Of a stretch of DNA of 64,000 nucleotides, positions 1-64,000 are shown piece after piece (positions within the stretch are counted from its first letter, which is position 1; every line of letters starts with the position of its first letter). The DNA is taken from NCBI GenBank assembly GCA_963771355.1, contig CAVYTA010000008.1, positions 75,700 through 139,699 of the forward strand. The letters run 5' to 3'. Origin of the DNA: an uncultured Candidatus Rokubacteria bacterium. GTDB taxonomy: Bacteria; Methylomirabilota; Methylomirabilia; Rokubacteriales; CSP1-6. The position numbers and the translations under genes were made by a program. Below the pieces are notes generated by a model. It saw only the letters and a program-made list of their open reading frames with translations. It made no database searches and was not told the origin of the DNA.

Positions 1-1779
1 AACTTCGGCTACGTGGCCGACGACGTCTCCCTGGCGGTGGAGAAGTTCATGCGGGACTACTATCTCCACGCGCGGGTGATTCACCGCATGTCCCGGCGCC
101 TCATCGCCCGCTGCCGGGAGACGCTCTCGCGTCCCACCCCGGTGCAGCGCCGTCTCCGCCAGGAGGCGCTCGCCGACGGGCTCTTCGTGCTGGACGGCTC
201 GCTGCACCTGGTGCACGCGGACGGGCGCGCCTTCCGCGAGGACCCCACGCGGCTCATGAAGGTGTTCTGGCACTCGCACCAGCTGGGCTTCGATCTCGGC
301 ATCGACGTGGAGCGCGCCATCGAGGAGTCACTCGACCTGGTGGACGAGACCTTCCAGCGCTCGCCCGAGGTGCGCGACCTCTTCCTCGCCATCTGCCGCA
401 ACTGGGGCCGCACCGCGCAGACCCTGCGGGAGCTGCACGAGCTGGGGGTGCTGGGCCGCTATCTCCCGGAGTGGGGCGCGCTCACCTGCCTCGTGCAGTA
501 CGACGTCTACCACCGCTTCACCGCCGATCAGCACTCGCTGCTCGCGGTGGAGAACCTGGAGGCGCTGGCCCCCGGCCCGTCGGCGGAGGCGGAGGGGATC
601 GCGGCGGTGCTCAACGAGGTGGCGCGCCCGGACCTCCTGATGATGGGCATGCTGCTGCACGACATCGGCAAGGGGAAGGGCCATGGCCACGTGGCCAAGG
701 GCATCCCCCTCATCGAGGAGCTGACCGCGCGCATCGGACTGCCGCCCGAGGACGCAGCGGCGGTGATCCTCCTGGTGGCGCATCACCTCACGCTGTCGCA
801 CATCGCCCAGCGGCGCGACATCCACGATCCCAAGACGGTGGACTCTCTCGCCGGGGTGGTGGGTGACCCCGAGCGGCTGCGCATGCTCTATCTCCTCACC
901 TTCGCCGACATGCGCGCGGTGGGGCCGGGCGTGATGACGGGCTGGATGGCGCGCATCCTGTGGGAGGTGTACACCCGCACGCTGATCTCGCTCACCGGCG
1001 GCAAGCTCGAGCGCCCCAGCCGCGAGACGGTGGCCGAGCGGGTGGCGGAGGAGGCCGGCGGGTCACGCCGCGCCGCCGTCGCTCACCTCGCCATGATGTC
1101 CGAGCGCTATCTCACCACCACCTCCGCCCAGCGCATCGCCGCCCACCTCCGCCTCGTCGAGCGGCTGGAGGAGGACGTGGTGGCGACCGAGCTCTTCCAC
1201 CATCCCGATCTCGGGTCCGCCGAGCTGGTGATCGTGACCAAGGACGTGCCGGGCCTCTTCGCCCTCATCGCCGGCACGCTGGCCGCCGAGGGCATCAATA
1301 TCCTGTCCGCCCAGATCCACACGCGCGCCGACGGCATCGCGCTCGATACCTTCCAGGTCAACGATCCCTTCGGGGAGGCGGTGACCGAGGATGCCCGCTG
1401 GCGGCGGACGCTGGCCGCGCTGCGCCGCGTCCTCCGGAGCGAGCAGACGGTGGAGGAGCTGCTGGCCGCGCGCCGCAGCGGCCGGCCCGCCGCCGAGACG
1501 GTGGCGGGCCCGCCCAAGATCTCGGTGGACAACCAGCTCTCCGACACGCACACCGTGGTGGAGGTGAAGTGTCCCGACCGCGTGGGGCTTCTCTACCTCA
1601 TCACGCGGACCTTCCAGTCGCTCGGCCTCGACATCGGCAGCGCCCGCATCGCCACCGAGATCGAGCAGGCATACGACACCTTCTACGTGACGGACCGGCA
1701 GGGCCGGCGCGTCGAGGATCCTCCCCAGATGGACCGGCTCCGCGATGCCCTCGAAGATGCTCTCCTCAAGCCGCTATAA
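1..1779 (+). CDS. glnD: [protein-PII] uridylyltransferase GlnD, C-terminal ~588 aa (5' end outside window)
   Basis: HD-domain motif HDIGKGKGHGH followed by two C-terminal ACT-like domains. ORF is open to base 1, so the gene continues upstream of the window. Confidence 0.8.
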   Translation, partial: NFGYVADDVSLAVEKFMRDYYLHARVIHRMSRRLIARCRETLSRPTPVQRRLRQEALADGLFVLDGSLHLVHADGRAFREDPTRLMKVFWHSHQLGFDLGIDVERAIEESLDLVDETFQRSPEVRDLFLAICRNWGRTAQTLRELHELGVLGRYLPEWGALTCLVQYDVYHRFTADQHSLLAVENLEALAPGPSAEAEGIAAVLNEVARPDLLMMGMLLHDIGKGKGHGHVAKGIPLIEELTARIGLPPEDAAAVILLVAHHLTLSHIAQRRDIHDPKTVDSLAGVVGDPERLRMLYLLTFADMRAVGPGVMTGWMARILWEVYTRTLISLTGGKLERPSRETVAERVAEEAGGSRRAAVAHLAMMSERYLTTTSAQRIAAHLRLVERLEEDVVATELFHHPDLGSAELVIVTKDVPGLFALIAGTLAAEGINILSAQIHTRADGIALDTFQVNDPFGEAVTEDARWRRTLAALRRVLRSEQTVEELLAARRSGRPAAETVAGPPKISVDNQLSDTHTVVEVKCPDRVGLLYLITRTFQSLGLDIGSARIATEIEQAYDTFYVTDRQGRRVEDPPQMDRLRDALEDALLKPL

Positions 1780-2362
1780 GGCCCCCGTGCAGCGCGCCGC
1801 CGATCCCATCGCGCGGCTGCTGCTCCGCGCCCGGGTGCGGCCCAATCACCTCACGGTGGCGGGCCTGGGCGTGTCCTGCCTCGCCGCCTGGGCCTTCGCC
1901 GACGGGCGGCTCCGCACCGGCGCCGCGCTCCTCACCGTGGCCGGGCTCCTCGACCTCTTCGACGGATCCCTGGCACGTCTGTCGGGTCAGGACTCCGATT
2001 TCGGCGCCTTCCTGGACTCGGTGGTGGACCGTTACTCGGACCTCGTGGTCCTGCTGGGGCTCATCGTATATTGCCAACGTATCGGTGAGTGGACGCTCTG
2101 CCTGTTCACCATGGCCACCCTGGTGGGCACGGTGATGGTCTCCTATACCAAGGCCCGCGCCCAGTCCATCGGCATCTCCTGCGAGATCGGGCTCATGGAG
2201 CGGCCGGAGCGTCTCATCGTCCTCATCGCCGGCGCCACCTTCAACCTCATGACCCCCACCATGGCGCTGCTGGCGCTCCTCACCCACCTCACCGCCCTGC
2301 AGCGCATCTTCTACACGCGCCGCGTCGCGCGAGGCATGGAGCGGCCGGGCGCGTTCCGGTAG
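1745..2362 (+). CDS. CDP-alcohol phosphatidyltransferase family membrane protein
   Basis: D-x2-A-R...G-x3-D-x3-D motif (DLFDGSLARLSGQDSDFGAFLDSVVDRYSD) with multiple transmembrane segments. Start overlaps the glnD stop; ATG at 1758 is an alternative start. Confidence 0.7.
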   Translation: MPSKMLSSSRYKAPVQRAADPIARLLLRARVRPNHLTVAGLGVSCLAAWAFADGRLRTGAALLTVAGLLDLFDGSLARLSGQDSDFGAFLDSVVDRYSDLVVLLGLIVYCQRIGEWTLCLFTMATLVGTVMVSYTKARAQSIGISCEIGLMERPERLIVLIAGATFNLMTPTMALLALLTHLTALQRIFYTRRVARGMERPGAFR

Positions 2363-2371
2363 ACTCAGAGC

Positions 2372-4444
2372 ATGTGGCGTCGCGGGGTCCTGGCGCTCGT
2401 CGTCCTCACGGTGACCTCGGTGGCCCTGGCCTCCCAGGGCGCGGCCCCTCTTCTGCCGGGACTCACGCAGGGTGATGTCATCGCCCTGGCGCTGGTCACC
2501 CAGCGCGGCGGCGATCTGACCACCGCCGCGCGGCTCTACGGCGAAGCCGCCGCCATGGCCGGCCCCATTCCCGAGTACGCGCTGCACCTCCAGGCCGATG
2601 CGCTCGCGCGGCTCCAGGATCCCGCGGCACCCCGCGTGGCGACCCTGGCGGTCGAGCAGGCCGGCTCGGGTCCGCTACTGCCCGCCGCGCTCCTGCTCGC
2701 CGCCCGGGAGTCCGCGCGGGTGGGCGACCAGGTCGGCGCCATCGGCTTCTACCGCCGCTTCCTGGACCGTTATCCCGAGCACGGAGACAGCCCGGCCGCG
2801 CGCTTCGGCCTGGCCGCCGCGCTCGAGTCCACCGGCGAAGGCGAGGAGGCGCTGCGGCTCTTCCGCGGCATCTGGATCACCGCGCCGCTCTCGTCGTTTG
2901 CCCCGGTGGCGCGCGACCGCGAACGCGACCTGACAGACCGCGGGGTGCCGGCGCCGTCCCTCACCCCGCGCGAGCGTGTCGATCGAGTGGAACGGCTCCT
3001 GGCTGGAGGCCAGGCCACCCAGGCCCGGATCGAGGCGGACGTGCTCGTCGCCGAGGGCATCAGCGGTGATCCGCTGCTCCGCGCCCTCCGCGTGGCCGCG
3101 GAGGCCTCGCGCCGGCTCGGCAAGTCCGACGAGGCGCTCCGCGCGGTGGATCGCGCGCTCCTCGTCGTGTCGGGCGAGCGCCGCGCCACCTGGCTTCTCG
3201 AGCGCGCGCGACTGCAGCAGGCCCGGAGCCCCCAGTCGGCCATCGTCACACTGGACCGGCTGGTGCGCGAGCATCCCAAGAGCAGCGAGGCGAGCGACGC
3301 CCTGCTTCTCCGCGCGCAGCTCCTGGAGGCGCAGGCCCAGCCGGTGGAGGCGGAGGCCACCTATGCGCGCCTGGCGGTGGGGTACGGGGACGACGACGAC
3401 GCGGGGCGCGCCCTCTGGCGTCTCGGGTGGCTGGCGTGGTTCCGGCGGGACTACGAGGGGGCCAAGGCCAAGTGGACCCAGCTCATGAATCTGCCCGGCG
3501 GCCAGGCCTTTCGCGACAACGCGATCTACTGGATCGGCCGGGCCCACGAGGAGCGCGGCGAGCTGGACCTGGCCACGCGCCAATGGACGGAGAGCGTCGG
3601 CCGAGAGCCGCGCGGGTACTTCGGCATCCTCGCCACCGCCCGGCTCCAGCGGCGCGGCGCCGCGGTGCCCATCGCGCGCGAGCTGAAAACGCCCATCACG
3701 CTGCCCGCGGACGTGCTGGAGCCCCTCCGCCAGGAGCCGCGCTACGCCAAGGCCACCGCGCTGCGCGCGGCCGGGCTCGGCGCCTGGGCGGACGGCGAGC
3801 TGGACGAGGTGGCGCGCCGCTCGGCCGGCGAGATGGCGCGCCTGTACGCGCTGTCCACCCTCTTCGCCCAGGACGCGCGCCACCACCTCTCGCTCCGCAT
3901 CCTCCGCCGCGAGTTTCTCCCGCTGGCGCGCGCGGGCTACGCGTGGCTCCCGCGCCCCTTCTGGGACATGTTCTATCCACTGGGCTGGCGCGCGGAGATC
4001 GCGAGCGCCGCGCTGAAGGGCGCGGTGGACCCGCTCCTGGTCTCGGCAGTAGTGCGCGAGGAGTCGTCCTACAACCCGCTCGTGCGCTCCCGTGTGGGCG
4101 CGCGCGGCCTCATGCAGCTCATGCCCGACACCGCGCGGCCGCTGGCCCGCGCGCGGGGCATGGATTTCCGGGACGGCGACCTCCTCGACGATCCCGCCGC
4201 CAACGTGGAGCTGGGCGCGGCCTATCTGGGCTGGCTCGTCCGCGAGTTCGGCGAGGCCCGGCTGGCGGTGGCCGCCTACAATGCCGGGCCTAACCGGGTG
4301 AAGGAGTGGTGGGCGGCGCGCAAGTCCGACGACCTCGAGGTGTGGGTGGAGCAGATCCCCTACAACGAGACGCGCAACTTCGTCCGGCGCGTGTCGGTGG
4401 GCTACGAGGAATACCGCCGCCTCTACGCGAGCCACGAGCAGTGA
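2372..4444 (+). CDS. slt: soluble lytic murein transglycosylase (Slt70-like, superhelical domain + SLT domain)
   Basis: N-terminal signal peptide, long alpha-superhelical region, C-terminal SLT catalytic motif (ESSYNPLVRSRVGARGLMQLMPDTA...AYNAGPNRV). Confidence 0.85.
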   Translation: MWRRGVLALVVLTVTSVALASQGAAPLLPGLTQGDVIALALVTQRGGDLTTAARLYGEAAAMAGPIPEYALHLQADALARLQDPAAPRVATLAVEQAGSGPLLPAALLLAARESARVGDQVGAIGFYRRFLDRYPEHGDSPAARFGLAAALESTGEGEEALRLFRGIWITAPLSSFAPVARDRERDLTDRGVPAPSLTPRERVDRVERLLAGGQATQARIEADVLVAEGISGDPLLRALRVAAEASRRLGKSDEALRAVDRALLVVSGERRATWLLERARLQQARSPQSAIVTLDRLVREHPKSSEASDALLLRAQLLEAQAQPVEAEATYARLAVGYGDDDDAGRALWRLGWLAWFRRDYEGAKAKWTQLMNLPGGQAFRDNAIYWIGRAHEERGELDLATRQWTESVGREPRGYFGILATARLQRRGAAVPIARELKTPITLPADVLEPLRQEPRYAKATALRAAGLGAWADGELDEVARRSAGEMARLYALSTLFAQDARHHLSLRILRREFLPLARAGYAWLPRPFWDMFYPLGWRAEIASAALKGAVDPLLVSAVVREESSYNPLVRSRVGARGLMQLMPDTARPLARARGMDFRDGDLLDDPAANVELGAAYLGWLVREFGEARLAVAAYNAGPNRVKEWWAARKSDDLEVWVEQIPYNETRNFVRRVSVGYEEYRRLYASHEQ

Positions 4445-4878
4445 CCGACCCGCGCGCGGGGCTCTTCCGGTGCCTCGCCGCCGGGCTCCTCGATGGCGCG
4501 CTCGGTGTCGTCCTCTGGAGCCTGGCCGCCATGTGGCTGGTGCTGGGCGTGTGGGCCGTGCGCGGGCTGCCGCGGGAGACGCCCACCCTGTTGCTGCTCT
4601 GCGCGGGCGTGCTCGGTCTCGGCGTGGGTCTCCACCTCATCTACAACGTGGTGGTGCTGGGCGGCTGCGGCCAGACGGTGGGTCGCATGGCGCTGGGGAT
4701 CGCGGTGGTGCGCCGCGACGGGGCACCCCCCGGCTATGCCCGCGCTCTGCTCCGTTCCCTGGGCAATCTCGTCACCGTCCTGACCCTGGGGCTGGCCGCC
4801 CTCGTCGCGCTCTTCAATCGTGAAGGACGAGATCTGGCCGACTTGCTCTCCGGGACCCGCGTCGTCCGGCGGCCTTGA
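4441..4878 (+). CDS. RDD family membrane protein
   Basis: In-frame GTG at 4441 overlaps the slt stop. RDD-type motif (VGRMALGIAVVRRDGAPPGYARALLR) with three hydrophobic helices. Confidence 0.55.
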   Translation: MTDPRAGLFRCLAAGLLDGALGVVLWSLAAMWLVLGVWAVRGLPRETPTLLLLCAGVLGLGVGLHLIYNVVVLGGCGQTVGRMALGIAVVRRDGAPPGYARALLRSLGNLVTVLTLGLAALVALFNREGRDLADLLSGTRVVRRP

Positions 4879-4988
4879 CGCGCGGCCGGGCGGCGAGAGT
4901 TGACAACCCGGTGACAGGCCCCCAGGGGTAGGCGCCCTGGTAGACTGGTGCCGTCGGTAGCAGCTCAAGCGACCAGGGAGGCTCGGGA

Positions 4989-5966
<978 letters not shown>

Positions 5967-5972
5967 GCCCAC

Positions 5973-6596
5973 GTGACGCGGCGCGGGCGGATCGCGCTCA
6001 AGGTCGCCGCGTGGGCGGTATGCGTGACGCCGCTCGCCTGGCTGGGCTATTGCGCCGCCACCGGCGATCTCACCGCCAATCCCATCAGCTTCGTCACCAA
6101 CACGCTCGGCGACTGGACCTTCCGCATCCTGCTCGCGAGCCTGGCCGCCACCCCGCTCCGCATCCTCACCGGGTGGTCCTGGCCGATCACGCTCCGGCGA
6201 CTCCTCGGCCTCTGGGCCTTCGCCTACGCGCTGCTGCACTTCTCGGTGTGGGTGGTGCTGGACCACTTCTTCGACTGGGGGGCGCTCGGCGCGGACATCG
6301 TGAAGCGGCCCTACATCACGGTGGGGATGGCGGCGCTGGTGCTGCTGGTGCCGCTGGCGGTCACGTCGACCACCGGCATGATCAAGCGACTGGGAGGTCG
6401 CGCCTGGCGGCGGCTGCACGCCCTCGTCTACCTGGTCGGGGTGCTGGCCGCGCTCCACTATCTCTGGCTGGCGAAGAAGGTGAACACGGCGCCGCGGTGG
6501 TACGCGGCCATTCTCATCGTGCTGCTGGGGATACGGCTGGTGGACTGGGCCCGCCGCCGCCTGGCGGGGCAGCGGCGGGCCGTTCCCGCGGGCTAG
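5973..6596 (+). CDS. msrQ: protein-methionine-sulfoxide reductase heme-binding subunit MsrQ (YedZ)
   Basis: Follows msrP by 6 nt. Polytopic membrane protein with conserved His residues typical of YedZ ferric-reductase-like proteins. Confidence 0.8.
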   Translation: MTRRGRIALKVAAWAVCVTPLAWLGYCAATGDLTANPISFVTNTLGDWTFRILLASLAATPLRILTGWSWPITLRRLLGLWAFAYALLHFSVWVVLDHFFDWGALGADIVKRPYITVGMAALVLLVPLAVTSTTGMIKRLGGRAWRRLHALVYLVGVLAALHYLWLAKKVNTAPRWYAAILIVLLGIRLVDWARRRLAGQRRAVPAG

Positions 6597-7225
6597 CTGG
6601 GCTTGGACGTGGGGCTCATCTCCACTTCCTTGACCCGGAGCTTCCAGATGAGGTCCTGGTAGGAGGAGGTGGCGAGGGCCCGGTCGAAGTACTCCCGGTA
6701 GCCCTCCACCAAGCTCCGCCGGTCCACCAGGACGTCGTGGACGCGCCAGCGGTTATTGCCCGAGGGGACCAGGTGATACTCCACCCGCACCTGACCCTGC
6801 CGCTCCAGCGCCAGGGTGGTCCGCACGGTGGCGCGGGCGGCGCTCACCGTCTCCCCCGTGTAGGTGATGCGCTTGCCCGTCTTGAGGGTACGCAGCCAGA
6901 CGCGTGACAGCATGCCGGTGAACAGCCGGACGAATTCGTCGCGCTCCCCCGCGCTCCGGGCCACCCAGTGCCGGCCCAGGCTCTTCTTGGCCATCTCCCG
7001 GAGGTCGAAGAAACCCTGGGCGGTGCGGGCCAGGTCGCCGGCCGACGGCGCGGTGTCCGAACGCCCGCGGCCGGCGCGCTCGCCCAGGATGTCCTCGACC
7101 GCCTTCTGGACCATCTCCATGGGCGAGTTTCGTCGCACCTCCAGGACGACCTTGGCGGGCCGGCTCAGCGTGAAGATGGGCGTGAGGAGAACGGCGCGAG
7201 TCAGAGCGGCGATGCCTCGGCTCAT
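6593..7225 (-). CDS. MlaC/Ttg2D-family phospholipid-binding periplasmic protein
   Basis: Signal peptide and toluene-tolerance Ttg2D/MlaC-like sequence (KAVEDILGERAG...EFVRLFTGMLSRVWL...RVEYHLVPSGNNRWRVHDVLVD). Confidence 0.65.
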   Translation of the reverse strand: MSRGIAALTRAVLLTPIFTLSRPAKVVLEVRRNSPMEMVQKAVEDILGERAGRGRSDTAPSAGDLARTAQGFFDLREMAKKSLGRHWVARSAGERDEFVRLFTGMLSRVWLRTLKTGKRITYTGETVSAARATVRTTLALERQGQVRVEYHLVPSGNNRWRVHDVLVDRRSLVEGYREYFDRALATSSYQDLIWKLRVKEVEMSPTSKPS

Positions 7226-7667
7226 GGCGAAAAGACCTCCCCGATCGAGATGGCTGCTCCTACTGGCGGGCGCCTTGCAGCGCCTCGCGTCATCAATGCC
7301 GGGCTACGGGTTACCCATCGCCGCGGCTGTCGTCGTTTCGGGTCGGTCGGCTGGGTGCTGCGTCAGGTGCTGCTGTGACGCTCAGATGAAAAGCAACCCA
7401 GGTGCCAGTAGGCTAGAGGGCGAGAGTATCAACAAGATCAATAGGATGGCCCGAGATCTTCCGAGCCCGACCTGACCGCGGCCCTCATTTCGTCAGGACG
7501 GGGACGTCACCCCGCGCATTTTCAACGTGTGACGAGGGTGACGCTGTGTTCGCTGGATTGGCGCCCGTCTAGAGGCTTTCGGCGGGCCAAGTCTTCGAAT
7601 ATACTCACCCACCAATCCCCGTTTCCAGATCCTGAACCGCGACGAGAGCGAGAGCGAGGCGGCACTG

Positions 7668-8426
<759 letters not shown>

Positions 8427-8427
8427 C

Positions 8428-9141
8428 GTGGGCGCCATCCTCGAGGTCGAGAAGCTGGAAGCCTTCTACGGGCGCACGCAGGCTCTCCACGGCGTGAGCT
8501 TCGCGATGGAGGAAGGCGGGATCACCACCGTGCTCGGAGCCAACGGCGCGGGCAAGACCACCACCCTGCGCGCGATCTCCGCCATGGTGAAGACCCGGGG
8601 CTCCATCCGCTTCGGCGGCAAGCCCATCGAGGCCAAGGCCACCGAGCAGATCGTGGCCATGGGCATCGCGCACGTGCCGGAGGCACGCGGCACCTTCGTA
8701 GACCTCACCGTGGAGGAGAATCTCCGCATCGGCATGTACGCGCGGCGTGACAAGCGCCACGCCGCGCGCGACATGGAGCGCGTGCTCGAGCTCTTCCCGA
8801 TCCTCCGCCAGCGGCGACGGCAGCTCGCCGGCACGCTCTCCGGCGGGGAGCAGCAGATGCTCGCGGTGGCGCGGGCGCTGATGCTGGGGCCGCGCCTCTT
8901 GCTGCTCGACGAGCCGTCGCTCGGGCTGGCGCCCCTGGTGGTCCGGGAGATCTTCCGCATCCTCCGCGCCATCAACCAGGAGTCGGGGGTCAGCATCCTG
9001 CTCGTGGAGCAGAACGCCTCGCTCGCCCTCGACCTCGCCGACCACGTGTTCCTGCTCGAGACCGGCCGCGTGGTGCTGTCCGGCACCTCGGACGTCCTCA
9101 AGAAGGACGACGCCATCCGCCGGTCCTATCTCGGATACTGA
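8428..9141 (+). CDS. livF: branched-chain amino acid ABC transporter ATP-binding protein LivF
   Basis: Walker A GANGAGKTTT, LSGGEQQML signature. Begins 2 nt after livG. Confidence 0.85.
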   Translation: MGAILEVEKLEAFYGRTQALHGVSFAMEEGGITTVLGANGAGKTTTLRAISAMVKTRGSIRFGGKPIEAKATEQIVAMGIAHVPEARGTFVDLTVEENLRIGMYARRDKRHAARDMERVLELFPILRQRRRQLAGTLSGGEQQMLAVARALMLGPRLLLLDEPSLGLAPLVVREIFRILRAINQESGVSILLVEQNASLALDLADHVFLLETGRVVLSGTSDVLKKDDAIRRSYLGY

Positions 9142-9148
9142 GGAGCGC

Positions 9149-10030
9149 ATGGACATTTTCGTTCAGCAGGTGATGTCCGGACTCGCCACCGGGGGAATCT
9201 ACGCGAGCCTGGCGCTGGCGCTGGTGATGATCTACCAGGCCACCGACGTGGTGAACTTCGCCCAGGGCGAGATGGCCATGTTCGCGACCTATCTCGCGTG
9301 GTCGATGCTCAACGCGGGAATGCCCTACTGGGGCGCCTTCCTGGCCACCCTCGCCATTGCCTTCGTGGGCGGCGTGGTCATCCAGCGCGTGATCATCCGG
9401 CCCGTCGAGAACAAGCCCATCCTCACCATCGTGATCGTGACGCTCGGCCTCCTCGTGATCTGCAACAGTGTGGCCGGCTGGGTCTGGACGTATCTCCAGA
9501 AGCCCTTTCCCAGTCCCTTCCCCCGCGAGCCCGTCCGGATGGGGAACATCGTGTTCGGCGCGCACGACCTAGGTGAGATCGCCGTCACCCTGGTGATGCT
9601 GGGCCTGCTCTTCGCGTTCTTCCGCTTCACGCCGCTCGGGTTGGCCATGCGCGCGGCCGCGCAAAACCCCGTGTCGAGCCGGCTCGCCGGGATCCGCGTG
9701 AGCTGGATGCTCGCGCTGGGCTGGGGGCTGGCCGCCACCTTCGGCGCGGTGGCCGGGCTCATGGTGGCGCCCATCCTCACCCTGGACCCCAACATGATGG
9801 GAGGCATCCAGATCTATGCCTTCGCGGCGGCCACCCTGGGCGGCTTCACGAGCCCGCTGGGCGCGGTGGTGGGCGGCTTCATGGTCGGGATCGTCGAGAA
9901 CCTCGTGGGCACCTACGTGTCCTTCATCGGCACCGAGCTCAAGCTCACGGTGGCCCTGGCCATGATCATCGTCGTGCTGCTGGTCAAGCCGAGCGGGCTC
10001 TTCGGTCGGACCGCGGCGCGCCGAGTCTAG
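9149..10030 (+). CDS. livH: branched-chain amino acid ABC transporter permease LivH
   Basis: LivH-type N-terminus (FVQQVMSGLATGGIYASLALALVMIY), 8 transmembrane helices. Confidence 0.85.
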   Translation: MDIFVQQVMSGLATGGIYASLALALVMIYQATDVVNFAQGEMAMFATYLAWSMLNAGMPYWGAFLATLAIAFVGGVVIQRVIIRPVENKPILTIVIVTLGLLVICNSVAGWVWTYLQKPFPSPFPREPVRMGNIVFGAHDLGEIAVTLVMLGLLFAFFRFTPLGLAMRAAAQNPVSSRLAGIRVSWMLALGWGLAATFGAVAGLMVAPILTLDPNMMGGIQIYAFAAATLGGFTSPLGAVVGGFMVGIVENLVGTYVSFIGTELKLTVALAMIIVVLLVKPSGLFGRTAARRV

Positions 10031-10032
10031 CG

Positions 10033-11031
10033 ATGACTCGCCGCGCGAGCATCGTCCTCGCGGTGGTGGTGATCGGGATCGCCTTCTCGCTGCCGTTCTA
10101 CATGAGCGGCTTCCGGCTCTTCCAGTTCACCCAGGTCTGTATTTACGCCATCGCGCTGATGGGCCTGAATCTCCTCACCGGCTACAACGGCCAGTTCTCT
10201 CTCGGCCACGGCGCCTTCTACGCCATCGGCGCCTACATCTCCGCCATCATGATGGACCGGTGGGCGATCGGGTACGGCTGGACTATCCCGGTGGCGGGGG
10301 TGCTCTGCCTGGTGGTGGGCTTTCTCTTCGGTCGCCCCGCACTGCGCCTCGAGGGGCTCTACCTCGCGCTGGCCACCTTCTCGCTCGCGCTGGCCGTCCC
10401 GCAGATCCTCAAGTACTTCGAGCACTGGACGGGCGGCTCGCAGGGCATCGTGCTCAGCAAGCCCAAGGCGCCCTGGGGCTTGAAGCTCACCGAGGACCAG
10501 TGGCTGTACCTGGTGACGCTCACCATCACCGTGATCATGTTCGTCCTCGCGGCCAACCTCGTGCGCAGCCGGATCGGCCGCGCTCTGGTGGCGATCCGGG
10601 ACAACCACATCGCCGCCGAGGCCATGGGCGTGGACAACGCCCTCGTCAAGTCGGTGACCTTCGGGGTGAGCGCGGCCTTTACCGGGGTGGCGGGGGCGCT
10701 GTCCGCGGTGGCCATCGCCTATGTCGCGCCCGACTCCTTCAACGTGTTCCTGTCCATCACCTTCCTCATCGGCATTGTTATCGGCGGCCTGGGGTCGATC
10801 TGGGGTAATGTGTTAGGAGCGCTCTTCATCCAGTTCGTCCCCAACTGGGCCCAGGACATCTCCAAGGCCGCCCCCTGGGCCATCTTCGGCATCTTCCTCA
10901 TCGGGTTCATGTACGTCATGCCCTACGGAATCGCGGGGGCGCTGAAGCGCCTCTGGATCCGGGCGGCCCGGCCGCGCGTTTCAGGGCAAGGAGGTGAAGC
11001 GGTCCCGCAGGCGCATTCCCCATCAGGCTGA
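10033..11031 (+). CDS. livM: branched-chain amino acid ABC transporter permease LivM
   Basis: LivM-type permease. Adjacent to and co-oriented with livH. Confidence 0.85.
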   Translation: MTRRASIVLAVVVIGIAFSLPFYMSGFRLFQFTQVCIYAIALMGLNLLTGYNGQFSLGHGAFYAIGAYISAIMMDRWAIGYGWTIPVAGVLCLVVGFLFGRPALRLEGLYLALATFSLALAVPQILKYFEHWTGGSQGIVLSKPKAPWGLKLTEDQWLYLVTLTITVIMFVLAANLVRSRIGRALVAIRDNHIAAEAMGVDNALVKSVTFGVSAAFTGVAGALSAVAIAYVAPDSFNVFLSITFLIGIVIGGLGSIWGNVLGALFIQFVPNWAQDISKAAPWAIFGIFLIGFMYVMPYGIAGALKRLWIRAARPRVSGQGGEAVPQAHSPSG

Positions 11032-11052
11032 ACCATAACCAAGGAGGACAAC

Positions 11053-12270
11053 ATGATCGGACGAAAACTCCTCGTATTCGCGCTGGCCGGTGCCCTGATC
11101 GGCGTCGGGCTGGCGTCGGCCGTCAGCGCCCAGACCGTGGTCGGCGTGACGCCCACCGAGATCAAGATCGGCAATACCAACCCGTACAGCGGGCCCGCCT
11201 CGGCGTACGGCACCATCGGCAAGGCCATCGGCGCCTACTTCAAGAAGGTCAACGACGAGGGCGGCGTCAACGGGCGGAAGATCAACTACATCACGCTCGA
11301 CGACGGCTATAGCCCGCCGAAGGCGGTGGAGATGGTCCGCCGGCTCGTCGAGCAGGACCAGGTGGCGCTGCTCTTCCAGACTCTGGGCACGCCCACCAAC
11401 TCCGCCATTCACAAGTACATGAACGAGAAGAAGGTGCCGCACCTCTTCGTGGCCACCGGCGCCACCAAGTGGAACGACCCCAAGAACTTCCCCTGGACCA
11501 TGGGCTTCCAGCCCAACTACCAGACGGAGGGGCGAGTCTACGCGTCTTACATCCTGAAGAACTTCCCCGACGCGAAGGTGGGCATCCTGTACCAGAACGA
11601 CGATTACGGCAAGGACTACCTCAAGGGCATGGAGGACGGGCTCGGCGCCGCCGCCTCCAAGCTCATCGTGCTGAAGCAGAGCCACGAGGTGACCGACCCG
11701 ACGATCGACTCGCAGATCATCAATCTGAAGAACGCGGGCGCCAACGTCTTCTTCAACGTCACCATCCCGAAGTTCGCGGTGCAGGCGATCAAGAAGGCGC
11801 ATGACATCGGCTGGAAGCCCACGCACTTCCTCAACAACGTGTCCAGCTCGCTGGCTACCGTGCTGAAGCCCGCCGGCCTCGAGGCCTCCAAGGGGCTCAT
11901 CACCGCGCTGTACATGAAGGAAGTCACCGATCCGCAGTGGAACAAGGACAAGGGCTACCTGGACTGGGTGGCGTTCATGAAGAAGTACTATCCTGAGGGC
12001 AACCTCGAGGACCAGTCCAACGCCTACGGGTACAACGTGGCGATCCTGATGACCCAGGTCCTGAAGCAGTGCGGGAACGACTTCTCCCGCGAGAACATCA
12101 TGAAGCAGGCGGCCAACATCAAGGACTTCGAGCTTCCGCTGCTGCTGCCCGGCATGAAGATCAATACGAGCCCGACGGACCACGCGCCCATCGAGCAGGA
12201 GCAGCTCGCGAAGTTCGACGGGGAGCGGTGGGTGCTGTTCGGCGAGATCTTCGACGCCTTCCGGAAGTAG
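11053..12270 (+). CDS. livK: Leu/Ile/Val-binding periplasmic substrate-binding protein (LivK/LivJ family)
   Basis: Signal peptide plus type-I periplasmic binding fold motifs (IKIGNTNPYSGPASAYG...). Preceded by GGAGGA RBS. Confidence 0.85.
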   Translation: MIGRKLLVFALAGALIGVGLASAVSAQTVVGVTPTEIKIGNTNPYSGPASAYGTIGKAIGAYFKKVNDEGGVNGRKINYITLDDGYSPPKAVEMVRRLVEQDQVALLFQTLGTPTNSAIHKYMNEKKVPHLFVATGATKWNDPKNFPWTMGFQPNYQTEGRVYASYILKNFPDAKVGILYQNDDYGKDYLKGMEDGLGAAASKLIVLKQSHEVTDPTIDSQIINLKNAGANVFFNVTIPKFAVQAIKKAHDIGWKPTHFLNNVSSSLATVLKPAGLEASKGLITALYMKEVTDPQWNKDKGYLDWVAFMKKYYPEGNLEDQSNAYGYNVAILMTQVLKQCGNDFSRENIMKQAANIKDFELPLLLPGMKINTSPTDHAPIEQEQLAKFDGERWVLFGEIFDAFRK

Positions 12271-12286
12271 CGGGTAGGGGAAACAC

Positions 12287-12327
12287 GATCGGGCGGGGTC
12301 GGCAGCGTTCGCCGGCCCCGCCCGATC
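12287..12327. terminator. GC-rich inverted repeat (16-bp stem, 7-nt loop) between convergent livK and nifU-like genes; candidate bidirectional terminator
   Basis: gatcgggcggggtcggc-agcgttc-gccggccccgcccgatc is a near-perfect hairpin with one mismatch. It lies in the 73-nt gap between two convergent stop codons. Confidence 0.45.
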
Positions 12328-12343
12328 AACCCGTCGCGGGAGC

Positions 12344-12622
12344 TTACTTGCTGGGCTGGTAGTAGGGGTTGCTGCCCGAGGCGTGGTCGGTGGTGTCGAG
12401 GACTTCCTCGATCTCCGGGATCTCTTCCTTGATCAGCCGCTCGATGCCGGACTTGAGCGTCACGTCGGCGGCCCCGCAGCCCTGGCAGCCTCCGCCCATG
12501 GTGAGATACACCTTGTTGTCCTTGACGTCGATGAGATCCACGAAGCCTCCGTGGCCCGCCACCGCGGGATTGATCATCGAGTCGATCAGCTCCTGCACCT
12601 TGGTCTTGAGATCCTCGCTCAT
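12344..12622 (-). CDS. NifU-like (Nfu-type) Fe-S cluster scaffold domain protein, 92 aa
   Basis: Internal ATG at 12622 with GGAGG RBS. The long ORF to 13108 is an out-of-frame extension. Nfu C-terminal domain motif GGGCQGCGAADVTLKSGIE. Confidence 0.7.
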   Translation of the reverse strand: MSEDLKTKVQELIDSMINPAVAGHGGFVDLIDVKDNKVYLTMGGGCQGCGAADVTLKSGIERLIKEEIPEIEEVLDTTDHASGSNPYYQPSK

Positions 12623-12645
12623 ACCTGCCTCCTTGCGCAGCGCGT

Positions 12646-14097
12646 CTAGATCACTACTGTACTCGAATATCCGGTAAGGGCCAACTGGCCCTTGGTGGGC
12701 TCCGCTCAGCAGAACCAGGGCTCGGTGAGGCGGGGCGGGCGTCGACGGTCGGGGGCCAGGCGCGGCGCCAGGGGTGCCGGGGCGGGGGTGCCCGCCGCCG
12801 TCGCGGCGAGGGCGCGCACACGGTCGAAGGTGACGGCGGAATCCTCGGCGCGCGGGGCCGATTCGGCGATGAGCGCCGCCACGCCGGCCTGGAGCGTCTC
12901 CATCCGCGGGTCCGGGTGCCGCCACGCGTAGGAGAAATCCGCCGCCACCAGCGCGCCCAGATACGGCCGCATGCCGGGGTGGTCCACCAGCCGCGAGCCG
13001 GGCGGCACCAGGAGCCGCAGCGAGTACTGCACCGGGTCCACGTGGTCCACGAGGTCGCGCGCCGCGACCCAGTCGAGCACCTCCACGAAGTCGCGGAGCG
13101 TCGTCCACGGCGTGAACGCCACCCAGGTGGGCCGCAGCGCGATGCCGGCCGCGCGAGTGGCGGCCAGCGCGACCTCCACGTCGGCACGCGTGTGCCCCTT
13201 GTCGAGATGCGCGAGCACGGTCTCGCTGAGGGACTCCACCGCAGACACCACGAAGAGGCAGCCGAGCGCGCCCAGCTCGGGCAGGTCGCCCGCGCGCCGG
13301 AGCAGGTGCTCGACTTTGGCGGTGAAGTCGAAGGTGACCCCGGGAAACTCACGGTGCAGGCGCCGGACGACCTCGAGGGCGTGGCCGGGACCGTTGAGGA
13401 AGTCGGGATCGCCGAAGGTGATATGCCCCGCGCCTGCCTCCACCTGTTGCGCCACGTCCTCCAGGACCACATCCGCGGGCACCACGAAGAAGCGGCCCCC
13501 ATAGACGGGCGGGATGGGGCAGTGGCGACAGAGGTGCTTGCAGCCGCGGCTGGCCTCGACGTAGCCCACGGGGATCTGGCGCCCGTCGTGCTCGAGCCGC
13601 GCATAGGTCTTGAGCGCGGGCAGCGCAGCGCGGCTGGGCCGCGGCAGCGTGGGCCGTGCGATGTGGGGGCCCGCGGGCTGGCCCACGCGGCGCACCCCGG
13701 GGAGGGGGCCCGCCCGGCCGGACTCGAGCGCTTCCACGAGTGCGGCCAGCGGCTCCTCCACCTCGCCGCCGATCACGCTGTCGGCGCCATGGGCGAGCAG
13801 GTGCTCGGCGTTGAGCGTGGCGTAGAGCCCGTAGAAGCACACGTGAACGCCGGGATTGAGCCGCCGCACCCGCTCCGCCACGGTGATGCCCACGCGCAGC
13901 GCGGTGTGCATGGGTACGGAGATGGCGACCAGGCGCGCGCGGCGCACCTTCTCGGCGTCGAGGGGTTCGACCGAGATGTCGAGGACGGCGGGGGCGAACC
14001 CGCGCTGCTCGAGCACCGCCGCCGGCCAGGCCACCGCCAGCGGCTGGTGGCCCAGCTCGTAGCAGGCGATCAGCAACACAGCCCCGTGATCTCTCAC
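12646..14097 (-). CDS. B12-binding-domain radical SAM selenoprotein, CUAEP-tail family (Sec at TGA 12706-12708)
   Basis: N-terminal Rossmann B12-binding-like domain. Radical SAM CKHLCRHC (Cx3Cx2C) cluster. ORF stops at TGA, but read-through gives ...EPWFC-U-AEPTKGQLALTGYSSTVVI-TAG. The C-U-A-E-P tail is the signature of the CUAEP/CCAEP-tail radical SAM (seleno)protein family. A hairpin lies 13-30 nt downstream of the TGA. Confidence 0.65.
12676..12693 (-). promoter_or_regulatory. candidate bacterial SECIS hairpin (AAGGGCC-AGUU-GGCCCUU) downstream of in-frame UGA
   Basis: Perfect 7-bp stem with 4-nt loop, beginning 13 nt 3' of the UGA codon on the mRNA. This is the position expected for a bacterial SECIS. 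Confidence 0.4.
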
Positions 14098-14121
14098 GGA
14101 GCCGAGTCTACACCCTCGCCG

Positions 14122-14415
14122 CTAGGAGTAACTCGGCTCGGCGGGCAGCGGCAGCGGCGCGCGCAGGCGCGGGAGCGCCTCGTTCAGCACACGCCCGAGG
14201 CCATCGGCGAGGACGTCCGCCAGCTGGCCACGCTCGCGCCGCAGGCTGTCGTTCTCGCTCTGCAGGGCGTCGAGCTCGCGCCGGAGCTCGTTGACCTCCT
14301 GGAGGAGCCGGTTCGAGGCGCGCTCGGTGGCCTCGAGCCGGGCGCACAGGCGGTCCTGCTCGGTGAGGAGCCGGGTGATGCGAATCCGGGCGTCGTGGAA
14401 GTCCAGGTCGTCCAT
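14122..14415 (-). CDS. hypothetical coiled-coil protein, 97 aa
   Basis: Internal ATG at 14415. Heptad-rich sequence (LQEVNELRRELDALQSENDSLRRERGQL). The upstream part of the listed ORF is non-coding in character. Confidence 0.45.
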   Translation of the reverse strand: MDDLDFHDARIRITRLLTEQDRLCARLEATERASNRLLQEVNELRRELDALQSENDSLRRERGQLADVLADGLGRVLNEALPRLRAPLPLPAEPSYS

Positions 14416-14500
14416 GGCCGGCAGTGTAGCACAGGATGGGGTGCAAGCCATGCATCCTACCGTATCTAGGGGGCAGGGCCCTGTGCTAGCCTCGAAGGCC

Positions 14501-15706
14501 ATGGCCGCCCGCCCCGCCGCGCTCGCCTTCATCTTCGTCACCGTCGTGCTCGACATGCTCGCGCTCGGCGTGATCATTCCGGTGCTGCCGCGGCTGGTGG
14601 TCAGCTTCCTCGGTGGGGACACCGCCCGCGCGGCGGAGATCTACGGCGTCTTCGGCACCGTGTGGGCGCTGATGCAGTTCGTGTCTTCTCCGGTGCTCGG
14701 CGCGCTGTCGGATCGCTGGGGCCGGCGGCCCGTCATCCTGCTCTCCAATCTCGGGCTGGGTCTCGACTACGTGCTGATGGCGCTGGCGCCCACGCTCACC
14801 TGGCTCTTCGTGGGCCGGGTGATTTCCGGCGTCACCGCGGCCAGCGTCAGCATCGCGGGCGCCTATATCGCCGACGTCACCCCGCCCGAGCAGCGCGCGC
14901 GGGGGTTCGGCATGATCGGCGCCGCGTTCGGCGTCGGGTTCATCTTGGGTCCCGCGCTGGGCGGCGTGCTGGGGGTGGTGGATCCGCGGCTGCCCTTCTG
15001 GGTGGCGGCGGGCTTGAGCCTGCTCAACGCGCTCTACGGTTACTTCGTGCTGCCGGAGTCCTTGCCGCGGGAGCGGCGCGCGCCCCTTCGGTGGCGGCGC
15101 GCCAATCCGCTGGGGGCCCTCGGCCTCCTCGGCTCGCACCGGGAGCTCGGCGGCCTCGCCATTGTCCATTTCATCGGCCGGGTGGCGCACGAGGTGCTGC
15201 CGAGCGTCTTCGTCCTCTACGCGGGCTATCGCTACGGATGGGACGAGCGAGCCCTGGGGCTCTTTCTCGCCGCGGTGGGGCTGTCCACCATGATCGTCTC
15301 GGGACGCCTCGTGCACCCGATCGTCAGCCGGCTGGGCGAGCGCTGGGCGCTGCTCCTGGCCCTGGCCTGCGGCGCCGTCGGCTTCGCGATCTACGGGCTC
15401 GCGTCGGTGGGAGTGGTGGCCCTGCTCGCGGTGCCCATCCACGCGCTCTGGGGCCTGGGGAGCCCGGCCGCGCAGGGCCTGATGACCCGCCGCGTGCCGG
15501 CCTCGGAGCAGGGGCAGCTCCAGGGCGCGCTGTCGAGCCTGGGCGGGATCGCCGGGCTCATCGGCCCCGGCCTCTTCACGCTGACCTTCGCGTGGTTCCT
15601 CGGCGCGCGCGGCGGGATCGCCTTGCCCGGCGCGCCGCTCCTCCTCGCCGCGCTCCTGATGCTGGTCTCGCTCGCGGTCGCGTGGCGCGCAACTCGCGCG
15701 CGTTAG
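14501..15706 (+). CDS. MFS transporter (DHA1/TetA-like, 12 TMS)
   Basis: ATG at 14501. MFS signature motifs (GALSDRWGRRPV, GRVISG). Hydrophobic throughout. Confidence 0.8.
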   Translation: MAARPAALAFIFVTVVLDMLALGVIIPVLPRLVVSFLGGDTARAAEIYGVFGTVWALMQFVSSPVLGALSDRWGRRPVILLSNLGLGLDYVLMALAPTLTWLFVGRVISGVTAASVSIAGAYIADVTPPEQRARGFGMIGAAFGVGFILGPALGGVLGVVDPRLPFWVAAGLSLLNALYGYFVLPESLPRERRAPLRWRRANPLGALGLLGSHRELGGLAIVHFIGRVAHEVLPSVFVLYAGYRYGWDERALGLFLAAVGLSTMIVSGRLVHPIVSRLGERWALLLALACGAVGFAIYGLASVGVVALLAVPIHALWGLGSPAAQGLMTRRVPASEQGQLQGALSSLGGIAGLIGPGLFTLTFAWFLGARGGIALPGAPLLLAALLMLVSLAVAWRATRAR

Positions 15707-15736
15707 TCGGCCGCGGGGGCTCGTCGGCCGCGCGAG

Positions 15737-16698
<962 letters not shown>

Positions 16699-16702
<4 letters not shown>

Positions 16703-17691
16703 GCCTTCCTCGCGGGCTCGGCGTGCACGGCGAGCCAGCAGCGGCCGAAGTGGGCGGGGGAGACGGTGATGTCGGGCGGCGCCTCCTCGTGGCAGCGGTC
16801 CATCACCTCGGGACAGCGCGGATGGAAGGCGCAGCCGGTGGGGAGGGCAGCGAGGTCGGGCGGCTGTCCTTCGATGGCGGTGAGCCGCCGGCGCGAATCG
16901 CTCATGCGCGGGATCGACTCCAGGAGGGCCCGGGTATAGGGATGCGCGGGCGCGTCGAAGATCTCCTTCACCGGGCCCACCTCCACCATGCGCCCCGCGT
17001 ACATCACCGCCACCCGGTCGCACATCTTGGCCACGATACCGAGGTTGTGGGTGATGAAGATGAGGGCGAGGCCGTGGGCTCTCTGCAGCTCGCGCAGGAG
17101 GTTCAGGTACTGCGCCTGGATGGTGAGATCGAGGCTGGTGGTCGGCTCGTCGGCGATGAGGAGACGCGGCTCGCAGGAGATGCCGATGGCCCCGACGATG
17201 CGCTGGCGCATGCCCCCCGACATCTGGTGGGGATACTCCTTCACACGGGCCTCGGGGGCGGGGATTTTCACGGAGCGCAGCAGCTCGCGCGCGCGCGCCC
17301 AGGCGCTCTTGCGGGAGGCGTGCTCGTGGACGCGGAGCGGCTCGGCCACCTGGTTCCCGATCGTGAAGAGGGGGTTGAGCGAGGCCAAAGGGTCCTGCAG
17401 GATCATCGCGATCCGCTGGCCCCGCACCTTGCGCATCTCCTTGTCCGACAGGGCCAGCAGATCGCGGCCCTCGAAACGGACCTCGCCCGAGACGAAGCGC
17501 GCCGCGGTGGGCAGGAGCCGCAGCAGCGAGAGCGCCAGCGTGGTCTTGCCCGACCCCGATTCGCCCACGATGCCCAGCGTCTCGCCCGCGTCGAGCGAGA
17601 AGGACACCTCGTCCACCGCGCGGTTGACGCGGGCGCCCCGCGCGGTGACGTAGTGCACCCCGAGATTCCGGATCTCCAGGAGCGGGCTCAA
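16699..17691 (-). CDS. oppD: oligopeptide/dipeptide ABC transporter ATP-binding protein (OppD/DppD-like)
   Basis: Walker [18 protein letters not shown], OppD C-terminal domain. Confidence 0.85.
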
Positions 17692-17788
17692 TGCGAGATC
17701 ACGAAGGCGAGCGCGAGGATGCCGAGCCCGATGAGCAGATCGAGCACGCCCTTGAAGCGGAAGGACCGGCGCGGGGGATCCGGCTCGC

Positions 17789-18694
17789 TCATAGCTGGCG
17801 AAGCTGGGGGTCGAGCTTGACCCGCAGCCAGTCTCCGAGGAGGTTGGCGGACAGCACCATCAGCATGATGCAGCACCCCGGCAGCACGGTGAGCCACCAG
17901 TACCCGGCCATCAGGCCCTTCTTACCGTCGGCCAGCATGAGGCCCCAGGCCGGCAGCGGCGGCGGTACGCCCACCCCGAGGAAGGACAGCGCCGCCTCCG
18001 TCACGATGACCACGCCCAGCATGAGGGTGCCCAGCACGATGGCCGAGTTCAGCACGTTGGGCAGGATGTGCTTGCGCATGATCGTGCGCTTGGAGCAGCC
18101 CGCCACGATGGCCAGGCGCACGAAGTCGCGCTCCTTCAGCGAGAGCACCTCGCCGCGGATGACGCGGGCGTAGCGGGTCCAGTAGATCGCCCCCAGGATG
18201 ATGACGATGTTCATGACCCCGGGACCCCGGATGGCAGCCAGGAAGATGGCGAAGGTCAGGGCGGGCAGGGCGAGCCAGGTGTCGGTCACGCGCATGATCA
18301 CCTGGTCCACCCACCCGCCGAGGTAGCCGGAGAGGATGCCCAGCGAGGTGCCGATCACCCCCGCCACGAGGACGGCGGTGAAGCCCACGATCATGGACAC
18401 GCGGGCGCCGAAGATCAGCCGCGCGAGCACGTCCCGCCCGAGGTGGTCCGTGCCGAGGAGATTCTCGGCGCGTCCCCCCGTCTGCCAGGCGGGCGGCTTG
18501 AAGCGATCGCCCAGGCTGCCCACCTCCGGATCGAAGGGGGTGATGACGTTGGCGAAGATCGCCACCAGCATGAGGACGACCAGGATGCCGGTAGCGATGT
18601 AGGGAAAACCGCTCGCGCGAAGCGTGGACATCCGCGAGCCGACGATCAGCTCCCCTCCTCCACTCTCTCGAAGCGCGGCTTCGGTGGTGCTCAT
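17789..18694 (-). CDS. oppC: oligopeptide ABC transporter permease (OppC/DppC-like)
   Basis: ATG at 18694 overlaps the oppB stop (ATGA). BPD-transporter permease with N-terminal OppC domain. Confidence 0.85.
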   Translation of the reverse strand: MSTTEAALRESGGGELIVGSRMSTLRASGFPYIATGILVVLMLVAIFANVITPFDPEVGSLGDRFKPPAWQTGGRAENLLGTDHLGRDVLARLIFGARVSMIVGFTAVLVAGVIGTSLGILSGYLGGWVDQVIMRVTDTWLALPALTFAIFLAAIRGPGVMNIVIILGAIYWTRYARVIRGEVLSLKERDFVRLAIVAGCSKRTIMRKHILPNVLNSAIVLGTLMLGVVIVTEAALSFLGVGVPPPLPAWGLMLADGKKGLMAGYWWLTVLPGCCIMLMVLSANLLGDWLRVKLDPQLRQL

Positions 18695-19611
18695 CGGTCG
18701 TACCGGATGCGGGGGTCGATCACCGCGTAGAGCACGTCCACGAGGAGGTTCACGAAGACGATCATGGCGCCCCCCAGGAGGACGGTGGCCTGCACCACCG
18801 GGAAGTCGCGGAAGGAAATGCCTTCGTACAGCAGCCGTCCGATGCCGGGCCACGCGAAGACGGTCTCCACTACCACCGCCACGTTGACCATGATGACGAG
18901 GTTGATGCCGGCCAGGGTGAGCACGGGGATGAGCGCGTTCTTGAACGCGTGCTTGCCGATGACGAGGGCCTCCGGGAGGCCCTTGATGCGCGCGAGCTTG
19001 ACGTATTCCGAGCCCAGCACCTCCAGCATGGACGAGCGCGTGAGGCGCATGTGGGCGGCGGCGAAGTACCAGCCGAGCGCGAAGGCGGGCATCATCAGGT
19101 GCCACACGGTGCCCGAGCCCGAGGAGGGCAGCCAGCCGAGGTAGACGGAGAAGAAGAGGATCATCACCAGGCCGACCCAGAAGGAGGGGAGCGACAGCCC
19201 CAGCAGGGCGAAGATCTTGCCCGCGCTGTCCCACCACTGGTTCACCCGCACCGCCGCGATGATGCCGGTGGGGATGCCGATGAGGAGCGACAAGGCCATG
19301 GCGGCGCCCGCGAGCAGCAGCGAGTTCGGCAGGCGGGAGAGGTAGAGCTCGAGGACGGGGGTCCGGTAGTAGAAGGACTGGCCGAAGTCGCCCCGGAGGA
19401 GGTTCGACACGAAGGTCCCGTACTGCACCCAGATCGGCCGGTCGAGCCCGAGCTGCGTGCGGATGGCCTCGAGGTCCGCCTTGCTCGCCCCCGGCTCCAC
19501 CAGGAGGACGGCGGGATCCCCGGTGAGCCGGACGAACAGGAAGATGGTGAGGGAGAGCAGGGCCAGCGACACCAGCGCGTAGCCCAATCGTTTCAGGATG
19601 AATCGCTTCAT
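18691..19611 (-). CDS. oppB: oligopeptide ABC transporter permease (OppB/DppB-like)
   Basis: MKRFILKRLGYALVSLALLSLTIF... is a classic DppB/OppB N-terminus. Confidence 0.85.
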   Translation of the reverse strand: MKRFILKRLGYALVSLALLSLTIFLFVRLTGDPAVLLVEPGASKADLEAIRTQLGLDRPIWVQYGTFVSNLLRGDFGQSFYYRTPVLELYLSRLPNSLLLAGAAMALSLLIGIPTGIIAAVRVNQWWDSAGKIFALLGLSLPSFWVGLVMILFFSVYLGWLPSSGSGTVWHLMMPAFALGWYFAAAHMRLTRSSMLEVLGSEYVKLARIKGLPEALVIGKHAFKNALIPVLTLAGINLVIMVNVAVVVETVFAWPGIGRLLYEGISFRDFPVVQATVLLGGAMIVFVNLLVDVLYAVIDPRIRYDR

Positions 19612-19615
19612 GTGG

Positions 19616-21218
19616 TCACCGCTTGTTGAGGCGAAGGTCCTCGTAGGGTCCGGAATAGGCGTGGTTGGGAATCATGCCGAGCCCGTGCACCTCCAGCCGC
19701 GGTCCGACCCCGTTGAGAAAGGCGGGCTCGATGACCGGTCCGAACATGACCTGCTCGTGGATCACCTGCTGCATCTTGTGGAGGATCTGCTGGCGGACGC
19801 GCGGGTTCATCTCCTTCGACTGCTCACCGTAGAGCCCGTCCACCTCCGGATAGGTCCCGTAGACGTAGCGGCCCCCCGTCACCGCGTACTGCTCGAGCCG
19901 CGTGGGCGCGTTGCCGGGGGCGCCGCTGCCGCTGAAGATCACGCCCCGGAGCTTCTTGTCACCGTACTCCTGGAAGAAGGCCGCGCGCTCCATGGGCCGC
20001 AGGCGCAGCCGGATGCCTACCTGCTGGAGATAGTTCACCACCGGCTCCCCGATGGCCACCCCGTAGATGGTGTCGCCGGTGAGGTCGCCCGCGTCGAAGC
20101 CATTGGGGTAGCCGGCCTCGGCCAGGAGCGCCCGGGCGCGCTTGACGTCAAACGGATACGCCGGCGGCGTCCAGAAGTACTCCATGCCCTGCGGGATGAA
20201 GGAGTGCGCGAGCTTGGACAGCCCGAGGTAGACCGCGCCATTGATGCCGGCGCGATCGATGGCGAGGTTGGCGGCGAGCCGCACGCGCCGGTCGTGCCAG
20301 GGCGACTTCGGATCCCACTGCTCGGTGAAGAGGAGCCAGGTGGTGAAGGTGAAGTAGGTGGGCACCAGCCGGAGATTCGCCGTGCGCTTGACCTCCTCCG
20401 CCAGAGGCCCCGTGATGGAGTACGCCACGTCGACCTCGCCGCGCCTGAGCGCGGCCAGGCGGGTGGACTCGTCGGGGATCACGCGGAAGATGAGGGTCTT
20501 CACCGCGGGCGCCTTGCGCCAGTAGCCGTCGAAGGCCTCCACCGTCAGCTCCACGCCGGGCTTGAACGCCACGAACCGGTACGGGCCCGCGCCCACCGGG
20601 GCCTTCTTGAAGCCGTCCTCGCCCACCTGCTCCACGTACTTCTTCGGCACGATCCAGGCGGCGCCGGTGGCGGGGGTGGCGTAGAAGGTCATGAAGTCGG
20701 GCCAGGGCTGCTTGAGCACGAAGCGCACGCGCTGCGGGATCGAGCACCTCCACCCGCGCCACCTTGCCCTTGAGCAGCGCCGCGCTGGCGCCGCGATAGC
20801 GCTCGAACGAGAACTTCACATCCTCCGCCGTCACCGGCTCGCCGTGGTGGAACTTCGTCCCCTTGCGCAGCCGGAACTCGTAGGAGAGTCCGTCCTTGGA
20901 CGCGCTCCACGACTCGGCCAGGCTCGGCGTCATGGGATTGCCCGGCATGGGCTTGATGAGGGCATCGTGCAGCGCGTAGAGGACCATGAAGGGCGTGATG
21001 ATGCCGGACGTCTCGGCGGGGTCGAACCAAGTCGGCGCCAGCGTGACGTGGACGGCCCAGGTGGCCTGTCCCTCGGCGGCGCCGGCGGGAGGGACGGCCC
21101 CGGGGCCCGTGACGAAGGCGAGCGCCATCACGGCGAGGAGCAACGGGACGAGCATCGGCATCCGGTGGGACCGGCGGGCCGTGGAGGCCGTGGAGCGAAG
21201 CGGATGCCATCGGAGCAT
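19616..21218 (-). pseudogene. oppA: family-5 peptide/nickel ABC substrate-binding protein (OppA-like), disrupted by a 1-nt frameshift near 20736-20741
   Basis: N-terminal part (signal peptide ... VEVLDP) and C-terminal part (RVRFVLKQPWPDFMTFYATP...) are both good SBP_bac_5 sequence but lie in frames offset by one. The shift falls in a CCC/GGG homopolymer. Confidence 0.7.
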
Positions 21219-21302
21219 GACCCGTCCTCCGCGTCTTTGCGAAGCGTCCCGGAGCGATGCGGGGCCCGGGTAGCGGTCGGTGTGTCCTGGAAAGTTCACG
21301 CG

Positions 21303-21330
21303 ATTATCGTCGATACCGCAACCTTGTCAA
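21303..21330 (-). promoter_or_regulatory. sigma70-like promoter (TTGACA-16nt-GATAAT) upstream of the opp operon
   Basis: Minus-strand TTGACAaggttgcggtatcgacGATAAT lies about 90 nt upstream of the oppA-like start. Confidence 0.4.
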
Positions 21331-21386
21331 TCCCCGGGCCGGAGCACTCTCCCTCGGCCGGAGCAGTCAGCCCCCGGGCGAAGCCG

Positions 21387-23069
21387 TCAGCCGCGATGAC
21401 GCAGCACGGCACCGGGCCAGGCCCCGGTGTGGGCCCCATCCCGGTAGAGTACCTGCCCGTTGACGAGAGTGGCATGGATACCCCGGGCCTGGGCGACCAG
21501 TCGCTTGCCGCCACCGGGCAGGTCATGGACGTACTCCGGCGCCACGTCGTCCACCGTATCCGGGTCGAAGAGGACCAGGTCGGCCACCCGGCCGGGAGCG
21601 ATCACGCCCCGATCGGGAATGCCGAAGAACGTCGCCACCTCGGAGGTGAGCCGCCGCACCCCCTCCTCGAGCGACAGCGCCTGCCGCTCGCGCACCCACT
21701 TGCCGAGGAGATAGGTGGCGTAGCCCGCGTCGCAGAGCTGATCCACATGGGCCCCGCCGTCGGACAGTCCGATGAGGAAGCGCGGATCGGTGACCAGGGG
21801 CCGCACCCCCTCCGGGTCCTGATTCATCACCGGGAAGTCGAACAGTGTCTCCAGTCCATCAGCGAGCGCAATGTCCAGAATGGTGTCGGCGGGGTCCTGG
21901 CCGCGCGCCTCCGCGATCTCCGCCACGGATTTTCCGGATAGCGCCAGAGCTTCCGCGCCCGCCGCGTCGCGCACGGTGATGCGGCGCCACTGGCCGCGGA
22001 AGATGCGGCGCCGCTCCATCTCCTCCTTCCACTGGGTCCGGAAGCCCTCGCTCGCGTACAGCGCGCGCTGCTCCACCTCCGTGCGGTTGAACGCCTGGCC
22101 CCACGTGGCCATGGTGGCGAAGATGAACGGGTTCTTGAGCGTGAACTGGATGCGGAGCGGCCGGCAGGACACCTGCGGCACCGCGCGCTCGCGGCCCAGC
22201 AGCGGCGCCATGCGCTGCACGACCTCCTCGTGGGCGCCCGGCGGCCGGCCCGGCCGCGCGAAGACGGCGAGATAGGTCACGGGTCGCCGGCTCTCGTCCA
22301 CCAAGAGCTTCAGCGTCGCGTATTCGTCGTCGGTGACGCGGTCGGGCAGCGAGGTGATGGCGGCCTCGATGACGCCGCGCCCCCGCGCGCGCATGGCTCC
22401 GCAGAGCGCCCGCAGCTCGTCGGCGCTCGCCAGCCGGCAGGCGAGCGGGCGGCCCTGGTCGCCGACATGATTCTGGAGAATGGTGGTGGACAGCCCGAAG
22501 GCACCCGCGTCCAGCGCCTCGCCGAAGAGCCGGCCCAGCGTGGCCGTCTCCTCCGCCGTCGCCGCGCGGTCGACGGAGGCCTCGCCGAGCACGTAGTGGC
22601 GCAGCGGCGTGAGCGGCACCAGCGGCGCCACGTTGATGCCCAGCGGCCGGCGGCCCAGCGCGTCCATGTACTCGCCGAAGGACTCCCACTCCCAGCCGAT
22701 GCCGCGCCGCATGACGTCCAGCGGGATGGCCTCGACGTTGACGAGGTCGCCCATGAGGACCTCGCGCGCCTGGGGCCGGCAGGGGGCCACGCCCACCCCG
22801 CAATTGCCCATCACCACCGAGGTGATGCCATGCCACGATGAGCAGGTGAGGAGCGGGTCCCAGGCCACCTGCGCGTCGTAGTGGGTGTGCGGGTCGATGA
22901 AGCCGGGGGCCAGGACCAGGCCGCGCGCGTTCAGCCGCTCGCGCGCCGCCTCGCCGGGCCCGATCCCGACCGCGGTGATGCGCCCGCCGGAGACGGCGAT
23001 GCCCCCGCGGCGTGCGGGCGCGCCGGTGCCGTCGACGATGCGCGCGTTGTCGATCACGAGATCATGCAT
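21387..23069 (-). CDS. N-acyl-D-amino-acid deacylase (D-aminoacylase) family amidohydrolase
   Basis: MHDLVIDNARIVDGTGAP...GFIDPHTHYD metal-binding motif. Length 560 aa, typical of D-aminoacylases. Confidence 0.8.
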   Translation of the reverse strand: MHDLVIDNARIVDGTGAPARRGGIAVSGGRITAVGIGPGEAARERLNARGLVLAPGFIDPHTHYDAQVAWDPLLTCSSWHGITSVVMGNCGVGVAPCRPQAREVLMGDLVNVEAIPLDVMRRGIGWEWESFGEYMDALGRRPLGINVAPLVPLTPLRHYVLGEASVDRAATAEETATLGRLFGEALDAGAFGLSTTILQNHVGDQGRPLACRLASADELRALCGAMRARGRGVIEAAITSLPDRVTDDEYATLKLLVDESRRPVTYLAVFARPGRPPGAHEEVVQRMAPLLGRERAVPQVSCRPLRIQFTLKNPFIFATMATWGQAFNRTEVEQRALYASEGFRTQWKEEMERRRIFRGQWRRITVRDAAGAEALALSGKSVAEIAEARGQDPADTILDIALADGLETLFDFPVMNQDPEGVRPLVTDPRFLIGLSDGGAHVDQLCDAGYATYLLGKWVRERQALSLEEGVRRLTSEVATFFGIPDRGVIAPGRVADLVLFDPDTVDDVAPEYVHDLPGGGKRLVAQARGIHATLVNGQVLYRDGAHTGAWPGAVLRHRG

Positions 23070-24240
23070 TCGGCTGGCGCTCCTTGGCGCGGCCCGGGCT
23101 GGCCAGGCCGCGCACGTTCCAGATTCGCACCGGTCGGGCCAGACCCTTCAGGGCGAGCGGGCCGACGTCTTCCGCGTCGATCAGATCCTCCACGACCCCC
23201 GCGACCTTGGCCGAGATGAGGATTTGCCCGGCGCCGGCCTCGCCGCAGAGCCGCGCGGCCAGGTTGGTGACGCTGCCGATGGCGCCGTAGTCCCAGCGCC
23301 CCTCGAAGCCGATGGCGCCGATGGTGGCGTAGCCCTGGGAGACCCCCACGCCGAGCCCGAGGTCCCAGCCGCGCTTGCGCCAGCCCGCGCTGAGGCCGGC
23401 CACGACGTCGCGCATGGCCACCGCCATGCGGATCGCGCGCTGGGCCGGATCGGGAACCACCACGGGGTCGTTGAAGAAGACCATCATGCCGTCCCCGGTG
23501 AAGCGCTCGAGGGTGCCCTCGTGGGCGAGGACGAGCCGGCCCATCTCCGCGTGGTACTCGCGGAGCAGCTCCATGATCTCCTCGGGCTCGGCCGTCTCCG
23601 CGAACGCGGTGAAGCCCCGGAGGTCCAGGAACACCACCGTGACTTCGCGGCGGTGGGTCTTGAGCGGGTCGTCGGCGCCGCCGGCCACGATGAGCTCGGC
23701 GAGCTGGGGGGAGAAGAAGCGCTTGAGCCGCCCCAGGCGCTCGAGCTGTCCGACCTGCTCGGCCACGCGCTGCTCCAGCGTCTGGTTCATTTCCGCGAGC
23801 GCGCGGCGATGGCGCTGCTCCTCGTCGTGGAGCCGTTTCTTCTCCAGGCATGCGCCTACCCGCGCCTGCAGGAGCACGGGGTCGAAGGGCTTGCCGAGGT
23901 AATCGTCGGCGCCGAGCTGGATGCATCGCACCACGCTGTCCATCTCGTCCAGCGCGGAGATCATGAGCACGGGGACGTCGCGCCGCGCGGGATCGCCCTT
24001 GATCCGCTGGAGCACGGCATAGCCGTCCAGGTCCGGCATCATGACGTCGAGGAGGACGAGGTCGACGGGCGTCCGTGCGAGCACGTCGAGACCCGATTGC
24101 CCCCCCGCGGCGGTGAGCACCTCGTGGCCCTGACGGCGGAGGCGCCGGGCCAGCATGTCGCGGTTCTCCTCGCTGTCGTCCACCACCAGGATGACGCTGC
24201 GGCTCGACGGCGGCGCGGGCGCGGCCTCGGCCTCCGCGCT
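23062..24240 (-). CDS. response-regulator receiver domain fused to class III adenylate/guanylate cyclase (start uncertain)
   Basis: REC domain (ILVVDDSEENRDML...LLDVMMPDLDGY...) followed by CHD cyclase domain (VTVVFLDLRGFT...FTGDGMMVFF). The ORF is open upstream to 24702, but that upstream part is Arg-rich and out of character. Confidence 0.7.
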   Translation of the reverse strand, partial: SAEAEAAPAPPSSRSVILVVDDSEENRDMLARRLRRQGHEVLTAAGGQSGLDVLARTPVDLVLLDVMMPDLDGYAVLQRIKGDPARRDVPVLMISALDEMDSVVRCIQLGADDYLGKPFDPVLLQARVGACLEKKRLHDEEQRHRRALAEMNQTLEQRVAEQVGQLERLGRLKRFFSPQLAELIVAGGADDPLKTHRREVTVVFLDLRGFTAFAETAEPEEIMELLREYHAEMGRLVLAHEGTLERFTGDGMMVFFNDPVVVPDPAQRAIRMAVAMRDVVAGLSAGWRKRGWDLGLGVGVSQGYATIGAIGFEGRWDYGAIGSVTNLAARLCGEAGAGQILISAKVAGVVEDLIDAEDVGPLALKGLARPVRIWNVRGLASPGRAKERQPNA

Positions 24241-24379
24241 CGCCGTCCGGCCCGCGGGCGCCACGCCGCCGTGGCCGGAGCAGCTCGTGGAGGCGCTCGC
24301 CGGCCGCGCGGATTCGATCGAGGTCGGGCACCAGCGCGTCCGCGCCGGCCTCGGCGGCCTGCCGGAGGAGCGCGGCACG

Positions 24380-24644
24380 CCTCGGCGCGGACGCGCTCGA
24401 GGGGCGGGATGAGCGACCCGAGCGCGGCCGCGAGGTTGGGCGAGGCCGACGGCCCCTGCGCGAGCACCGTGTTCAGCAGGCCCAGCAGCTCGCGGGCATC
24501 CGCCCGGAGCGTCCCGAGCCCTGCCGCGAGGGTCGGACGGTCGCCCACCTCGAGCTCCTCGAGCAGCATCTCGGCGTAGCCGATGATGTGGTTCAGCGGC
24601 GTGCGCAGATCGTGGCGGAGCTGCGCGGCGGGCTCGATGCTCAC
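24380..24644 (-). CDS. HisKA (dimerisation/phosphoacceptor) domain fragment, H-box HDLRTPLN; either a stand-alone phosphotransfer protein or the frameshifted N-terminus of the downstream receiver-cyclase
   Basis: ATG at 24644 overlaps the CheY-like gene stop (ATGA). About 65 aa of clean HisKA sequence. The frame then has no stop and degrades into Arg-rich read-through of the REC domain, which is in another frame. Confidence 0.45.
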
Positions 24645-25018
24645 GCGCCGCCCGCCGGCCCGAGCAGGGCCTCGATCTTCTGGAGCAGGCGGGGAAGATC
24701 AACGGGCTTGGTGTCGAAGTCGTCGCAGCCTGCTGCCAGGGCCTTCTCCCGGTCGCCGGCCATGGCGTGCGCGGTGAGGGCGATCACGGGAATCGTCCGC
24801 GTCTCCGGCATGGCCTTCACCTGGCGGGTGGCTTCCCACCCGTCCATACCCGGCAGGCTCATGTCCATGAGGATGAGCGCCGGCGCCTCCGAGCGCGCCA
24901 TCGCCAGGCCCTGCTCGCCGTCGACGGCGATGGCCACCTCGTAGCCGCGCTTGACGAGGCGACGGGAGAGCATGTCGCGGTTCATCTCGTTGTCCTCGAC
25001 GAGCAGGATCTTGGCCAT
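24641..25018 (-). CDS. single-domain response regulator (CheY-like receiver), 125 aa
   Basis: [17 protein letters not shown]...LMDMSLPGMDGWE...TAHAMAGDREKALAAGCDDFDTKP. ATG overlaps the stop of the giant kinase gene (ATGA). Confidence 0.8.
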   Translation of the reverse strand: MAKILLVEDNEMNRDMLSRRLVKRGYEVAIAVDGEQGLAMARSEAPALILMDMSLPGMDGWEATRQVKAMPETRTIPVIALTAHAMAGDREKALAAGCDDFDTKPVDLPRLLQKIEALLGPAGGA

Positions 25019-28000
25019 CAGGCTTTCGGCCTTCGGCGCGCCACGCTGGCCGCCACCAGGTCGCGCACTTCGGCCAGCAGCTCGTCGCGGCCGTGGGTGC
25101 CCTTCTGGAGAATCTTCTGCACGTAGCCGTTGAGCCGCTCCCGGTCGTCGTGGGACAGGTCCTTGGCGGTGACGACGATGATGGGGATGGCCCGCCAGAG
25201 CTCGTGGCGGCGGAACTCGGCGACGAACTCGAAGCCGTCCATCTCCGGCATCATGAGGTCGAGGAGGACGACGCTGGGGGAGACATCGCGCAGGCGGTCG
25301 AGCGCCATCCGGCCGTTGGCCGCCTCCACCACCTCGAAGCCCTCGCTCTCGAGCATGCGCCGGAGCAGTGCGCGGGCGCCGGAGTCGTCGTCCACCACCA
25401 GGACGGGCCGGTCGCGCCGGTGCTGCTTCAGCACCGTCACCAGCCGTTCGCGATCGATCGGCTTGGTGAGGTAGTCGGAGGCGCCGAGGGCATAGCCCAG
25501 GTTCCGGTCGTCGACGATGGTCAGCATGACCACCGGGATGCCGGCCACGTCCGCGTCGGCCTTGAGGGCGGAGAGAACGGCCCAGCCGTCCATCCCCGGC
25601 ATCATGACGTCGAGGGTGATGGCGTCGGGCCGCAGCTCGCGGGCGCGGCGGAGCCCTTCCTCGCCGCCGGCGGCGGTGACGACGCGGAAGCCCTCCCGGG
25701 TTAGGAAACGCTGCATCAGGTCCCGCACCGCCGCCTCGTCGTCGATTACGAGCACGGTGCCGATGCCCGATGCCACGGGCTCGGCCGGCGCGGCGGGCGC
25801 GGCGGCTTCCCCGGCCGCCTCGGCGACCCGAGCGGGCAGCCGGATCGTGAAAGTGCTGCCGTGGTCCGCCTCGCTCTCGGCGGTGACGTCGCCACCCATC
25901 ATCCGGCAGAGCCGCCGGCTGAGCGCCAGGCCGAGGCCGGTGCCACCATACCGGCGCGAGGTGGCGGCATCGGCCTGGGTGAATGCCTCGAACAGCCTGG
26001 CGAGCTGCTCGGGCGTCATGCCAATGCCGGTGTCGCTGACCGCGAAGGCGAACCACTCCTGACCGTCCACCAAGTCGCGGCTTACCGCCAGCGTCACCGC
26101 CCCACGCTCGGTGAACTTGCAGGCGTTGCTCAGCAGATTGAACAGGGCCTGGCGCACCTTGGTCAGATCCGCGTGCATCGAGCCGATCGCGTCGGGGCAG
26201 CGCACCTCCAGGCGATTGTCGTTCCTGGCCGCCAGGGGCTGGATCACCGCCGCGATGTCCTGGACCAGGCGCGCCACGTCGAAGCTCTCGAGGTAGAGCT
26301 CCATCTTGCCGGCCTCGATCTTGGAGAGATCGAGCACGGCGTTGATGAGCTCCAGCAGGTGCTTGCCGGCCGCGTTGATCTTCTTGAGGTCGTCGGTGAA
26401 CTGCTCGGCCCCGAGATCGGCGGCGTCCTCCTGGAGCATCTCGCTGTAGCCGATGATGGCATTGAGCGGCGTACGCAGTTCGTGGGACATGTTGGCGAGG
26501 AACTCGGACTTGTGACGGTCGGCGGCCTCGAGCTGGCGGCTCTTGTCCCCGATCTCCCGGAAGAGGCGCGCGTTCTGGATGGCCACCGCCGACTGGGCGG
26601 CAAATGTCCTGAGCAGATCGATGACCTCCGAGGAGAACTCCCCGGGTGTCTTCTTGGAGACGGTGAGACCTCCGACCAGGTGATCCTCGCGCAACAGCGG
26701 AATGCCCAGGAGCGCCCGCGTTCCCGTCTGCAACAGGACATCTCGAAGGTGGCCGCTGTACGCCCCCGCCTCGGCAATGTCGGCAACCTGGACCGGCTCG
26801 AGCGTCACGGCCATGCGCCCGGCGACACCCTCGCCCCGTCGGATCGGCGCCCGCCGGGCCACGTCAACCACTTCCTCGGCGAGATTGTGGGTGGCACGGA
26901 ACAGGAGTTCCTCAGCCCGCTCGTCGTACTCGTAGACCGTGCACGAGTCGGTGCCGGCGAGCTGGTTGGCGCGGGAGACGATCGTGCTGAGCACGGTCTC
27001 GAGGTCGAGCGTCGAGCCGAGAGCCTGGCTGACCTCGCCCAGCGCCTTGAGCTCCTGGACCGACCGGGTGAGCTGGGCCGTGCGGGCTTGCAGCGCGTCG
27101 AGCAGCCGCGCGTTCTCGATGGCGATGGCCGCCTGGTCGGCGAAGGTTTCCATCAAGGCGATCTGATTGTCCATGAATGGCCGGACCTCGTGCCTGTGGA
27201 TCACGATGACCCCCAACAGCTCGTCCGCCCTGAGCATGGGGATCACCAGCACGGTCCGGTAAGGAGCAACCTGCTGCCCAGCGTAGGTGTACTCGGGATC
27301 GCTCCGGATATCGTGGATGTGGATGGTGCGCCGCTCAAGGGCCGCACGCCCGACGCCGCTCCCGCGTCCGGGCGCGATGGGATTCCGCTCGGTGAATGCT
27401 CTCAGCTCCGGGGAGACGTTGTGAGTGGCCACGACGCGCAGAACCTGACCGTCGAAGCGGAAGATCAATGCGCGTTCGGCCTCGCACAGCCTGATCGCGT
27501 TCTCGGCCAGCGTCTCGAAGACCGGCTGGAGATCGAAGGTGGACCGGCCGATCACCTTGAGCAGCTCGCTGGTCGCCGTCTGCTGCTCGAGCGCGACCCG
27601 CAGCTCGCCGTTTCGCTCCTCCAGTTCGGTGAACAGGCGGACGTTCTCGACGGCGATGACCGCCTGATCGGCAAAGGTCTGGAGGAGAGCAATCTGATTG
27701 TCGGAGAACGCCCGTGGCGTTTCCCATATGTGGACGTTTATTGTGCCGATGGGGGACCCGTCACGAAGCATCGGCACCGCCAGCACGCTGGCAAGGCCGG
27801 CACCTGCCACCGCACGCACGCTGTAGTCTCGATCCCCTCGGACGTCTGGAATATGAACCGGTCGGCCTGTCAGGATGGTCCGCCCGGACGCGCTTCCCAT
27901 GTGCGGCGCCATCGGGAATACGCTTCGCAGGGCCTCGGCCTGCTCAGGGGCCGTATTGTCGAGAGATTGCAGGTGCATTAATTCGCCGTCATACCTCACG

Positions 28001-31000
28001 ACCTGGGCGCTACCGGCCTCACACAGCCTGCGGGCATTGTGGGCGATCGTGTCGAAGACCGGCTGGACGTTGGTCGGCGAGCTCGAGATCACGCGGAGAA
28101 TCTCGCTCGTCGCCGTCTGCTGCTCGAGCGCCTCGGTGAGGTCTGCGTTCTTGGTCTGCAGCTCGGTGAGCAGCCGCGCATTCTCGATGGCGATGGCGGC
28201 CTGGTCGGCGAAGGTCTCCATCAGGGCGATGTGGCCGTCTGTGAACCGCCGGACCTCGTGCCGGTAGATGACGATCACTCCGAGCAGCTCCTCGGCTCTC
28301 AACATGGGGATCGCGAGCAACGTTCTGACAGGGTCCGCCACGTGCACCGCGTAGGTGACTTCCGAGTCGGCCAGCACGTCATGGATGTGGACTGTGCGCT
28401 TCTCGAGAGCAGCGCGAGCCGTGCCGCTATGGCGGCCGGGAGCAATAGGATTGCGCTCGATGAATGATTGCAACTCGGGGGAGACATTATAGAAGGCCGC
28501 GGCTCGCAGGAGCTGAGCGTCGAAACGGAAGATGACCGCCCGCTCGGCTTCGCACAGCCGGACCGCGTTCTCGGCCAGCGTCTCGAAGACCGGCTGGAGC
28601 TCGAACGTGGACCGCCCGATCACCTTGAGCAGCTCGCTGGTCGCCGTCTGTTGCTCGAGGGACACGCGGAGCTCGCTGTTGCGCCCCTCCAGCTCGGTGA
28701 ACAGGCGCACGTTCTCGATGGCGATCACCGCCTGGTCGGCGAAGGTCTGCAGCAGCCCGATCTGCTTGTCCGAGAATGGCGCCACGTGATCCCGGGCAAC
28801 GAGGATAGTCCCGATGGGCACGTTGTCGCGAAGCATCGGGACTGCGAGAGCGCTTCGATAGCCGGTCGTTGTTGCGATCGGAAGCGTATATTCGGGATCC
28901 TCAAGCACGTCTGGCACCTGGACGACGTTACGGGTCAAGATCGCCCGTCCGCTCACGCTCCCCCGGCTCGGAGGCAGCGGGTATGTCCGCCCCAGCGCAT
29001 CCAATCGCTCCGCGCTGAGGTTGTGGTGCGCCACGAGATGCATGAGCCGCCCGTCAAACTGAATGACGAGACCATTGACTGCCCCCGAGAGTTGCGTGGC
29101 GCTCGCGGCGATCGCTTCGAAGGTCGGGCGGACGTCGGTCGGGGAGCTGCTGATGACGCGCAGGATCTCGCTGGTCGCCGTCTGCTGCTCGAGCGCCTCG
29201 GTGAGGTCGGCGTTCTTGGCCTGGAGCTCGGTGAGCAGCCGCGCGTTCTCGATGGCGATGGCCGCCTGGTCGGCGAAGGTCTCCATCAGGGCGATCTGAC
29301 CGTCCGTGAAGGGCTGGACCTCGAGTCTGTAGATCGTGATCACGCCCAGGAGCTCATCCGCTCGGAGCATTGGTATCGCAAGCATGGTTCGAGTGGGATC
29401 AATCGTCTGCGCCCCGTAAGTGTATTCGGGATCGGCCTGGATGTCGTGAACGTGCGTGGTGCGCCGATCGAGTGCAGCGCGACCCGTGGTGCTTCCGCGT
29501 CCGAGGGGAATAGGATTCCTCTCGATGAAGCTCTTGAGATTGGGGGACACGTTGTGGGCGGTCACGACTCGCAAGACCTGACCGTCGAAGCGGAAGACCA
29601 AAGCTCGCTCGGCAGCGCACAACCGGACCGCGTTCTCGGCCAGGGTTTCGAAGACGGGCTGGAGATCGAAGGTGGAGCGGCCGATCACCTTGAGGAGCTC
29701 GCTCGTCGCGGTCTGCTGCTCGAGGGCGACGCGCAGCTCGGAGTTCCGCGCCTCCAGCTCGGTGAACAGGCGGACGTTCTCGATGGCGATGACGGCCTGG
29801 TCGGCGAAGGTCTTCAGCATCTCGATGTGGGCGGTAGCGAACCGTCCGGGTGCGCTGCGCTGGACAACGATGGTGCCGATCGGACTGCTATCCGCCCGGA
29901 GCATCGGCACGGCAAGCAGGCTTCGCCCGGCTGCCAGGTTGACCTGATATTCCGAGTCCTCCATCACGTCCGGGATTTCGGCGATGGCACACGTGAGAAT
30001 CGCCCGCCCCGAGGCTTGTGAGTGGCTCGGACGCATCGGGTACGCTCGCCGCAGACCTTCCAGCACGTCTGGCGTCACGTCGTGTGCCACGACGTGAAGC
30101 TGCTCGCCGTCGAACCGATGCAAGACGCCGAAGCTCGCCCCGCACAGCTGCACCGCGTTCCGGACGATGGCATCGAACACCGGCTGGACGTCGGTCGGGG
30201 AACTGCTGATGACCCGCAGGATCTCGCTCGTCGCTGTCTGCTGCTCCAGGGCCTCGGTGAGGTCGGCGTTCTTGGCCTGCAGCTCGGTGAGCAGCCGCGC
30301 GTTCTCGATGGCGATGGCGGCCTGGTCGGCGAAGGTCTCTAGCAGGGCGATCTGGCTGTCGGTGAACGGTCGGACCTCGTGTCTGTAGATCAAGATCACG
30401 CCCAGCAACTCGTCCGCCCTGAGCATGGGGACCGTGAGTATGGTTCGAAACGGGTCCACCTGCCGCGAGCCGTAGGTGTACTCGGGGTCGGTCTGGACAT
30501 CATGGATGTGGACGGTGCGCCGCTCGAGGGCGGCGCGCGCCGCGGCGCTGCTCCTTCCGGGCGCAATGGGATTCTGCTCGATGAAGGCTCTGATCTCGGC
30601 GGAAGCATTGTGAGTGGCTACAACGCGCAGGAGCTGACCGTCGAAGCGGAAGATGAACGATCGTTCTGAGTCGCACAGTCTCACCGCGTTCTCGGCCAGC
30701 GTCTCGAAGACCGGCTGGAGGTCGAAGGTGGAGCGCCCGATCACCTTGAGCAGCTCGCTGGTGGCCGTCTGCTGTTCGAGAGCGACGCGGAGCTCACTGT
30801 TGCGTGCCCCGAGCTCGGTGAAGAGGCGCACGTTCTCAATGGCGATGACCGCCTGATCGGCAAACGTCTTGAGCAGCTCGATCTGCTTGTCGCTGAAGGG
30901 GCGGACCTCCGTCCTGCGGATCAGAAGGCTGCCGATCGCCACCCCTTCGCGCACCAGAGGCGTCGCGAGTGTCGTGTGATGTCCTGCGGCTCTGGCCAGC

Positions 31001-32494
31001 GCCCGGCCTTCCGCGAACTCGGCTTCATCCGCCTCAGCGAGATTGTGAACATGGATCGGCTGCCGGTCGATGATCGCCCGGCCCATGACCGAGCCGCGGG
31101 TGAGCGGGAACGTCCGGCCCAAGACGCTGGCGATCGGTCCGTAATGGGCTGCGATCCGACCCGTCTGGCCTTCCACGAGCACGAGCACCGCATCGAAAGC
31201 CGCACATACTCGGGCTGCGTTCTCGGCGACGGTATCCAGCACGGGCTGAAGGTCAGTCGGTGAGCCCGCGATCACGCGCAGGATCTCGCTCGTCGCCGTC
31301 TGCTGCTCCAGGGCCTCGGTGAGGTCGGCGTTCTTGGCTTGGAGCTCGGTGAGCAGCCGCGCGTTCTCGATGGCGATGGCCGCCTGGTCGGCGAAGGTCT
31401 CCATGAGAGCGATCTGACCGTCGGTGAACGGCCGCACCACATGCCGGTAGATGAAGATCACTCCGAGCAGCTCATCCGCGCGCATTATGGGGATCCCGAG
31501 CGCGGTGCGAATGGGGATTGTGTCGGCCTGTGCGAGCCTGATAGGTGTGCTCTGGGTCGGCCTGGACATCCGGAATGTGGATCGTGCGTCGCTCGAGGGC
31601 GGCGCGCCCGGTGGCGCTGTTGCGCCCGGGGAAATGGGATTGCCCTCGAGGAACGCCCGGCGTCCGGCGGAGACATTGTGCGTGGCCACGAGACGGAGCA
31701 GCTGACCGTCGAAGCGGAAGATGGCGGCGCGTTCGGCCTCGCACAGCCTGACCGCATTCTCGGCCAGCGTGTCGAAGACCGGCTGGAGGTCGAAGGTGGA
31801 CCGCCCGATCACCTTGAGCAGCTCGCTGGTCGCCGTCTGCTGCTCGAGGGCGACGCGGAGCTCGCGGTTGCGTGCGTCCAGCTCGGTGAACAGGCGCACG
31901 TTCTCGATAGCGATCACGGCCTGGTCGGCGAAGGTCTGGAGCAGCGCAACCTGCCGGTCGGTGAAGGGCAGGGCCTCGGTGCGGCGGAGCTGGATCACGC
32001 CGATGGCAGCGCCATTCTTCAGCAAGGGAACACTCAGCAGCGTCCGGTGGCCGAACCGTTGCGCGTAGCGACTCCCCTCCGGGAACTCACCGATCTCGGC
32101 CTGCACGTCGGCAATGTGGATGGTCCGCGCCTCCAGCACACTCCGACCGGCGATGGTGCCTCGGGCGAGGGCCAGAGTGAACTCGCCGACCGGGTCTACG
32201 GCGATCGGCCCATGATGGGCGACGAGGAGGAGTCGGTCGCCTCGCGAGCCGGAAGATGGTGGAATCCTGGGCCTCGCAGAGGCGGCCCGCGCTGGCCGTC
32301 ACGGCGTCGAGTACCGGCTGGATGTCAATCGGCGAGCTGCTGATGATCCGGAGGATCTCGGCGGTGGCCGTCTGCTGCTCGAGGGCCTCGGCAAGCTTCG
32401 CCGCGAGCCCGTCGCTTCTCGCGCGCTCCTGCTCGAGCGCCTTGCGCAGCGCCTCGACTTCGAGGGCGAGATCAACCTTGGGCGCCGGCGCCAT
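25018..32494 (-). CDS. giant hybrid sensor histidine kinase: N-terminal coiled coil, about 12 tandem GAF domains, HisKA, HATPase_c, two receiver domains (~2,490 aa). A +1/-1 frameshift near 32245 splits it into ORFs 32087-32497 and 25018-32139
   Basis: GAF domains joined by conserved linkers alternating [34 protein letters not shown] and [33 protein letters not shown]. His[20 protein letters not shown], HATPase_c, then REC x2. The frame upstream of the listed start still encodes GAF sequence ([33 protein letters not shown]), and the 136-aa upstream ORF carries the same repeat unit. Confidence 0.8.
26500..32100. repeat. about five tandem copies of a ~1.07-kb DNA repeat (one di-GAF unit each) inside the giant kinase gene; linker segments about 90-95% identical over 100-200 nt
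   Basis: Near-identical plus-strand segments recur with 1,060-1,080 bp period at about 27541, 28601, 29681, 30721 and 31801 (type 1 linker) and about 28081, 29161, 30221 and 31281 (type 2 linker). Confidence 0.6.
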
Positions 32495-32675
32495 CACTTC
32501 TCCTCGGGAGCAGGGTACCGAAAGTGCCCCGAGAGTAGCCCGCCGCGTCAGGGCCGGTCAAGGCGCGGGGGCACGGCCGGCCGCCCCGGGCGCGGCCCGG
32601 GCGTCGCGGGGGCGTCGTTGACAAGGGCCCCCCGATGGCCGACGGTAGGGGCATCCCGGTTCCAGGAGGAACGCG

Positions 32676-33788
32676 ATGAAGTTCGGCCTCTTCTACGAGC
32701 TGTCGGTGCCCCGCCCGTGGACGCGGGAGTCGGAGCGCACCGTCTACAACAACGCGCTGGAGCAGGTGAAGCTGGCCGACGAGCTGGGCTTCGATCAGGT
32801 GTGGGCGGTGGAGCACCACTTCCTCGAGGAGTATTCCCATTGCCCGGCGCCCGAGCTCTTCCTCACCGCCTGCGCCATGGTCACGCAGAAGATCCGGGTG
32901 GGCCACGGCATCGTCGTCTGCGTGCCCGAGTTCAATCACCCCATCAAGATCGCCGAGCGCACCGCGGTGCTGGACATTCTTTCGGGCGGCCGCCTGGAGG
33001 TGGGCACCGGCCGCTCCGCCACCTGGACCGAGCTGGGCGGCTTTCGCTCCGATCCGGACATCACCAAGAAGTCCTGGGACGAGTTCGTCCGCTGCCTGCC
33101 GAAGATGTGGACGCAGGAGACCTATGCCTACGAGGGCGAGTTCTGGTCCATGCCCGAGCGCACCATCATCCCCAAGGTGTACCAGCAGCCGCACCCGCCG
33201 CTCTGGGTGGCGGTGACGAGTCCCGGCACCGAGCTCGACGCCGCGGACCGCGGGCTCGGCTCGCTGGGCCTCACCTTCGGCCAGTTCGCCGAGCAGGAGC
33301 GCCGCATCGCCGAGTATCGCCGGCGCATCCAGCTCTGCGAGCCGGTGGGCGACTTCGTCAACGATCAGGTGAGCACGGTGAACTTCCTCTACTGCCACGA
33401 GGACGACGAGCGCGGGCTCGCCACCGGCAAGCGCATGGCGGACTCGTTCAACTACCTCGCCTCCCAGCTCATCTCCGCCCGCGAGGCCTATCCCTCCCGG
33501 TCCTACCCGTCGCTGGGTCTCCTGCCGCAGCTTCGCCGCCAGGCCACCGGGCCCGACGCCGGCGAGCAGGCGGGCGAAGGCCTGGCGCTGGGGGGCCCCG
33601 AGCGCATCACCCGCGCGCTCAAGAAGTGGGAGGCGGTGGGAGTGGACCGGGTAAACTTTCTCCTGAACACGATGGAGATCATCCCCCAGGCGGACGTGCT
33701 CGCCAGCCTTCAGCTCTTCGCCCGCGAAGTCATGCCGGCCTTCCGCGACGCCAAGGCCGCCAACGGCGCCGCGAACGGGGGCGCGTGA
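32676..33788 (+). CDS. LLM-class (luciferase-like) flavin/F420-dependent oxidoreductase
   Basis: MKFGLFYELSVPRPW...VWAVEHHF... is a typical LLM TIM-barrel N-terminus; 370 aa. Confidence 0.8.
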   Translation: MKFGLFYELSVPRPWTRESERTVYNNALEQVKLADELGFDQVWAVEHHFLEEYSHCPAPELFLTACAMVTQKIRVGHGIVVCVPEFNHPIKIAERTAVLDILSGGRLEVGTGRSATWTELGGFRSDPDITKKSWDEFVRCLPKMWTQETYAYEGEFWSMPERTIIPKVYQQPHPPLWVAVTSPGTELDAADRGLGSLGLTFGQFAEQERRIAEYRRRIQLCEPVGDFVNDQVSTVNFLYCHEDDERGLATGKRMADSFNYLASQLISAREAYPSRSYPSLGLLPQLRRQATGPDAGEQAGEGLALGGPERITRALKKWEAVGVDRVNFLLNTMEIIPQADVLASLQLFAREVMPAFRDAKAANGAANGGA

Positions 33789-34555
33789 TGCCGCTGTTCG
33801 GCGCGCTCGAGCTCGACCGGGCCGCTCCGCGCCTGGCCACCTTGCGCGACCTCGACACCGAGCCGTGGACCCTGCCCCAGGCGGAGATCCTCCAGCTGGC
33901 GTTCGAGGTGCCGCGCGCCACGCAGGCGTTGCTGCCGCGCGCCATGCACCCCGCCATCCCCCCCTACGTGACCCTTCACGTGACGCGCTACCCGGAGAGC
34001 CCGGCGGGCCCGTTCGCGCTGGCCACCCTCCGCCTGATGGCGCGGGCGGGCGCGCATCCGCGCGGCTTCTTCCTCGGCGCGGTGGCGAGCACGCCCGAGG
34101 CGGCCGCCGCGCTCCGCGAGCGCTGGGGCCTTCCCGCCGCCGCGGGCACGGTGACGCTGCGGCGCCGGCACGACCGCGTGATGGCGTCCGTCACCCGCGA
34201 CGGCGCGCCCATTCTCGAGTGCGCGCTGGTGGATCCTCAGCCCATCTCGGGCGGCGACGTGCAGTACATCCACTCGGTGACCCTGGCGCAAGTCCCGCTC
34301 GACGGCACCACCGCCCCGTGGCTGGTGCAGGTGGACCCGCGCTACACCTTCCACAAGGCGGAGCGGGGCCGGCCCGAGGTGAGCCGGCTGGACGCGGAGG
34401 CCTGGAACGCGGCCGCGGTGCGGCTGCTCAATCCCATCGCGGCCACCGTCTGCACCGTCGATACCGATCTGCCCCGCATCCGCTTCGTCATGGACCCGGA
34501 GGTGCCGGCCTGGAAGGGCACGCGGAAGATCCGCGACTCGCGGGAGGCCCTGTGA
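33788..34555 (+). CDS. hypothetical protein (possibly acetoacetate-decarboxylase-like fold), 255 aa
   Basis: ATG overlaps the LLM stop (TGATG). Clean coding character and no recognisable catalytic motifs. Family assignment is a guess. Confidence 0.45.
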   Translation: MPLFGALELDRAAPRLATLRDLDTEPWTLPQAEILQLAFEVPRATQALLPRAMHPAIPPYVTLHVTRYPESPAGPFALATLRLMARAGAHPRGFFLGAVASTPEAAAALRERWGLPAAAGTVTLRRRHDRVMASVTRDGAPILECALVDPQPISGGDVQYIHSVTLAQVPLDGTTAPWLVQVDPRYTFHKAERGRPEVSRLDAEAWNAAAVRLLNPIAATVCTVDTDLPRIRFVMDPEVPAWKGTRKIRDSREAL

Positions 34556-35436
34556 GCGGGGGTGGCATCGGGGTCGTGCGCGCCCATCTCGCCAAGATTC
34601 CCCCGGCGAACACCGTGGCGGAGCGGCGGGCGCAGTACGACCGGGCCGAACGGGTCTTTCCCTTGCCGACCGATGTCAGCGTCAAGCCGGTGCACGTGCC
34701 GGCCATCCCCGCGGAGTGGATCGAGCCGTCGGCCGCGCGCGAGGGCGCCTTCGTGCTCTATCTCCACGGCGGCGGCTACGTGATCGGCTCGCCGAGGTCG
34801 CACCGTCACCTGGCCGCCTCCATCGCGGTGGCCGCGCGCGCCTCCGTGCTGCTCCCCGACTACCGGCTCGCGCCCGAGCACCCGTTCCCGGCCGCGCTCG
34901 AGGACGCGGTGGCGGCGTATCGCTGGCTGCTCGATCGCGGCACCGCCCCGCGCCGCATCGTCATCGCGGGCGACTCCGCGGGAGGCGGCCTCACCGTGGC
35001 CACGCTCGTCGCGCTGCGCGAGCGCGGGGTGCCGCTGCCCGCCGCCGGCGTCTGCATCTCGCCGTGGGTGGACCTCACCGGGAGCGGGGCCTCCTATGCC
35101 ACCAAGGCCGCCTCCGATCCCATCGTGACCCGCGACGGCGTGATGGAGATGGCGCGCGCGTACCTGGGCGCCACCGACGCCCGGACCCCGCTGGCCTCCC
35201 CGCTCTTCGCCGACCTCACCGGGCTCCCGCCGCTCTTCATACAGGTTGGCACCGAGGAAGTCTTGCTGGACGACGCGATGGAGCTGGCCGAGCGCGCCAA
35301 GGCGGCAGGGGTGGAGGCCACGCTGGAGCTGTGGCCGGAGATGGTCCACGTCTGGCAGTGGTTCTTCCCCATGCTCGACGAAGGCCGCACCGCCATCGAC
35401 GGCATCGGCGCCTTCGTGCAGGCGAAGACGGCGTGA
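34552..35436 (+). CDS. alpha/beta-hydrolase fold-3 esterase/lipase (HGGG ... GDSAGG)
   Basis: Oxyanion-hole motif LHGGGY and nucleophile elbow GDSAGG. GTG start overlaps the upstream stop. Confidence 0.75.
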   Translation: MSGGGIGVVRAHLAKIPPANTVAERRAQYDRAERVFPLPTDVSVKPVHVPAIPAEWIEPSAAREGAFVLYLHGGGYVIGSPRSHRHLAASIAVAARASVLLPDYRLAPEHPFPAALEDAVAAYRWLLDRGTAPRRIVIAGDSAGGGLTVATLVALRERGVPLPAAGVCISPWVDLTGSGASYATKAASDPIVTRDGVMEMARAYLGATDARTPLASPLFADLTGLPPLFIQVGTEEVLLDDAMELAERAKAAGVEATLELWPEMVHVWQWFFPMLDEGRTAIDGIGAFVQAKTA

Positions 35437-35446
35437 GGGCGACCCC

Positions 35447-36445
35447 ATGACGACCGCCACCCGGAGCGCGCTCCACACCCCGATCTGCGATCTCCTCGGC
35501 ATCCGCTACCCGATCTGCCAGGCGGGCATGGGCTATGTGGCGCGTTCCGCGCTGGCCGCCGCCGTCTCCGAGGCGGGCGGGCTCGGCGTCATCGCCGCCG
35601 CCAACCTGACCCCACGCGAGCTGAGGGAGGAGATCCGGAAGGTCCGCGACCACACCGATCGGCCGTTCGGCGTGGACATCCTCTTTGCGAGCGTGCGCGT
35701 GTCGGGGAGCGAGGCGGACCAGTTCACCGACACGGTGCGCGCCTGGGCCGACGTGACGCTCGAGCTCCAGGTGCCGGTGCTGGTGGCCGGGCTCGGCAAT
35801 CCGGGGCCGGTGACCGCGGCGGCCCATCGCCAGGGCATGAAGGTGATGGCCCTCTGCGGCAACGTGAAGCAGGCGCTCGATCACGCCGCCAACGGCGTGG
35901 ACGTGGTGATCGCCCAGGGCCACGAGGCCGGCGGCCACACCGGCCGCATCGCCGGCATGGTGCTCATCCCCGCGGTGGTGGACGCGGTGGCACCGCGCCT
36001 GGTGATGGCGGCGGGCGGCATGGCCGACGGTCGCGGCATCGTGGCCGCGCTGGCGCTGGGGGCCCAGGGCGTGTGGATGGGCACGCGCTTCATCGCCACG
36101 CCCGAGGCGTACTGCCACGACAACTACAAGCAGCGCGTGGTGGAGCTCGAGGAGGACGGCACCGTGGTGACGCGCGCGGCCAGCGGCAAGCCGTGCCGCC
36201 TCATCCGCAACGCCTTCACGCGCGAGTGGGAAAAGCGCGAGGCGGAGATCCAGCCCTTCCCCATCCAGGGCGCGCGGGTGGGACGCGAGGCCGGCATCCG
36301 CGCGCGCGAGCAGGGGGATATCGAGAATGGCAATGCCCCGTGCGGCCAGTCGGCGGCGTTGATCCGCGGGATCGTCCCCGCCGGCGAGGTGGTGCGCCGC
36401 CTCGTGGCGGAGGCCGAGGACGTGCTCGCGCGGCTCGCCCGTTGA
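35447..36445 (+). CDS. nitronate monooxygenase (2-nitropropane dioxygenase, NMO) family FMN enzyme
   Basis: LLGIRYPICQAGMGYVA...GLGVIAA... NMO TIM-barrel motifs. ATG at 35447. Confidence 0.8.
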   Translation: MTTATRSALHTPICDLLGIRYPICQAGMGYVARSALAAAVSEAGGLGVIAAANLTPRELREEIRKVRDHTDRPFGVDILFASVRVSGSEADQFTDTVRAWADVTLELQVPVLVAGLGNPGPVTAAAHRQGMKVMALCGNVKQALDHAANGVDVVIAQGHEAGGHTGRIAGMVLIPAVVDAVAPRLVMAAGGMADGRGIVAALALGAQGVWMGTRFIATPEAYCHDNYKQRVVELEEDGTVVTRAASGKPCRLIRNAFTREWEKREAEIQPFPIQGARVGREAGIRAREQGDIENGNAPCGQSAALIRGIVPAGEVVRRLVAEAEDVLARLAR

Positions 36446-36459
36446 GGCGCGAGACCTTC

Positions 36460-37638
36460 ATGGTCTCGATCCGCCTCATCGCGCTGGTGGCGAGCTTCGC
36501 CGTCCTGCTGGCGGGGGCCCGCCCCGCGCCCGCCCAGCAGACGCTGCGCGTCGGGGCCTCGCTCTCCCTCACCGGCACCTACGCCAAGCCCGGCCTCTAC
36601 AGCCGCGAGGGCTATGCGCTCTGCCAGAAGCACCTCAACGAGGGGGCGGGGGTGCTGGGGCGGCCCATCGAGTTCGTGATCTACGACGACCGGTCCGATC
36701 CGCAGACCGGCGTACGCCTCTACGAGAAGCTCATCACCGAGGACCGCGTGGAGGCCGTGCTGGGGCCTTACTCCTCCGCCATCACCGAGGCCGTCGCCAA
36801 TGTCGCCGAGAAGTACAAGAAGCTCCTGCTCGCGCCGCTGGGCTCCGCCGGCAGCATCTGGGAGAAGGGCCGGCGCTACGTGATCATGATGGTGTCACCG
36901 GCGGAGTCGTACATGGAGGGGCTGCTCGACCTCGCCGCGAAGAACGGGCTCAAGACGGTCGCCTTCATCTACGAGGACACGCTCTTTCCCAAGACCTCGG
37001 TGCGGGGGGCGATGGCGAGCGCCCGCAAGCGCGGGCTCGAGGTCGTGTTCCTGGAGGCCTATCCCAAGGCGCAGACCGACTTCGCCGCGCTCCTCACCAA
37101 GATCAGGGCCGTCCGCCCCGACGTGCTCGCCGCCGCCACCTACTTCGACGACGTGGTGGCCATCACCCGCCAGATGAAGGATCTGGACGTCAACGTGAAG
37201 ATGTTCGGCACCACCGTGGGCGGCGATCTGCCGGAGTTCTACAAGGCGCTGGGCCGCACCGGCGAGTACGTCTACGGCGCGTCCCAGTGGGAGCCGAGCC
37301 TCACGTATCCCGGCGCCCATGAGTTCGCCGCCACCTACGAGGCGGAGTTCAGCCGGCCCCCGTCCTATCACGCGGCCGCCGCCTATGCCGCCTGCTTGCT
37401 GCTGGCCGAGGCCATCAACCGCACCGGCAGCCTCGATCCCGAGCGCCTGCGCGACTACCTCTTCAAGCTCCGGACCACCACTGTCTTCGGCGGCTTCGAC
37501 GTGGACGAGCGCGGCTATCAGGTCGGCCATCGCATGGTGACCATCCAGTGGCAGGAGGGCCGTCAGGTGGTGGTATGGCCGGAGGACGTCGCCACCGGCA
37601 GGATTCGCTTCCCCACCCCTCCCTGGAGCCAGCGATGA
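36460..37638 (+). CDS. ABC transporter substrate-binding protein, LivK/type-I periplasmic binding fold, with no cognate permease or ATPase genes nearby
   Basis: Signal peptide MVSIRLIALVASFAVLLAGARPAPAQQ, then LRVGASLSLTGTYA... typical of Leu/Ile/Val-binding family proteins. Confidence 0.75.
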   Translation: MVSIRLIALVASFAVLLAGARPAPAQQTLRVGASLSLTGTYAKPGLYSREGYALCQKHLNEGAGVLGRPIEFVIYDDRSDPQTGVRLYEKLITEDRVEAVLGPYSSAITEAVANVAEKYKKLLLAPLGSAGSIWEKGRRYVIMMVSPAESYMEGLLDLAAKNGLKTVAFIYEDTLFPKTSVRGAMASARKRGLEVVFLEAYPKAQTDFAALLTKIRAVRPDVLAAATYFDDVVAITRQMKDLDVNVKMFGTTVGGDLPEFYKALGRTGEYVYGASQWEPSLTYPGAHEFAATYEAEFSRPPSYHAAAAYAACLLLAEAINRTGSLDPERLRDYLFKLRTTTVFGGFDVDERGYQVGHRMVTIQWQEGRQVVVWPEDVATGRIRFPTPPWSQR

Positions 37639-39674
37639 TCCAGACCATCCGTACCGCCTGCGCCCACGATTGCCCCGACCAGTGCTCGCTCATCGCCACC
37701 GTCGAGGACGGGCGCCTGCTGAAGCTCCAGGGGGACCCCGATCATCCGATGACGGCCGGCTTCGCCTGCGCCAAGGTGAACCGCGAGCACGAGAGCGTGC
37801 ATTCCCCGGAGCGCGTGCTCACGCCGCTGCGCCGCACGGGGCGGAAGGGCGAGGGCCACTTCGCGCCGGTGACGTGGGAGGAGGCGCTGGCGGAGATCGT
37901 CGAGCGGTGGACGCGCATCGCGGCGGAAGACGGCCCGCTGGGGCTGCTCGGCTATGCCTATAGCGCGCACCAGGGCCAGCTCAACCGCGGGCTCCTGCTG
38001 GGGCTCTTCCACGCGCTCGGGAGCACGCGGCTCATCGCGGGCACCGTGTGCGACTCCTGCGCCGAGGCGGGCTGGGACGCCGCGGTCGGGAGCATCGGCG
38101 GCAGCGATCCCGAGAGCGTGGTGGAGTCGGACCTGATCGTCTCCTGGGGCGCGGACCTGCTCACCACCAATCTCCACCTCTGGCCCCTGGTGGAGCAGGC
38201 GCGTGCCAGGGGCGCGAAGCTCGTCGTCATCGAGCCGCGGCGCAGCGCCACCGCCGCGCGGGCCGACTGGCACCTGCGCGTCAACGTGGGCTCGGACGCC
38301 GCGCTCGCGCTGGGCGTGATGCACGTGCTCGCGCGCGAGGGCCTCTGCGACCGCGACTACCTCGCGCGCGAGACGCTGGGCTTCGAGCGGCTGGAGCGCG
38401 ACGTGCTGCCGCGCTTCACCCCCGCGCGCGTGGCCGAGATCACCGGCGTCTCCGTGGCGGACCTCGAGCGCCTGGCGCGGATGTACGGCGGCGCGCGGGC
38501 GCCCTTCATCCGGCTGGGCGAGGGGATGTCGCGCACGCTGCAGGGCGGCCAGGCCATCCGCGCGGTGGCGCTCTTGCCCGGCGTGGTGGGCGCCTATGCC
38601 AAGCGCGGCGGCGGCGCCCTCCTCATGACGGCGACGGGGTTCGGCGTCGACTCGAGCGCCCTCCGCAAGCCCTCCGGTCCCGCGGCCACGCGCACCGTGA
38701 ACCACTCGCGGCTCGGCGAGGCGCTGCTCACGTTCAAGGACCCGCCCATCCGCGCGCTCTTCGTGGCCGCCAACAATCCCGCGGTGACCTGTCCCGACTC
38801 GGCGGCGGTGCGGCGGGGGCTCGCCCGCGAGGACCTCTTCACCGTGGTCCACGACCCCTTCCTCTCGGACACCGCGCGCTACGCCGATCTGGTGCTGCCC
38901 GCGGCGACCCACTACGAGAGCGAGGACGTCGTGCGCGCCTACGGGACCTACTACCTGCAGTTCGTCGCGCAGGTCGTGCCGCCGCAGGGGGAGGCCTGGT
39001 CGAATTGGCGGCTGGCCCAGGAGCTGGCGCGGCGCCTCGGCGTGAAGGACCCGGTCTTTTCCATGGACACGGACGGGCTCATCCGCGCCCTGTTCCGCAA
39101 TGCCAGGGGGCCGGCGGCCACCCTGGATCCGGCGGCCGTGCGCACGGCGGGGCCCATCCGCGTGACCGATCCGATCGCGGTGGGAGCCGGGCGTCCCTTC
39201 GGCACGCCGTCGGGGAAGCTCGAGTTCTACTCGGAGACGCTCGCCGCCCAGGGGCTGCCCGCCTTGCCGGACTGGCAGCCCGATCCCGACGCGGCCGAGC
39301 GAGGCCGGCGCTGGCCGCTGCGGCTCCTCACCGCGCCCGGGTATTTTCAGGCGCACACGGCCTACGCGGGCGTGGCCTCGCTGCGGAAGAAGGCGGGCCC
39401 GCCCGAGTGCGTGCTCCATCCCGACGACGCGGCGGCGCGGGGCCTCCACGCGGGCCAGCCGGTGGAGCTCTACAATGACCGCGGCGCGGTGACCCTCGTG
39501 CTGCGGGTGAGCGACGAGACCTCGCCCGGCGTGGCCTTCGTGCCCGGCCAGCGGCCGGTGGGCGAGGCCCTGGCCGGCACGATCAATATGCTGTGCTCCA
39601 CGGAGTACAGCGACATGGGCGACGGCGCGACCTACCAGAGCACGCGGCTCGAGGCACGCGCCCCGCGGGCCTGA
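37635..39674 (+). CDS. molybdopterin-dependent oxidoreductase (MopB superfamily, BisC/FdhA-like) with N-terminal 4Fe-4S Cys motif
   Basis: CAHDCPDQCS Fe-S motif near the N-terminus, molybdopterin-binding and C-terminal MopB-CT-like regions. ATG overlaps the upstream stop (ATGA). Confidence 0.75.
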   Translation: MIQTIRTACAHDCPDQCSLIATVEDGRLLKLQGDPDHPMTAGFACAKVNREHESVHSPERVLTPLRRTGRKGEGHFAPVTWEEALAEIVERWTRIAAEDGPLGLLGYAYSAHQGQLNRGLLLGLFHALGSTRLIAGTVCDSCAEAGWDAAVGSIGGSDPESVVESDLIVSWGADLLTTNLHLWPLVEQARARGAKLVVIEPRRSATAARADWHLRVNVGSDAALALGVMHVLAREGLCDRDYLARETLGFERLERDVLPRFTPARVAEITGVSVADLERLARMYGGARAPFIRLGEGMSRTLQGGQAIRAVALLPGVVGAYAKRGGGALLMTATGFGVDSSALRKPSGPAATRTVNHSRLGEALLTFKDPPIRALFVAANNPAVTCPDSAAVRRGLAREDLFTVVHDPFLSDTARYADLVLPAATHYESEDVVRAYGTYYLQFVAQVVPPQGEAWSNWRLAQELARRLGVKDPVFSMDTDGLIRALFRNARGPAATLDPAAVRTAGPIRVTDPIAVGAGRPFGTPSGKLEFYSETLAAQGLPALPDWQPDPDAAERGRRWPLRLLTAPGYFQAHTAYAGVASLRKKAGPPECVLHPDDAAARGLHAGQPVELYNDRGAVTLVLRVSDETSPGVAFVPGQRPVGEALAGTINMLCSTEYSDMGDGATYQSTRLEARAPRA

Positions 39675-39699
39675 CCGCCTGGCCTGAGCGTCCCGCCGC

Positions 39700-40494
39700 T
39701 CAGCGCCCCTTGAAGACGGGGCGGCGCTTCTCCGAGAAGGCCTTCACGCCTTCCTGGTAGTCCTCGCTGTTGAAGCAGTCGGCGATGAGCTTGTCCAGCA
39801 GCGCCAGATCGCGCTCGCCCGACGGCCGCAGGAGCTGCTCCACCGTGGTCTTGGCCGAGTGGATGGTGAGCGGCGCGTTGCGGGAGATCCGGAGGGCGTA
39901 GTCGCGGGTGAAGGTCTCCAGCTCCGCCTTGGGCACCACCTGGTTCACGAGGCCCATGCGCAGCGCGTCCTGGGCGCTGAAGTCGGTGCGCGCGGTGAAG
40001 AAGAGCTCCTTGGTGTAGGCGGGCCCGATCAGCTTCATCAGCTTGTCCATGCCGTGATAGTGATAGCCGAGCCCCAGCCGCGCGGCGGGAATCCCGAAGC
40101 GGGCGTCGTCGGCGGCGAGGCGCAGGTCACAGTTGAGCGCCATGCCGACGCCGCCGCCCACGCAGACGCCGTGGATCATGGCCAGCAGCGGCTTCGCCAG
40201 CGTGGCGAGCGCCGCCGCCCCGCGCGCGGAGATCTTCCGGTACTCCGCCTCGTCCGCCATGTTGCGCCGCCGGTCCTTGAACTGGGAGATGTCCGCGCCG
40301 GACACGAAGGCAGCCTCCCCCGCGCCCCGCAAGATGACCACGCGGATGCCGTCGTCGCCCGCCAGGTCCTCCACGTAGCCGGGCATGAGCTGCCACATCT
40401 CCTGGTTCACGGCGTTTCGCTTCTCGGGCTGGTTGAAGATGATCCAGCCGATGGGCCCGTCCTTCTCCAGCAGCAGCGGCGCGGTCGCGCTCAT
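39700..40494 (-). CDS. enoyl-CoA hydratase/isomerase (crotonase) family protein
   Basis: ATG at 40494. Crotonase fold motifs (VVILRGAGEAAFVSGADI...GGGVGMALNCDLRLA). Confidence 0.8.
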   Translation of the reverse strand: MSATAPLLLEKDGPIGWIIFNQPEKRNAVNQEMWQLMPGYVEDLAGDDGIRVVILRGAGEAAFVSGADISQFKDRRRNMADEAEYRKISARGAAALATLAKPLLAMIHGVCVGGGVGMALNCDLRLAADDARFGIPAARLGLGYHYHGMDKLMKLIGPAYTKELFFTARTDFSAQDALRMGLVNQVVPKAELETFTRDYALRISRNAPLTIHSAKTTVEQLLRPSGERDLALLDKLIADCFNSEDYQEGVKAFSEKRRPVFKGR

Positions 40495-40606
40495 GGGGGC
40501 GTCCTCCTGCGGAGAGCATCGCACACTTTGACTTGGCGGGAGGCGGCGCGTAGCATCGGCGCAACCGGGTCGGTCGTGCCGTGTTGGTGACCGCGGGGGA
40601 GGGGTC

Positions 40607-41890
40607 ATGGCCTTCGACTACAAGCAGTACTTCGGTGACATCGTGGTGGCGCAGAACCTCGTCACCCGGCCGGAGGAGCGCACCTGGCGGCTGGCCGCGC
40701 CCCCGCCCGATGCCGAGCATCACGACATCGTGCTCTATCTGGGCTGCAATGTCCTCCGCACCTCCCACATGATCAAGACCGTCACCGCCATCTTCGACCG
40801 GCTGGGGCTGGACTATGTCGCGGTGGGCGGGCCGACCTACTGCTGCGGCATCGTGCATCACCAGAACGGCGACACCGCCGCCTCCACCGGGATGAACCGG
40901 CGCACGAAGGAGCTCTTCGAGCGCTACACGCCGCGCGAGGTCGTGATGTGGTGCCCGTCCTGCATCTACTTCTACGACGAGGTGCAGAAGCTCGACCTTC
41001 CATTTCCCACGCGGCATACGGCGGAGTTCCTCGCCGATCGGCTGGGCGAGCTCCCCCTCTCACCGGTGGCGGCGCGCCGGGTAGCGCTGCACGGCCACGG
41101 CGTCGGCGAGGCACGCCGGCGCGAGGGCGAGGCCGGCCGCCGGCTGCTGGCCGCGGTGCCGGGCCTCACCGTGGTGAGCCTCGAGCCCGACGAGCGCTTC
41201 GGCCGGAGCTGCAACCCCGCGCTCATGCAGAACCTCGGCCCCGAGGGCTGGCGCGCCCTGGCCCTGGGCGAGCTCGACCGCGCCCTCGCCGCGGGGGCGG
41301 ACACCTTCGCCGGCATGTATCACGGCTGCCAGCGTCAGCTCTGCGCCTTCGAGGCCGAGCGCCCCATCACCATCGAGCATTACCTGACGACGTTCGCGCG
41401 GGCCCTCGGCATCGAGTTCGAGGACACCTTCAAGAAGTACCGCCTCTGGGCCGACCCCGACCGCATCTTCGAGGACTCCACGCCCTGCCAGCAGGGGAAT
41501 GGCGTGGACCCCGCCCGCGCGCGCGACCTCATCGCGCGGACCTTCGTGCCCATCGGCGCGGTGGCGCCCGGCCCGGCCGCGGGGACCTGGGCGCAGGTCA
41601 GTCGGGTACTGGCACGCCCGACGCGCCTGCTTGGTAGCTGTGGAGGCGGCGTGCGCGCGGGGCGGGGGGCGTGTGACATCCTCGCATTACAACATATGGC
41701 CCCGATGCTGAGAACCGTCGGGCTCATCATGTCATTCACATTCGGCCTTCTCGCGGCGCGTTCGCGGAGAAGCGCAGCCGCGGGCGAAGGTCTCTCGGAT
41801 AGGGTTTCTCGCGACTTGCCGACGCCCCACGATGAGGCATTGCGGCAAGGCCTCCACGAGGTCAACTACGTGGAGGGCCGGAACATCTAG
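40607..41890 (+). CDS. CCG-domain (cysteine-rich) Fe-S oxidoreductase, HdrB/GlcF-like; the 3' ~250 nt appear to derive from a decayed binding-protein gene (in-frame fusion, native stop lost)
   Basis: CCG-domain cysteines (LGCN, PTYCCG, CPSC; second copy around GCQRQLC). After about residue 330 the sequence becomes low-complexity and then matches the N-terminal motif of PF04392-type binding proteins (EALRQGLHEVNYVEGRNI). Confidence 0.55.
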   Translation: MAFDYKQYFGDIVVAQNLVTRPEERTWRLAAPPPDAEHHDIVLYLGCNVLRTSHMIKTVTAIFDRLGLDYVAVGGPTYCCGIVHHQNGDTAASTGMNRRTKELFERYTPREVVMWCPSCIYFYDEVQKLDLPFPTRHTAEFLADRLGELPLSPVAARRVALHGHGVGEARRREGEAGRRLLAAVPGLTVVSLEPDERFGRSCNPALMQNLGPEGWRALALGELDRALAAGADTFAGMYHGCQRQLCAFEAERPITIEHYLTTFARALGIEFEDTFKKYRLWADPDRIFEDSTPCQQGNGVDPARARDLIARTFVPIGAVAPGPAAGTWAQVSRVLARPTRLLGSCGGGVRAGRGACDILALQHMAPMLRTVGLIMSFTFGLLAARSRRSAAAGEGLSDRVSRDLPTPHDEALRQGLHEVNYVEGRNI

Positions 41891-42720
41891 ATAGAGCGTC
41901 GATATTCGGAGGGTAAGCCCGAGCGGCTCCCCGACTTCGCCGACCGAGCGGTTGGCCTCAAGGTTGACGTCATCGTGGTCGACGCCTGCGGCGCATCGCT
42001 CAATGCCGCCAGTCAAGCTATCAGCGCGATCCCCATCGTCGTCGCTGCGTGTAAGATGACCTCGTTGCGGCGGGGCTTATCTCCAGCCTCGCCGACCGGG
42101 AGGTAACATCACCGGGCTGTCAGAGCTCACTCCGGAGCTCGGGGCCAAACGTCTGAGTTGCTGAAAGAGGCCGTCCCAGGATGAAACGCGTGGCCGTTCT
42201 ATGGAATACGACCTATTCGGAGCGGCTCAGTGCGCAACTTCCGCTTCTGGTCATCCGATTGGGTAGCGATGCGAGGCGGCAGTCCCAGGCGTTGGGCATC
42301 GACGCTGCAATCGGTAGAGATCCGTGGTCCCGACGATTTCGATACCGCGTTCTCAGCCATGACCAAAGAGCGAGCGGACGCGATGATTGCATTCTCGGAG
42401 CCCCATCGATCGTCCTTCATCGGAAAACGCATCGCGGATCTCGCGGCGAAGATCCGCCGGCCGGCAATGTATGCATCCCGAGAGGTGGCGGAGGCGGGAG
42501 GACTGATGTTCTACGGGCCGAGCAACGCTGACATGTTCCGGCGGGCCGGTGTTTATGTAGGCAAGATCTTGAAAGGGGCCAAGCCCGCAGATCTCCCCGA
42601 TGGAGCAACCCACGAAGTTCGAGCTGGTGATCAACCTCAAGGCCGCGAAGGCGCTCGGCACTCGCGATCCCGCAGTCGATCCTTCGCCGAGCGGACGAGG
42701 TGATCCGAGTGAAGGAGATG
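41695..42720 (+). pseudogene. degenerate ABC transporter substrate-binding protein of the PF04392 ('ABC transporter substrate binding protein') family; in-frame stops and at least 3 frameshifts
   Basis: Three-frame reading recovers ...GLHEVNYVEGRNI*IERRYSEGKPERLPDFADRAVGLKVDVIVV...IPIVVAA..., ...LQSVEIRGPDDFDTAFSAMTKERADAMIAFSEP...RIADLAAKIRRPAMYASREVAEAGGLMFYGPSNADMFRRAGVYVGKILKGAKPADLP..., then EQPTKFELVINLKAAKALG. These are canonical motifs of this family. Confidence 0.6.
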
Positions 42721-42727
42721 TGTCGCG

Positions 42728-43567
42728 GTGTGGCTGGCGGGCGTCCTGCTTCTCGGCGCGACGGCGCCGGTACTGGCCGAGACGGTTCTGGAGAAGATCC
42801 GACGGACCGGGGTCCTCACCGCGGGGACGCGCGGCATCTCCATCTCTTTCGCATCCATCAACGAGAAGAACGAGTGGATCGGCTTCGCCATCGATCTCCT
42901 GGAAGCCATCCGGGCCCGCCTGGAGAAGAAGCTCGGCAAGCCCATCAAGCTCGAAAAGAGAGAGGTCACCGCGGAAACTCGCATCGGAGCCTCGTGGTCA
43001 AGGGGACCATCGACGTCGAGTGCGGGGTCCACCACCTACACTCGGAGCCGGGACGCGGCGGTGGACTTCTCCATCATCTTCTTCTTCACTGGTAATCAGC
43101 TCCTGGTGAAGAAGGGGAGCGGGATCAAGGGCCTGGCGGACGTGGCCGGCCGGCGGGTCGGGGTCGCCCGCGAAACGACCGGCGCACGAGCCCTCCGTGT
43201 TTCCCAGCCCAAGGCCAACGAGGTGACCTTCCCGGACCATCCGGCTGGCTTCCTGGCCCTCGAGCAGGGGAGGATCGCCGCCTATGCCGCCGACGGCATC
43301 CTGCTGGCCGGCTTCGCCGCGAAGGCCAGGAACCCCAAGGATTACGAAGTGGTGGGGGACTTCTTCTCGAAGGATCCCTACGCCTGCATGGTCCCGGAGA
43401 ACGACTCCAAGTGGCGCGACTTCGTGAACCATACCTTCATGGAGCTTATTGACAATGGAAAGTACTTCGAGCTCTACGACAAGTGGTTCGGGAAGCGGGC
43501 CGTGTTCCCCTATCCGATGTCGGATCAGGTTCGCAATTACATGATCATGCAGTCCATGCCGGAGTGA
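42728..43567 (+). CDS. polar amino-acid ABC transporter substrate-binding protein (PBPb/SBP_bac_3), copy 1; carries a compensating -1/+1 indel pair that garbles about 12 residues
   Basis: SBP_bac_3 sequence throughout, except TAETRIGASWSRGPSTSSAGSTTYT. The alternative frame there gives the expected LVVKGTIDVECG. Indels at about 42990 (CC homopolymer) and 43024-43027 (GGGG). Confidence 0.65.
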   Translation: MWLAGVLLLGATAPVLAETVLEKIRRTGVLTAGTRGISISFASINEKNEWIGFAIDLLEAIRARLEKKLGKPIKLEKREVTAETRIGASWSRGPSTSSAGSTTYTRSRDAAVDFSIIFFFTGNQLLVKKGSGIKGLADVAGRRVGVARETTGARALRVSQPKANEVTFPDHPAGFLALEQGRIAAYAADGILLAGFAAKARNPKDYEVVGDFFSKDPYACMVPENDSKWRDFVNHTFMELIDNGKYFELYDKWFGKRAVFPYPMSDQVRNYMIMQSMPE

Positions 43568-43583
43568 CCGTGGAGGGCGTCCG

Positions 43584-44436
43584 ATGAAGAGATGCGTTGC
43601 GGTGTGGCTGGCCGGTGTCCTGCTTCTCGGCGCGGCCGCGCCGGTCCTGGCCGAGACGGTTCTGGAGAAGATCCGACGGACCGGGGTCCTCACCGCGGGG
43701 ACGCGCGGCATTTCCATCCCGTTCGCGTTCATCAACGAGAAGAACGAGTGGATCGGCTTCTCCGTCGATCTCCTGGAGGCCATACGGGCCGGCTGGAGAA
43801 GAAGCTCGGCAAGCCCATCAAGCTCGAAAAGAAGGAGATCGACCTGGTGACCCGGTTCAGCTGGTGGCCAACCGCGCGTGGACGTGGTGTGCGCGGCCGA
43901 CACCAACACCCGGGGCCGGGACGAGACGGTAGACTTCTCGCTCAACTTCTTTTTTACCGGCGCCCAGCTCCTGGCGAAGAAGGGGAGCGGGATCAAAGGC
44001 TTGGCAGACGTGGTCGGTAAGCGCGTGGGCGCCGCCAAGGGGTCCACCGGCGAGAAAGCCCTGCGCGCCTCCCAGTCCAAGGCTGAACTGGTGACCTTCC
44101 CGGACCACGACGGAGGGTTTCCAGGCGTTGGAGCAAGGGAGGATCGTCGCCTACGCCAACGACGGCATTCTTTTGGTCGGCCTCGCTGCCAAGGCCAGAA
44201 ACCCAACGGACTACGAAGTGGTGGGGCGCTTCTTCTCGAAGGACCCGTACTCCTGCATGGTTCCGGAGAACGACTCCAAGTGGCGCGACTTCGTGAACCA
44301 CACCTTCATGGAGCTGATCGACAACGGGAAATACTTCGAACTGTACGAGAAGTGGTTCGGGGAGCGCGGGGTAGTTCCCTATCCGATGTCGGATCAGGTT
44401 CGCAATTACATGATCATGCAGTTCATGCTAGAGTGA
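43584..44436 (+). pseudogene. paralogous polar amino-acid ABC substrate-binding protein, copy 2, disrupted by at least 4 single-base indels
   Basis: Same family and same N- and C-terminal sequences as copy 1 (about 85% aa identity), but coding is spread over three frames. Shifts at about 43787, 43858, 43876 and 44118, all in short homopolymers. Confidence 0.6.
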
Positions 44437-44473
44437 GCTGGAAGCGCTGACTGGAAGCGCCACGGAGGCGACC

Positions 44474-45295
44474 ATGGACGACTACCTCGAGGCGAACCGG
44501 CGGCTATGGGATGCGTGGACGCCCCTCAACGTCGCCTCCGAGTTCTACGACGTCGAGGGCTTCAAGGCGGGTCGCGTGGACCGGCCGTCGATGCTCCACC
44601 AGCTCGAGGCGAATCTGGTCGGCGACGTCACGGGCCGGACGCTCCTCCACCTGCAATGCCACTTCGGCATGGACACCATCCGCTGGGCCCGGCGGGGGGC
44701 GCGGGCGACCGGCATCGACTTCTCCTCCGCGGCCATCGAGGCCGCGCGCCGGCTCGCCGCGGAGATGGGGGTGCCGGCGACCTTCGTCGAGAGCGACGTC
44801 TACGCGCTCCCCGACCGCCTCGACCACCGCTTCGACGTGGTCTTCACCTCGCATGGGGTCCTCTGCTGGCTGCCCGACCTCGTCCGCTGGGCGGAGGTCA
44901 TCGCCCACTTCCTCGCGCCGGGCGGCGTCTTCTGCATCGTCGAGGCCCATCCCGTCGGGATGATCTTCGATGAGACGCGCGCGGACGGCGAGCTGCGCGT
45001 GCGGTTCCCGTACTTCCAGGGGCCCGAGCCCATCCGCGATGAGCACCCCGGCTCCTATGCCGCGCCGGACGCGCCGCTGCAGAGCGTGGAGCACGTGTGG
45101 ATTCACCCCATCGGGGAGGTCGTCGGCTCGCTCCTGCGCGCGGGGCTCCGCCTCGAGTCCTTCGCGGAGTACCCCTTCATGGGGTGGCGCTTCCTGCCCT
45201 GGATGGAGCAGCGTCCCGACGGTGCCTGGCAGCTCCCCGGCGCCGCCGCCACCCTGCCGCTGATGTTCTCGCTCACCGCGCGCAAGCCCGCCTGA
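44474..45295 (+). CDS. class I SAM-dependent methyltransferase
   Basis: Rossmann MTase motifs (LLHLQCHFGMDTI..., VFTSHGVLCWLPD). Confidence 0.7.
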   Translation: MDDYLEANRRLWDAWTPLNVASEFYDVEGFKAGRVDRPSMLHQLEANLVGDVTGRTLLHLQCHFGMDTIRWARRGARATGIDFSSAAIEAARRLAAEMGVPATFVESDVYALPDRLDHRFDVVFTSHGVLCWLPDLVRWAEVIAHFLAPGGVFCIVEAHPVGMIFDETRADGELRVRFPYFQGPEPIRDEHPGSYAAPDAPLQSVEHVWIHPIGEVVGSLLRAGLRLESFAEYPFMGWRFLPWMEQRPDGAWQLPGAAATLPLMFSLTARKPA

Positions 45296-45582
45296 CCCTT
45301 CAGGAGTCCTTCTCTCGCCTCCTTCCTCCAGCGCGAGAGCATGAAGGGGTGGATGTCCATCGTTTCCTCGGCCCGATCGCTCTGCCCATCCGACACCTCC
45401 CAGCGTTAGCCAGAAGTGTCTACTTTATCGAGGGAGATTCAACGGTCGGCTGCATGCGTTGTTAGGCGGCATCCTGCGTTGCCGCTCCTCTAGTAGACGC
45501 TAACGTGATTGTGGTTTTTGCCGGCCTACGCCCGGCCACTCCCAATCAACATTTCGGCGCTCATCACAAGTCGTCCCTCGGA

Positions 45583-46348
45583 CTAGAATTGCGTAAGGCG
45601 TGCGCGCACCTCTTCTCGAACTGCGCGTCGGCTGGGCTCAGGTAACGCGAGATAGGCCTGTGACATTTGCCCGGCCCCTGCCTCGATCGGCGCCCAGTAC
45701 TCGTAGAACGACTCAACAATTCCTTGGTGCGTCTCGCGCGTCACGCGAACATCGCGAAAACCTGCCTCGCAGATAAGGCGTTCGAGCTGAGGTACGTTTC
45801 CGAAAGAAAAAGACAGGTGGAGTGCATTCCTCTGGTCGGGATAGATAGCCACTGAGCGTTTCGGCAAGAACGCCCCACATCGGCGCGCGATCGGGTGACG
45901 AGATGACGCATACGGCAGCTCGGCAGCCGGGCCGCAAAACACGTCGAAATTCTGCGAGGCCACGCGCGGGATCAGGGAAGAACATGAGGCCGAGCTGACA
46001 AATCACCGCGTCGAAAGTGGCGTCTGGGAACACAAGGCCCTGCCCGTCTGAAACGACCGCAAGAAACCGTGCGTCGGACAACCGCGCGCATGCCTCGTCG
46101 AGCATCGCGGGGGAAATGTCCGAACCGACCACAAGCCCCGAGTCTCCGACGTGCCCCAGTGCCAATTGCGCTGCCTCGCCCGTCCCCGTGGCAACGTCGA
46201 GTACTCGATTCCCATCCCTGATCTCAGCGGCGGCCAACAACGCTGGAACGAACAGTCGCGACCAGCGTCCGATGTATTGCGCATATGCCGATCCATCGAC
46301 GCGCCGTCCACGCGGTGCGTGCATCCCTGGTCCCCACGTAACGCTCAT
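45583..46348 (-). pseudogene. class I SAM-dependent methyltransferase (UbiE/COQ5-like), 1-nt frameshift near 45845-45850
   Basis: N-terminal ORF has motif I VLDVATGTGEAA and post-I DISPAML. The C-terminal ORF continues the MTase fold (LHLSFSFGNVPQLERL) in another frame. Confidence 0.55.
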
Positions 46349-46375
46349 CTGCGCTCCCTTAAGGGGTACGCGGAA

Positions 46376-47219
46376 TCACACAACCTTATAGCGCTTCGCG
46401 AGTTGCGAGCCTGCCTCGGCTCCGACCAGTTGCTCAAGCTCCCTTGCGGCTGGCATTGCGTTGCCGAAGGTCACCGTAGCGCCGGTCTCGTGGAGTTCGC
46501 GCACAAAGTCCTTCATCGCTTGGTACGTCACGACGACGCTCTGAATAGGATAGATCGCAAGTTTGATCCCAGACGCGAGGACTGCTTCCTTCGAGGCATC
46601 GAGCACGAAACTGGCCATGGGCTTGCCTACTGTCGTTGCGAAGGAAGGCGTTTCAGCGAGGGGCAGGCCGGTAACAATCAGCATGTCAGCTCCAGCCTCG
46701 GCATACGCTTGGCACCGTTCGGTTGCCTCCTCCAACGAGCGTCCGATATAGAGTGCCTCACAACGCGCGATGAGGAGGGTGTCCGGGTCACGCAGAGCCT
46801 CAAGAGCGGCGCGAATCTTCTCCGTGGCAACGGGTAGTGGATGCAGCGTGCCGCCAGGTCCATAGAGCTTTCCTGGTGCGTGATCCTCAATGTGCATACC
46901 CGCAACGCCCGCAGCTTCGAACCGTCTCACGTGGTGATAAGCGTTCACGGCGTTGCCCGCACCTTCCTCCAGATCGGCGATCACCGGAACGTCTGTTGCT
47001 TCAACCATGAGGCGCGCTTGTTCGAGCAATTCGCTCATGGTTAGGAGAGACTGGTGCGGAAGTCCCCAGCGACTTCGCGGCGCAACCGTAGCTACCGACG
47101 TAGACGGCCCGAAAGCCTTGCCGTGCAACCAGTTTCGTTGTCAGGAGGTCGTGCGCCCCTGGGACGATTACTGGAGCGGTGTCTCGTATGAGTTCCCGTA
47201 GCCGGCTCGCGCCTTTCAT
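46376..47219 (-). pseudogene. isocitrate lyase/PEP mutase superfamily enzyme (methylisocitrate lyase or carboxyvinyl-carboxyphosphonate phosphorylmutase-like), 1-nt frameshift at GGGG near 47064-47067
   Basis: N-terminal 72-aa ORF (LRELIRDTAPVIVPGAHDLLTTKLVARQGFRAVYVGSYG) and 250-aa ORF (TMSELLEQARLMVEATDVPVIADLEEGAGNAVNA...GMHIEDH) are contiguous family motifs in different frames. Removing one G restores KSLGLPHQSLLT. Confidence 0.6.
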
Positions 47220-47334
47220 GAGTCCTACCTTTCAAAGACTGGTTCTGAAAAGTTCGCGTAGTTCAGTCGTCCAACGTGCCGTATCAGCCGCGGCGCGCAA
47301 CGCCGTCGGCTGCATGCGGAGGTTAGAGGGCTGA

Positions 47335-47632
47335 TCAGAGGCGCGACCGCCAATAGCCGGGGCGACGACGACCGTGGGCCACGGCCACGATCTCGATGTC
47401 CTCACCGCGAAGGAGGTACACCAGGCTGAAGGGTATCGTGGAAATACGTATCGGCGTGCGCGGCTGCCGTACGTGGCCATGTTCGGGGGCTCGCCTCGAT
47501 CGCGGCAATGGCCCGCGCCAGTTCCTCTCGAAACGCGTGCCCGGCTTCGAAACTTCTCGCAGCATACCAGTCATACGTGGATTCCGCCTCCTGCGCTGCA
47601 GCAGGATGGAACCGGACCGCCGCTGAGGCCAT
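47335..47632 (-). pseudogene. ParE/RelE-family type II toxin, frameshifted
   Basis: N-terminal ORF (VRFHPAAAQEAESTYDWYAARSFEAGHAFREEL) and an overlapping ORF in another frame carrying the conserved C-terminus (FPFSLVYLLRGEDIEIVAVAHGRRRPGYW). Confidence 0.5.
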
Positions 47633-47857
47633 TCAGCGCTGGTACAACCGCGCTCTCAGCTCTTCCCAGGGAACCGCCTGGAGCTGGCCAGAATACAGCT
47701 CAGAGATTAGACGCTCTATCTCGGCCTGACAGGCTTCCTCGGCACCTTCCTCAGACTCAGCGTCTAAGCTGTCGACTAGAAGAAGAATGAGTGCGGCTCG
47801 CTCCTTCGGATCTAGCTGCATCGCTTCCTCAAATAGCTCCCGCGCCGATCTCGCCAT
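47633..47857 (-). CDS. putative addiction-module antitoxin component, 74 aa
   Basis: MARSARELFEEAMQLDPKERAALILLLVDSLD... has family-typical N-terminus and size. Sits immediately upstream of the ParE-like ORF. Confidence 0.5.
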   Translation of the reverse strand: MARSARELFEEAMQLDPKERAALILLLVDSLDAESEEGAEEACQAEIERLISELYSGQLQAVPWEELRARLYQR

Positions 47858-47979
47858 GCGTCGATCCTACCATCCCATTACTACGTACGTTTGCCCCTGT
47901 AACGCCACGCTCAGCGGCCGGGGCGAGCAACGTGAGCCTCCGGTACGTTGGAGCGTGATGTAGGGCAGAGTGTCATTGC

Positions 47980-48420
47980 TCAGTAGATATGGCAGTGAGA
48001 CTCACTGGTGGGCGGTTTTTCACCTTCACGAGTGAGAAGACCGCTGACTGAGAAAGCATGGCCTGCATAGGCGCCTTCGCCGAAAGCGCTCTCGCAGCTG
48101 GTACACCACACTCTGGCTGACTGGTGAGAGTGTGTCGTCTCCAGACAGAGGCTGGGCGACTCTCGAATCGTAATAGCGCTCTCGAAATGTGACGCGCGCA
48201 TAGGAGTAGATGACGTCAAAGAGGTTAGGAGCATAGCAGATATAGCGCACAGGCAGGGCGGCGGCGTAGCGGATGAACAAGACGCTGATTCAGCTCTGCG
48301 ACGAGTCTGGATCTGACGGGAAGGAGGACGTCGCGGGAGAAGCGCAGGATAGTGTAGTAAGCAAGCTCATAGACGCGCGCGACCAGGTACGTAAAGACAC
48401 TCTCTCTCCTCTCGCATGAA
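47980..48420 (-). pseudogene. decayed tandem duplicate (copy A) of the hypothetical gene at 48696-49236
   Basis: Peptide motifs YYDSRVAQPLSGDDTLSPVSQSVV and AFGEGAYAGHAFS recur here in two different frames. DNA similarity to 48780-49160 (ctgattcagctc..., ctcatagac..cgcgcgaccaggta). Confidence 0.35.
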
Positions 48421-48695
48421 TAGAGGCGCTAGAATGCGTAGCAGGACAATCTCGCAAGTAAAAGCGACAGTTGGGAGGATCGTCATGCGTTCACTTTTCT
48501 CTCTCTGAGGAAGATGGGGGACACGGTCACTCTATGATGTGGTCAGCGCGTCGCAGCACCGACGGCAGAATGGTGACGCCGAGCGCTTGTCGGTTTTGAG
48601 ATTGACCCCGCGCTCATCGGTCGGCCCGAACGCTCAGGATAACTTGCGGCGCGAAGCGCCGTCAGGTTCATCCTGCTGTTAGCCAGCGCTCCCGA

Positions 48696-49236
48696 TCAAG
48701 AGAACGCAGAACTCTGGAAGTAGGTCAGTCGATCTGCCCACGGCCTTCGCCCCGAAGCGGGCCATCGACCGTCGCGAATCAGCTGAGCGCCCATCGAAAA
48801 GGCATGGCCAGCGTACGCACCTTCTCCGAACCCGTTCTCGAAGTGATCCACCACGGTCTGGCCTGTGGGGGTGAGTGCCTCGTCCCCCGTCAACGACTGC
48901 ACGGTCCTGGAGTCATAGTAGTGGCCCGCGGAAGACCGGATGGCCATCGGCGTTGTTGATCTCGATGAGCCCTTGCACATAGCCGCTCATTCGCGCGGGC
49001 CGCCCGCTCGCATCACGGATGACAATCCTCTGATTCAGCTCCCCGCGGAGTCGGGCCTTGATCGGTAGTTGAGCGCCGCCCGTGAAGCGTAACGTCGCCT
49101 CGTAGGCGATCTCATAGCCACGCGCGACCAAGTAGGTAACTCCTTGCTTATCCTCACGGACGAACTCGGGTGCGCGGATACGGCGTAGCTCAACCTCGCA
49201 GGTGAATGGGCCAGTGGGCAAGGGTTCTGATGCCAT
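48696..49236 (-). CDS. hypothetical protein (~180 aa), probably with a frameshift near 48913-48980 joining ORFs 48913-49236 and 48696-48980
   Basis: Two overlapping ORFs with coding character. Copy B of a tandem duplication. No recognisable domain. Confidence 0.35.
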
Positions 49237-49339
49237 TGCGCGCGCCCCCTCTCGGATCGATGTTGTGAGGCCTCATCGACTGTGATCGCCACGGTGAGCC
49301 CGCTGTCACTGGTCCTGCTGCCCTTGTCTGGCTAACTAG

Positions 49340-49555
49340 AATTATCTTGGTCTGTGTAGCGTGGGGGACCAAGCGAGGGGGGCTGTGTAGCATCGTTGGG
49401 GTGGCTCCTTGTCCTTCAAGGATATCTCAGGTGGTGCGTAGTTGGTTGGAGTCTGGGGGGTGTGGCGGGACGAGATAGCTGGACCTGTGTAGCGGGGTGG
49501 AGGCTGCGGGCGTGGGGGAGGGGTCGGAACGCATCCGGCACCGTGTAGCCTTGCC
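49340..49555. repeat. four spaced copies of the motif yTGTGTAGC followed by G-rich tracts, in a lower-GC intergenic region
   Basis: tctgtgtagcgtggggg (49342-49358), gctgtgtagcatcgttgggg (49385-49404), cctgtgtagcggggtggagg (49484-49503), ccgtgtagccttgcc (49541-49555). Confidence 0.35.
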
Positions 49556-49659
49556 GGCTAGGCCCCGGACTTCAAACCCCGTGATGGGCGACGCTATGCC
49601 CAAGAACCGCGGCCTACTGAATTAAATACGCGTTCGCTCCGCCACGGCGGGCGGCCCGC

Positions 49660-50310
49660 TCACACCATCAAGAGGCCTCGGCGCATCCCGATGGCCACCG
49701 CCTCGGTGCGGCTCCGCGCGCTCAGCTTGTCGAGGATCACCGCGATGTGGAACTTCACGGTGTGGGTCGAGATGCCGAGGCTCTTGCCGATGGCACGGTT
49801 GCCTAGCCCCTCGGCCATCATGCCCAGGATCTCGAGCTCGCGAGGGGTGAGCGGGTCGGTCCGGGACTCCGCCGGGGTGCGGCGAACCACCGTGTCGACG
49901 GAGACGGGGGGCGCCGACGGGTGCAGGACGACGAGACCCGCCGCCAGCGCTTCGATGCCGGCGGCGATCTCGTGAGCGGAGGCGTCCCGGGGCAGGATCG
50001 CGCGCACGCCGGCACGCAGCAGCCGGGCGAAGGCCGCCGGCGCGACGCCGCCGCCCAGCAGCATGATGGGAGGCCGGCGGGCGGTCCCCGACAGCGCGCG
50101 CAGGAAGGCCTCGACGGGCCGCGTCCCCGGGTCGATCAACAACACGTCCGCGGAGACCGCCGACCCTGCCGGGTCGCCCGTCTGGTCGGCCGCCGGGGAC
50201 GGCGGCGCGGCCAGCCGCCATCCCGATCGGGCAGCGACCAGCGCTTCCAGCCGCGCCTGCGTTGTCGGGCTCGATGCGAGCACCGCGACGGCGATCACCG
50301 TGGGGCGCAC
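49660..50310 (-). CDS. LuxR/FixJ-family transcriptional regulator (degenerate receiver-like N-domain + C-terminal LuxR HTH)
   Basis: C-terminal HTH LTPRELEILGMMAEGLGNRAIGKSLGISTHTVKFHIAVILDKL. Probable GTG start at 50310; the listed ORF start at 50460 overlaps the protease gene. Confidence 0.65.
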   Translation of the reverse strand: MRPTVIAVAVLASSPTTQARLEALVAARSGWRLAAPPSPAADQTGDPAGSAVSADVLLIDPGTRPVEAFLRALSGTARRPPIMLLGGGVAPAAFARLLRAGVRAILPRDASAHEIAAGIEALAAGLVVLHPSAPPVSVDTVVRRTPAESRTDPLTPRELEILGMMAEGLGNRAIGKSLGISTHTVKFHIAVILDKLSARSRTEAVAIGMRRGLLMV

Positions 50311-50894
50311 CGCATCGCGAAGGTCTCGACCACTCGGCTCGGCACGGCCAGGGCCAGCCTGCCCGCGATCATCGCGTTGACGCCGACCACCCGTCCGCCG
50401 GCATCGGCCATGGGCCCGCCGGAGTTGCCGGGGGCGAGGCGGAGATCGGCCTGAATCCACCGGGGCCCCGCGTGGTGGCCCGGTGCCGGCGCCGCGTGCA
50501 CGATCCCCGTGACCACGGCCCCGACCAGTCCGAACGGATGGCCGACCGCCAGGACCAGCTCGCCCGCGCGAAGACGATCCGAGTCGCCCACCCGCGCGGC
50601 CGGAAGATCCCGTGCCTCCACGCGGAGCAGAGCAAGATCCAGGTCTCGGTCCCAGGCGACGAGCGCAGCCGGCAAGCGACGCCCATCCGCCAGGACGACC
50701 TGCGCGCCGGACCGCGCCGACTCGGCCTGGGCCACGACATGAGCGCTCGTCACGATGAGCCCGTCGGAGCGCCAGATGACGCCCGACCCGCTGGTTCGCC
50801 CCCTGGATCGCAATTCCACCGTGTTCTCCCGCAGCCGACCGACGACATCGGCGAGGTCGCTCGTCAGCAGATGCGGCCGCTCCTCCACCTCCAT
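50295..50894 (-). CDS. trypsin-like (S1C) serine peptidase without PDZ domain, 199 aa
   Basis: Catalytic triad context TSAHVV / DLALL / GNSGGP. ATG directly follows the stop of the upstream HtrA-like gene. Confidence 0.7.
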   Translation of the reverse strand: MEVEERPHLLTSDLADVVGRLRENTVELRSRGRTSGSGVIWRSDGLIVTSAHVVAQAESARSGAQVVLADGRRLPAALVAWDRDLDLALLRVEARDLPAARVGDSDRLRAGELVLAVGHPFGLVGAVVTGIVHAAPAPGHHAGPRWIQADLRLAPGNSGGPMADAGGRVVGVNAMIAGRLALAVPSRVVETFAMRCAPR

Positions 50895-50895
50895 C

Positions 50896-51795
50896 CTATC
50901 GCCCCCGGGGCGGGCGCTCGGCAAGGGTGACCGCCACGTCGAGCGGTGCGCCGGCGCGGATCAGCGAGACCGTGACCGCGGTGCCCACTCTCCGTCCGGC
51001 GACGGCGGTCTGCACGTCATCGAGATCGTGCAGGGGCGTGCCTTCGAGGGCCACCAGCACGTCTCCGAGCATCAGGCCGGCGCGCGCGGCGGGGCCATCC
51101 GCCACCACGCCCACGACGATGAGGCCGCGGGCGTCCGCGCCTGGCGCCAGTGGTCTCAGCGCCTCCGGGAGAGCCACCGGCTGCAGTCCGACCCCCAGAT
51201 AGCCGCGGCTGACGCGTCCGGTCGCCAGCAGCTCGTCCACGACGCGGTTCACCGTCGAGGTCGGCACCGCGAGCTCGAGCTGTCGCGACAGGCCGGAGGT
51301 TACCAGCCCGGCCACCTTGCCGGACGCGTCCACGAGCGGTCCGCCCGAGAAGCCGGGATAGAGCACCAGGTCCACGCGAAGAAGGCGGTCCACCTCGCCC
51401 CCTCGCCCCGTGCGCCACGCGCCGCCGACGGCGCTCACCACGCCCCAGCTGGCGCGCGGTCCATATCCGACAGCGAGGACCAGATGGCCCACCTTGAGCT
51501 CGGCGCTGTCGCCGATCTCGGCAGCGGGCCGATCACTCTCGCCGATCCGGAGGACGGCGAGGTCGGTGCCCGGGTCGCGCCCCACGAGGGTCGCCGGCGC
51601 CGCCCGCCCGTCTGACCAGGCGACGCGGATCTCCTCGTCCACCCGGACGGTGTGCTCTGCCGTCACGACGATTCCCGGGCGCCAGAGCACCCCGGTCGAC
51701 GGCAGTCGCGGGCGCGCGTGCACGGTGACGACGGCTCGAGCGGCGCGCTCGACCGCCGCCGCGAGGTCATTCGAGAGCGAAAGCAGAGTCTGCAT
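50896..51795 (-). CDS. HtrA/DegP-family serine protease with one PDZ domain
   Basis: TAEHTV / DLAVL / GFSGGP triad, followed by PDZ-like region (GYLGVGLQPV...GLMLGDVLVALEG). ATG at 51795 with GGGAGG RBS. Confidence 0.75.
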   Translation of the reverse strand: MQTLLSLSNDLAAAVERAARAVVTVHARPRLPSTGVLWRPGIVVTAEHTVRVDEEIRVAWSDGRAAPATLVGRDPGTDLAVLRIGESDRPAAEIGDSAELKVGHLVLAVGYGPRASWGVVSAVGGAWRTGRGGEVDRLLRVDLVLYPGFSGGPLVDASGKVAGLVTSGLSRQLELAVPTSTVNRVVDELLATGRVSRGYLGVGLQPVALPEALRPLAPGADARGLIVVGVVADGPAARAGLMLGDVLVALEGTPLHDLDDVQTAVAGRRVGTAVTVSLIRAGAPLDVAVTLAERPPRGR

Positions 51796-51964
51796 TGGGA
51801 TCCTCCCTTCGGAAGCCGTCGGGGCTCCCGGTCTCGAGCCCACGATGCAACGGGCCCGACCCGCTGGGAATCGCCCGATTGGCTAGGGGGGTGCCGAGAG
51901 CGGTCTTGAACGAGGGCCTGTGCTAGCCTCCTGGCACCGAATTCCCGACAGGAGGTCAAGGCCC

Positions 51965-52762
51965 ATGGACTACGCGGACTACCAGCACCTCGTCTTCGAG
52001 CGCCGGCCCAACGGCGTGGTGCTCATCACCATCAACCGGCCGGAGGTGCTCAATGCGACCAATGACCGCCTGCACTGGGAGCTGACCCAGGTCTGGCTCA
52101 CCCTGGATGCCGACGCGACGGCACGCGTCGCGGTGGTGACGGGCGCCGGCCGCGCCTTCTCGGCGGGGGGCGACCTGGACATGGTGGACGCCAACAGCCG
52201 GGACCCGAAGCGCCTGGCCCGGACCCTGCGCGAGGCCTCGGACATCGTCTACAACATGATCAACCTCGACAAGCCCGTCATCTCCGCCATCAACGGGGTC
52301 GCGGTGGGGGCGGGCCTGGTGGTGGCTCTCCTTTCCGACATCAGCATCATGTCGGAGACCGCTCGGCTCACCGACGGCCACACGCGTCTCGGAGTCGTCG
52401 CCGGCGACCATGCCGCCATCATCTGGCCGCTCCTCTGCGGCATGGCCAAGGCCAAGTACTACCTCCTCACCTGCGACTTCATCGACGGCCGCGAGGCCGA
52501 GCGCATCGGGCTGGTCAGCCTGTGCGTCCCGCCCGCCGAGGTGCTCCCACGGGCCTTCGAGGTGGCCGACAAGCTCGGCACCGGCGCCCAGCAGGCCATC
52601 CGCTGGACCAAGCGGTCGCTCAACAACTGGCTGCGCATGGCGGGGCCCATCTTCGACCAGTCCATCGCGCTCGAGATGCTCACCTTCATGGACGAGGACG
52701 TGCGCGAGGGCATGGCGGCGATCCGAGACAAGCGCGCGCCTCGCTTCCCCTCCGCGCGCTGA
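51965..52762 (+). CDS. enoyl-CoA hydratase/isomerase family protein
   Basis: ATG at 51965 with GGAGG RBS. Crotonase motifs (VVTGAGRAFSAGGDL..., AINGVAVGAGLVVALLSDI). Confidence 0.8.
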   Translation: MDYADYQHLVFERRPNGVVLITINRPEVLNATNDRLHWELTQVWLTLDADATARVAVVTGAGRAFSAGGDLDMVDANSRDPKRLARTLREASDIVYNMINLDKPVISAINGVAVGAGLVVALLSDISIMSETARLTDGHTRLGVVAGDHAAIIWPLLCGMAKAKYYLLTCDFIDGREAERIGLVSLCVPPAEVLPRAFEVADKLGTGAQQAIRWTKRSLNNWLRMAGPIFDQSIALEMLTFMDEDVREGMAAIRDKRAPRFPSAR

Positions 52763-52958
52763 GACGCGGCGCGCGGGCGCCCGTCACGCCGGGGTCACGC
52801 CTGGATCTTGAGGGCGTTCCGCGAGCGTCATATGTTGGGTAGACGACAGACAGAGTGCCGAAGGTCGTATAGGCTACCAACACTTTTTACAGTCTGTTAT
52901 CAACTGCACGGGGGCACGCTCCGTCAGCTGACAAGAGGAGGACACCCTGTCCGACGGC

Positions 52959-53663
52959 GTGAGAAGGGCCCCCTCGGTCCGCAATCGCATTCTGGTCGGG
53001 TTGCCGCGAAAAGAGTATGCGCGGATCCTTCCCGACCTGGCGCGCGTGACGCTCAAGGCCGGTCAGGTTCTCTACGAGCCGGGTGGGGTCATGCAGTCGG
53101 CATATTTCCTCGAGACGGCCACCGCCTCGATCCTCTCGATGGCCAAGGATGGAACCTCCATCGAGGTGAGTCAGGTTGGCGACGAAGGGGTGATCGGCTT
53201 ACCCATCATCCTGAGGTCTCATGGGCTCCCGTACCGCGTCATCGCCCAGGAACCGGGCGTGGCGTGGAGGATGAAGGCCGACCTGTTTCGAAAAGAATTT
53301 GATCGATGCGGTTCCCTGCACAAGTTCGTGTTGCACTACGCGCATACCTTGATCGTGCAGCTGTCTCAGTCGGCCGCCTGCAGCCAGTTCCATACCATCG
53401 GGCAACGCCTCTGCCGCTGGCTGCTGACGTCGCAGGACCGCGCGCGATCCTCTGAGATCAAGTCCACTCAAGAGCTCCTGTCGCAGATGCTGGGAGTCAA
53501 TCGCAGCAGCGCCAGCCAGGCGGCCAGCGCTTTGCAGAAGGTAGGCCTGATCCGCTACCGGCGTGGCCGGATCACGATCCTGAATCGCCCCGGTATGGAA
53601 GCGGCAACCTGTGAATGTTACCAGATCGTTAAACTCGAGTTCGATCGCTACTTTCCGCCTTAG
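52959..53663 (+). CDS. Crp/Fnr-family transcriptional regulator (cNMP-binding domain + C-terminal HTH)
   Basis: cNMP-binding beta-roll (VLYEPGGVMQSAYFLETATASI) and HTH (ELLSQMLGVNRSSASQAASALQKVGLIRYRRGRITI). Start codon uncertain. Confidence 0.75.
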   Translation: MRRAPSVRNRILVGLPRKEYARILPDLARVTLKAGQVLYEPGGVMQSAYFLETATASILSMAKDGTSIEVSQVGDEGVIGLPIILRSHGLPYRVIAQEPGVAWRMKADLFRKEFDRCGSLHKFVLHYAHTLIVQLSQSAACSQFHTIGQRLCRWLLTSQDRARSSEIKSTQELLSQMLGVNRSSASQAASALQKVGLIRYRRGRITILNRPGMEAATCECYQIVKLEFDRYFPP

Positions 53664-53820
53664 TTCCTGGCTGCCCGTCGGTGGACATCATATGTTGGGT
53701 GCGCGATAGACTTCCCGCCTTGTTTTCGGTACCTTTTGGTCCTTGGACATGCTACGCGACCGCGGACCCATCGAAGTGAGAAGGACTGCCCGGCCGGCGA
53801 AGCGGAGGACCTAGCCGGAC

Positions 53821-56800
53821 ATGGCGGCGCGAAAGTCCAAGGCCCCGAGGTCGCTTCCCCAGGACCTGGGGTCTGGAGGAATCACGGCCGGGTCTTTCGA
53901 AGACGACCCGAGCCCGCGACAAGCCACCAGGCCCTTTCCCATCGTCGGTATCGGTGCTTCGGCGGGTGGGCTCGAAGCCTTCACGCAGGTCCTGCACGCT
54001 CTGCCGCGCGATACCGGAATGGCCTTCGTCCTGGTCCAGCACCTCGCCCCCAGCCACGCCAGCATGCTCACGGAGATCCTGTCCCGCGCCACCGCGATGC
54101 CGGTCACCGAGGTCATTGACCAGATGGCCGTGCAGGCGAACCACGTCTATGTCATCCCGCCGGGCGTGACGATGGGGATCGTCGCAGGCACCCTGCGCCT
54201 CACGCCCCGCCGGGAGGTCAAGGGGCAGCACCGTCCCATCGACCAATTCCTGCGCTCGCTCGCCGAGGATTGGGGTCATCGGGCCATCGGCGTGATCCTC
54301 TCCGGCAGCGCGACCGACGGCACGCTGGGACTGGAGGCGATCAAGGCCGAGGGGGGTATCACGTTCGCCCAGGACAATACCGCCCAGCATGCGAGCATGC
54401 CGAATAGCGCGGTGGCCGCGGGCTGCGTCGATTTCGTATTGCCTCCCGCCAAGATCGCCGAGGAGATCGCCCGCATCAGCCGCCATCAGTACGTGGCGCG
54501 GGATGCGGAGAGCCACGGCGAGGCACAAGGCAGCGAGCCGAGCCTGGGTCGCATTCTCGACCAGCTCCGGCGGGCCTCCGGCGTGGATTTCTCGCGCTAC
54601 AAGAAAAATACGCTCTATCGCCGCATCACCCGCCGCGCGGTGCTGCACAAGCTTGACGGGCTGGAGGAGTATGCGCGGTTCCTCCAGAGCAATCCGGCCG
54701 AGGCGGGCGCCCTCTATCAGGATGTGCTCATCAGCGTCACGAGCTTCTTCCGCAACCCGGAGGCGTTCGAGGTGCTCAAGAGCAAGGTCTTCCCCCGGCT
54801 GGTCAAGAACCGGCAACGATATGAGCCTCTGCGCGTGTGGTCCATCGGCTGCTCGACGGGAGAGGAAGCCTATTCCATCGCGATGGCCTTCGCCGAGTTC
54901 GTGGAGCTGTCGCGCTTGGAGATCCCGCTCCAGATCTTTGCCACCGACCTGAACGGAGCCGGGGTCGAGAAGGCCCGTGCCGGTCTCTACTCGAGGACCA
55001 TCGGGCAGGACATCGCGCCGGACCGGCTGCGGCGCTTCTTCTTCGAAGTTGACGGCACCTACCGGATCAGCAAGGCCATTCGCGACTCGACCGTGTTCGC
55101 GCGGCACAACGTCTTGACGGAGCCGCCGTTCTCCCGGATCGATCTCATCAGCTGTCGCAACCTGCTCATCTATCTCGAGCCCGCGCTTCAGCAGAAGGCC
55201 ATGGGGATGATGCACTACGCCCTGATACCCCACGGGGCGCTCTGGCTGGGACACTCGGAGTCGGTCGGCCCCTACCGCGACCTCTTCGAGGTGGAGGACC
55301 CGAAGTACAAGATGTACATCAAGAAACCCGGTCCGCCCCCGCTGACGCCGCGCGTCTTCTCCGGCGACCCGCTGGTGTCGAGGCTGACCGCCGATCCGCC
55401 ACCGCGCGAGCCGGGCGTCGTCGTCCAGGACGCGCACCGCGAGGCCGACCGGATTCTCCTGGCGAAGTACACCCCGGCCAGCGTGCTCGTCAATGACGAC
55501 CTGGAGATCCTCCAGTTCCGTGGCGACACCGGCCGCTATCTGACCCCGGCGCCCGGCAAGGCCAGCCTCAACCTGCTCAAGATGCTCCGGGATGGCCTGC
55601 TGATCGGCGTTCGCGGAGCCCTGCACAAGGCCAAGCGGGAGGATACCTCGGTCACCGAAGGAGCCCTGCGCGTCAAGACCAGCGACGGCTCACGACAGGT
55701 CAGCGTGCACGTGATCCCCGTCAAGGGCCACCGTGGCGTCACGCCGCCGCACTTCCTGGTGCTGTTCGAGGAGACCGCGGTCCCTGCGAAGGCTCCGGCC
55801 AAGGCGGACCGGTCGGAACGGAAGCTGACCCGGCGCTCCGGGATGGCCGAGCGGAAGGCACGCGAGGCCAGCGACGACGAGACGGCGCGCCTGGCCCAGG
55901 AGCTGGCGACGACCCGCCAGTACCTGCAGTCCGTCATCGAGCAACAGGAGGCCGCCAACGAGGAGCTGCAGTCTTCCAACGAAGAGGTGCAGTCGGCGAA
56001 CGAGGAGCTGCAGAGCATCAACGAGGAGCTGGAGACCTCGAAGGAAGAGATCCAGTCGAGCAACGAGGAGCTGGCCACCCTGAACGAGGAGCTGCAGAAT
56101 CGCAATGGCGAGCTTGGCCAGAGCAACGACGATTTCGTCAATCTCCTGGCGAGTGTCCAGCTGCCGATCGTGATGCTCGGGCCGGATCTCCGGATCCGGC
56201 GGTGGACCCCGATGGCCGAGAAGCTGCTCAACCTGACCGCCGCCGACATGGGTCGGCCGATCTCCGACCTCCGGCTCGGCATCGGGTTGCCCCATCTGGG
56301 GGAGATGCTGGCCGAGGTCATGGAGACGGTCAGCGTCAAGGAGATCGAGGTCCGCGACAAGGAAGGGCGCTGGTACGTTCTGCGCCTCCGGCCATACCGG
56401 ACGCTCGACAATCGAATCGACGGCGCGGTACTGGTGCTCCTGGACGTGGACGTGCTCAAGCGCAGCCAGGACACCTTGCGCCGTCAAGACGAGCTCCTGG
56501 ATCAGGCGCACGAGGCGATCTTCATATGGGAGATCGACGGAGGCATCACCTACTGGAACCAGGGGGCGGAGGAGAGCTACGGCTTCACCAAGGACGAGGC
56601 CCTCGGCCGAAAACCCTACGAGCTGCTGGCCACCTCGCCGGAGCCCCGCGTGTTCCTGCAGGCCCTGCGGCAGTCTGGCCAGTGGACCGGAGAGCTGAGT
56701 CGCGCGCGGCGTGACGGGGAGCGGATCGTGGTCGAGTGCCGGATGGTCCTGGAGCCGGAGGCCGACGGGCCGGCCCTGGTGTTCGAGACCAACCATTCGA

Positions 56801-58017
56801 TCACGGAGCGCAAGCGAATGGAGGACAGCCTGCGCGAGCAGACGCGCGGGCTGCTCGCCGCCGATCGCAGCAAGGACGAATTCCTGGCCACGCTGGCTCA
56901 CGAGCTCCGTAATCCCCTGGCTCCGCTCACCAATGCCCTGGAGATCTCCAAGCAGCCGGGCACGTCGCCGGCCATGGCGGCCCGAGCGCGCGAGATCATG
57001 GGGAATCAGCTTCGGAACATGGCGCGTCTCGTCGACGATCTGCTGGACGTGGCGCGCATGAGTCGCGGGAAGGTTCAGCTTCGCAGAGAGCTGGTGGACA
57101 TCTCGCCGATCGCCCGTCAGGCCGTCGAGGCGCGACGTCAACAGACCGACGCGCTCGATCAGGACCTGACCCTGTCACTTCCGCCCGCGGGAGTGACCCT
57201 CGAGGCCGACCCACTTCGGCTCGAGCAGATCGTGAGCAACCTGTTGAGTAATGCCGCGAAGTTCACCGCCCGGAGCGGCCATATTCAGGTGACGGTCGAG
57301 GATCACTCCGCGGTCGACGGCGAGGTGATGATCCGAGTAAAGGATGACGGGATCGGCATACCACCGGAGGATCTGCCGCGCTTGTTCAACCTGTTCGTGC
57401 AAGTGGACTCCGCGCTCAATCGCCAGACCGGGGGGCTAGGGATCGGGTTGACGCTGGTACGGCATCTGGTCGAGCTTCACGGGGGCACCGTCTCGGCCCA
57501 TAGTGCCGGCCTGGGCAAGGGCAGCGAGTTCGTGGTGCGGTTACCGGCACCACGCGATCAGAGTCGGAAAGCGCCGCGGACCGCCTCGATTGAGCCGCGG
57601 CCGGAGCCCAAGACCGTCTCGCGTCGAGTGCTGGTGACCGATGACAACGTCGACGGGGCGGAAACCCTGGCGGTCGTGCTTCGCCTCGTCGGGCATGACG
57701 TCCGGGTCGCCCATAGTGGCGTCGACACCCTGGAGATCGCGGCGGTCTTTCGCCCCGACGTCATCTTCCTCGATGTCGGCATGCCGCACATGGACGGTTA
57801 CGAAACCGCCGTGCTCCTTCGCCGGATCGCCGGGCTCGAGAGGACCCTTCTGGTCGCACTCACCGGCTATGGTCGACCGTCCGATCGTCAGCACGCGCAG
57901 GAAGCCGGGTTCGACGAGTTCCTCGTGAAACCCGCGATACCAGAGGACGTGTATGCCCTGGCCCTCAAGTCGCGTTCGCTCAGGACGACCGACCCGCGAC
58001 CAGCCGGAGATTCCTGA
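53821..58017 (+). CDS. multidomain chemotaxis-like signalling protein: CheB methylesterase + CheR methyltransferase + coiled coil + PAS x2 + HisKA + HATPase_c + receiver (1,398 aa)
   Basis: CheB_methylest (GASAGGLEAF...LVQHLAPSH...), CheR (DFSRYKKNTLYRRI...RVWSIGCSTGEEAYSIA), heptad EELQSSNEEVQSANEEL, PAS, HisKA DEFLATLAHELRNPLAPL, HATPase_c, REC (VLVTDDNVDGAETL...FLDVGMPHMDGYE). Confidence 0.85.
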   Translation: MAARKSKAPRSLPQDLGSGGITAGSFEDDPSPRQATRPFPIVGIGASAGGLEAFTQVLHALPRDTGMAFVLVQHLAPSHASMLTEILSRATAMPVTEVIDQMAVQANHVYVIPPGVTMGIVAGTLRLTPRREVKGQHRPIDQFLRSLAEDWGHRAIGVILSGSATDGTLGLEAIKAEGGITFAQDNTAQHASMPNSAVAAGCVDFVLPPAKIAEEIARISRHQYVARDAESHGEAQGSEPSLGRILDQLRRASGVDFSRYKKNTLYRRITRRAVLHKLDGLEEYARFLQSNPAEAGALYQDVLISVTSFFRNPEAFEVLKSKVFPRLVKNRQRYEPLRVWSIGCSTGEEAYSIAMAFAEFVELSRLEIPLQIFATDLNGAGVEKARAGLYSRTIGQDIAPDRLRRFFFEVDGTYRISKAIRDSTVFARHNVLTEPPFSRIDLISCRNLLIYLEPALQQKAMGMMHYALIPHGALWLGHSESVGPYRDLFEVEDPKYKMYIKKPGPPPLTPRVFSGDPLVSRLTADPPPREPGVVVQDAHREADRILLAKYTPASVLVNDDLEILQFRGDTGRYLTPAPGKASLNLLKMLRDGLLIGVRGALHKAKREDTSVTEGALRVKTSDGSRQVSVHVIPVKGHRGVTPPHFLVLFEETAVPAKAPAKADRSERKLTRRSGMAERKAREASDDETARLAQELATTRQYLQSVIEQQEAANEELQSSNEEVQSANEELQSINEELETSKEEIQSSNEELATLNEELQNRNGELGQSNDDFVNLLASVQLPIVMLGPDLRIRRWTPMAEKLLNLTAADMGRPISDLRLGIGLPHLGEMLAEVMETVSVKEIEVRDKEGRWYVLRLRPYRTLDNRIDGAVLVLLDVDVLKRSQDTLRRQDELLDQAHEAIFIWEIDGGITYWNQGAEESYGFTKDEALGRKPYELLATSPEPRVFLQALRQSGQWTGELSRARRDGERIVVECRMVLEPEADGPALVFETNHSITERKRMEDSLREQTRGLLAADRSKDEFLATLAHELRNPLAPLTNALEISKQPGTSPAMAARAREIMGNQLRNMARLVDDLLDVARMSRGKVQLRRELVDISPIARQAVEARRQQTDALDQDLTLSLPPAGVTLEADPLRLEQIVSNLLSNAAKFTARSGHIQVTVEDHSAVDGEVMIRVKDDGIGIPPEDLPRLFNLFVQVDSALNRQTGGLGIGLTLVRHLVELHGGTVSAHSAGLGKGSEFVVRLPAPRDQSRKAPRTASIEPRPEPKTVSRRVLVTDDNVDGAETLAVVLRLVGHDVRVAHSGVDTLEIAAVFRPDVIFLDVGMPHMDGYETAVLLRRIAGLERTLLVALTGYGRPSDRQHAQEAGFDEFLVKPAIPEDVYALALKSRSLRTTDPRPAGDS

Positions 58018-58747
58018 GCCGCCGGGCCGGAGTCAGGGTCCCGGGCCGAGGAGGTTCTGGGAGGTAGTCCGCGAGCCCCAGCTCCGACAGCTTCTTCCTT
58101 CCGCTCGCGGTGACGGTCAGGGCCCGGCTGTCCTGGATGCGTAACACCCAGCGCCGCTCGAGGAAGGCCTGGGCCAGCGCCGCGCCGACGGCGCCGGACA
58201 GGTGATGCCGCCGCTCGGTCCAGTCGATGCAGGAGCGGCAGTAACGTCGTTTGGCGCCGCGCGCCTGCTCGAGGTCGGCGCCGAGACCGGTGAGAAATCG
58301 CTCGCCGGCGCCCGTCAGCTCGCCTCCGCCGTCCATGAGCACGACGTAGTCGCGGCGCAGCATCACGTCGCACAGTGACACCCCGAGACGACCGGCCAGG
58401 TGGTCGTAGCAGAGGCGCGCGTCCCGGAGCGCGGGCTCGACGCGATGGTTCGGTGGCCACCCGTTGACGGGCGCGGGCGCCACCGTCATCAGCCCTTCGA
58501 TCGCGTACGCGACCTCGGGGGACTTCAGCCGATAGTAGTGACAGCGCCCCTGCTTCTCCATCACCAGCAGATCTCCGGCGACCAGACGCGACAGGTGACT
58601 GCTCGCCGTCGGCGCGGTCACTCCCGCGAAGTAGGCCAGCTCCTTCGCGGTGAGCGCGCAGCCGGTGAGCAGCGCCGTCAGGATGCGCGTCCGGGCGGGC
58701 TCGCCGAGCAACGCGCCCACCGCCGCCAGCATGTCGGTGTCACCCAT
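57980..58747 (-). CDS. ArsR/SmtB-family winged-helix transcriptional regulator with C-terminal extension
   Basis: ARTRILTALLTGCALTAKELAYFAGVTAPTASSHLSRL is an ArsR-type HTH. Its 3' end overlaps the end of the CheB-CheR gene by 38 nt (convergent). Confidence 0.65.
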   Translation of the reverse strand: MGDTDMLAAVGALLGEPARTRILTALLTGCALTAKELAYFAGVTAPTASSHLSRLVAGDLLVMEKQGRCHYYRLKSPEVAYAIEGLMTVAPAPVNGWPPNHRVEPALRDARLCYDHLAGRLGVSLCDVMLRRDYVVLMDGGGELTGAGERFLTGLGADLEQARGAKRRYCRSCIDWTERRHHLSGAVGAALAQAFLERRWVLRIQDSRALTVTASGRKKLSELGLADYLPEPPRPGTLTPARRLRNLRLVAGRSS

Positions 58748-58897
58748 CGTCTACACCCTAGGCCGGAGGAGGCCGGCCGGCAAGGGGAGAAGGTTCGAGC
58801 CGGGTCGAAGCGTTGCGCGTGGACCCGTGAGCGTCATGACGCCATACTCGCGATCAGACACCACGACCCCCCAACCCGAGCGCGCGGAATCGGCGCG

Positions 58898-59218
58898 ATG
58901 GAGGACGGAATGATCACCCTCTGCATTCGCTATACGCTCAACGCCAGCAAGCGGGCCGACTTCGAAGCCTACGCCCGGAGCCTGGCCACGCCCATCGAGC
59001 GCTGTGGCGGCAAACTGATCGGCTACTTCTCGCCGACCAAGCTCGCCGGCCCGACCAATATCGCGCTGGCGCTCATCGATTTCGCCAGCCTCGCGGAATA
59101 CGAGCGGTATCGGGAGGCCCTGGCGATCGATCCGGACCATGTCGAGGCGCTGCGCCGTGCCGAGCAGTCGGGCTGGCTTCTCGTCGAGGACCGCTCGTTC
59201 ATGCAGCGGGTGTCATAG
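58898..59218 (+). CDS. NIPSNAP-family protein, about 106 aa
   Basis: MITLCIRYTLNASKRADFEAY...LIDFASLAEYERYREA is a typical NIPSNAP ferredoxin-like domain. ATG at 58898 or 58910. Confidence 0.6.
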   Translation: MEDGMITLCIRYTLNASKRADFEAYARSLATPIERCGGKLIGYFSPTKLAGPTNIALALIDFASLAEYERYREALAIDPDHVEALRRAEQSGWLLVEDRSFMQRVS

Positions 59219-59239
59219 CCCCGTCACGCCCGCGGGGGG

Positions 59240-60863
59240 TCACTCGGCGAGCCAGACGCCGTCGAGCTGCTGGTTCAGGAAATGCGACGGCGTGATCGTC
59301 CACCCTCGGACCTTGGCGTTCAGGGGGACGATCCGGTGCCACTGGAGCGTGTAGATGTAGTGCGCCTCCTCGTCGAGCAGGCGCTTCTCGAAGGCGCGGA
59401 GGTGCCGCTTGCGCTCCTCGGGATCCACCGCGCGCGCCTGCTTGATGAAGAGGTCGTCCAGGACGGGATCCTTGTAGCGCGCGTAGTTGTTGTCGGAGAC
59501 ACCCACCGACTGGAACTTCGAGATGTCGACGTCGGGCTCGACGACGAAGCTGCACTGGGCATCGCTGGCCACGTCGAAGTCGCCTTTCCGGAGGACGGAC
59601 ACCATCATCGACGCCTCCACGACCTCTTGCTTGACGTTGAGCCCGATGTGCCGCCACTGATCGATGGCCCAGATGCCCACGGGCTCGTACGGCTGGGGGA
59701 TCCCGCGGTTCTTGAAGGTGAAGGCAAAGCCGTCGGGGACGCCCGGCCTCCCGGAGCAGGCGCCGCGCCTCGGCCCGGCTCGCGGCGACGTCGCGGCCGT
59801 AGCCGGCGAGCTTCTCGAGCTCGGCCGGTGGGGTGGCCCACGGGGTGCCCGGCACCTGGATCCCCCCGACCTCCTTGACGACGGTGATCCGCGACAGGCT
59901 GCGCGAGGCGCCGTGGCGGTCCAGCGCCAGGGTCAGCGCGCGGCGGACGCGCTTGTCGTCGAAGGGCTTCCGCTCGTGATTGAACGCCACCAGTGACACA
60001 CAGTTCCACGGGCTTTCCTGCACCGTGATCTTCGCGCCGAGGGCCTGGACGAGGTTGTCCCGGTCCACCGGGCTGAAGCCGCGGAACTGCGCGTGGGCGC
60101 GCTCGCCGCGGATGGCCGCCACCTGGGCGGACGACGACGAGATGAAGAGCGCCCGGTACCCGTCCAGATACGGCTTGCCCTTGTCCCAGTAGTCCGGGTT
60201 CTTCTTCGCGACCCAGTGCGAGCCCTTGACGTGCTCGACGAACTTGAAGGGGCCGGTGCCCATCACGTTGGTCTCGTACCAGCGCACGTCCCGGGCGAGG
60301 ATGTCCGCCTTGAAGATCCAGCTGAACGGCGAGGCGAGGTTCACGAGGAAGGAGGCCTCGGGCCACTTGAGCCGGAAGCGCACCGTCTGCGGATCGGGCG
60401 CCTCGACGGCCTCGACCGCCTGGTAGGTGCCCTTGCGGAACGAGATCACCGCGCCCGTCGGGAAGATGATCTTGTCGTAGGTGGCCTTGACGTCGCGCGA
60501 CGTCATCGGGCTCCCGTCGTGGAAGCGGACGCCCTGGCGCAGCTTGAGGGTGTAGGTCAACCCGTCCGGAGAGATCGTCCAGGAGTCGGCCAGGTCCGGA
60601 ACGGGACGCGTCCCCGTCCGGTCGGTGGGATCGATGCGCAGCAGCGTGTTGTAGTGCGGCGCCAGCGGATGGACGGTGCCGAACGTCCCCTCGCGGTGGC
60701 CGTCATAGGACGGGGGCTCGGAGGGCACCATGATGACCAGCTCGCCTCCGTAGCGGGGGGCGTCCTGGGCGCGGGCGGAGCCGAGCCCGAGCACCACGAG
60801 CGTGGCGGTGAGCAGCATCCAGAGCATCGCGAGAACACCGGCGGGCGGCTTGACGGGTCGCAT
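59240..60863 (-). pseudogene. family-5 peptide/nickel ABC substrate-binding protein, 1-nt frameshift at CCC/GGG near 59742-59744
   Basis: First ~370 aa (signal peptide ... AEARRLLREAG) and the 146-aa ORF 59240-59680 (GIWAIDQWRHIGLNVKQ...) are contiguous SBP_bac_5 sequence offset by one base. Deleting one G restores EAGVPDGFAFTFKNRG. Confidence 0.65.
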
Positions 60864-61074
60864 GCGGTCCCTCCTGGCTTCGGCGAACGGCGAAGCAGCC
60901 TCGCTGCTGGCTCGAGTACGCGTATCAGGGAGATGGACGGGACGACCCTATCCGGCTCCGCCGGGTTCGTCAACCCGAATACCGAGTGCGGGAGCAGGGG
61001 TAGGATCTACCATTCGCGGCCGGGCTGGGACATACTACCGCTCACGTCACCCCCATATCCGCGGAGGCTTGCCC

Positions 61075-62120
61075 ATGAGAGGTTGTGAAAGTCGTCGGAG
61101 TTTGGTGCTCTTGGCCTGGATCCTGATCGGGACTCTCGCCGCCATGCTGATCCCGGTAACTCCCGCGTATGCGCAGGGGACCACCCTCGTCGTCACCGGC
61201 TACGGCGCCCGCTGGTCGGAGGTGATGAAGAAGGCCCTGGTGGAGCCCTTCGAGAAGAAGCACGGGGTGAAGGTCGAGATCGTGACCGGCATCACCTCCG
61301 AGTGGGTGGCCAAGCTCCTGGCCGGCGGCCCCGACAACCCGCCGTTCGATGTGGTGTTCGGCAACGAGCCGCCGTTGCCGATCCCGCGGGAGCGCGGATT
61401 CTTCGAGAAGCGCAACGAGACACTGGCCCCCAACATCAAGAACGTCTATCCGAAGGCCCTCATCGGCGACACGAGCGTCGCGCTGTTCTGGGGCCGTATC
61501 GGCCTCGCCTATCGCACCGACGCCGGCCTCAAGAAGCCGACCTCCTGGAAGGACTTCTGGGACGAGGCCTACGTGGGCAAGCGGGCCACCTACGTCATCG
61601 GCAACACGCTCGGCATCAACTTCCTCTTCATCACCTCGAAGCTCTTCGGCAAGGACTACTTCGACATCGACGCCGGGGTCGCCGCCATCAAGCGCGCGCA
61701 GCCCAAGCTGGTGGACTTCACCGGCACCGCGCAGAAGCAGCTCGAGCAGAAGGAGGTCGTGCTCGCGGTGCTCCACGACGGGGACACCTTCGATATGCAG
61801 AAACGGGGTATCCCGGTAGACTGGGTCGCCCCCAGCGAGGGCACGCCGATCCTCGACCAGGTCGTCCAGGTCGCGCGCGGGTCGAAGAACAAGGAGCTGG
61901 CGTGGAAGCTCATCGACGCCTACCTCTCGCCCGAGGTGCAGCTGGCCTTCGCCACCGAGCTGTTCTGGAGCCCGACCAACAAGACGGTGAAGGTGCCCGC
62001 GGACGTGGCGAAGAAGATCATCAATGGGCCGGCCGACGTGGAGAAGCTCGTGCTCTTCGACTGGGCTCACGTGGCCAAGCAGCGGCCCCAGTGGACCGAG
62101 AAGTGGAACAAGGAGATGCG

Positions 62121-62124
<4 letters not shown>
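61075..62124 (+). CDS. ABC transporter substrate-binding protein, spermidine/putrescine (PotD/PotF)-like family 1
   Basis: ATG at 61075 with GGAGG RBS, signal peptide, SBP_bac_1-type sequence. Confidence 0.7.
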
Positions 62125-63190
<1,066 letters not shown>

Positions 63191-63194
<4 letters not shown>

Positions 63195-63868
63195 CCAAGG
63201 TCGGCTTGATCACGGTGGGGCAGTCGCCGCGCAGCGACGTGGTGCCGGACATGGCGGCCATCCTGGGCGGCGACGTCGAGATCATCGAGGCGGGCGCGCT
63301 CGACGGGCTCACCCGCGAGCAGATCGTCCCGCTCGCGCCCGAGGGCGACGACGAGATCCTGGTCACCCGGCTCGCCGACGGCTCGACGGTCTTCGTCGGG
63401 AAGACCAAGATGATTCCCCGGGTCGAGGCCCGGATCGCCGCGCTCGAAGACCGCGGGGTCGCGCTCAACGTGCTGCTGTGCACCGGCGAGTTCCCGAAGC
63501 TCGCCGCGCGCCGGCCGTTTCTCGAGCCGCAGCCGCTCCTGCTGGGTCTCCTTCGCGCCATGGTCTTCCCCGGCCGCCTGGGCGTGCTGACCCCATCCGA
63601 GCGTCACGTGCCCCAGACCACCGCGCGCTGGCGCGCCTCGGGCTTCGATGCGCACGTGGCTCCGCTCTCGCCTTACGAGGAGAACGATCCCGCCGCCGTC
63701 CGCCGCGCGGCGGACGCGCTGCGCGCCGGCCACGCCGGCCTCGTGGTCATGGACTGCATCGGCTTCCGCCGCAAGACGCGCGACGAGATCGCGGCCCTCA
63801 CCGGGGCGCCGACCCTGGTGGCGAACCTGCTCGTGGCCCGCGTGGCCGCGGAGCTCCTCGGCCGCTGA
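63191..63868 (+). CDS. AroM-family protein
   Basis: KVGLITVGQSPRSD...LVTRLADGSTV...VLLCTGEFP are AroM family motifs. ATG overlaps the PotA-like stop (ATGA). Confidence 0.6.
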
Positions 63869-64000
63869 CCCGTGACCCGCGGCGCCCGCATCCTGCTGCT
63901 GGGGCCGTACGTCCTGCTGCTGCGTGGCGTTCTTCGTGGCCCCGCTCCTGCTGATGCTCGCCATCAGCTTCTCGCGGCAGTCGTTCGGGCAGCTCGAGTG
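63869..64000 (+). CDS. 5' end of an ABC permease (PotB-like); apparent frame break near 63925; continues beyond the window
   Basis: Frame 0 from GTG 63869 gives ...ILLLGPYVLLL. Frame +1 continues VAFFVAPLLLMLAISFSRQSFGQLE, a typical first transmembrane segment of a PotB-type permease. Confidence 0.35.

Follow-up and report, generated by a model that had tools for sequence, protein, structure and literature searches.

The system with which this locus can best be compared is ArsL, the radical SAM enzyme that forms the C-As bond of arsinothricin. ArsL breaks the C-gamma-S bond of SAM, which yields MTA and a 3-amino-3-carboxypropyl (ACP) species, a cleavage that is known only for ArsL; it is the only radical SAM enzyme of canonical fold known to combine an ACP species with formation of a carbon-metalloid bond, and an electrophilic Fe-ACP species has been proposed for it. 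The C-terminal tail of ArsL (RCCLKC) binds As(III) and is needed for C-As bond formation but is dispensable for cleavage of SAM, and the text of the paper describing the in vitro reconstitution of ArsL never mentions cobalamin or B12. A second point of reference is NF040546, 'CUAEP/CCAEP-tail radical SAM (seleno)protein', an equivalog model with a cutoff of 500 bits. This family was cited by Haft & Gwadz (bioRxiv 10.1101/2022.07.06.499078; 2022/2023) as an uncharacterised CU-motif selenoprotein, and CU motifs have been connected with the handling of heavy metals in other bacterial selenoproteins that are curated. A literature search for CUAEP, CCAEP and NF040546 returned the one-sentence mention by Haft & Gwadz only. 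The host phylum, Methylomirabilota/Rokubacteria, has been reported as selenoprotein-rich, with up to 63 selenoprotein genes in Methylomirabilota MAGs, and [NiFeSe] hydrogenases have also been reported from these MAGs.

In the window (the whole 64-kb stretch of DNA that was analysed), a minus-strand ORF at 12706-14097 starts with GTG at 14097 and ends conventionally at a TGA (12708-12706), its sense codons closing with ...TEPWFC and Cys463 (12711-12709) standing directly before the UGA. On read-through the frame continues to a TAG at 12648-12646, and the full CDS of this putative CUAEP-tail radical SAM selenoprotein (12646-14097, minus strand) encodes 483 aa: 463 sense codons, the UGA (Sec464, 12706-12708) and 19 further sense codons before the TAG. 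The C-terminal arm then reads ...PRLTEPWF-C-U-AEPTKGQL..., and the post-Sec tail (12649-12705, minus strand) is AEPTKGQLALTGYSSTVVI; comparison of the tails of 78 loci showed that its AEPTxxQL portion is kept family-wide and that LALTGYSSTVVI is kept within Rokubacteria. The 19 tail codons, counted from the sequence, have a lower GC3 than the gene body. An earlier note on this DNA had likewise read from the TGA through to the TAG at 12646 and recognised a C-U-A-E-P tail, and both readings hold (the translation gives C463-U464-A-E-P-T-K-G-Q-L), but its figure of 20 more codons has to be lowered to 19 sense codons, 20 being reached by counting the TGA or the stop. Its claim that standard gene callers cut the CDS at the UGA agrees with the lengths of the 120 best database homologues, almost all of which measure 453-472 aa, with alignments that span 94-96% of the query. 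GTG 14079 is a possible alternative start that matches the 457-aa calls found in databases.

The read-through translation, with U entered as C, scored 701.4 bits on NF040546, residues 7-473 covering positions 1-467 of the 468 in the profile, and the match thus runs through the tail, as expected from the family assignment made in the earlier note. The window protein resembles the family in its three-part architecture, in the tail pattern C-[U/C]-A-E-P-T-x-x-Q and in the alternation of Sec and Cys; it differs in no defining feature, and adds the lineage-specific extension LALTGYSSTVVI. The motif C-[U/C]-A-E-P was present in 78 loci. NF040546 being named and curated already, the selenoprotein find is correct but not new. 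Up to 592 species-level genomes contain a relative, and the members that we examined (80, from about 10 phyla) mostly contain Sec.

The codon aligned with the in-frame UGA was compared among 79 loci with orthologues, drawn from about 10 phyla, and proved to be TGA in 61 and TGC or TGT in 18, with AEPTxxQ[L/F] conserved after TGA and after Cys codons alike. To the question of Sec or Cys at this position in orthologues, which the earlier note had raised, the alignment answers both, with the same peptide downstream. Within the coding sequence, a hairpin is located at 12676-12693 (minus strand), with a 5' arm AAGGGCC (12693-12687), a loop AGUU (12686-12683) and a 3' arm GGCCCUU (12682-12676). The hairpin begins at the 13th nucleotide beyond the UGA, leaving a gap of 12 nt, and 19 nt separate the UGA from the loop; the 18-mer with its seven base pairs has an MFE of -11.7 kcal/mol. 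Published constraints on bacterial SECIS elements (PMC13188914, Fig. 2 legend) include a loop with G followed by U and an MFE < -7.5, and the window hairpin agrees with them in its 7-bp stem, its 4-nt loop (G as the second nucleotide, then U), its 19-nt spacing and its MFE.

Folded by itself, the 76-nt region is hardly more stable than shuffled sequences (z-score -1.05; 33 of 200 shuffles did as well). A single hairpin is unremarkable in DNA of 68% G+C, and its significance therefore rests on the comparison among loci. About 56 of the 60 other TGA loci have a hairpin of 5-9 bp in the corresponding position, and all 17 Cys loci that were tested lack it (mean MFE -10.9 kcal/mol in the TGA loci and -3.3 kcal/mol in the Cys loci; Mann-Whitney p = 1.3e-9). 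The stem shows a covariation score of 0.420 versus 0.226 +/- 0.016 in shuffled data, a value that no shuffle out of 500 equalled, and 6.28 of 7 stem positions are paired, compared with 5.35 +/- 0.09 after permutation of the 3' arms; in the Cys loci the figure is 3.94. Changes on both sides of a pair were counted in 66 cells where 28.5 were expected (again 0 of 500 shuffles as high), with compensatory pairs of the types C-G/U-A/G-C and G-C/A-U/C-G. The SECIS-like hairpin described in the earlier note is thus upheld both by the published constraints and by covariation across loci, and there is strong comparative evidence for Sec recoding, signalled by a predicted SelB-type SECIS within the next 30 nt of the coding sequence. 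Taken together, the UGA at 12708-12706 is very probably recoded to Sec in a gene of the CUAEP-tail radical SAM family; with the UGA recoded via the hairpin, translation would therefore run on for 19 codons.

The machinery for Sec insertion was sought in the surroundings of the gene. A tblastn search with approximate E. coli query sequences found no selA, selB or selD in the 64-kb window; ARAGORN found no tRNA-Sec in the window or in 60 loci, and Rfam at gathering thresholds found neither a SECIS nor a tRNA-Sec family in the whole window. No second selenoprotein candidate emerged when the window was scanned for further ORFs of high GC3 interrupted by TGA. Among 81 loci searched by tblastn with the same approximate SelA, SelB and SelD sequences of E. 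coli, one SelD-like match was obtained, in L025, where it adjoins a Cys-form gene; no conclusion is drawn from this single case.

The protein would be laid out as an N-terminal Rossmann domain, a barrel with a CxxxCxxC motif for [4Fe-4S]/SAM, a C-terminal domain, an Ala/Pro-rich linker and the conserved tail. Both Pfam families sought in the read-through translation were matched above cutoff, in agreement with the earlier description of a B12-binding radical SAM enzyme: PF04055 over residues 181-320 with 39.5 bits, and PF02310 over a putative 'B12-binding' domain of Rossmann type (residues 8-121; 13735-14076, minus strand) with 44.5 bits (cutoff 32.1). The labels 'B12-binding' and 'class B' should be read as putative, their basis being the Pfam domain name only. 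The radical SAM cluster motif C186-x3-C190-x2-C193 (GCKHLCRHCP; 13519-13542, minus strand) is encoded by TGC 13542-13540, TGT 13530-13528 and TGC 13521-13519, and its three cysteines occupy invariant alignment columns; outside this motif only two invariant chalcogen ligands are found. For the structure we used an AF2 model of P0125, a Cys-form homologue 54% identical to the window protein, in which the conserved tail has a pLDDT of 86-89 and the preceding linker one of 67. In a fold comparison made with the AF2 model of a family member, AprD4 (PDB 6fd2, the top match), TsrM, OxsB, MgmA and MiaB came out as the best neighbours, and TokK and CysS were also among the neighbours. The likeness to AprD4, TsrM and OxsB lies in the Rossmann N-domain and the radical SAM barrel (TM-score 0.6-0.67), but their identity to the family member is only 13-19% and none has a Cys-Sec tail. 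A sequence search of solved structures found no close relative and no structure of ArsL.

The second-best NCBIfam match of the window protein is ArsL (NF040542, RCCLKC-tail), with 317.3 bits over residues 7-403 only. Membership in ArsL was considered and rejected, the score of 317 bits being below the cutoff of 450 (a true ArsL, P0216, reaches 516 bits on the same model), with no RCCLKC tail in the protein and no arsM or arsQ nearby. At the level of profiles, ArsL and the CUAEP family align by hhalign with a probability of 100, an E-value of 7e-90 and 36% identity over 398 columns, and the alignment ends just before the two differing Cys-rich tails. Both share the N-domain and the CxxxCxxC barrel, and both tails carry a vicinal CC or CU pair; however, ArsL-type matches end in FKRCCLKC, FKRCCIKC or FKRCCLRC whereas the window protein has WFC-U-AEPT, the linker before the tail is about 50 residues longer in the CUAEP family than in ArsL, and the CUAEP tail offers two chalcogen ligands, one of them Sec, versus three Cys in ArsL. 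The profile comparison places the CUAEP family as a putative sister of ArsL.

Downstream of the gene, 23 nt after the TAG and with its own ribosome-binding site (AAGGAGG), lies a gene for a NifU/NfuA-type Fe-S carrier of 92 aa (12344-12622, minus strand; PF01106, 83 bits), whose product matches the C-terminal half of NfuA. This nifU is likely a co-transcribed partner of the radical SAM gene, and 23 of the 69 loci whose flanks are long enough, in several phyla, have a NifU gene directly downstream in the same orientation. The conserved neighbours of the family comprise NifU, an L-amino-acid-ligase-type ATP-grasp protein (31 of 80 loci), YggX (19 loci) and DUF169; about 40% of the NF040546 loci have an ATP-grasp, DUF169 or YggX neighbour, whereas in the window these three are absent and NifU is the sole conserved partner. 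Conserved neighbours encoding a protease or an exporter were sought and none were found. An MFS transporter and a small coiled-coil upstream ORF of the window were not counted as partners because their conservation is limited to the closest relatives. Rare fusions join the radical SAM protein to MerB (P0145) or to an L-amino-acid-ligase-type ATP-grasp domain; the MerB fusion is a weak clue to function, and a search for MerB adjacency in 80 loci found none.

Overall, we are fairly confident that the locus is best explained as a Sec-recoded member of NF040546 with putative ArsL-like tail chemistry. As to the mechanism, the tethered tail might use its vicinal Cys and Sec to capture a thiophilic substrate (a metalloid, a metal or a chalcogen) and bring it to the cluster for carbon chemistry derived from SAM. 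Sec would surpass Cys as a ligand in strength and nucleophilicity, and the adjacent NifU could supply or repair the Fe-S cluster. We propose such a Cys-Sec arm, only tentatively, because the core of the protein is apparently sister to ArsL, whose Cys tail holds As(III). Further points in its favour are the order predicted for the conserved tail beyond a low-confidence linker, the rare fusions to MerB and to the ATP-grasp domain, and the neighbouring ATP-grasp, NifU and YggX genes of other loci; against it stand the two chalcogen ligands versus three Cys in ArsL, the rejected ArsL membership, NifU as the sole conserved partner in the window and the lack of MerB adjacency in 80 loci. The narrower idea that the CUAEP/CCAEP family consists of non-canonical, ArsL-type radical SAM enzymes, which move the ACP group of SAM onto a thiophilic atom that is held by Cys-Sec and is not the one of the known arsinothricin route (e.g. 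Hg, Sb, Se, Te or As in another species), is more speculative and, as it stands, rather unlikely.

Other readings of the locus have to be weighed against this one. If the TGA at 12708-12706 were a true stop, the protein would have 463 aa and the hairpin would be a chance or terminator-like structure in a 60-nt spacer before nifU; the single-sequence fold that does no better than shuffles, the lack of Sec machinery within the 64-kb window and the lower GC3 of the tail codons would fit such a stop. This is nevertheless extremely improbable, as the peptide after the TGA is conserved over about 10 phyla and recurs in the same pattern after Cys in 18 orthologues, the hairpin shows covariation and is confined to TGA loci, the tail is included in the curated HMM, and no run of T comes after the hairpin. 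It is also very unlikely that the tail is the enzyme's own substrate, either as a fused RiPP-like peptide or through alkylation of its Sec or Cys by a SAM-derived fragment. Towards an Fe-ACP species such as has been proposed in ArsL, a selenolate would act as an excellent nucleophile, and the tail motif of about 20 residues is conserved beyond the CU pair, but the conserved protease or exporter neighbours are missing, stoichiometric self-modification of a 483-aa enzyme would be wasteful, and nothing similar is known for ArsL. That the protein truly belongs to the class B radical SAM methyltransferases, which depend on cobalamin, with the CU tail as an accessory for e.g. substrate binding, is suggested by the PF02310 score above cutoff, by weak matches to the models of HpnR, PhpK and the MCR glutamine methyltransferase, and by the presence of TsrM, OxsB, TokK and CysS among the fold neighbours; we regard it as improbable, since all class B family scores fall far below their cutoffs (e.g. 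52 vs 650 and 30 vs 600), ArsL is the far stronger relative and was reconstituted in a paper silent on cobalamin, and the top fold neighbour is AprD4. The N-domain of AprD4, a diol dehydratase, is not known to bind cobalamin.

The remaining alternative is that Cys-Sec forms a redox-active selenenylsulfide on a mobile C-terminal arm and, instead of binding a metal(loid), resolves a radical intermediate formed on an organic substrate by supplying it with electrons or a hydrogen atom. In mammalian thioredoxin reductase, the GCUG tail is a vicinal Cys-Sec electron shuttle, and in MerA a vicinal Cys-Cys pair on a flexible C-terminal extension shuttles the metal ion to and from the buried active site; the likeness of both arms to the CUAEP tail is functional only, these enzymes being flavoprotein disulfide reductases of unrelated fold that perform no radical SAM chemistry. 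A redox arm would be consistent with the position of the vicinal Cys-Sec at the end of a flexible linker in a tail predicted to be ordered, with the two invariant chalcogen ligands outside the cluster motif, and with a context that looks housekeeping-like, NifU or YggX being neighbours and resistance genes being absent. However, the equivalent tail of ArsL binds the substrate and can be dispensed with in SAM cleavage, CU motifs elsewhere are tied to heavy-metal handling, and a MerB fusion exists; a redox role is conceivable but doubtful.

For annotation, the end of the CDS belongs at 12646 and codon 464 should be read as Sec; the same truncation affects nearly all database copies, which stop at the UGA even where NCBI has named them by the family HMM. 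The interest of the finding lies in the family, widespread and mostly Sec-containing, rather than in the window locus, and the comparison ties this family to ArsL as its sister, to an L-amino-acid ligase, to NifU and YggX and, rarely, to MerB. If the transfer of ACP to another thiophilic atom were true, the enzyme would yield a new amino acid of the organo-metal(loid) or organo-chalcogen type, from which a dipeptide would be made in the approximately 40% of lineages with an adjacent LAL-type ATP-grasp, and the organism of the window would have the first step and the Fe-S carrier only.

On the minus strand, the radical SAM (rSAM) reading frame opens at a GTG (14097) and has 463 sense codons, ending ...L-T-E-P-W-F-C, directly 3' of which stands an in-frame TGA (12708-12706); the frame then continues through 19 sense codons (12705-12649; A-E-P-T-K-G-Q-L-A-L-T-G-Y-S-S-T-V-V-I) to a TAG (12648-12646). 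An earlier note had placed the frame, the TGA, the C-U-A-E-P tail and a hairpin at the coordinates where we find them; its read-through stands, but its tail of 20 codons comprises 19 sense codons, 20 including the TGA or the stop. Scored with C in place of U, the product of 483 aa reached 701.4 bits on NF040546, the NCBIfam equivalog model of CUAEP/CCAEP-tail radical SAM (seleno)proteins (cutoff 500), in an end-to-end alignment reaching profile position 467 of 468, well beyond the selenocysteine (Sec); Pfam B12-binding (PF02310) and Radical_SAM (PF04055) were each matched above their own cutoffs, in line with the family and domains that the note had named. The closest database homologues come from Methylomirabilota/Candidatus Rokubacteria, and two of them (P0020, 81% identity; P0081, 70%) already bear the NCBI family name. 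Since the best homologues are nearly all 453-472 aa long and cover 94-96% of the query, gene callers cut them at the UGA, the truncation that the note had claimed.

Searching 1.84 billion cluster representatives without a profile returned 525 relatives at E < 1e-30, many of which end ...E-[PSA]-W-[FY]-C and others of which run on as C-C-A-E-P-T-x-x-Q-[LF]. With each species represented by a single genome, a scan matched at least 592 genomes; the analysis proceeded with the 80 best loci, and these belong to Rokubacteria/Methylomirabilota, Planctomycetota, Nitrospirota, Gemmatimonadales, Acidobacteriota, Chloroflexota, Poribacteria, Myxococcota and others. The aligned codon is TGA in 61 loci (including the window and L001, an orthologous locus) and TGC or TGT in 18, one Cys-form locus having the variant tail CCVEP. 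The peptide AEPTxxQ[L/F] follows the TGA just as it follows the Cys codon, and in Rokubacteria the distal tail is kept too (LAL-[TS]-G-x-S-G-T-V-x-[IV]). Because the in-frame peptide is kept over about ten phyla, the TGA is no ordinary stop.

The hairpin (minus strand, 12693-12676) begins 12 nt past the TGA and pairs AAGGGCC (12693-12687) perfectly with GGCCCUU (12682-12676); set against the published constraints for bacterial SECIS elements (PMC13188914), it has a stem of 7 bp, the loop AGUU, a spacing of 19 nt and a minimum free energy (MFE) of -11.7 kcal/mol. By itself it is not exceptional in DNA of 68% G+C (76-nt context: fold z-score -1.05; 33 of 200 shuffles fold equally well), and as the single sequence folds no better than shuffles, comparison across loci has to decide between a chance and a real hairpin. 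When the best stem was sought 10-40 nt from the codon, the 60 other TGA loci gave stems of 5-9 bp, about 56 of them at the same position with the loop AGUU, AGUUN or GUU, and the 17 Cys loci tested gave stems of 3-5 bp at scattered positions. The mean MFE of nucleotides 13-37 was -10.9 kcal/mol in Sec loci versus -3.3 in Cys loci (Mann-Whitney p = 1.3e-9). Compensatory changes occur in the second pair from the loop (C-G, 45; U-A, 12; G-C, 3) and in the third (G-C, 38; A-U, 17; C-G, 2). In a codon-registered alignment, double-sided pair changes occupied 66 cells versus 28.5 +/- 4.6 in shuffles and the covariation score was 0.420 versus 0.226 +/- 0.016; none of 500 shuffles reached either value, and all slid controls were lower. 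Over nucleotides +1 to +46 of the 61 loci, there are two registers of stem pairing with respect to the reading frame (20 loci, the window among them, have the loop AGUU, and 38 have AGUUN or GUU), and the structure is kept while the codon phase moves by one nucleotide. With both registers allowed, 6.28 of 7 stem positions pair in Sec loci and 3.94 in Cys loci; permuting the 3' arms among loci left 5.35 +/- 0.09 paired. These comparisons, with a covarying stem specific to TGA loci, indicate that the hairpin, which the earlier note had called SECIS-like, is a SECIS. On this comparative evidence, the UGA is recoded via a SelB-type element within the coding sequence, and translation proceeds to the TAG.

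Within the 64-kb window we found no SelA, SelB or SelD homologue, no tRNA-Sec (the only tRNA is tRNA-Ser(GGA), 35295-35381), no Rfam match and no second selenoprotein candidate; the putative Sec machinery must lie elsewhere in the genome. Phylum-level literature is favourable to Sec use and lends indirect support: a Methylomirabilota MAG reportedly carries 63 genes predicted to encode selenoproteins, and [NiFeSe] hydrogenases of the Sec type have been reported in Methylomirabilota. The only sel gene found near any of the 80 loci is a SelD-like gene in a Blastocatellia MAG (locus L025, 3995-4912, minus strand; 37% identity to E. coli SelD), which adjoins ATP-grasp, Nfu, Atg22-type MFS and Cys-form rSAM genes. 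In the window, a plus-strand gene (37323-39674) looks, from its translation alone, like a molybdopterin oxidoreductase with the N-terminal Cys cluster CAHDCPDQC; no in-frame TGA hinting at a Sec form was seen in it.

The window also holds a 2427-aa sensor histidine kinase/response-regulator hybrid (25018-32298, minus strand) with at least five near-identical GAF-pair modules sharing a recurring motif. A plus-strand ORF (44095-44436) repeats, at approximately 85% identity, the C-terminal ~110 residues encoded by 42713-43567 (plus strand), which resembles an amino-acid ABC substrate-binding protein, and appears to be a duplicated gene fragment. The segment at ~45400-49600 (G+C 0.59-0.63 versus a window mean of 0.68), with few long ORFs and with what seem to be split fragments, methyltransferase-like and PEP-mutase/isocitrate-lyase-like, may be decaying or foreign.

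Of the features that define NF040546 and a bacterial selenoprotein gene, the locus shows all that are testable. The selenoprotein find is correct yet already known, because curation already covers the family, its name and its Sec/Cys alternation, and close homologues from the same phylum are already so named; the literature that could be searched mentions the family a single time, as an uncharacterised CU-motif selenoprotein (Haft & Gwadz, bioRxiv 10.1101/2022.07.06.499078). The second-best NCBIfam match was ArsL (NF040542, RCCLKC tail) at 317 bits; membership was rejected on the ArsL cutoff of 450 and the different tail, the core being common to both. When the profile of 52 family members was compared with that of four true ArsL sequences (probability 100, E 7e-90, 36% identity, 398 columns), the alignment spanned the whole N-domain, barrel and C-domain and stopped at a common W-x-H-P-D-P motif just before the differing tails, which points to the CUAEP/CCAEP family as the sister of ArsL. 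ArsL converts SAM to methylthioadenosine and a 3-amino-3-carboxypropyl (ACP) species and creates the C-As bond found in hydroxyarsinothricin; As(III) binds to the RCCLKC motif at its C-terminus, and this motif is needed for product formation, though dispensable for SAM cleavage (bioRxiv 10.1101/2024.02.01.577332, 10.64898/2026.04.29.721666).

ORFs within 7 kb of the rSAM gene were clustered across loci. In 23 of the 69 loci with sufficient flank, the gene directly downstream, in the same orientation, codes for a NifU/Nfu Fe-S carrier; 31 of the 80 loci have an L-amino-acid-ligase-type ATP-grasp (ATP-grasp_4 + LAL_C2) with weak similarity to BacD and DdaF, 19 loci have YggX (Fe2+ trafficking) just upstream, 12 have DUF169 and 11 Chloroflexota loci have a formyltransferase. 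NifU (12344-12622, beginning 23 nt past the TAG with its own AAGGAGG site) is the sole recurrent partner in the window; ATP-grasp, DUF169 and YggX were found nowhere in the 64 kb. Two database representatives are fusions, P0259 of the ligase-type ATP-grasp with an rSAM (CCAAPTS tail) and P0145 of a CCAEP-rSAM with HTH and MerB (alkylmercury lyase) domains; in the ArsL branch, P0254 joins GNAT, methyltransferase and ArsL (RCCLRC tail). The association with a ligase is consistent with an amino-acid product, which ACP transfer predicts, and that with NifU and YggX is consistent with an Fe-S enzyme needing cluster supply or repair; neither association identifies the substrate. A small coiled-coil ORF directly upstream (14122-14412, minus strand; kept in three loci including the window) and a divergent MFS transporter beyond it (14528-15598, plus strand; kept in L001 alone) are conserved only in the closest relatives.

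Leaving aside the cluster motif (C186/C190/C193), the family has just two invariant chalcogen positions, Cys463 and Sec/Cys464, and both sit where an Ala/Pro-rich linker ends. P0125, a Cys-form homologue (NF040546, 620 bits), was modelled with AF2 (overall pLDDT 94.8); its conserved tail reaches pLDDT 86-89 despite 67 for the linker, which suggests that the tail docks on the core. The best fold neighbour is AprD4 (6fd2), followed by TsrM, OxsB, MgmA and MiaB; no solved structure of a close relative was found. We tentatively suggest that the vicinal Cys-Sec pair might be a substrate-carrying arm which, much as the ArsL tail presents As(III), would hold a thiophilic atom and offer it to SAM-derived carbon chemistry, with Sec as a tighter-binding, more nucleophilic ligand. 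The main rival, only slightly less likely, would be a redox-active selenenylsulfide arm like that of thioredoxin reductase. The "B12-binding" label implies methyl transfer dependent on cobalamin, which is improbable, because every class B family model scores far under its own cutoff and cobalamin goes unmentioned in the paper on ArsL reconstitution.

The practical value of the find lies in correcting the CDS to 12646-14097, with codon 464 read as Sec; the scientific value of the locus is limited to the function of the CUAEP/CCAEP family, on which the ArsL relation and the ligase/NifU context bear.

Follow-up and report, generated by a model that had tools for sequence, protein, structure and literature searches.

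A tandem HisKA hairpin-receiver-cyclase gene carrying two single-base insertions, and its candidate phosphorelay, in a Candidatus Rokubacteria genome

The stretch of DNA analysed here, hereafter the window, covers 64,000 nucleotides of a contig from an uncultured Candidatus Rokubacteria bacterium (assembly GCA_963771355.1, contig CAVYTA010000008.1) and contains, on its minus strand, an operon in which a giant hybrid histidine kinase is followed by a CheY-like receiver and by a gene combining HisKA, receiver (REC) and class III nucleotidyl cyclase domains. The kinase (25018..32494, minus strand), a soluble protein with its true start at ATG 32494, contains at least 11 GAF domains, a HisKA, a HATPase_c and two receivers, as identified with Pfam on a 2373-aa ORF. 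Its frame is broken by an extra G at 32243, the removal of which gives a single ORF of 2491 aa; both the N-terminus and the repair were set by comparison with an intact 3026-aa orthologue located on contig L087. The 125-aa single-domain protein encoded at 24641..25018 (minus strand) had been described from the sequence as a CheY-like receiver, an assignment borne out by a Response_reg match of 93.6 bits (Pfam). Identical copies of this protein occur on 22 or more public contigs, and its homologues in other phyla, 68-90% identical, are encoded directly upstream of a DHp-REC-cyclase gene. The third gene (23062..24644, minus strand) starts with GTG at 24644 and encodes a tandem-HisKA-hairpin/receiver/class III cyclase protein of 526 aa once two inserted bases are removed. 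Successive genes overlap, as the preliminary description stated, but not by ATGA at every junction: the kinase and CheY genes meet at TGATG with a 1-nt overlap at 25018, the CheY and cyclase genes overlap by the 4 nt of GTGA, which includes the GTG start, and the cyclase and amidohydrolase genes overlap by 8 nt at ATGCATGA. An exact-protein search with the amidohydrolase gave no match, and relatives in the genome collection examined were at most 77% identical. No HPt domain (PF01627) was found with Pfam in any of the three operon proteins (at E<=1 for the cyclase protein and E<=0.001 for the kinase), and NCBIfam offers no model for the HisKA-REC-cyclase architecture, only sub-threshold matches to receivers.

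The coding signal of the cyclase gene moves through three frames, A, C and B, and the domain calls, the three-frame pattern and the peptides reported previously were all recovered, the latter being exactly the translations of the three frames. Frame A, read from GTG 24644, contains a HisKA domain scoring 37.6 bits against a gathering score of 26.9 (Pfam PF00512), whilst frame B, which ends at 23062, contains Response_reg (97 bits) and Guanylate_cyc (68 bits). According to the GC content by codon position, coding lies in frame A down to about 24380, in frame C between about 24380 and 24275, and in frame B below. Two alternatives had been proposed for this pattern, a stand-alone HisKA gene followed by a separate REC-cyclase, or one HisKA-REC-cyclase protein broken by two indels, and it is the latter that holds: 23062-24644 is one gene, and its three frames arise from two single-base insertions. 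Alignment with orthologous DNA displays exactly two 1-nt insertions in 1583 nt and fixes the shift points at an extra T at 24377 and an extra C within the CC at 24273-24274 (minus-strand bases). The frame A segment (24378..24644, minus strand) encodes the first HisKA hairpin, with helices 5-32 and 37-61, and the start of helix 3. The first inserted base, the T at 24377, reads GGCG-TG-CCGCG in the window, where related contigs have G or T at one position. The frame C segment (24275..24376, minus strand; DLDRIRAAGERLHELL) encodes the rest of helix 3 and helix 4 of a degenerate second hairpin devoid of His, and the second inserted base, one C of the CC at 24273..24274, lies in CTCCGGCCAC, a hybrid of the alleles CTC-GGCCAC and CTCCGG-CAC. 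A protein of 526 aa sharing 98% identity (P0001) corresponds to the A+C+B concatenation and remains in frame across both junctions. More generally, the HisKA-REC-cyclase occurs as a single ORF of 500-530 aa in over 350 clusters of related proteins and in some 20 genomes; the best 120 matches of each of three protein searches were all of this length, and nearly all of them carry HisKA, REC and Guanylate_cyc together. The repaired ORF is free of stops and displays a pN/pS of 0.16 versus contig L001.

That a stand-alone, Spo0B/ChpT-like HisKA-only phosphotransferase should precede a separate REC-cyclase response regulator is very improbable. Frame B is open from 24702, which makes an independent start of the REC-cyclase possible in principle, and REC-cyclases without a HisKA module occur elsewhere; yet frame A, stop-free down to 24039, would continue for 150 nt into the receiver and yield nonsense rich in Arg, all orthologues conserve the frame C peptide within the same ORF, and no orthologous locus is split, other frame-shifted long contigs excepted. 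Two separate genes were therefore rejected, frame A having no stop and every orthologue found being a single ORF. The continuous coding signal in three frames without intervening stops would also be expected from programmed ribosomal frameshifting or some other recoding, which would have to proceed through two successive +1 events; no slippery motif or heptamer occurs at GGCGTGCC or CTCCGGCC, and all orthologues are in frame at both sites. This candidate, the least probable of all, was rejected as well, since the shifts are not conserved in orthologues and the slippery heptamer is absent.

With respect to their origin, the two insertions belong to a set of five uncompensated single-base events occurring in 20.7-32.3 kb, all of them insertions, four of which break three otherwise conserved genes, the others including the kinase insertion at 32243 and one at 20734 in a neighbouring transporter (SBP) gene. 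Both known alleles stand side by side in the window at 24377 and at 20734, and the insertion at 32243 falls in a strain-variable codon. A composition-based frame test of the window found no broken genes outside 20.7-32.3 kb, so that the errors are clustered rather than uniform; a uniform long-read error rate across the window was rejected, the breaks being confined to this region. Related long contigs named contig_NNNN contain many more frameshifts in the same genes. These observations suggest that the insertions are most likely consensus errors resulting from the merging of reads from co-existing strains, and the organism therefore probably has an intact gene. If instead the sampled lineage had itself acquired the frameshifts in the cyclase, kinase and SBP genes, the signalling operon would be dead or dying, a reading that we hold to be distinctly unlikely. 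The sequence as given is broken, the breaks are concentrated in one 12-kb region instead of being spread over the window, and the insertions at 24274 and 20734 recur in L083, an independent contig from another sample, a recurrence compatible with a systematic error common to both contigs as well as with a true mutation of the lineage. Nevertheless, inserted bases at strain-variable sites, with both alleles present at 24377 and 20734, are expected of consensus errors and not of mutations; every event is an insertion, the pN/pS value is accompanied by no further damage, close relatives are intact on short-read contigs (L001, L002, L085, L086, L090), and 24-mers bearing either insertion (24377; 24273/4) are absent from 241 M JGI metagenome contigs. 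A mixed-strain consensus error thus appears much likelier than a pseudogene or recoding. The indels being most likely artefacts at strain-polymorphic sites, the shifting frames carry no biology and should not be read as such; in the cyclase gene, the giant kinase and the neighbouring transporter gene, the breaks should be corrected or else marked as consensus errors at strain-variable sites.

The N-terminal 125 residues of the repaired protein consist of two tandem HisKA hairpins, of which only the first possesses the invariant His. Its H-box, LRHDLRTPLNH, contains His11 (codon 24612-24614), followed by the E/D-x-x-T/N arrangement typical of HisKA/DHp domains. Among 114 diverse sequences, His11, E/D12 and T15 are conserved in 114/114, Asn18 is invariant, and His19 occurs in all but one (113/114). 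HisKA exceeds the curated threshold in frame A of the window and also in all relatives. HATPase_c was not found with Pfam at E<=1 in any of the three frames or in P0001, and is absent from the precomputed domains of all relatives listed, in agreement with the HisKA domain without HATPase previously noted; lacking HATPase_c, the cyclase protein does not qualify as a functional histidine kinase. The two hairpins match one and the same region of the HisKA domain of the operon kinase (BLASTP E 8e-12 and 2e-5) and also align with each other (hhalign E 2.3e-4), and relatives such as P0373 and P0372 have full H-boxes in both; in some relatives both hairpins have the His, and some contain up to six hairpins. 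By origin, the module thus consists of tandem HisKA (DHp) hairpins, residues 62-125 forming a second helical hairpin and not an alpha/beta domain. An AlphaFold2 (AF2) model of residues 1-128 (pLDDT 89, pTM 0.84) is a single-chain four-helix bundle, and its best Foldseek matches are single-chain four-helix bundles as well (TM 0.72-0.81), none of them significant, so generic as to support the fold class and not homology. In the model, the degenerate second hairpin closes the bundle within the same chain; monomer runs pack helices intramolecularly by default. We infer an intramolecular four-helix bundle from this prediction, the alternative being a domain-swapped or conventional dimer. The H-E-x-x-T arrangement is also the phosphatase motif of HisKA domains, and the module could act as a phosphatase.

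The receiver domain (residues 150-262; 23857..24195, minus strand; Response_reg 97 bits) has its phospho-acceptor Asp199 encoded at 24046-24048. Its pocket comprises the DD pair D155 and D156, together with D199 and S229, all invariant, and K251, found in 111/114 sequences, as is characteristic of receivers (PF00072). A single long helix (residues 255-307) connects it to the class III nucleotidyl cyclase domain (residues 331-500; 23143..23652, minus strand; Guanylate_cyc, PF00211, 68 bits), the nearest solved structure of which is CyaB from P. aeruginosa (3r5g, E 4e-38; Foldseek TM 0.90). The metal-binding Asp pair (D340, D384) and the transition-state Asn/Arg (N460, R464) are invariant among the 114 sequences. 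At the position aligned to the CyaB Lys, these sequences have R (64), Q (46), Y or T, and at that aligned to the CyaB Thr they have G (64), T (31), A (17) or S, so that the canonical specificity pair of neither adenylate (Lys/Asp, Lys/Thr) nor guanylate cyclases (Glu/Cys-Ser-Gly) is present. The term 'cNMP' used in the preliminary description was suitably cautious, given the non-canonical residues at the substrate-specifying positions.

Judging from sequence comparison, the locus is a member of a large, uncharacterised, multi-phylum family, in which a phosphorelay of four steps appears to drive cyclic-nucleotide synthesis, its second His being located on a HisKA hairpin that is duplicated, lacks an ATPase and is fused to the terminal regulator. 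The multi-GAF hybrid kinase would autophosphorylate and transfer the phosphoryl group to the Asp of the co-transcribed CheY-like protein or of a receiver of its own. His11 of the hairpin module would take the phosphoryl from that Asp, like Spo0B, ChpT or an HPt domain, and would pass it on to Asp199, either in the receiver of its own chain or in that of the partner protomer; the phosphorylated receiver would then alter the cyclase output through the connecting helix. We infer this Spo0F/Spo0B/Spo0A-like relay, running from kinase to CheY, His11, Asp199 and cyclase, from the sequences, including the direction and order of phosphotransfer and which nucleotide is produced. The kinase possesses two receivers of its own, and either the CheY or a kinase Asp could feed His11. 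In Rokubacteria, Gamma- and Betaproteobacteria, Dehalococcoidia and Actinobacteria, the DHp-REC-cyclase gene is immediately preceded by a CheY gene. Where the hairpin module is missing, the REC-cyclase mostly follows an ordinary kinase immediately and is not accompanied by a CheY gene of close relationship, and in about ten such cases other receiver-like sequence occurs between kinase and cyclase. The proposal of a relay is strengthened by the invariance of His11, the lack of HPt in the operon and the conservation of the CheY/DHp-REC-cyclase pair across phyla; the literature searched holds no phosphotransfer data for any member of the HisKA-REC-cyclase family. Taken together, a single hairpins-REC-cyclase gene, insertions due to consensus errors and the relay as proposed probably offer the best explanation of the locus.

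Alternatively, in an intact gene, the hairpin module might not be a relay station and might instead serve as a dimerisation or scaffold element for the obligately dimeric cyclase, as in Dictyostelium ACR, and/or as a built-in phosphatase resetting the receiver or the CheY, which we consider unlikely. ACR resembles the present protein in that a HisKA precedes the receiver(s) and the class III cyclase and is needed for cyclase function; this HisKA has no His and is essential for cyclase activity solely through dimerisation, and the ACR receivers are dispensable (PMC3009899). In the window family, by contrast, the His and the catalytic residues of the receiver are invariant. The H-E/D-x-x-T motif, which would suit a phosphatase, is invariant too, but so is the His itself at position 11 (114/114), with His19 present in 113/114, and this His is required neither for dimerisation nor for the phosphatase chemistry of HisKA domains. 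Moreover, the AF2 model predicts a closed single-chain bundle and not an open dimerisation hairpin, and the strictly co-occurring CheY gene is more easily explained as a Spo0F-like donor, as the relay proposes.

Among known systems, cyanobacterial CyaC (REC-GAF-GAF-HisKA-HATPase-REC-class IIIb cyclase) shares with the window system GAF sensing, a HisKA His and a receiver immediately preceding a class III cyclase. In CyaC from Spirulina/Anabaena, receiver phosphorylation activates the cyclase (PMC3009899). The CyaC catalytic domain (1wc1) is among the best structural matches to the window cyclase. CyaC combines kinase, receiver and cyclase in one chain with a one-step transfer from His to Asp, whereas in the window the ATPase resides on the separate giant hybrid kinase, a free CheY is inserted, and the receiver-adjacent HisKA is a duplicated hairpin without ATPase.

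In the Bacillus Spo0F-Spo0B-Spo0A and Caulobacter CckA-ChpT-CtrA relays, the phosphoryl group passes from a kinase His to the Asp of a single-domain or hybrid receiver, then to the His of a DHp-type four-helix bundle and to the Asp of the output receiver. Spo0B and ChpT occur as separate homodimeric proteins and retain a degenerate CA-like domain. These relays and the one proposed for the window have in common a phosphotransfer protein derived from a kinase DHp and not from HPt. The window module departs from the Spo0B/ChpT type (free-standing, DHp with a C-terminal CA-like alpha/beta domain) in that it has no CA remnant, its bundle is predicted to be closed by a second hairpin of the same chain, and it is fused to the terminal response regulator, the output of which is a cyclase and not a DNA-binding domain (ChpT and Spo0B are discussed in PMC9981736). 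If confirmed, this arrangement would join HPt domains and Spo0B/ChpT dimers as a third way of accomplishing the His2 step, and would provide a compact three-protein system in which to study the route from a phosphorelay to second-messenger synthesis in soil bacteria such as Rokubacteria. A more far-reaching reading, advanced tentatively and somewhat short of even chances for its parts taken jointly, is that tandem duplication of a HisKA hairpin produced a monomeric four-helix bundle, a 'single-chain DHp', replacing HPt as the histidine station of a phosphorelay, that [hairpin x2]-REC is a portable cassette placed before cyclases or kinase cores in several phyla with a dedicated CheY, and that the cyclase, with its Arg/Gln-Gly residues, might make a non-standard nucleotide. 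If true, dimeric kinase cores would have given rise to monomeric phosphotransfer domains by an evolutionary route not described so far; literature searches covering HisKA-REC-cyclases, phosphotransferases with HisKA only and tandem HisKA/DHp yielded no account of this family.

A further likeness is found in the PhyT/MrrA general stress relay of alphaproteobacteria, in which a single-domain receiver is phosphorylated by kinases and the phosphoryl group then reaches the output regulator by way of a kinase-like protein that has no kinase activity (PMC5898713, PMC5964349), the single-domain receiver and the kinase-like shuttle being the elements it would share with the proposed relay. PhyT differs in being a separate protein of the HWE/HisKA_2 type, and the output is partner switching and not nucleotide cyclisation. 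With regard to the catalytic domain, P. aeruginosa CyaB (3r5g) shares 40% identity and the same metal-binding Asp pair and Asn/Arg with the window cyclase. To our knowledge, CyaB is not receiver-regulated, and its regulatory domains differ from those of the window family. At the substrate-specifying positions, CyaB has Lys and Thr, whereas the window family has Arg or Gln together with Gly, Thr or Ala.

ORF calls and a translation of the minus strand in three frames, with domains taken from Pfam, place one after another a very long kinase ORF that ends at 25018, a receiver of 125 aa (24641-25018), a frame A that starts with GTG at 24644 and has LRHDLRTPLNH as its H-box, a long open frame B that contains a receiver and a cyclase and ends at 23062, and an amidohydrolase gene (Amidohydro_3, 21387-23069). 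The gene junctions read, in minus-strand order, TGATG, GTGA and ATGCATGA, and not uniformly ATGA as originally described; at the last of these, the amidohydrolase gene shares 8 nt with the cyclase stop. This gene is found 3' of the cyclase in the closest relatives only (contigs L001, L002 and L083-L085), other phyla lacking it at this place. It probably lies outside the signalling module. In the cyclase-gene frames, HisKA scored 37.6 bits against a threshold of 26.9, Response_reg 97 bits and Guanylate_cyc 68 bits, and no match to HATPase_c was found, in agreement with the HisKA devoid of HATPase and the receiver-cyclase fusion reaching 23062 of the preliminary description. None of the three operon proteins (kinase, CheY-like receiver and cyclase protein) contains an HPt domain.

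The GC content at each codon position follows the coding signal through frame A down to about 24380, frame C from about 24380 to about 24275 (GC1 0.97, GC2 0.57, GC3 0.90), and frame B below about 24275, which backs the three frames previously noticed. These frames had been read either as a stand-alone HisKA phosphotransferase gene followed by a separate REC-cyclase, or as a single HisKA-REC-cyclase protein broken by two indels. The stand-alone gene is ruled out, because the first stop in frame A occurs only at 24039, so that a lone HisKA protein would continue into the receiver as nonsense, and because the orthologues consist of a single ORF. When a conceptual fusion of the A, C and B peptides served as the query, the best 120 of several thousand protein matches were all 484-531 aa long with HisKA, REC and Guanylate_cyc, and the orthologue P0001 (98% identity, exactly 526 aa) is continuous, ...ERVRAEAAALLRQAAEAGGDALVPDLDRIRAAGERLHELLRHGGV..., across both frame junctions. 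The alignment of the cyclase gene (23062-24644) with the L001/L002 DNA encoding P0001 displays 29 substitutions and just two gaps, each corresponding to a surplus base of the window, T at 24377 and C at 24273/4. Once these bases are removed, the gene is an unbroken 526-codon ORF whose differences from L001 are mostly synonymous (pN/pS 0.16). The single-ORF matches, the read-through of P0001 and the two removable insertions thus establish the one-protein alternative as the correct one.

Within the interval 20.7-32.3 kb, comparison with related contigs reveals five uncompensated single-base differences, each of them an insertion in the window; the sites were inspected in multiple alignments with seven to ten such contigs. 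The insertion at 21371, intergenic and located just past the amidohydrolase stop, is plain homopolymer-length variation (G5 versus G4 in four related contigs). The others occur in minus-strand genes. In the cyclase gene, the window reads TG at 24377 where other contigs read G or T, and CCGGCC at 24274 where they read CGGCC or CCGGC; at 20734, an insertion that breaks the frame of an SBP_bac_5 (solute-binding) gene (about 19619-21200), the window reads GC and other contigs G or C; the extra G at 32243 falls within a strain-variable codon of the kinase gene (CTC-TCA-GGC or CTC-GCC-GGC in relatives). An inserted base that restores both alleles of a polymorphism is expected from a mixed-strain read consensus, not from mutation. 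Around 20734, both the window and L083 read CCCGCAG, with CCC-GAG, CCC-CAG or CCG-CTG in relatives.

Frameshifts in these genes are far more numerous in two related long contigs named contig_NNNN (L083, L084). Over 20 kb, L083 shows 92 gap positions, its kinase and cyclase are in fragments, and it also possesses the insertions at 24274 and 20734, whereas the genes are intact in the short-read contigs L001, L002, L085, L086 and L090. Within this cyclase family, frameshifts occur in the public contig_NNNN contigs L018, L019, L083 and L084, an example of a frame-broken H-box being TTSSASARCCS, so that assemblies of this kind commonly contain broken versions of this GC-rich gene. In the JGI contig collection, 24-mers spanning the two cyclase-gene insertions had no match. 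A composition-based frame test over the window revealed no further broken gene outside the known ones, so the errors are concentrated near the highly repetitive kinase gene (25018-32494), whose segments are 78-84% nucleotide-identical to each other. The first 84 codons of this gene from the ATG at 32494 lie in another frame because of the extra G at 32243, without which a 2491-aa ORF results. The varying lengths of the kinase orthologues (2314, 2449, 2491 and 3026 aa, including those of L086, L087 and L088) suggest GAF-repeat copy-number variation among strains, and this repetitiveness is a likely cause of the bad assembly. The frame puzzle of the cyclase gene is thus very probably an assembly artefact, the remaining alternative being a very recent pseudogene. 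Programmed frameshifting is ruled out, as the orthologues are in frame at both sites and a slippery site is missing.

The N-terminal module of the repaired protein is built from a duplicated HisKA hairpin. Residues 4-61 (E 8e-12) and 68-122 (E 2e-5) align by BLASTP to one and the same segment of the operon kinase HisKA, and profile-profile comparison aligns the two halves with each other over 54 gap-free columns (E 2.3e-4). Hairpin 2 lacks the His, the equivalent position being Ala, Gly, Ser or similar. Residues 1-128, modelled separately (pTM 0.84), find their top structural matches among single-chain four-helix bundles (TM 0.72-0.81), one of them a ROP re-engineered as a single chain, so the module may fold into an intramolecular four-helix bundle. 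Among wider relatives, retrieved by a profile search over 1.84 billion representatives, P0361, P0362, P0363, P0370, P0372 and P0373 exhibit two to six tandem H-box hairpins before a receiver, the array reaching six in P0361, and P0372 and P0373 possess complete H-boxes in both hairpins; what follows the cassette in these proteins is REC-cyclase in some and REC-HisKA-HATPase in others. The two-half alignments, the model and the multi-hairpin relatives identify the module as a tandem-DHp cassette accompanying a receiver, not a truncated kinase.

An alignment of 114 sequences from Rokubacteria/Methylomirabilota, Chloroflexi/Dehalococcoidia, Actinobacteria, Steroidobacteraceae and Burkholderiales (identity down to 47%) reveals invariant residues in the module (His11, Thr15, Asn18, Gly22, Tyr23, Asp107), the receiver (D155, D156, D199, S229, with K251 almost invariant) and the cyclase (D340, D384, N460, R464). 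His19 (codon 24588-24590), in LNHIIGY eight residues past His11, is kept in 113 of the 114 members; the partner kinase HisKA has Ala there. The AlphaFold2 model is confident (pLDDT 89) and comprises four helices at the N-terminus (5-32, 37-62, 71-98, 105-123), followed by a disordered linker, the receiver, a single long helix (residues 255-307) and finally the cyclase domain, which resembles Pseudomonas aeruginosa CyaB (TM 0.90). At the substrate-specifying positions, the window has Arg 380 (about 23503-23505) and Gly 453 (about 23284-23286); across the family, the Lys of CyaB is replaced by Arg or Gln and its Thr position is occupied by Gly, Thr or Ala, the canonical Lys/Asp, Lys/Thr or Glu/Cys pairs never being seen. 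These nucleotide-selecting positions are unusual, and the sequence does not permit calling the cyclase product.

Read most economically, the operon would encode a Spo0F/Spo0B/Spo0A-like relay. In this scheme, the kinase His would phosphorylate the Asp of CheY or that of a kinase receiver, from which the phosphoryl group would pass to His11 of the hairpins and on to Asp199 of the receiver, which would govern the dimeric cyclase via the long helix. Of the His-Asp-His-Asp relay to cNMP proposed earlier, the analysis shows the architecture, residue conservation and synteny; the transfers, their order, the intramolecular bundle and the product are inferred. The main functional rival assumes that the module merely dimerises the cyclase, for which Dictyostelium ACR offers a precedent (PMC3009899), or serves as a phosphatase, the H-E-x-x-T motif being intact; the invariant His, however, speaks for phosphotransfer. 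Both kinds of activity could coexist in the module.

Class III cyclases under receiver control (CyaC) and DHp-derived phosphotransferases (Spo0B, ChpT, PhyT) are already known; no description of a terminal receiver-cyclase that carries a duplicated HisKA hairpin devoid of ATPase in fusion was found in the literature, nor a corresponding model in NCBIfam, and databases hold thousands of copies of the family labelled 'response regulator' or 'adenylate cyclase'. Apart from the frames that drew attention to it, in all probability artefactual, the family is reasonably worth studying by biochemical means. Module-bearing loci follow a single pattern, with a gene for a CheY-like protein (68-90% identity to that of the window) directly upstream of the cyclase gene and, next upstream, a multi-GAF kinase, usually hybrid. 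This arrangement is seen in Rokubacteria, Gamma- and Betaproteobacteria, Dehalococcoidia (L091), Actinobacteria (L092) and Steroidobacteraceae (L093). None of the REC-cyclase loci examined that are devoid of the module has a closely related CheY gene; the majority lie directly behind an ordinary kinase, and about ten have another receiver-like sequence between kinase and cyclase.

Follow-up and report, generated by a model that had tools for sequence, protein, structure and literature searches.

Histidine kinases with GAF sensors and regulators built on tandem GAF domains are already well known, and a single further kinase gene of this kind is not a discovery. In CyaB1/CyaB2 and the mammalian phosphodiesterases PDE2/5/6 (PDB 1ykd, 3ibj, 3lfv), two GAF domains are connected by a long helix, and helical linkers regulate a C-terminal catalytic domain. 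Cyanobacteriochrome/phytochrome-related multi-GAF kinases, the only group that we found in the literature on 'multiple GAF domains', carry serial GAF domains upstream of a histidine kinase, each of them potentially an independent input. DosS/DosT (DevS) from Mycobacterium are likewise GAF-sensor histidine kinases. Finally, the S-helix is a conserved helix of ~40–50 residues between signalling domains, with a polar central heptad, and was proposed to act as a conformational transmitter; in the same study, inter-GAF helices were set apart as a class of their own with poor conservation (Anantharaman, Balaji & Aravind 2006, PMC1592074).

Here, we describe a poly-GAF kinase locus in a 64,000-nucleotide stretch of DNA (the window), whose source, going by the names of homologues, is probably a member of the Methylomirabilota (Rokubacteria). 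Taken as a whole, it probably encodes a soluble hybrid kinase with 11 GAF domains at the head of a cyclase operon, with GAF cassettes that are shuffled at their junctions and with indels that are consensus errors. While CyaB1/CyaB2 and PDE2/5/6 have one GAF pair, the window kinase has five pairs and one extra GAF domain in series; it shares 13–18% identity with these proteins, lacks their NKFDE motif and has a histidine kinase as its output. It differs from the cyanobacteriochrome and phytochrome-related kinases in the absence of bilin-binding Cys motifs, in its non-cyanobacterial lineage, in its 11 GAF domains, in the alternation of a constant spacer GAF with variable ones and in the invariant EQQTAT junction. 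Among solved structures, DosS/DosT come nearest in sequence (E 2e-6 to 3e-5), but the match is weak (~75–110 residues at low identity), and DosS/DosT have two GAF domains and are not hybrid kinases. Like the S-helix, the junction is a conserved helix that connects signalling domains and has conserved polar residues in its central heptad; however, it has EQQTAT in place of the defining ERT signature, and this inter-GAF helix is better conserved than any other part of the protein. In the literature, we found no description of arrays of 10–20 GAF domains with a single constant type interleaved, one for one, with many variable types, nor, for such arrays, of the near-absence of variable-type repetition within a protein, of whole-cassette reshuffling between near-identical strains or of a fixed output operon with a nucleotide cyclase as its last gene.

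Gene, domain architecture and reading frame

The minus strand between 25018 and 32494 carries one poly-GAF hybrid histidine kinase gene (ORFs, Pfam and repaired translation), whose product has 2,491 aa after three frame repairs. An earlier sequence-only reading had placed a single gene here; coding is on the minus strand, but the gene is not one open frame as assembled, and the ~2,490-aa product cannot be read straight through, since three indels, which that reading had overlooked, need repair. The longest assembled ORF (25018–32139, minus strand; 2,373 aa) starts with a GTG inside a GAF domain. The ATG at 32494 lies in another frame, is preceded by GAGGAG and agrees with the N-terminus of the intact orthologue P0002. 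By sequence context, a divergent intergenic region (32495–32675) lies between it and a luciferase-like monooxygenase gene (32676–33788, plus strand). No credible transmembrane segment is predicted in the kinase, which is a soluble, cytoplasmic sensor.

Pfam identifies 11 GAF stretches (PF01590/PF13185/PF13492; protein E 6e-172), a HisKA domain, a HATPase_c domain and two Response_reg domains. The scan thus recognizes the GAF folds and agrees with the array of two alternating GAF subtypes, the HisKA-HATPase core and the two receivers that had been read from the sequence, whereas the GAF count is 11 rather than ~12. All domains lie on the minus strand, and the GAF domains are arranged in five pairs, each with a variable (Y) and a constant (X) member, followed by one distinct terminal GAF. 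The variable units are Y1 (31846–32380; Pfam after repair, unit comparison), Y2 (30778–31308; 97% identical to unit 6 of P0002), Y3 (29722–30246; 89% identical to P0002 unit 2), Y4 (28657–29190; 93% identical to P0002 unit 8) and Y5 (27589–28125), which is 80% identical to its P0002 counterpart and 92–93% to units in the loci L097 and L100. The constant units X1 (31309–31845), X2 (30247–30777), X3 (29191–29721) and X4 (28126–28656) were delimited by unit comparison, and X5 (27058–27588) matches the final X unit of P0002 at 100% identity. These ten GAF domains have EQQTAT junctions; the terminal one (type Z; 26512–27057; sequence and Pfam) has none, lies directly upstream of the DHp and is fused to the dimerization helix of the kinase.

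The catalytic part consists of the HisKA (DHp) domain with the H-box SHELRTPLN (26308–26511; ORF aa 1877–1944; Pfam, 77 bits), the HATPase_c domain (25828–26169; ORF aa 1991–2104; Pfam, 100 bits) and two receivers, the first at 25429–25755 (Pfam) and the second at 25060–25404 (Pfam and translation, limits approximate), both of which show DD...D...T...K in translation. With an H-box HisKA, a HATPase_c and receivers with an acceptor Asp, the protein is a HisKA-type hybrid histidine kinase; Pfam found no Hpt domain in it. Among NCBIfam models, only the kinase core of HrmK/BarA/TorS matched, and the scores far under the cut-offs rule out that it is the equivalog of any named kinase.

The first disruption is an extra base in Y1 (32242–32246; +1 at ~32,242), where the assembly has CTCGCG[A]GGCGAC and the orthologue CTCTCAGGCGAC. 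The second is a base lost from a CCCC run in X1 (31629–31632; −1 at ~31,630), and the third a surplus base in X1 (31530–31540; +1 at ~31,534) that restores the frame after ~31 codons; both were located from a DNA alignment of X1–X5 and from tblastn, which shows the frame change. After repair, Y1 fits the complete Pfam GAF profile (positions 1–133 of 133, 61.7 bits), and X1 likewise covers positions 1–133 of 133, with 81.6 bits compared to 59.0 as assembled.

These disruptions are most likely consensus errors rather than decay, because unrelated genes of the window are also frameshifted: at least four genes outside the kinase are affected, namely the cyclase gene of the operon, two SBP_bac_5 genes and one SBP_bac_3 copy. 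The alternative that fares best is a recent inactivation of the kinase, and perhaps of the whole operon, by real mutations, three in the first kilobase of the kinase and two in the cyclase gene. It would account for five disruptions inside 9.4 kb of one operon, for the complex nature of the first (TCA to GCGA, no simple homopolymer slip) and for the four intact flanking genes (32,676–36,253; ~99% identical to the related locus L001). Yet unrelated binding-protein genes at 20.7, 44.1 and 59.7 kb are frameshifted too, the second and third disruptions cancel each other out and keep the frame, and the adjacent receiver gene is 100% identical to its L001 counterpart. Moreover, the collinear 3' part of the kinase (~25,018–27,500) differs from L001/P0002 by ~47 nt and, counted by eye, roughly 8–10 aa; these differences are mostly synonymous and thus give no sign of relaxed constraint. 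We consider a pseudogene rather unlikely. A separate observation is that five of the eight disruptions found fall in the kinase operon, which could point to decay instead of error, although this enrichment is not a fair test because the operon was searched more thoroughly than the rest of the window.

DNA repeats and predicted junction helices

At the DNA level, the array has repeat periods of ~531 and 1,062 nt. It comprises ten single-GAF copies spaced by 525–537 nt, or five di-GAF copies spaced by 1068/1065/1056/1062 nt, so that the five tandem ~1.07-kb copies described from the sequence are recovered at a spacing of 1,056–1,068 nt. The claim of 90–95% identical stretches of 100–200 nt holds in the junctions (85–97%), where the best 100-nt windows between units of the same type reach 89–97% and the best 200-nt windows 85–93%; whole units are far less alike (X 69–82%, Y 53–66%) and do not amount to long near-identical DNA. 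The longest exact repeats measure 65, 48, 48, 44 and 44 nt, compared to 13–17 nt in five of six equal-sized control stretches from the window and 65 nt in the sixth (40501–47977). The latter repeat comes from an unrelated SBP_bac_3 gene duplication. With head-to-tail copies of above-chance identity, the locus is a tandem DNA repeat array, with high identity in the junctions only; Tandem Repeats Finder does not report it because its period exceeds the program's limit of 500 nt.

Both linker peptides quoted in the sequence-only reading occur in the kinase and are almost invariant, with the consensus FADQA.IAIEN.RL..EL...N..L followed by the EQQTAT region. An AlphaFold2 model of a Y–X unit (pLDDT 87.9), a monomer prediction with uncertain relative domain orientation (pTM 0.55), shows two GAF folds and helices 168–220 and 345–397 across the junctions. 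In this model, the last helix of a GAF domain is predicted to run unbroken for ~53 residues through the junction to the start of the next GAF, and the supposedly coiled-coil-like linker is thus predicted as a single 53-residue helix. Its heptad signal is weak (0.47 of the a/d positions are strongly hydrophobic vs 0.21–0.29 elsewhere), and its core positions include Asn/Gln/Ser. We also considered the junction as an S-helix, a parallel coiled coil of five heptads centred on an ERT signature, and rejected this assignment, given LEQQTATSE in the place of ERT and the weak heptad signal. The best structural matches of the Y–X model are CyaB2 (1ykd, E 7e-18), PDE2A, PDE5A, PDE6 and phytochrome GAF-PHY.

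Judged from the sequence, the similarity of the junction DNA is mainly due to protein-level conservation and GC3 bias, not to recent duplications, since identity at third codon positions of the junctions is only 0.71–0.74. Selection on the junction helices together with a high-GC3 codon bias would then yield the 100–200-nt stretches at 85–97%. Alternatively, tandem duplication in the recent past and continuing gene conversion could be the main source of the high-identity DNA, i.e. concerted evolution rather than selection on the helix. In its favour, X units within the kinase are 75–80% identical, compared to a median of 65% for X cores over 121 proteins, a 65-nt exact repeat connects 29,222 and 31,340, and identity to L001 is distributed in mosaic blocks. 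We nevertheless regard it as unlikely: junction peptides are almost invariant across loci whose proteins share only 55–70% overall, third codon positions are just 71–74% identical in these very junctions, and Y cores, at 42–60% within the gene, have closer relatives (80–97%) in other genomes.

Alleles, probable cassette shuffling and variable units

A syntenic allele, L001/P0002, has flanks that are 96% identical to those of the window in DNA and ~99% in protein, but encodes a kinase of 3,026 aa with 14 GAF domains and reordered Y modules. All breaks in collinearity and the sharp jump in identity lie inside junction helices; identity to L001, for instance, rises from ~0.8 to ≥0.98 at ~27,610, within a junction. 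At 3,210 aa, a second syntenic orthologue would have room for ~15 GAF domains, so that syntenic alleles measure 2,491, 3,026 and 3,210 aa, the 3,026-aa allele being the one that was dissected. Across the family, protein lengths step by ~177 aa, and relatives exceed 3,900 aa, with 15 or more junction motifs. Because an allele from a near-identical relative, with 14 GAF domains in another order, breaks in the junctions, these comparisons support unit shuffling in the array, and the expectation of a recombinogenic locus with variable copy number is supported by alleles, not by reads. The array would thus evolve as whole GAF cassettes are gained, lost or exchanged when the conserved junctions recombine.

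It is quite unlikely that the array is instead an assembly artefact, with units collapsed, dropped or chimerically joined at junctions and a different true number or order. The 44–65-nt exact repeats do lie in the junctions, among 85 related loci (five earlier ones and 80 metagenome contigs) 35 have a kinase ORF that is cut off at the 5' contig end, the window has sequence-quality problems, and the closest allele has three more units. However, all ten units are distinct and the exact repeats, at ≤65 nt, are below ordinary read length, which argues against collapse. Likewise, every junction is in frame save for the three 1-nt indels, strict Y–X alternation is common in independent assemblies, and unit numbers differ family-wide, including on contigs of 0.5–5.6 Mb. 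For annotation, the assembled copy of this kinase is frame-broken, and the number of its units should be taken as provisional until reads span the array.

The di-GAF unit is widespread, with at least 8,000 close homologues and 20,690 cluster representatives (50% identity) at E ≤ 1e-30; to call the array unusual for a cytoplasmic sensor was therefore an overstatement. Within the kinase, protein identity is 75–80% between X units and 42–60% between Y units. Over 28 di-GAF units from six loci, column entropy is 0.26–0.42 in the junctions, 0.87 in X cores and 1.71 in Y cores, and among 1,137 units of 121 proteins, X cores fall into a single cluster, as opposed to more than 100 for Y cores. Within any one of these proteins, 92–97% of the Y units belong to different clusters, and Y1–Y5 of the window kinase belong to five different recurrent ones.

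As for ligands, the 2,491-aa protein contains neither the cNMP-binding NKFDE signature (no NK dipeptide, no F-x3-DE) nor the bilin-binding GAF motifs (no CH, no DxCF), and a single Cys is conserved, that of 'RLCEA' at unit position 35. That the GAF domains sense cyclic nucleotides with cyclase feedback, as in CyaB1/CyaB2, or act as photo/redox sensors with bilin or haem, like cyanobacteriochromes or DosS, is very unlikely: structurally, the cAMP-binding tandem GAF of CyaB2 matches best, the operon output is a nucleotide cyclase and the weak best PDB sequence matches are the haem GAFs of DosT/DevS (E 2e-6), but the NK...F...DE, CH and DxCF motifs occur nowhere in the protein, identity to the matched structures is 13–18%, and more than 100 Y types speak against one shared ligand.

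Operon and proposed signal flow

The kinase gene opens a signalling operon of three translationally coupled genes on the minus strand. The start of the second gene, which encodes a single-domain response regulator of 125 aa (24641–25018; Pfam), overlaps the kinase stop codon by 1 nt. The third gene (23062–24644; Pfam, and tblastn with the L002 orthologue) encodes a DHp-only HisKA domain (RHDLRTPLNHIIGYAEML), a receiver and a class III nucleotide cyclase; its coding sequence is spread over three frames, which implies two disruptions, near 24,350–24,390 and 24,273–24,290. The receiver gene is kept downstream of the kinase in L001, L002, L083, L084, L085 and the P0004 contig, and the cyclase gene is conserved in all of these but L001, whose contig ends after the start of the third gene. 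The full order of kinase, 125-aa receiver and HisKA-REC-Guanylate_cyc is thus found in five other loci, and the parts of a putative phosphorelay (hybrid kinase, DHp-only HisKA with H-box, REC and Guanylate_cyc) are conserved across loci.

In the proposed working of this system, the Y domains, each of another type, would serve as individual input modules, while the X domains and junction helices may form a dimeric helical spine that relays and sums conformational changes to the DHp/ATPase core. The phosphate could then pass from the kinase His to an Asp of the internal receivers, to the His of the DHp-only domain of the third gene and to the Asp of its receiver, an order that we infer, and at the end of this relay the class III cyclase would be switched. 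The small single-domain receiver may act as an intermediate or as a phosphate sink.

More tentatively, and with low confidence, we propose that such proteins are combinatorial multi-input sensors whose GAF cassettes are drawn from a common pool of more than 100 types; each Y would bind a different small molecule, and X and the EQQTAT helix would serve as both mechanical relay and recombination substrate. If so, populations could rearrange their inputs, acquire new ones and drop others, strains that are nearly identical would not sense the same things, and a modular, cassette-shuffled sensory system would converge on one cyclic-nucleotide output. If the variable GAF domains are real ligand sensors, the kinase would offer a natural system for input integration along one helical spine and a model for the evolution of sensory repertoires by domain shuffling in uncultured soil bacteria. 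Database relatives of the kinase, which number in the thousands and come from soil bacteria, are annotated merely as 'GAF domain-containing protein'.

Reading frame and domain anatomy of the kinase gene

The gene at 25018-32494 is encoded on the minus strand, and its longest open reading frame (ORF; 25018-32139, 2,373 aa, GTG start) starts partway through a GAF domain. An earlier, sequence-only reading took the ATG at 32494, preceded by GAGGAG, as the start of one open frame; this ATG lies in a different frame from the longest ORF and opens a 136-aa ORF ending at 32087. When internal GAF units were used as tblastn queries, the first GAF was found to begin in the ATG frame and to proceed in the main frame from ~32,250 onward. 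Within the second GAF, the conserved peptide is encoded one frame off from ~31,631 to 31,534, where the main frame reads a different peptide; an alignment of the five constant units (X, see below) traces this anomaly to two indels, a base missing from a CCCC run and, ~95 nt downstream, one base too many. Three repairs, namely the removal of one base at 32,242, the addition of one at ~31,630 and the removal of one at 31,534, yield a protein of 2,491 aa without a stop, in agreement with the ~2,490 aa initially estimated. In the repaired protein, the first GAF covers the Pfam profile over its full length, and the second scores 81.6 bits instead of 59.0. Antisense ORFs on the plus strand of this region (up to 706 aa) were rejected as high-GC artefacts, because the GC3 coding signal follows the minus-strand frame throughout.

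Pfam recognizes 11 GAF stretches, a HisKA, a HATPase_c and two receiver domains. Ten of the GAFs are bounded by EQQTAT motifs and follow the strict order Y1 X1 Y2 X2 Y3 X3 Y4 X4 Y5 X5, in which Y denotes variable and X constant units; the eleventh (Z) is of a different type, comes after X5 and adjoins the DHp domain. Pairwise identities are 75-80% among X, 42-60% among Y and 42-50% between Y and X units. No credible transmembrane segment was found, the most hydrophobic 19-mer containing Arg, Asp and Glu and sitting in GAF strands. The observation of a single kinase in this region is largely confirmed, and the interpretation given with it is partly supported: the domain call (GAF array, HisKA-HATPase and two receivers) holds, but the frame is broken, the GAFs number 11 rather than ~12, and near-identity between units is limited to the junctions, i.e. 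the EQQTAT helices that link successive GAFs.

We favor the view that the frame breaks would represent consensus indel errors, because other genes of the window carry frame disruptions too. The cyclase gene at 23062-24644 (minus strand) occupies three frames (24644-24390, 24346-24290 and 24273-23092) when compared with its intact ortholog in the related locus L002, which implies two disruptions. A gene for a substrate-binding protein of the SBP_bac_5 family at 19616-21299 (minus strand) has a frameshift at ~20,730-20,760, so that one ORF (20148-21299) encodes the N-terminus and its signal peptide and another (19616-20728) the remainder. A second SBP_bac_5 gene at 59202-60947 (minus strand) switches frame at ~59,740, with an extra base in ...GCCGGGCGTCCCC..., and its Pfam match ends at residue 403, the same point at which the GC3 coding signal changes frame. 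Finally, a tandem duplication of a ~870-nt SBP_bac_3 gene at 42713-44436 (plus strand; copies 76-92% identical) comprises an intact first copy of 284 codons and a second one split into two ORFs by indels, and the copy spacing changes along the pair (874/873/868/869).

The rival explanation is recent decay, in which the breaks would be real mutations. It gains from the disruption at ~32,242, which is more than a simple homopolymer slip, and from the location of five of the eight disruptions found in the kinase operon, although this apparent excess is not a fair statistic, because the frame plot is noisy at 70% GC and not a uniform homolog-based census. Against decay speaks the collinear 3' part of the gene (~25,018-27,500), which differs from the syntenic allele L001 (protein P0002) at ~47 nucleotides, by eye corresponding to ~8-10 amino acids, so that the differences are mostly synonymous. 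Consensus errors remain our preferred reading. Programmed frameshifting was rejected, as a slippery heptamer is absent at CTCGCGAGGCGAC and the ortholog is in frame at that site.

Repeats and evolution of the GAF array

A repeat search returned ten copies spaced 525-537 nt apart and a longer unit in five copies, with a spacing of 1,056-1,068 nt; Tandem Repeats Finder reported nothing in the region, because the repeat period exceeds 500 nt. The longest exact repeats in the array measure 65, 48, 48, 44 and 44 nt, compared with 13-17 nt in five of six control stretches; the sixth (40501-47977) also contains a 65-nt exact repeat, whose source is the unrelated SBP_bac_3 duplication. The array repeats are real and far above chance. 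Yet they are not the long near-identical repeats that had been proposed, since high identity is confined to the junctions: ungapped DNA identity amounts to 69-82% for X pairs and 53-66% for Y pairs, and the best 100-nt windows between units (89-97%) all lie in junctions, while the best 200-nt windows reach 85-93%. In junction codons, positions 1 and 2 are 91-95% identical and position 3 is 71-74% identical, which indicates that the repeats chiefly reflect strong conservation of a peptide encoded in a GC3-biased genome. A collapse of the array, which had been considered possible, is made less likely by its ten units, all distinct and in frame, and by the limit of 65 nt on exact repeats. The GC content of the array (26000-32000) is 0.645-0.663, below that of its flanks (0.70-0.73).

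The L001 locus shares 96% DNA identity with the window in its flanks, ~99% protein identity in four upstream genes and 100% in the receiver, and represents the allele of a very close relative. The L001 kinase has 3,026 aa, and its 14 GAFs run Y1 Y3' X Ynew X Y2' X Y4' X Ynew X Y5' X5 Z. Collinearity with the window is lost at ~31,75x-31,87x and regained at ~28,780, and identity jumps from ~0.8 to at least 0.98 at ~27,610; both limits and the jump fall inside junction helices. Between the window's Y5 and its counterpart in L001, identity is 80%. Units in two further loci, L097 and L100, come closer to this Y5 (92-93%), yet the Z units of these two are just 86-88% identical to that of the window, a pattern that indicates cassette exchange. 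Another syntenic locus, L085, encodes a kinase of 3,210 aa, which would equal ~15 GAFs. The earlier description of the locus as recombinogenic and variable in unit number thus finds support at the evolutionary level, in the reordered 14-GAF array of L001 with its breaks in junctions.

When 1,137 unit cores from 121 proteins were clustered, the X cores formed a single cluster with a median identity of 65% and the Y cores split into more than 100 clusters, with a median of 38%; 92-97% of the Y units within one protein fall in different clusters; the window's Y1-Y5 belong to five separate recurrent clusters. On these grounds, the arrays look as if assembled from a library of distinct modules rather than by in-place duplication. 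Among 85 related loci (five earlier ones and 80 metagenome contigs, L086-L165), 35 have a kinase ORF that is cut off by the 5' end of the contig; this would be consistent with assemblies breaking within arrays.

Predicted structure and genomic context

We aligned 28 Y-X units drawn from six loci. The AlphaFold2 model of Y3-X3 (mean pLDDT 87.9) consists of two GAF folds and two 53-residue helices (168-220 and 345-397), each of which extends from the last GAF helix on through the junction and stops five residues short of the first helix of the next GAF. The best PDB matches in Foldseek are tandem-GAF regulators at 13-18% identity: the model resembles the tandem GAF of CyaB2 (1ykd; E 7e-18) and those of PDE2A, PDE5A and PDE6, as well as phytochrome GAF-PHY. 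By sequence, there are only weak matches to DosT/DevS GAFs (E ~2e-6). Motif scans of the kinase GAFs found neither the cNMP motif NKFDE nor bilin Cys motifs, and cNMP- and bilin-binding were rejected on this basis; one Cys, in 'RLCEA', is kept in nine of ten units. The heptad signal of the junctions is weak, with Asn, Gln and Ser at core positions, which is compatible with a dynamic coiled coil without proving one.

A gene for a 125-aa receiver (24641-25018) begins within the overlap with the kinase stop codon and abuts the gene at 23062-24644, whose product joins a DHp-only HisKA (H-box RHDLRTPLN) to a receiver and a class III nucleotide cyclase. All three genes are found in the same arrangement in L002, L083, L084, L085 and the contig that carries P0004; in L001, the receiver and the beginning of the third gene are present before the contig ends. 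Since no Hpt domain was found in the kinase, the DHp-only domain likely supplies the second histidine of a His-Asp-His-Asp relay that would end in cyclase control. Upstream lie divergent genes for a luciferase-like monooxygenase, an ADC-family protein, an Abhydrolase_3-family protein and a nitronate monooxygenase. At 35295-35381 (plus strand), within the Abhydrolase_3 coding region, whose protein is 99% identical to that of L001, ARAGORN predicts a tRNA-Ser(gga) that is probably a false positive.

Family size and other features of the window

A word-indexed protein search returned at least 8,000 homologs at E≤1e-30. The best 120 of these span 1,939-3,939 aa in length steps of ~177 aa, and the named organisms among them are labelled as Methylomirabilota MAGs. 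EQQTAT-type motif counts give up to 15 units per protein among the homologs, in which Y and X units commonly, but not strictly, alternate. With a di-GAF profile, 20,690 representatives of clusters at 50% identity were matched at E≤1e-30 and 66,077 at 1e-10, with 3-17 matched stretches in each of the best 150. The poly-GAF architecture, previously thought unusual, is thus ordinary in public metagenomes. A search of genome contigs with the kinase core gave 80 loci, generic hybrid kinases from many phyla with at most 65% identity and no close species representative among them; EQQTAT arrays occur in just two, L045 (Rokubacteria, 10 junction motifs) and L005 (Xanthobacteraceae, 4). No description of the family came up in literature searches on EQQTAT, on Rokubacteria or Methylomirabilota with GAF, or on tandem or multiple GAF domains. 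The kinase is typical of a very large, uncharacterized family of poly-GAF hybrid kinases, and the interest lies at the family level: a constant relay GAF alternates with non-redundant variable GAFs, shuffling takes place at the conserved junction helices, and the output goes to a cyclase, a mechanism that we infer.

Elsewhere in the window, a B12-binding/radical SAM ORF and an upstream 172-codon ORF with coding-type GC3 (together 12706-14640, minus strand) share one frame and are separated by a single TAG (14122-14124), which could be an in-frame stop or simply reflect two neighboring genes. A stretch of ~4.3 kb at 45300-49600 has a lower GC content (0.61-0.62) and contains no long ORF with coding-type GC3, no Rfam match and no tRNA. 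A second large sensor of 1,400 aa at 53815-58017 (plus strand) fuses a CheB methylesterase, a CheR methyltransferase, PAS domains, HisKA, HATPase and a receiver.

Follow-up and report, generated by a model that had tools for sequence, protein, structure and literature searches.

Organization and composition of the locus

The window analysed here is a 64,000-nt stretch of a contig from an uncultured Candidatus Rokubacteria bacterium. The locus of interest begins with a core gene whose 327-aa product is a cysteine-rich Fe-S oxidoreductase-like protein with a CCG domain (40607..41590, forward strand; Pfam CCG, E = 8e-7). The stop codon of this gene is TAG in the related contigs L001, L002 and L168-L171 and TGA in L172 and L003; in the window it reads TGG (41588-41590), and the ORF therefore extends to 41890 (ORF 40607..41890). 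Next come segment A, of 2,845 nt (41600..44444), an intact gene for a 273-aa SAM-dependent methyltransferase (44474..45295, forward strand; Pfam Methyltransf_11/12/25), and segment B, of 4,336 nt (45299..49634). Segment B separates the methyltransferase gene from a convergent core gene for a LuxR/GerE-type regulator (49660..50460, reverse strand; Pfam GerE, E = 1.6e-18) that is conserved in L001, L002, L087 and L183.

The limits of segment A follow from blastn breakpoints, junction sequences and a survey of related contigs, and those of segment B from breakpoints and allele comparison. In the metagenome contig L001, which is 99.3% identical over the 10-kb flanks, both segments are cleanly absent and the methyltransferase gene is kept intact; L002, 96-99% identical in the same 10-kb flanks, lacks exactly 41600-44444 and 45299-49634 and also keeps the methyltransferase. 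Both segments are present in L003, and the junction sequences of relatives show that each has clean junctions of its own. The methyltransferase between them is found in every allele, has the GC3 of native genes (0.95), encodes an identical protein in L001-L003, shows 0 mismatches to L003 over 800 nt and belongs to a 90% cluster of 80 members. Collectively, these comparisons point to two independent indel-polymorphic segments with a core-like gene in between, and not to a single island. The initial annotation had described one 8-kb island. Its view of the DNA as accessory is upheld by L001 and L002, but the true ends are 41600/44444 and 45299/49634, and the proposed unit took in the middle methyltransferase, whose interval is of native composition and lies outside the variable DNA.

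The interval 41640-49620 has 62.3% GC vs 69.4% in the remaining window, and it is the lowest-GC 8-kb stretch of the window (the non-overlapping runner-up has 66.4%; Mann-Whitney p = 7.5e-5 for 1-kb bins inside vs outside). Tetranucleotide L1 distances reach 0.33-0.37 in this region, compared with 0.14-0.21 in typical 4-kb windows, so that both profiles mark it as the most atypical part of the window. The GC drop noted earlier, notably at 45300-45580 and 47860-49620, corresponds to measured dips of 0.60 at 45251-45750 and 0.55-0.56 at 47751-48500. In segment B, GC3 is 0.61-0.73 across the cargo of all alleles, intact genes included, as against 0.92-0.97 in core genes, and an 81%-identical PEP mutase gene in L084 also has low GC3 though its neighbours are at 0.91-0.96. 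The solute-binding-protein (SBP) genes of segment A have a GC3 of 0.91, yet low GC1 and GC2. Because intact homologues of the segment B genes show the same range of GC3, the low GC is mostly intrinsic to the cargo genes and no product of decay.

The solute-binding-protein cassette of segment A

Segment A consists of three genes, one of the PF04392 family and two of the SBP_bac_3 family, with no permease or ATPase. The first is a PF04392 (ABC_sub_bind) solute-binding gene (41705..42708, forward strand; Pfam E = 7e-13) that, as had been described, is multiply disrupted in the window, with in-frame stops. Measured against the intact 335-aa orthologue in L172, it carries 18 short indels (1-2 nt each) and, at codon 64, one in-frame TAG stop. 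SBP_bac_3 gene 1 (42713..43567, forward strand; Pfam E = 6e-19) is nearly full length (ORF 42728-43567), shifted by +1 at codon 2 and again by +2 and +1 at codons 93-105, where the two shifts cancel and the frame is regained; it is 88% identical to P0146 by tblastn and has a GC3 of 0.85 vs 0.91 in L172. SBP_bac_3 gene 2 (43584..44436, forward strand; tblastn, and Pfam E = 1e-23 on reconstruction) carries about seven one-base frameshifts in the window. At the DNA level the two genes form a repeat of roughly 870-nt period, with copies 76-92% identical.

The window and L003 both carry the cassette, and L172 has it in intact form; it is absent from L001, L002, L183 and all 13 sister-lineage contigs examined (L168-L171 and L174-L182). 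Contigs without it have just 12-70 nt at the site. Repeated loss, repeated gain and recombinational transfer are all possible readings of this patchiness.

In L172, the end of the CCG gene (92.8% identical) is followed by intact genes for a PF04392 protein (335 aa) and two SBPs (286 and 284 aa), and this cassette is 88% identical to segment A of the window at the same locus. Since a related lineage thus has this cassette intact at the corresponding position, the two SBP genes are an ancestral tandem pair and not a local duplication. The tandem paralogues described earlier are present, but their duplication is ancestral. The flagged region as a whole is not conserved, both segments being missing from L001 and L002. 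Segment A itself is a long-standing presence/absence polymorphism in this genome group and is not obviously a foreign import.

Origin of the segment A lesions

About 30 frameshifting indels were counted in segment A; nearly all involve one base and three involve 2 nt, and insertions are about as frequent as deletions. Window-specific substitutions are distributed over codon positions as 29:28:87, compared with 24:19:67 in the L172 lineage (p = 0.88), and the excess substitutions per gene (+19, +1 and +14) approximate the counts of one-base indels (18, 4 and 7). Long neutral decay would leave a different substitution pattern. Relaxed selection is not evident, and long-read consensus error may account for part of the heavy degradation of segment A. 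The lesions sampled in the window and in L003 are not the same, pointing to independent decay of the two.

A technical explanation is less probable but of some weight: both segments would be real, and most frameshifts of the segment A genes and of the two 169-aa genes in segment B would be long-read consensus errors. These parts of the assembly would be covered by few reads or by reads of mixed strains, the cassette would be intact or nearly so in the organism, and true decay would be confined to the centre of segment B. The related contigs are named in the style of Flye, and genes in L002 are fragmented by indels at <1% divergence. The balanced single-base indels, the match of the window branch to the codon-position pattern of the intact orthologue and the roughly 1:1 ratio of excess mismatches to indels in each gene, which is that of raw long-read error, all fit such an origin; however, the indels lie outside homopolymers. 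Substitution lesions also speak against it, namely the TAG at codon 64 of the PF04392 gene, the lost stop of the flanking gene and the TAG in methyltransferase 2 of segment B. In its favour, lesions are concentrated where co-circulating alleles are different, whereas the methyltransferase and the centre of segment B are clean, and the segment A allele of the window has no confirming independent sequence above 90% identity. Against it, the flanks in the window, a five-gene ABC operon and ORFs of 1,401 and 2,427 aa are intact, and two independent assemblies of the centre of segment B differ by 4 mismatches per kb and by no indels, which implies high local quality there. The assembler would also probably have carried the contig across the insertion only if the insertion-bearing strain was the majority in its sample.

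Cargo genes of segment B

The cargo of segment B lies on the reverse strand. Nearest the conserved methyltransferase is a UbiE-type methyltransferase pseudogene (methyltransferase 2; 45583..46348; Pfam Ubie_methyltran, E = 3e-18) with a frameshift near codon 175 common to L003 and a GAG-to-TAG stop in the window only. Next is a pseudogene of the PEP-mutase/isocitrate-lyase family (46376..47219; Pfam PEP_mutase, E = 4e-44) that has the same one-base insertion near codon 49-50 in the window as in L003; apart from this lesion it shares 94-97% identity with intact proteins of 280 aa (homologues P0001, P0143 and P0144). Both frameshifts are the same base for base in the two sequences and fall at non-homopolymer sites. 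A ParE-family toxin gene (47335..47632) is likewise split by a frameshift: two real ORFs in different frames cover profile positions 1-45 and 41-88, and the reconstruction matches PF05016 over positions 1-88 (E = 1.4e-9). This gene is broken in L003 also, where the ORF is only 48 aa. Directly upstream of the toxin, an Unstab_antitox antitoxin gene of 74 aa (47633..47857; PF09720, E = 1.5e-9) is intact, as it is in L003. Because they are common to two independent assemblies, the frameshifts in the PEP-mutase, UbiE-type and ParE genes are real. The frameshifted methyltransferase and PEP-mutase-family genes and the ParE-like toxin with its antitoxin had all been recognized in the initial annotation.

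Two hypothetical genes of a 169-aa family follow. Copy B (47980..48492; tblastn with P0265 and translations) is frameshifted at least three times in the window but once in L003, and copy A (48725..49236) has two frameshifts in the window and is intact in L003 (169 aa). The family has 171 homologues at 59-95% identity and no Pfam match, and it is predicted to form an all-beta barrel (pLDDT 94.6). The copies had been reported as a tandem duplication, and two tandem copies do exist; they are only about 60% identical and are therefore old paralogues. Between them lies a 22-codon remnant of a PF04392 C-terminus (48533..48598; tblastn with the L172 PF04392 protein, E = 4e-4), matched in the window and L003.

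End modules and alternative alleles

The site of segment B (site B) is hypervariable: among related contigs, at least five alleles occur there, with end modules in common. In L001 and L002 the gap is 3 nt, and other cargo is found in L087/L177, L176 and L183. The right-end module of segment B (49326..49634) is conserved, non-coding and common to L003, L183 and partly L087, where it precedes a PF04392 gene fragment. Within 200 nt it contains four copies of CYGTGTAGC (at 49352, 49383, 49485 and 49541) against 0.45 expected in 64 kb, in keeping with the short repeated motifs reported earlier. The right end of L003 departs from the window after AATTAAAT. Adjoining the LuxR stop codon, allele comparison reveals a GC-rich palindromic module, CGCTCCGCCACGGCGGGCGGCCCGC (49635..49659), of which empty alleles have a single copy straight after the methyltransferase stop; in L183, the CACGGCGGGCGG module stands on both sides of the cargo. 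At the left end of segment B, the short direct repeat GACCC marks a putative deletion endpoint.

In principle, a site-specific cassette or integrative-element system could act on site B, its recombinase working in trans or since lost, with the duplicated palindrome as attachment core and the conserved end modules as element ends. The five or more different cargoes between the same two genes, the end modules shared by alleles of different cargo, the paired modules of L183 against one copy in empty alleles and the repeats at the right end all lend themselves to this doubtful proposal, as does the occurrence of other junk islands near integrase genes in related contigs (L167 and L173). However, neither the alleles seen nor a six-frame Pfam scan of unassigned DNA contained a recombinase gene or fragment, and the repeat, of 12-24 nt, is both short and imperfect, with its left copy missing in the window and L003. 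The palindrome was checked in the window and is not a dispersed repeat, the right-end module resembles the 5' region of a former PF04392 gene, and short modules are combined in the alleles as mosaics, which is what illegitimate and homologous recombination would be expected to produce. In the window, no integrase or transposase was found, as stated previously, nor was there any tRNA, tmRNA fragment or RNA family, or any repeat flanking segment A or segment B.

Least probable is a contiguous 8-kb island acquired horizontally as a unit and now eroding: low GC and atypical tetranucleotides run throughout the interval and the two segments co-occur in the window and L003, but every allele has the middle methyltransferase, which is native in GC3 and 100% identical vs 82-95% in the segments, the junctions are separate and clean, and the segments occur independently, A in L172 and B-type cargo without A in L087, L176, L177 and L183.

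Comparison with known systems

Flexible genomic islands and islets, a concept of population genomics, are accessory loci that vary from strain to strain but keep a fixed place between conserved core genes. The present locus resembles them in its fixed sites, in holding alternative cargo or none in near-identical strains, in cargo GC3 below that of the core and in a mosaic identity suggestive of recombination through the flanks. It differs in the very small size of the segments (2.8 and 4.3 kb), in that much of its cargo is apparently non-functional and in having two adjacent variable sites with one conserved gene between them. Integrase- and tRNA-associated islands and integrative elements share the atypical composition, strain-specific presence and toxin-antitoxin cargo but, unlike this locus in the window, have an integrase, a tRNA/tmRNA target and flanking direct repeats. 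The antitoxin and toxin genes are adjacent on one strand in that order, as in type II modules of the ParE/RelE and PF09720 families; unlike in a working module, the toxin frame is interrupted in each of the two alleles seen, so that the antitoxin is an orphan.

Decay of bacterial pseudogenes with a deletional bias is established by studies of pseudogene turnover. Frameshifts and nonsense mutations in dispensable genes, clean loss in sister strains and a short direct repeat at a deletion endpoint are all in line with it, whereas the almost exclusively single-base indels of segment A, lacking the substitutions of relaxed selection, are atypical of natural decay. Orphan clusters of ABC solute-binding proteins (PF04392 and SBP_bac_3) are expanded in large-genome soil bacteria. 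The genes of segment A are of these families and their closest named homologues come from Rokubacteria MAGs; unlike such clusters, the copies are disrupted in the deposited sequence of a cassette without permease or ATPase.

Interpretation

On balance, the region is probably a flexible, strain-variable accessory locus made up of two independent presence/absence segments around a functional conserved methyltransferase. The host is a high-GC soil bacterium and probably Rokubacteria-like, although the few cluster members that suggest this bear conflicting names. The gap between the convergent genes at site B holds different low-GC3 cargo or nothing, depending on the strain. The frameshifts of the PEP-mutase, UbiE-type and ParE genes would have been inherited from an ancestor common with another strain, and those of the solute-binding and 169-aa genes would be lineage-specific. 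Inactivating mutations could persist because the genes are dispensable, and the segment B cargo of this strain may well be non-functional or nearly so. Dead DNA may then be lost through deletion between short direct repeats such as GACCC, and deletion between the copies of a duplicated CACGGCGGGCGG module could give the empty allele. Alleles may pass from one lineage to another by homologous recombination in the conserved flanks and methyltransferase, and this would give rise to the mosaic of identity between the window and L003 (82% / 100% / 99.7% / 83-95%). Of the eroding accessory or acquired remnant originally proposed, absence from L001 and L002 and the shared frameshifts sustain the accessory and eroding character, but a foreign import is not obvious and the erosion of segment A may be partly technical.

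Rokubacteria are reported to have genomes of 6-8 Mb with 66-71% GC and an unusually high cell-to-cell genomic heterogeneity (PMC5712423). The strain heterogeneity at this locus agrees with that description, and the locus represents an ordinary kind of bacterial genome variation.

Two variable segments around a retained methyltransferase

The interval at 41640-49620, described by the initial annotation as a single eroding island of about 8 kb, consists of two segments with separate junctions on either side of a retained gene. That gene, which had been missed, lies in the middle of the interval at 44474-45295 and encodes an intact 273-aa SAM-methyltransferase with a core-like GC3 of 0.95. An exact-protein look-up of the methyltransferase led to three related metagenome contigs, L001, L002 and L003. 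Over 10 kb on each side, L001 is 99.3% and L002 96-99% identical to the window, and both retain the methyltransferase. Neither contains segment A (41600-44444), in whose place about 70 or about 12 nt are found, or segment B (45299-49634), which is replaced by 3 nt. L003, an 8.1-kb contig matching window positions 41583-49627, has both segments; the DNA is accessory, as had been proposed. The junctions are clean: segment A runs from the stop of the CCG-domain gene (40607-41590) to the ribosome-binding site of the methyltransferase, and segment B fills the space between the converging methyltransferase and LuxR/GerE (49660-50460) genes, from one stop codon to the other. The strain-variable segments themselves are established, with at least three alleles at site A and at least five at site B. 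When species-representative genomes were scanned with the methyltransferase as query, no match exceeded 63% identity, which left nothing to compare for synteny.

Composition of the interval

The atypical composition reported initially is borne out. The window has a mean GC of 68.5%, with 62.3% in the interval at 41640-49620 against 69.4% elsewhere, making this the lowest-GC 8 kb in the window (the next non-overlapping stretch has 66.4%); the 1-kb GC bins inside and outside differ at p = 7.5e-5. The tetranucleotide profile is also the most deviant in the window, with an L1 distance of 0.33-0.37 compared to 0.14-0.21. The second most atypical profile, and the sole near rival, belongs to a giant 2,427-aa ORF at 25018-32298 on the minus strand, a gene of 64-65% GC whose internal repeats, each about 1.07 kb long, are 73-87% identical.

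Within the interval, GC3 periodicity is lost apart from 42.7-43.5 kb and 44.5-45.3 kb. Low GC had been taken as a mark of erosion or import; the cause appears to be another. The cargo of segment B has a GC3 of 0.61-0.73, compared to 0.91-0.97 in core genes, and the same range is found in intact genes of other site B alleles and in an 81%-identical PEP mutase on an unrelated high-GC contig. Since intact cargo genes share the low GC3, the low GC of segment B stems from the nature of the cargo, not from decay. The PEP-mutase gene itself has a GC3 of 0.64 despite 94-97% protein identity to intact 280-aa homologues. The low total GC of segment A is likewise largely inherent to its genes: the two binding-protein genes combine a GC3 of 0.91-0.92 with a GC1 of 0.58 and a GC2 of 0.40, and the PF04392 gene has a GC3 of 0.75.

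Segment A: an orphan binding-protein cassette

Pfam searches confirmed all of the gene families named for the interval, namely PF04392, two SBP_bac_3 copies, a UbiE-type methyltransferase, PEP_mutase, and ParE with Unstab_antitox. The first two make up segment A, where matches to PF04392 and PF00497 are present and the two SBP_bac_3 copies also stand out in the DNA as a repeat whose period is about 870 nt. The nearest homologue of the first SBP gene, P0146 (89%), resides on the related contig L172, which starts with the end of the same CCG-domain gene (92.8% identical) and continues with intact orthologues of PF04392 (335 aa), SBP_bac_3 (286 aa) and SBP_bac_3 (284 aa). This cassette is 88% identical to segment A. 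Because an intact orthologous cassette occupies the same locus in L172, the arrangement, including the tandem SBP pair, is an old one at this site, and the paralogues do not stem from a local duplication, as was first assumed. No permease or ATPase gene is found in the cassette of either the window or L172; segment A is an orphan binding-protein cassette.

The distribution of segment A is patchy. It is present in the window, L003 and L172. L001, L002 and all 13 contigs from a sister lineage are without it, as is L183, whose flanks are 96% identical. Of the proposed horizontal acquisition, the accessory status stands, while the intact cassette in L172 points to polymorphism within the lineage as its origin. 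The cassette yields the tree ((window, L172), L003), its informative sites being interleaved and not clustered. At 41588-41590, where all relatives have TAG or TGA as the stop of the CCG-domain gene, the window has TGG, and the ORF thereby gains about 100 codons that reach into segment A (41591-41890).

Biological or technical lesions

Relative to L172, the three cassette genes of the window contain 18, 3-4 and 7 frameshifting indels, nearly all of a single base, as well as one in-frame stop; the lesions of the L003 cassette are fewer and different. Neutral decay long enough to accumulate 30 frameshifts should leave several-fold more substitutions, spread evenly across codon positions, and a mismatch-to-indel excess of about 1:1 is typical of long-read error. 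The 147 substitutions on the window branch fall on codon positions in a ratio of 29:28:87, much as on the branch of the intact L172 cassette (24:19:67; p = 0.88), and the ratios of GC-to-AT and AT-to-GC changes are similar (79:37 and 51:28, respectively). Per gene, the substitution excess of +19, +1 and +14 approximates the indel counts, an excess of about 1:1. Frameshifts in segment A, as well as those in the two 169-aa genes of segment B, may therefore be technical in origin, a reading rated as less likely than not. Weighing against it, the indels are not located in homopolymers, the flanks and large ORFs of the window are intact, the centre of segment B is clean, and lesions of the substitution type are present. 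Both sets of genes are accordingly treated as putative pseudogenes.

A blend of L172-like and L003-like alleles into one chimeric consensus was rejected as a source of segment A on account of the 147 window-unique substitutions and the interleaved informative sites. In the PF04392 gene (41759-42714), the window-specific indels are ordered, with deletions accounting for nine of the first ten and insertions for all of the last eleven. There is no evidence of selection for frame restoration in this gene, as the compensating indel sets behave as a random walk on three frames (probability of 0.13 for seven minimal loops).

Segment B: decay in the centre

In the centre of segment B, decay is established. 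The PEP_mutase domain (PF13714) is obtained, with E = 4e-44, solely by joining two frames, owing to a one-base insertion near codon 49 relative to P0001, an intact 280-aa homologue. The inserted A, at a non-homopolymer site, is shared base for base by the window and L003. The frameshift of the second methyltransferase is also common to both, and the window has an additional GAG-to-TAG nonsense change. From 46.4 to 47.4 kb, the two sequences differ by four mismatches per kb and no indels. Since the lesions recur in L003 and the alignment is clean, these genes are truly broken. The frameshifts originally noted in the methyltransferase and PEP-mutase-family genes are real, and erosion holds for the centre of segment B; that of segment A and the 169-aa genes is putative.

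The reported toxin-antitoxin pair stands as two adjacent families, PF09720 (E = 1.5e-9) and PF05016 (E = 1.4e-9 in a reconstructed frame), whose genes abut at 47632/47633. The toxin frame is not intact: profile positions 1-45 fall in one ORF and 41-88 in another, in a different frame. The gene is likewise split in L003, where the toxin ORF has only 48 aa, and the locus fails as a functional ParDE-type module. Segment B was also considered as a conserved operon; this was rejected, as intact PEP-mutase homologues (contigs L084-L086) occur in unrelated contexts. No exact match came up for the PEP-mutase fragment, the antitoxin or P0145 when these were looked up as proteins.

Alleles, end modules and mosaic identity

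Site B is empty in L001 and L002 and holds the same cargo in the window and L003. L087 and L177 carry a PF04392 fragment, a lipocalin gene, an intact UbiE-methyltransferase and a second PF04392 fragment; in L176, a UbiE-methyltransferase is directly adjacent; and L183 encodes DUF3024, Unstab_antitox and a beta-carbonic anhydrase. Short end modules are common to these alleles in a mosaic pattern. The right-end 300 nt of segment B recur in L003, L183 and, in part, L087, where they lie 5' of a PF04392 fragment. This non-coding module contains CYGTGTAGC four times within 200 nt (49352-49549, plus strand), the only occurrences in 64 kb against 0.45 expected, and the cluster could be an operator or a recombination-site array.

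The palindrome CACGGCGGGCGG is found on both sides of the cargo in L183, and the empty allele has the sequence expected from a deletion between these two copies. The left copy is absent from the window and L003, where a deletion of 42 nt bounded by two GACCC repeats would have removed it. A dispersed REP-like repeat was rejected as an identity for the palindrome.

Identity between the window and L003 is also mosaic, at 82% in segment A, 100% in the methyltransferase, 96-98% at 45.4-46.3 kb, 99.5-100% at 46.4-47.5 kb and 83-95% at 47.6-49.2 kb. As neither selection nor noise yields such blocks, they are most simply read as homologous recombination, by which diverged lineages would have exchanged DNA through the methyltransferase and flanks that they share. 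A separate block is seen in L002, whose molybdopterin-oxidoreductase region (window positions of about 37.5-39.5 kb) is about 10% diverged with neighbours below 1%. The gene is fragmented there, and the block looks imported or of low quality; L002 has numerous genes broken up by indels, as is usual for noisy contigs from long reads.

Comparison with known kinds of variation

The locus resembles a classical mobile genomic island in its atypical composition and its presence or absence among close relatives, but differs in having no mobility gene, no tRNA or tmRNA target and no flanking direct repeats in the window. No mobility gene occurs among the identified genes, and a six-frame Pfam scan of the unassigned DNA at E <= 1 was empty, in agreement with the first observation that no integrase or transposase survives. 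The boundary search that had been suggested was also negative: ARAGORN detected no trace of a tRNA or tmRNA at either boundary, Rfam gave 0 matches, and direct or inverted repeats at the boundaries within the window were at chance level. A tRNA-Sec-like sequence, ...GGACTTCAAACC..., at 49.57 kb was rejected, its flanking stem being unpaired and no tool supporting it. The lone ARAGORN match, tRNA-Ser(GGA) at 35295-35381 (plus strand), is 6 kb away inside a region matching an Abhydrolase_3 CDS of L001 and is probably a false positive. Among related contigs, L167 (5654-20243) and L173 (1510-8510) contain junk-rich islands adjoining tyrosine-integrase genes or fragments; these hold fragments of the same families, including an 80-aa PEP-mutase piece, DUF6841, a PF04392 fragment and the 169-aa protein.

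A fixed position between conserved genes, with cargo differing by strain, is shared with flexible genomic islets of the replacement or additive hotspot kind. The locus behaves like a small islet or hotspot of this type combined with ordinary pseudogene turnover. It is very unlikely that the gap between the methyltransferase and LuxR genes is instead a dedicated cassette-exchange site, at which low-GC3 cargo is swapped by a recombinase encoded elsewhere. The cassette ends could then be the left module and the 300-nt right module with its four CYGTGTAGC motifs, bounded by copies of the GC-rich palindrome; a 12-24-nt module is duplicated in the L183 allele only. If true, this would be an integron-like or hairpin-targeting system new to the lineage.

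A conserved protein family and the host context

The tandem hypothetical duplication at 47980-49236 (minus strand) was confirmed: both genes belong to a 169-aa family that no Pfam model matches; L003 has a copy at 7209-7718 (minus strand). The family comprises 171 homologues of about 165-170 aa each, at 59-95% identity and from metagenomes only, and a fusion with a carboxymuconolactone-decarboxylase domain is seen in one of them. An AlphaFold model (pLDDT 94.6) predicts a 10-strand all-beta barrel. The best PDB matches, to the Diels-Alderase-like barrels or cyclases PloI4, PyrI4 and AbyU, are weak (E = 0.01, TM 0.37-0.41), too weak for a function to be given by fold.

Proteins at least 90% identical to those of the flanking genes are widespread in soil metagenomes. 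Of the few cluster members with a name, one carries that of Candidatus Rokuibacteriota, and two, on a 7-kb MAG contig, that of Pseudomonadales; the closest named SBP homologues come from Rokubacteria MAGs. Rokubacteria are reported to have genomes of 6-8 Mb with 66-71% GC, 8-17% non-coding DNA and unusually high cell-to-cell heterogeneity (PMC5712423), traits that fit this locus. The host is probably Rokubacteria-like.

The importance of the locus is limited: it is an example of a small accessory locus, in an uncultured soil bacterium of high GC, that varies in near-identical strains between empty, alternative cargo, and an intact or decayed cassette. For genome scans it serves as a warning, as "degraded islands" in long-read metagenomes may mix real pseudogenes with consensus errors clustered where strains differ. 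The locus also reveals an unannotated, well-conserved 169-aa family with a predicted beta-barrel fold, and its hypervariable intergenic site is a possible source for the study of recombination mechanisms.
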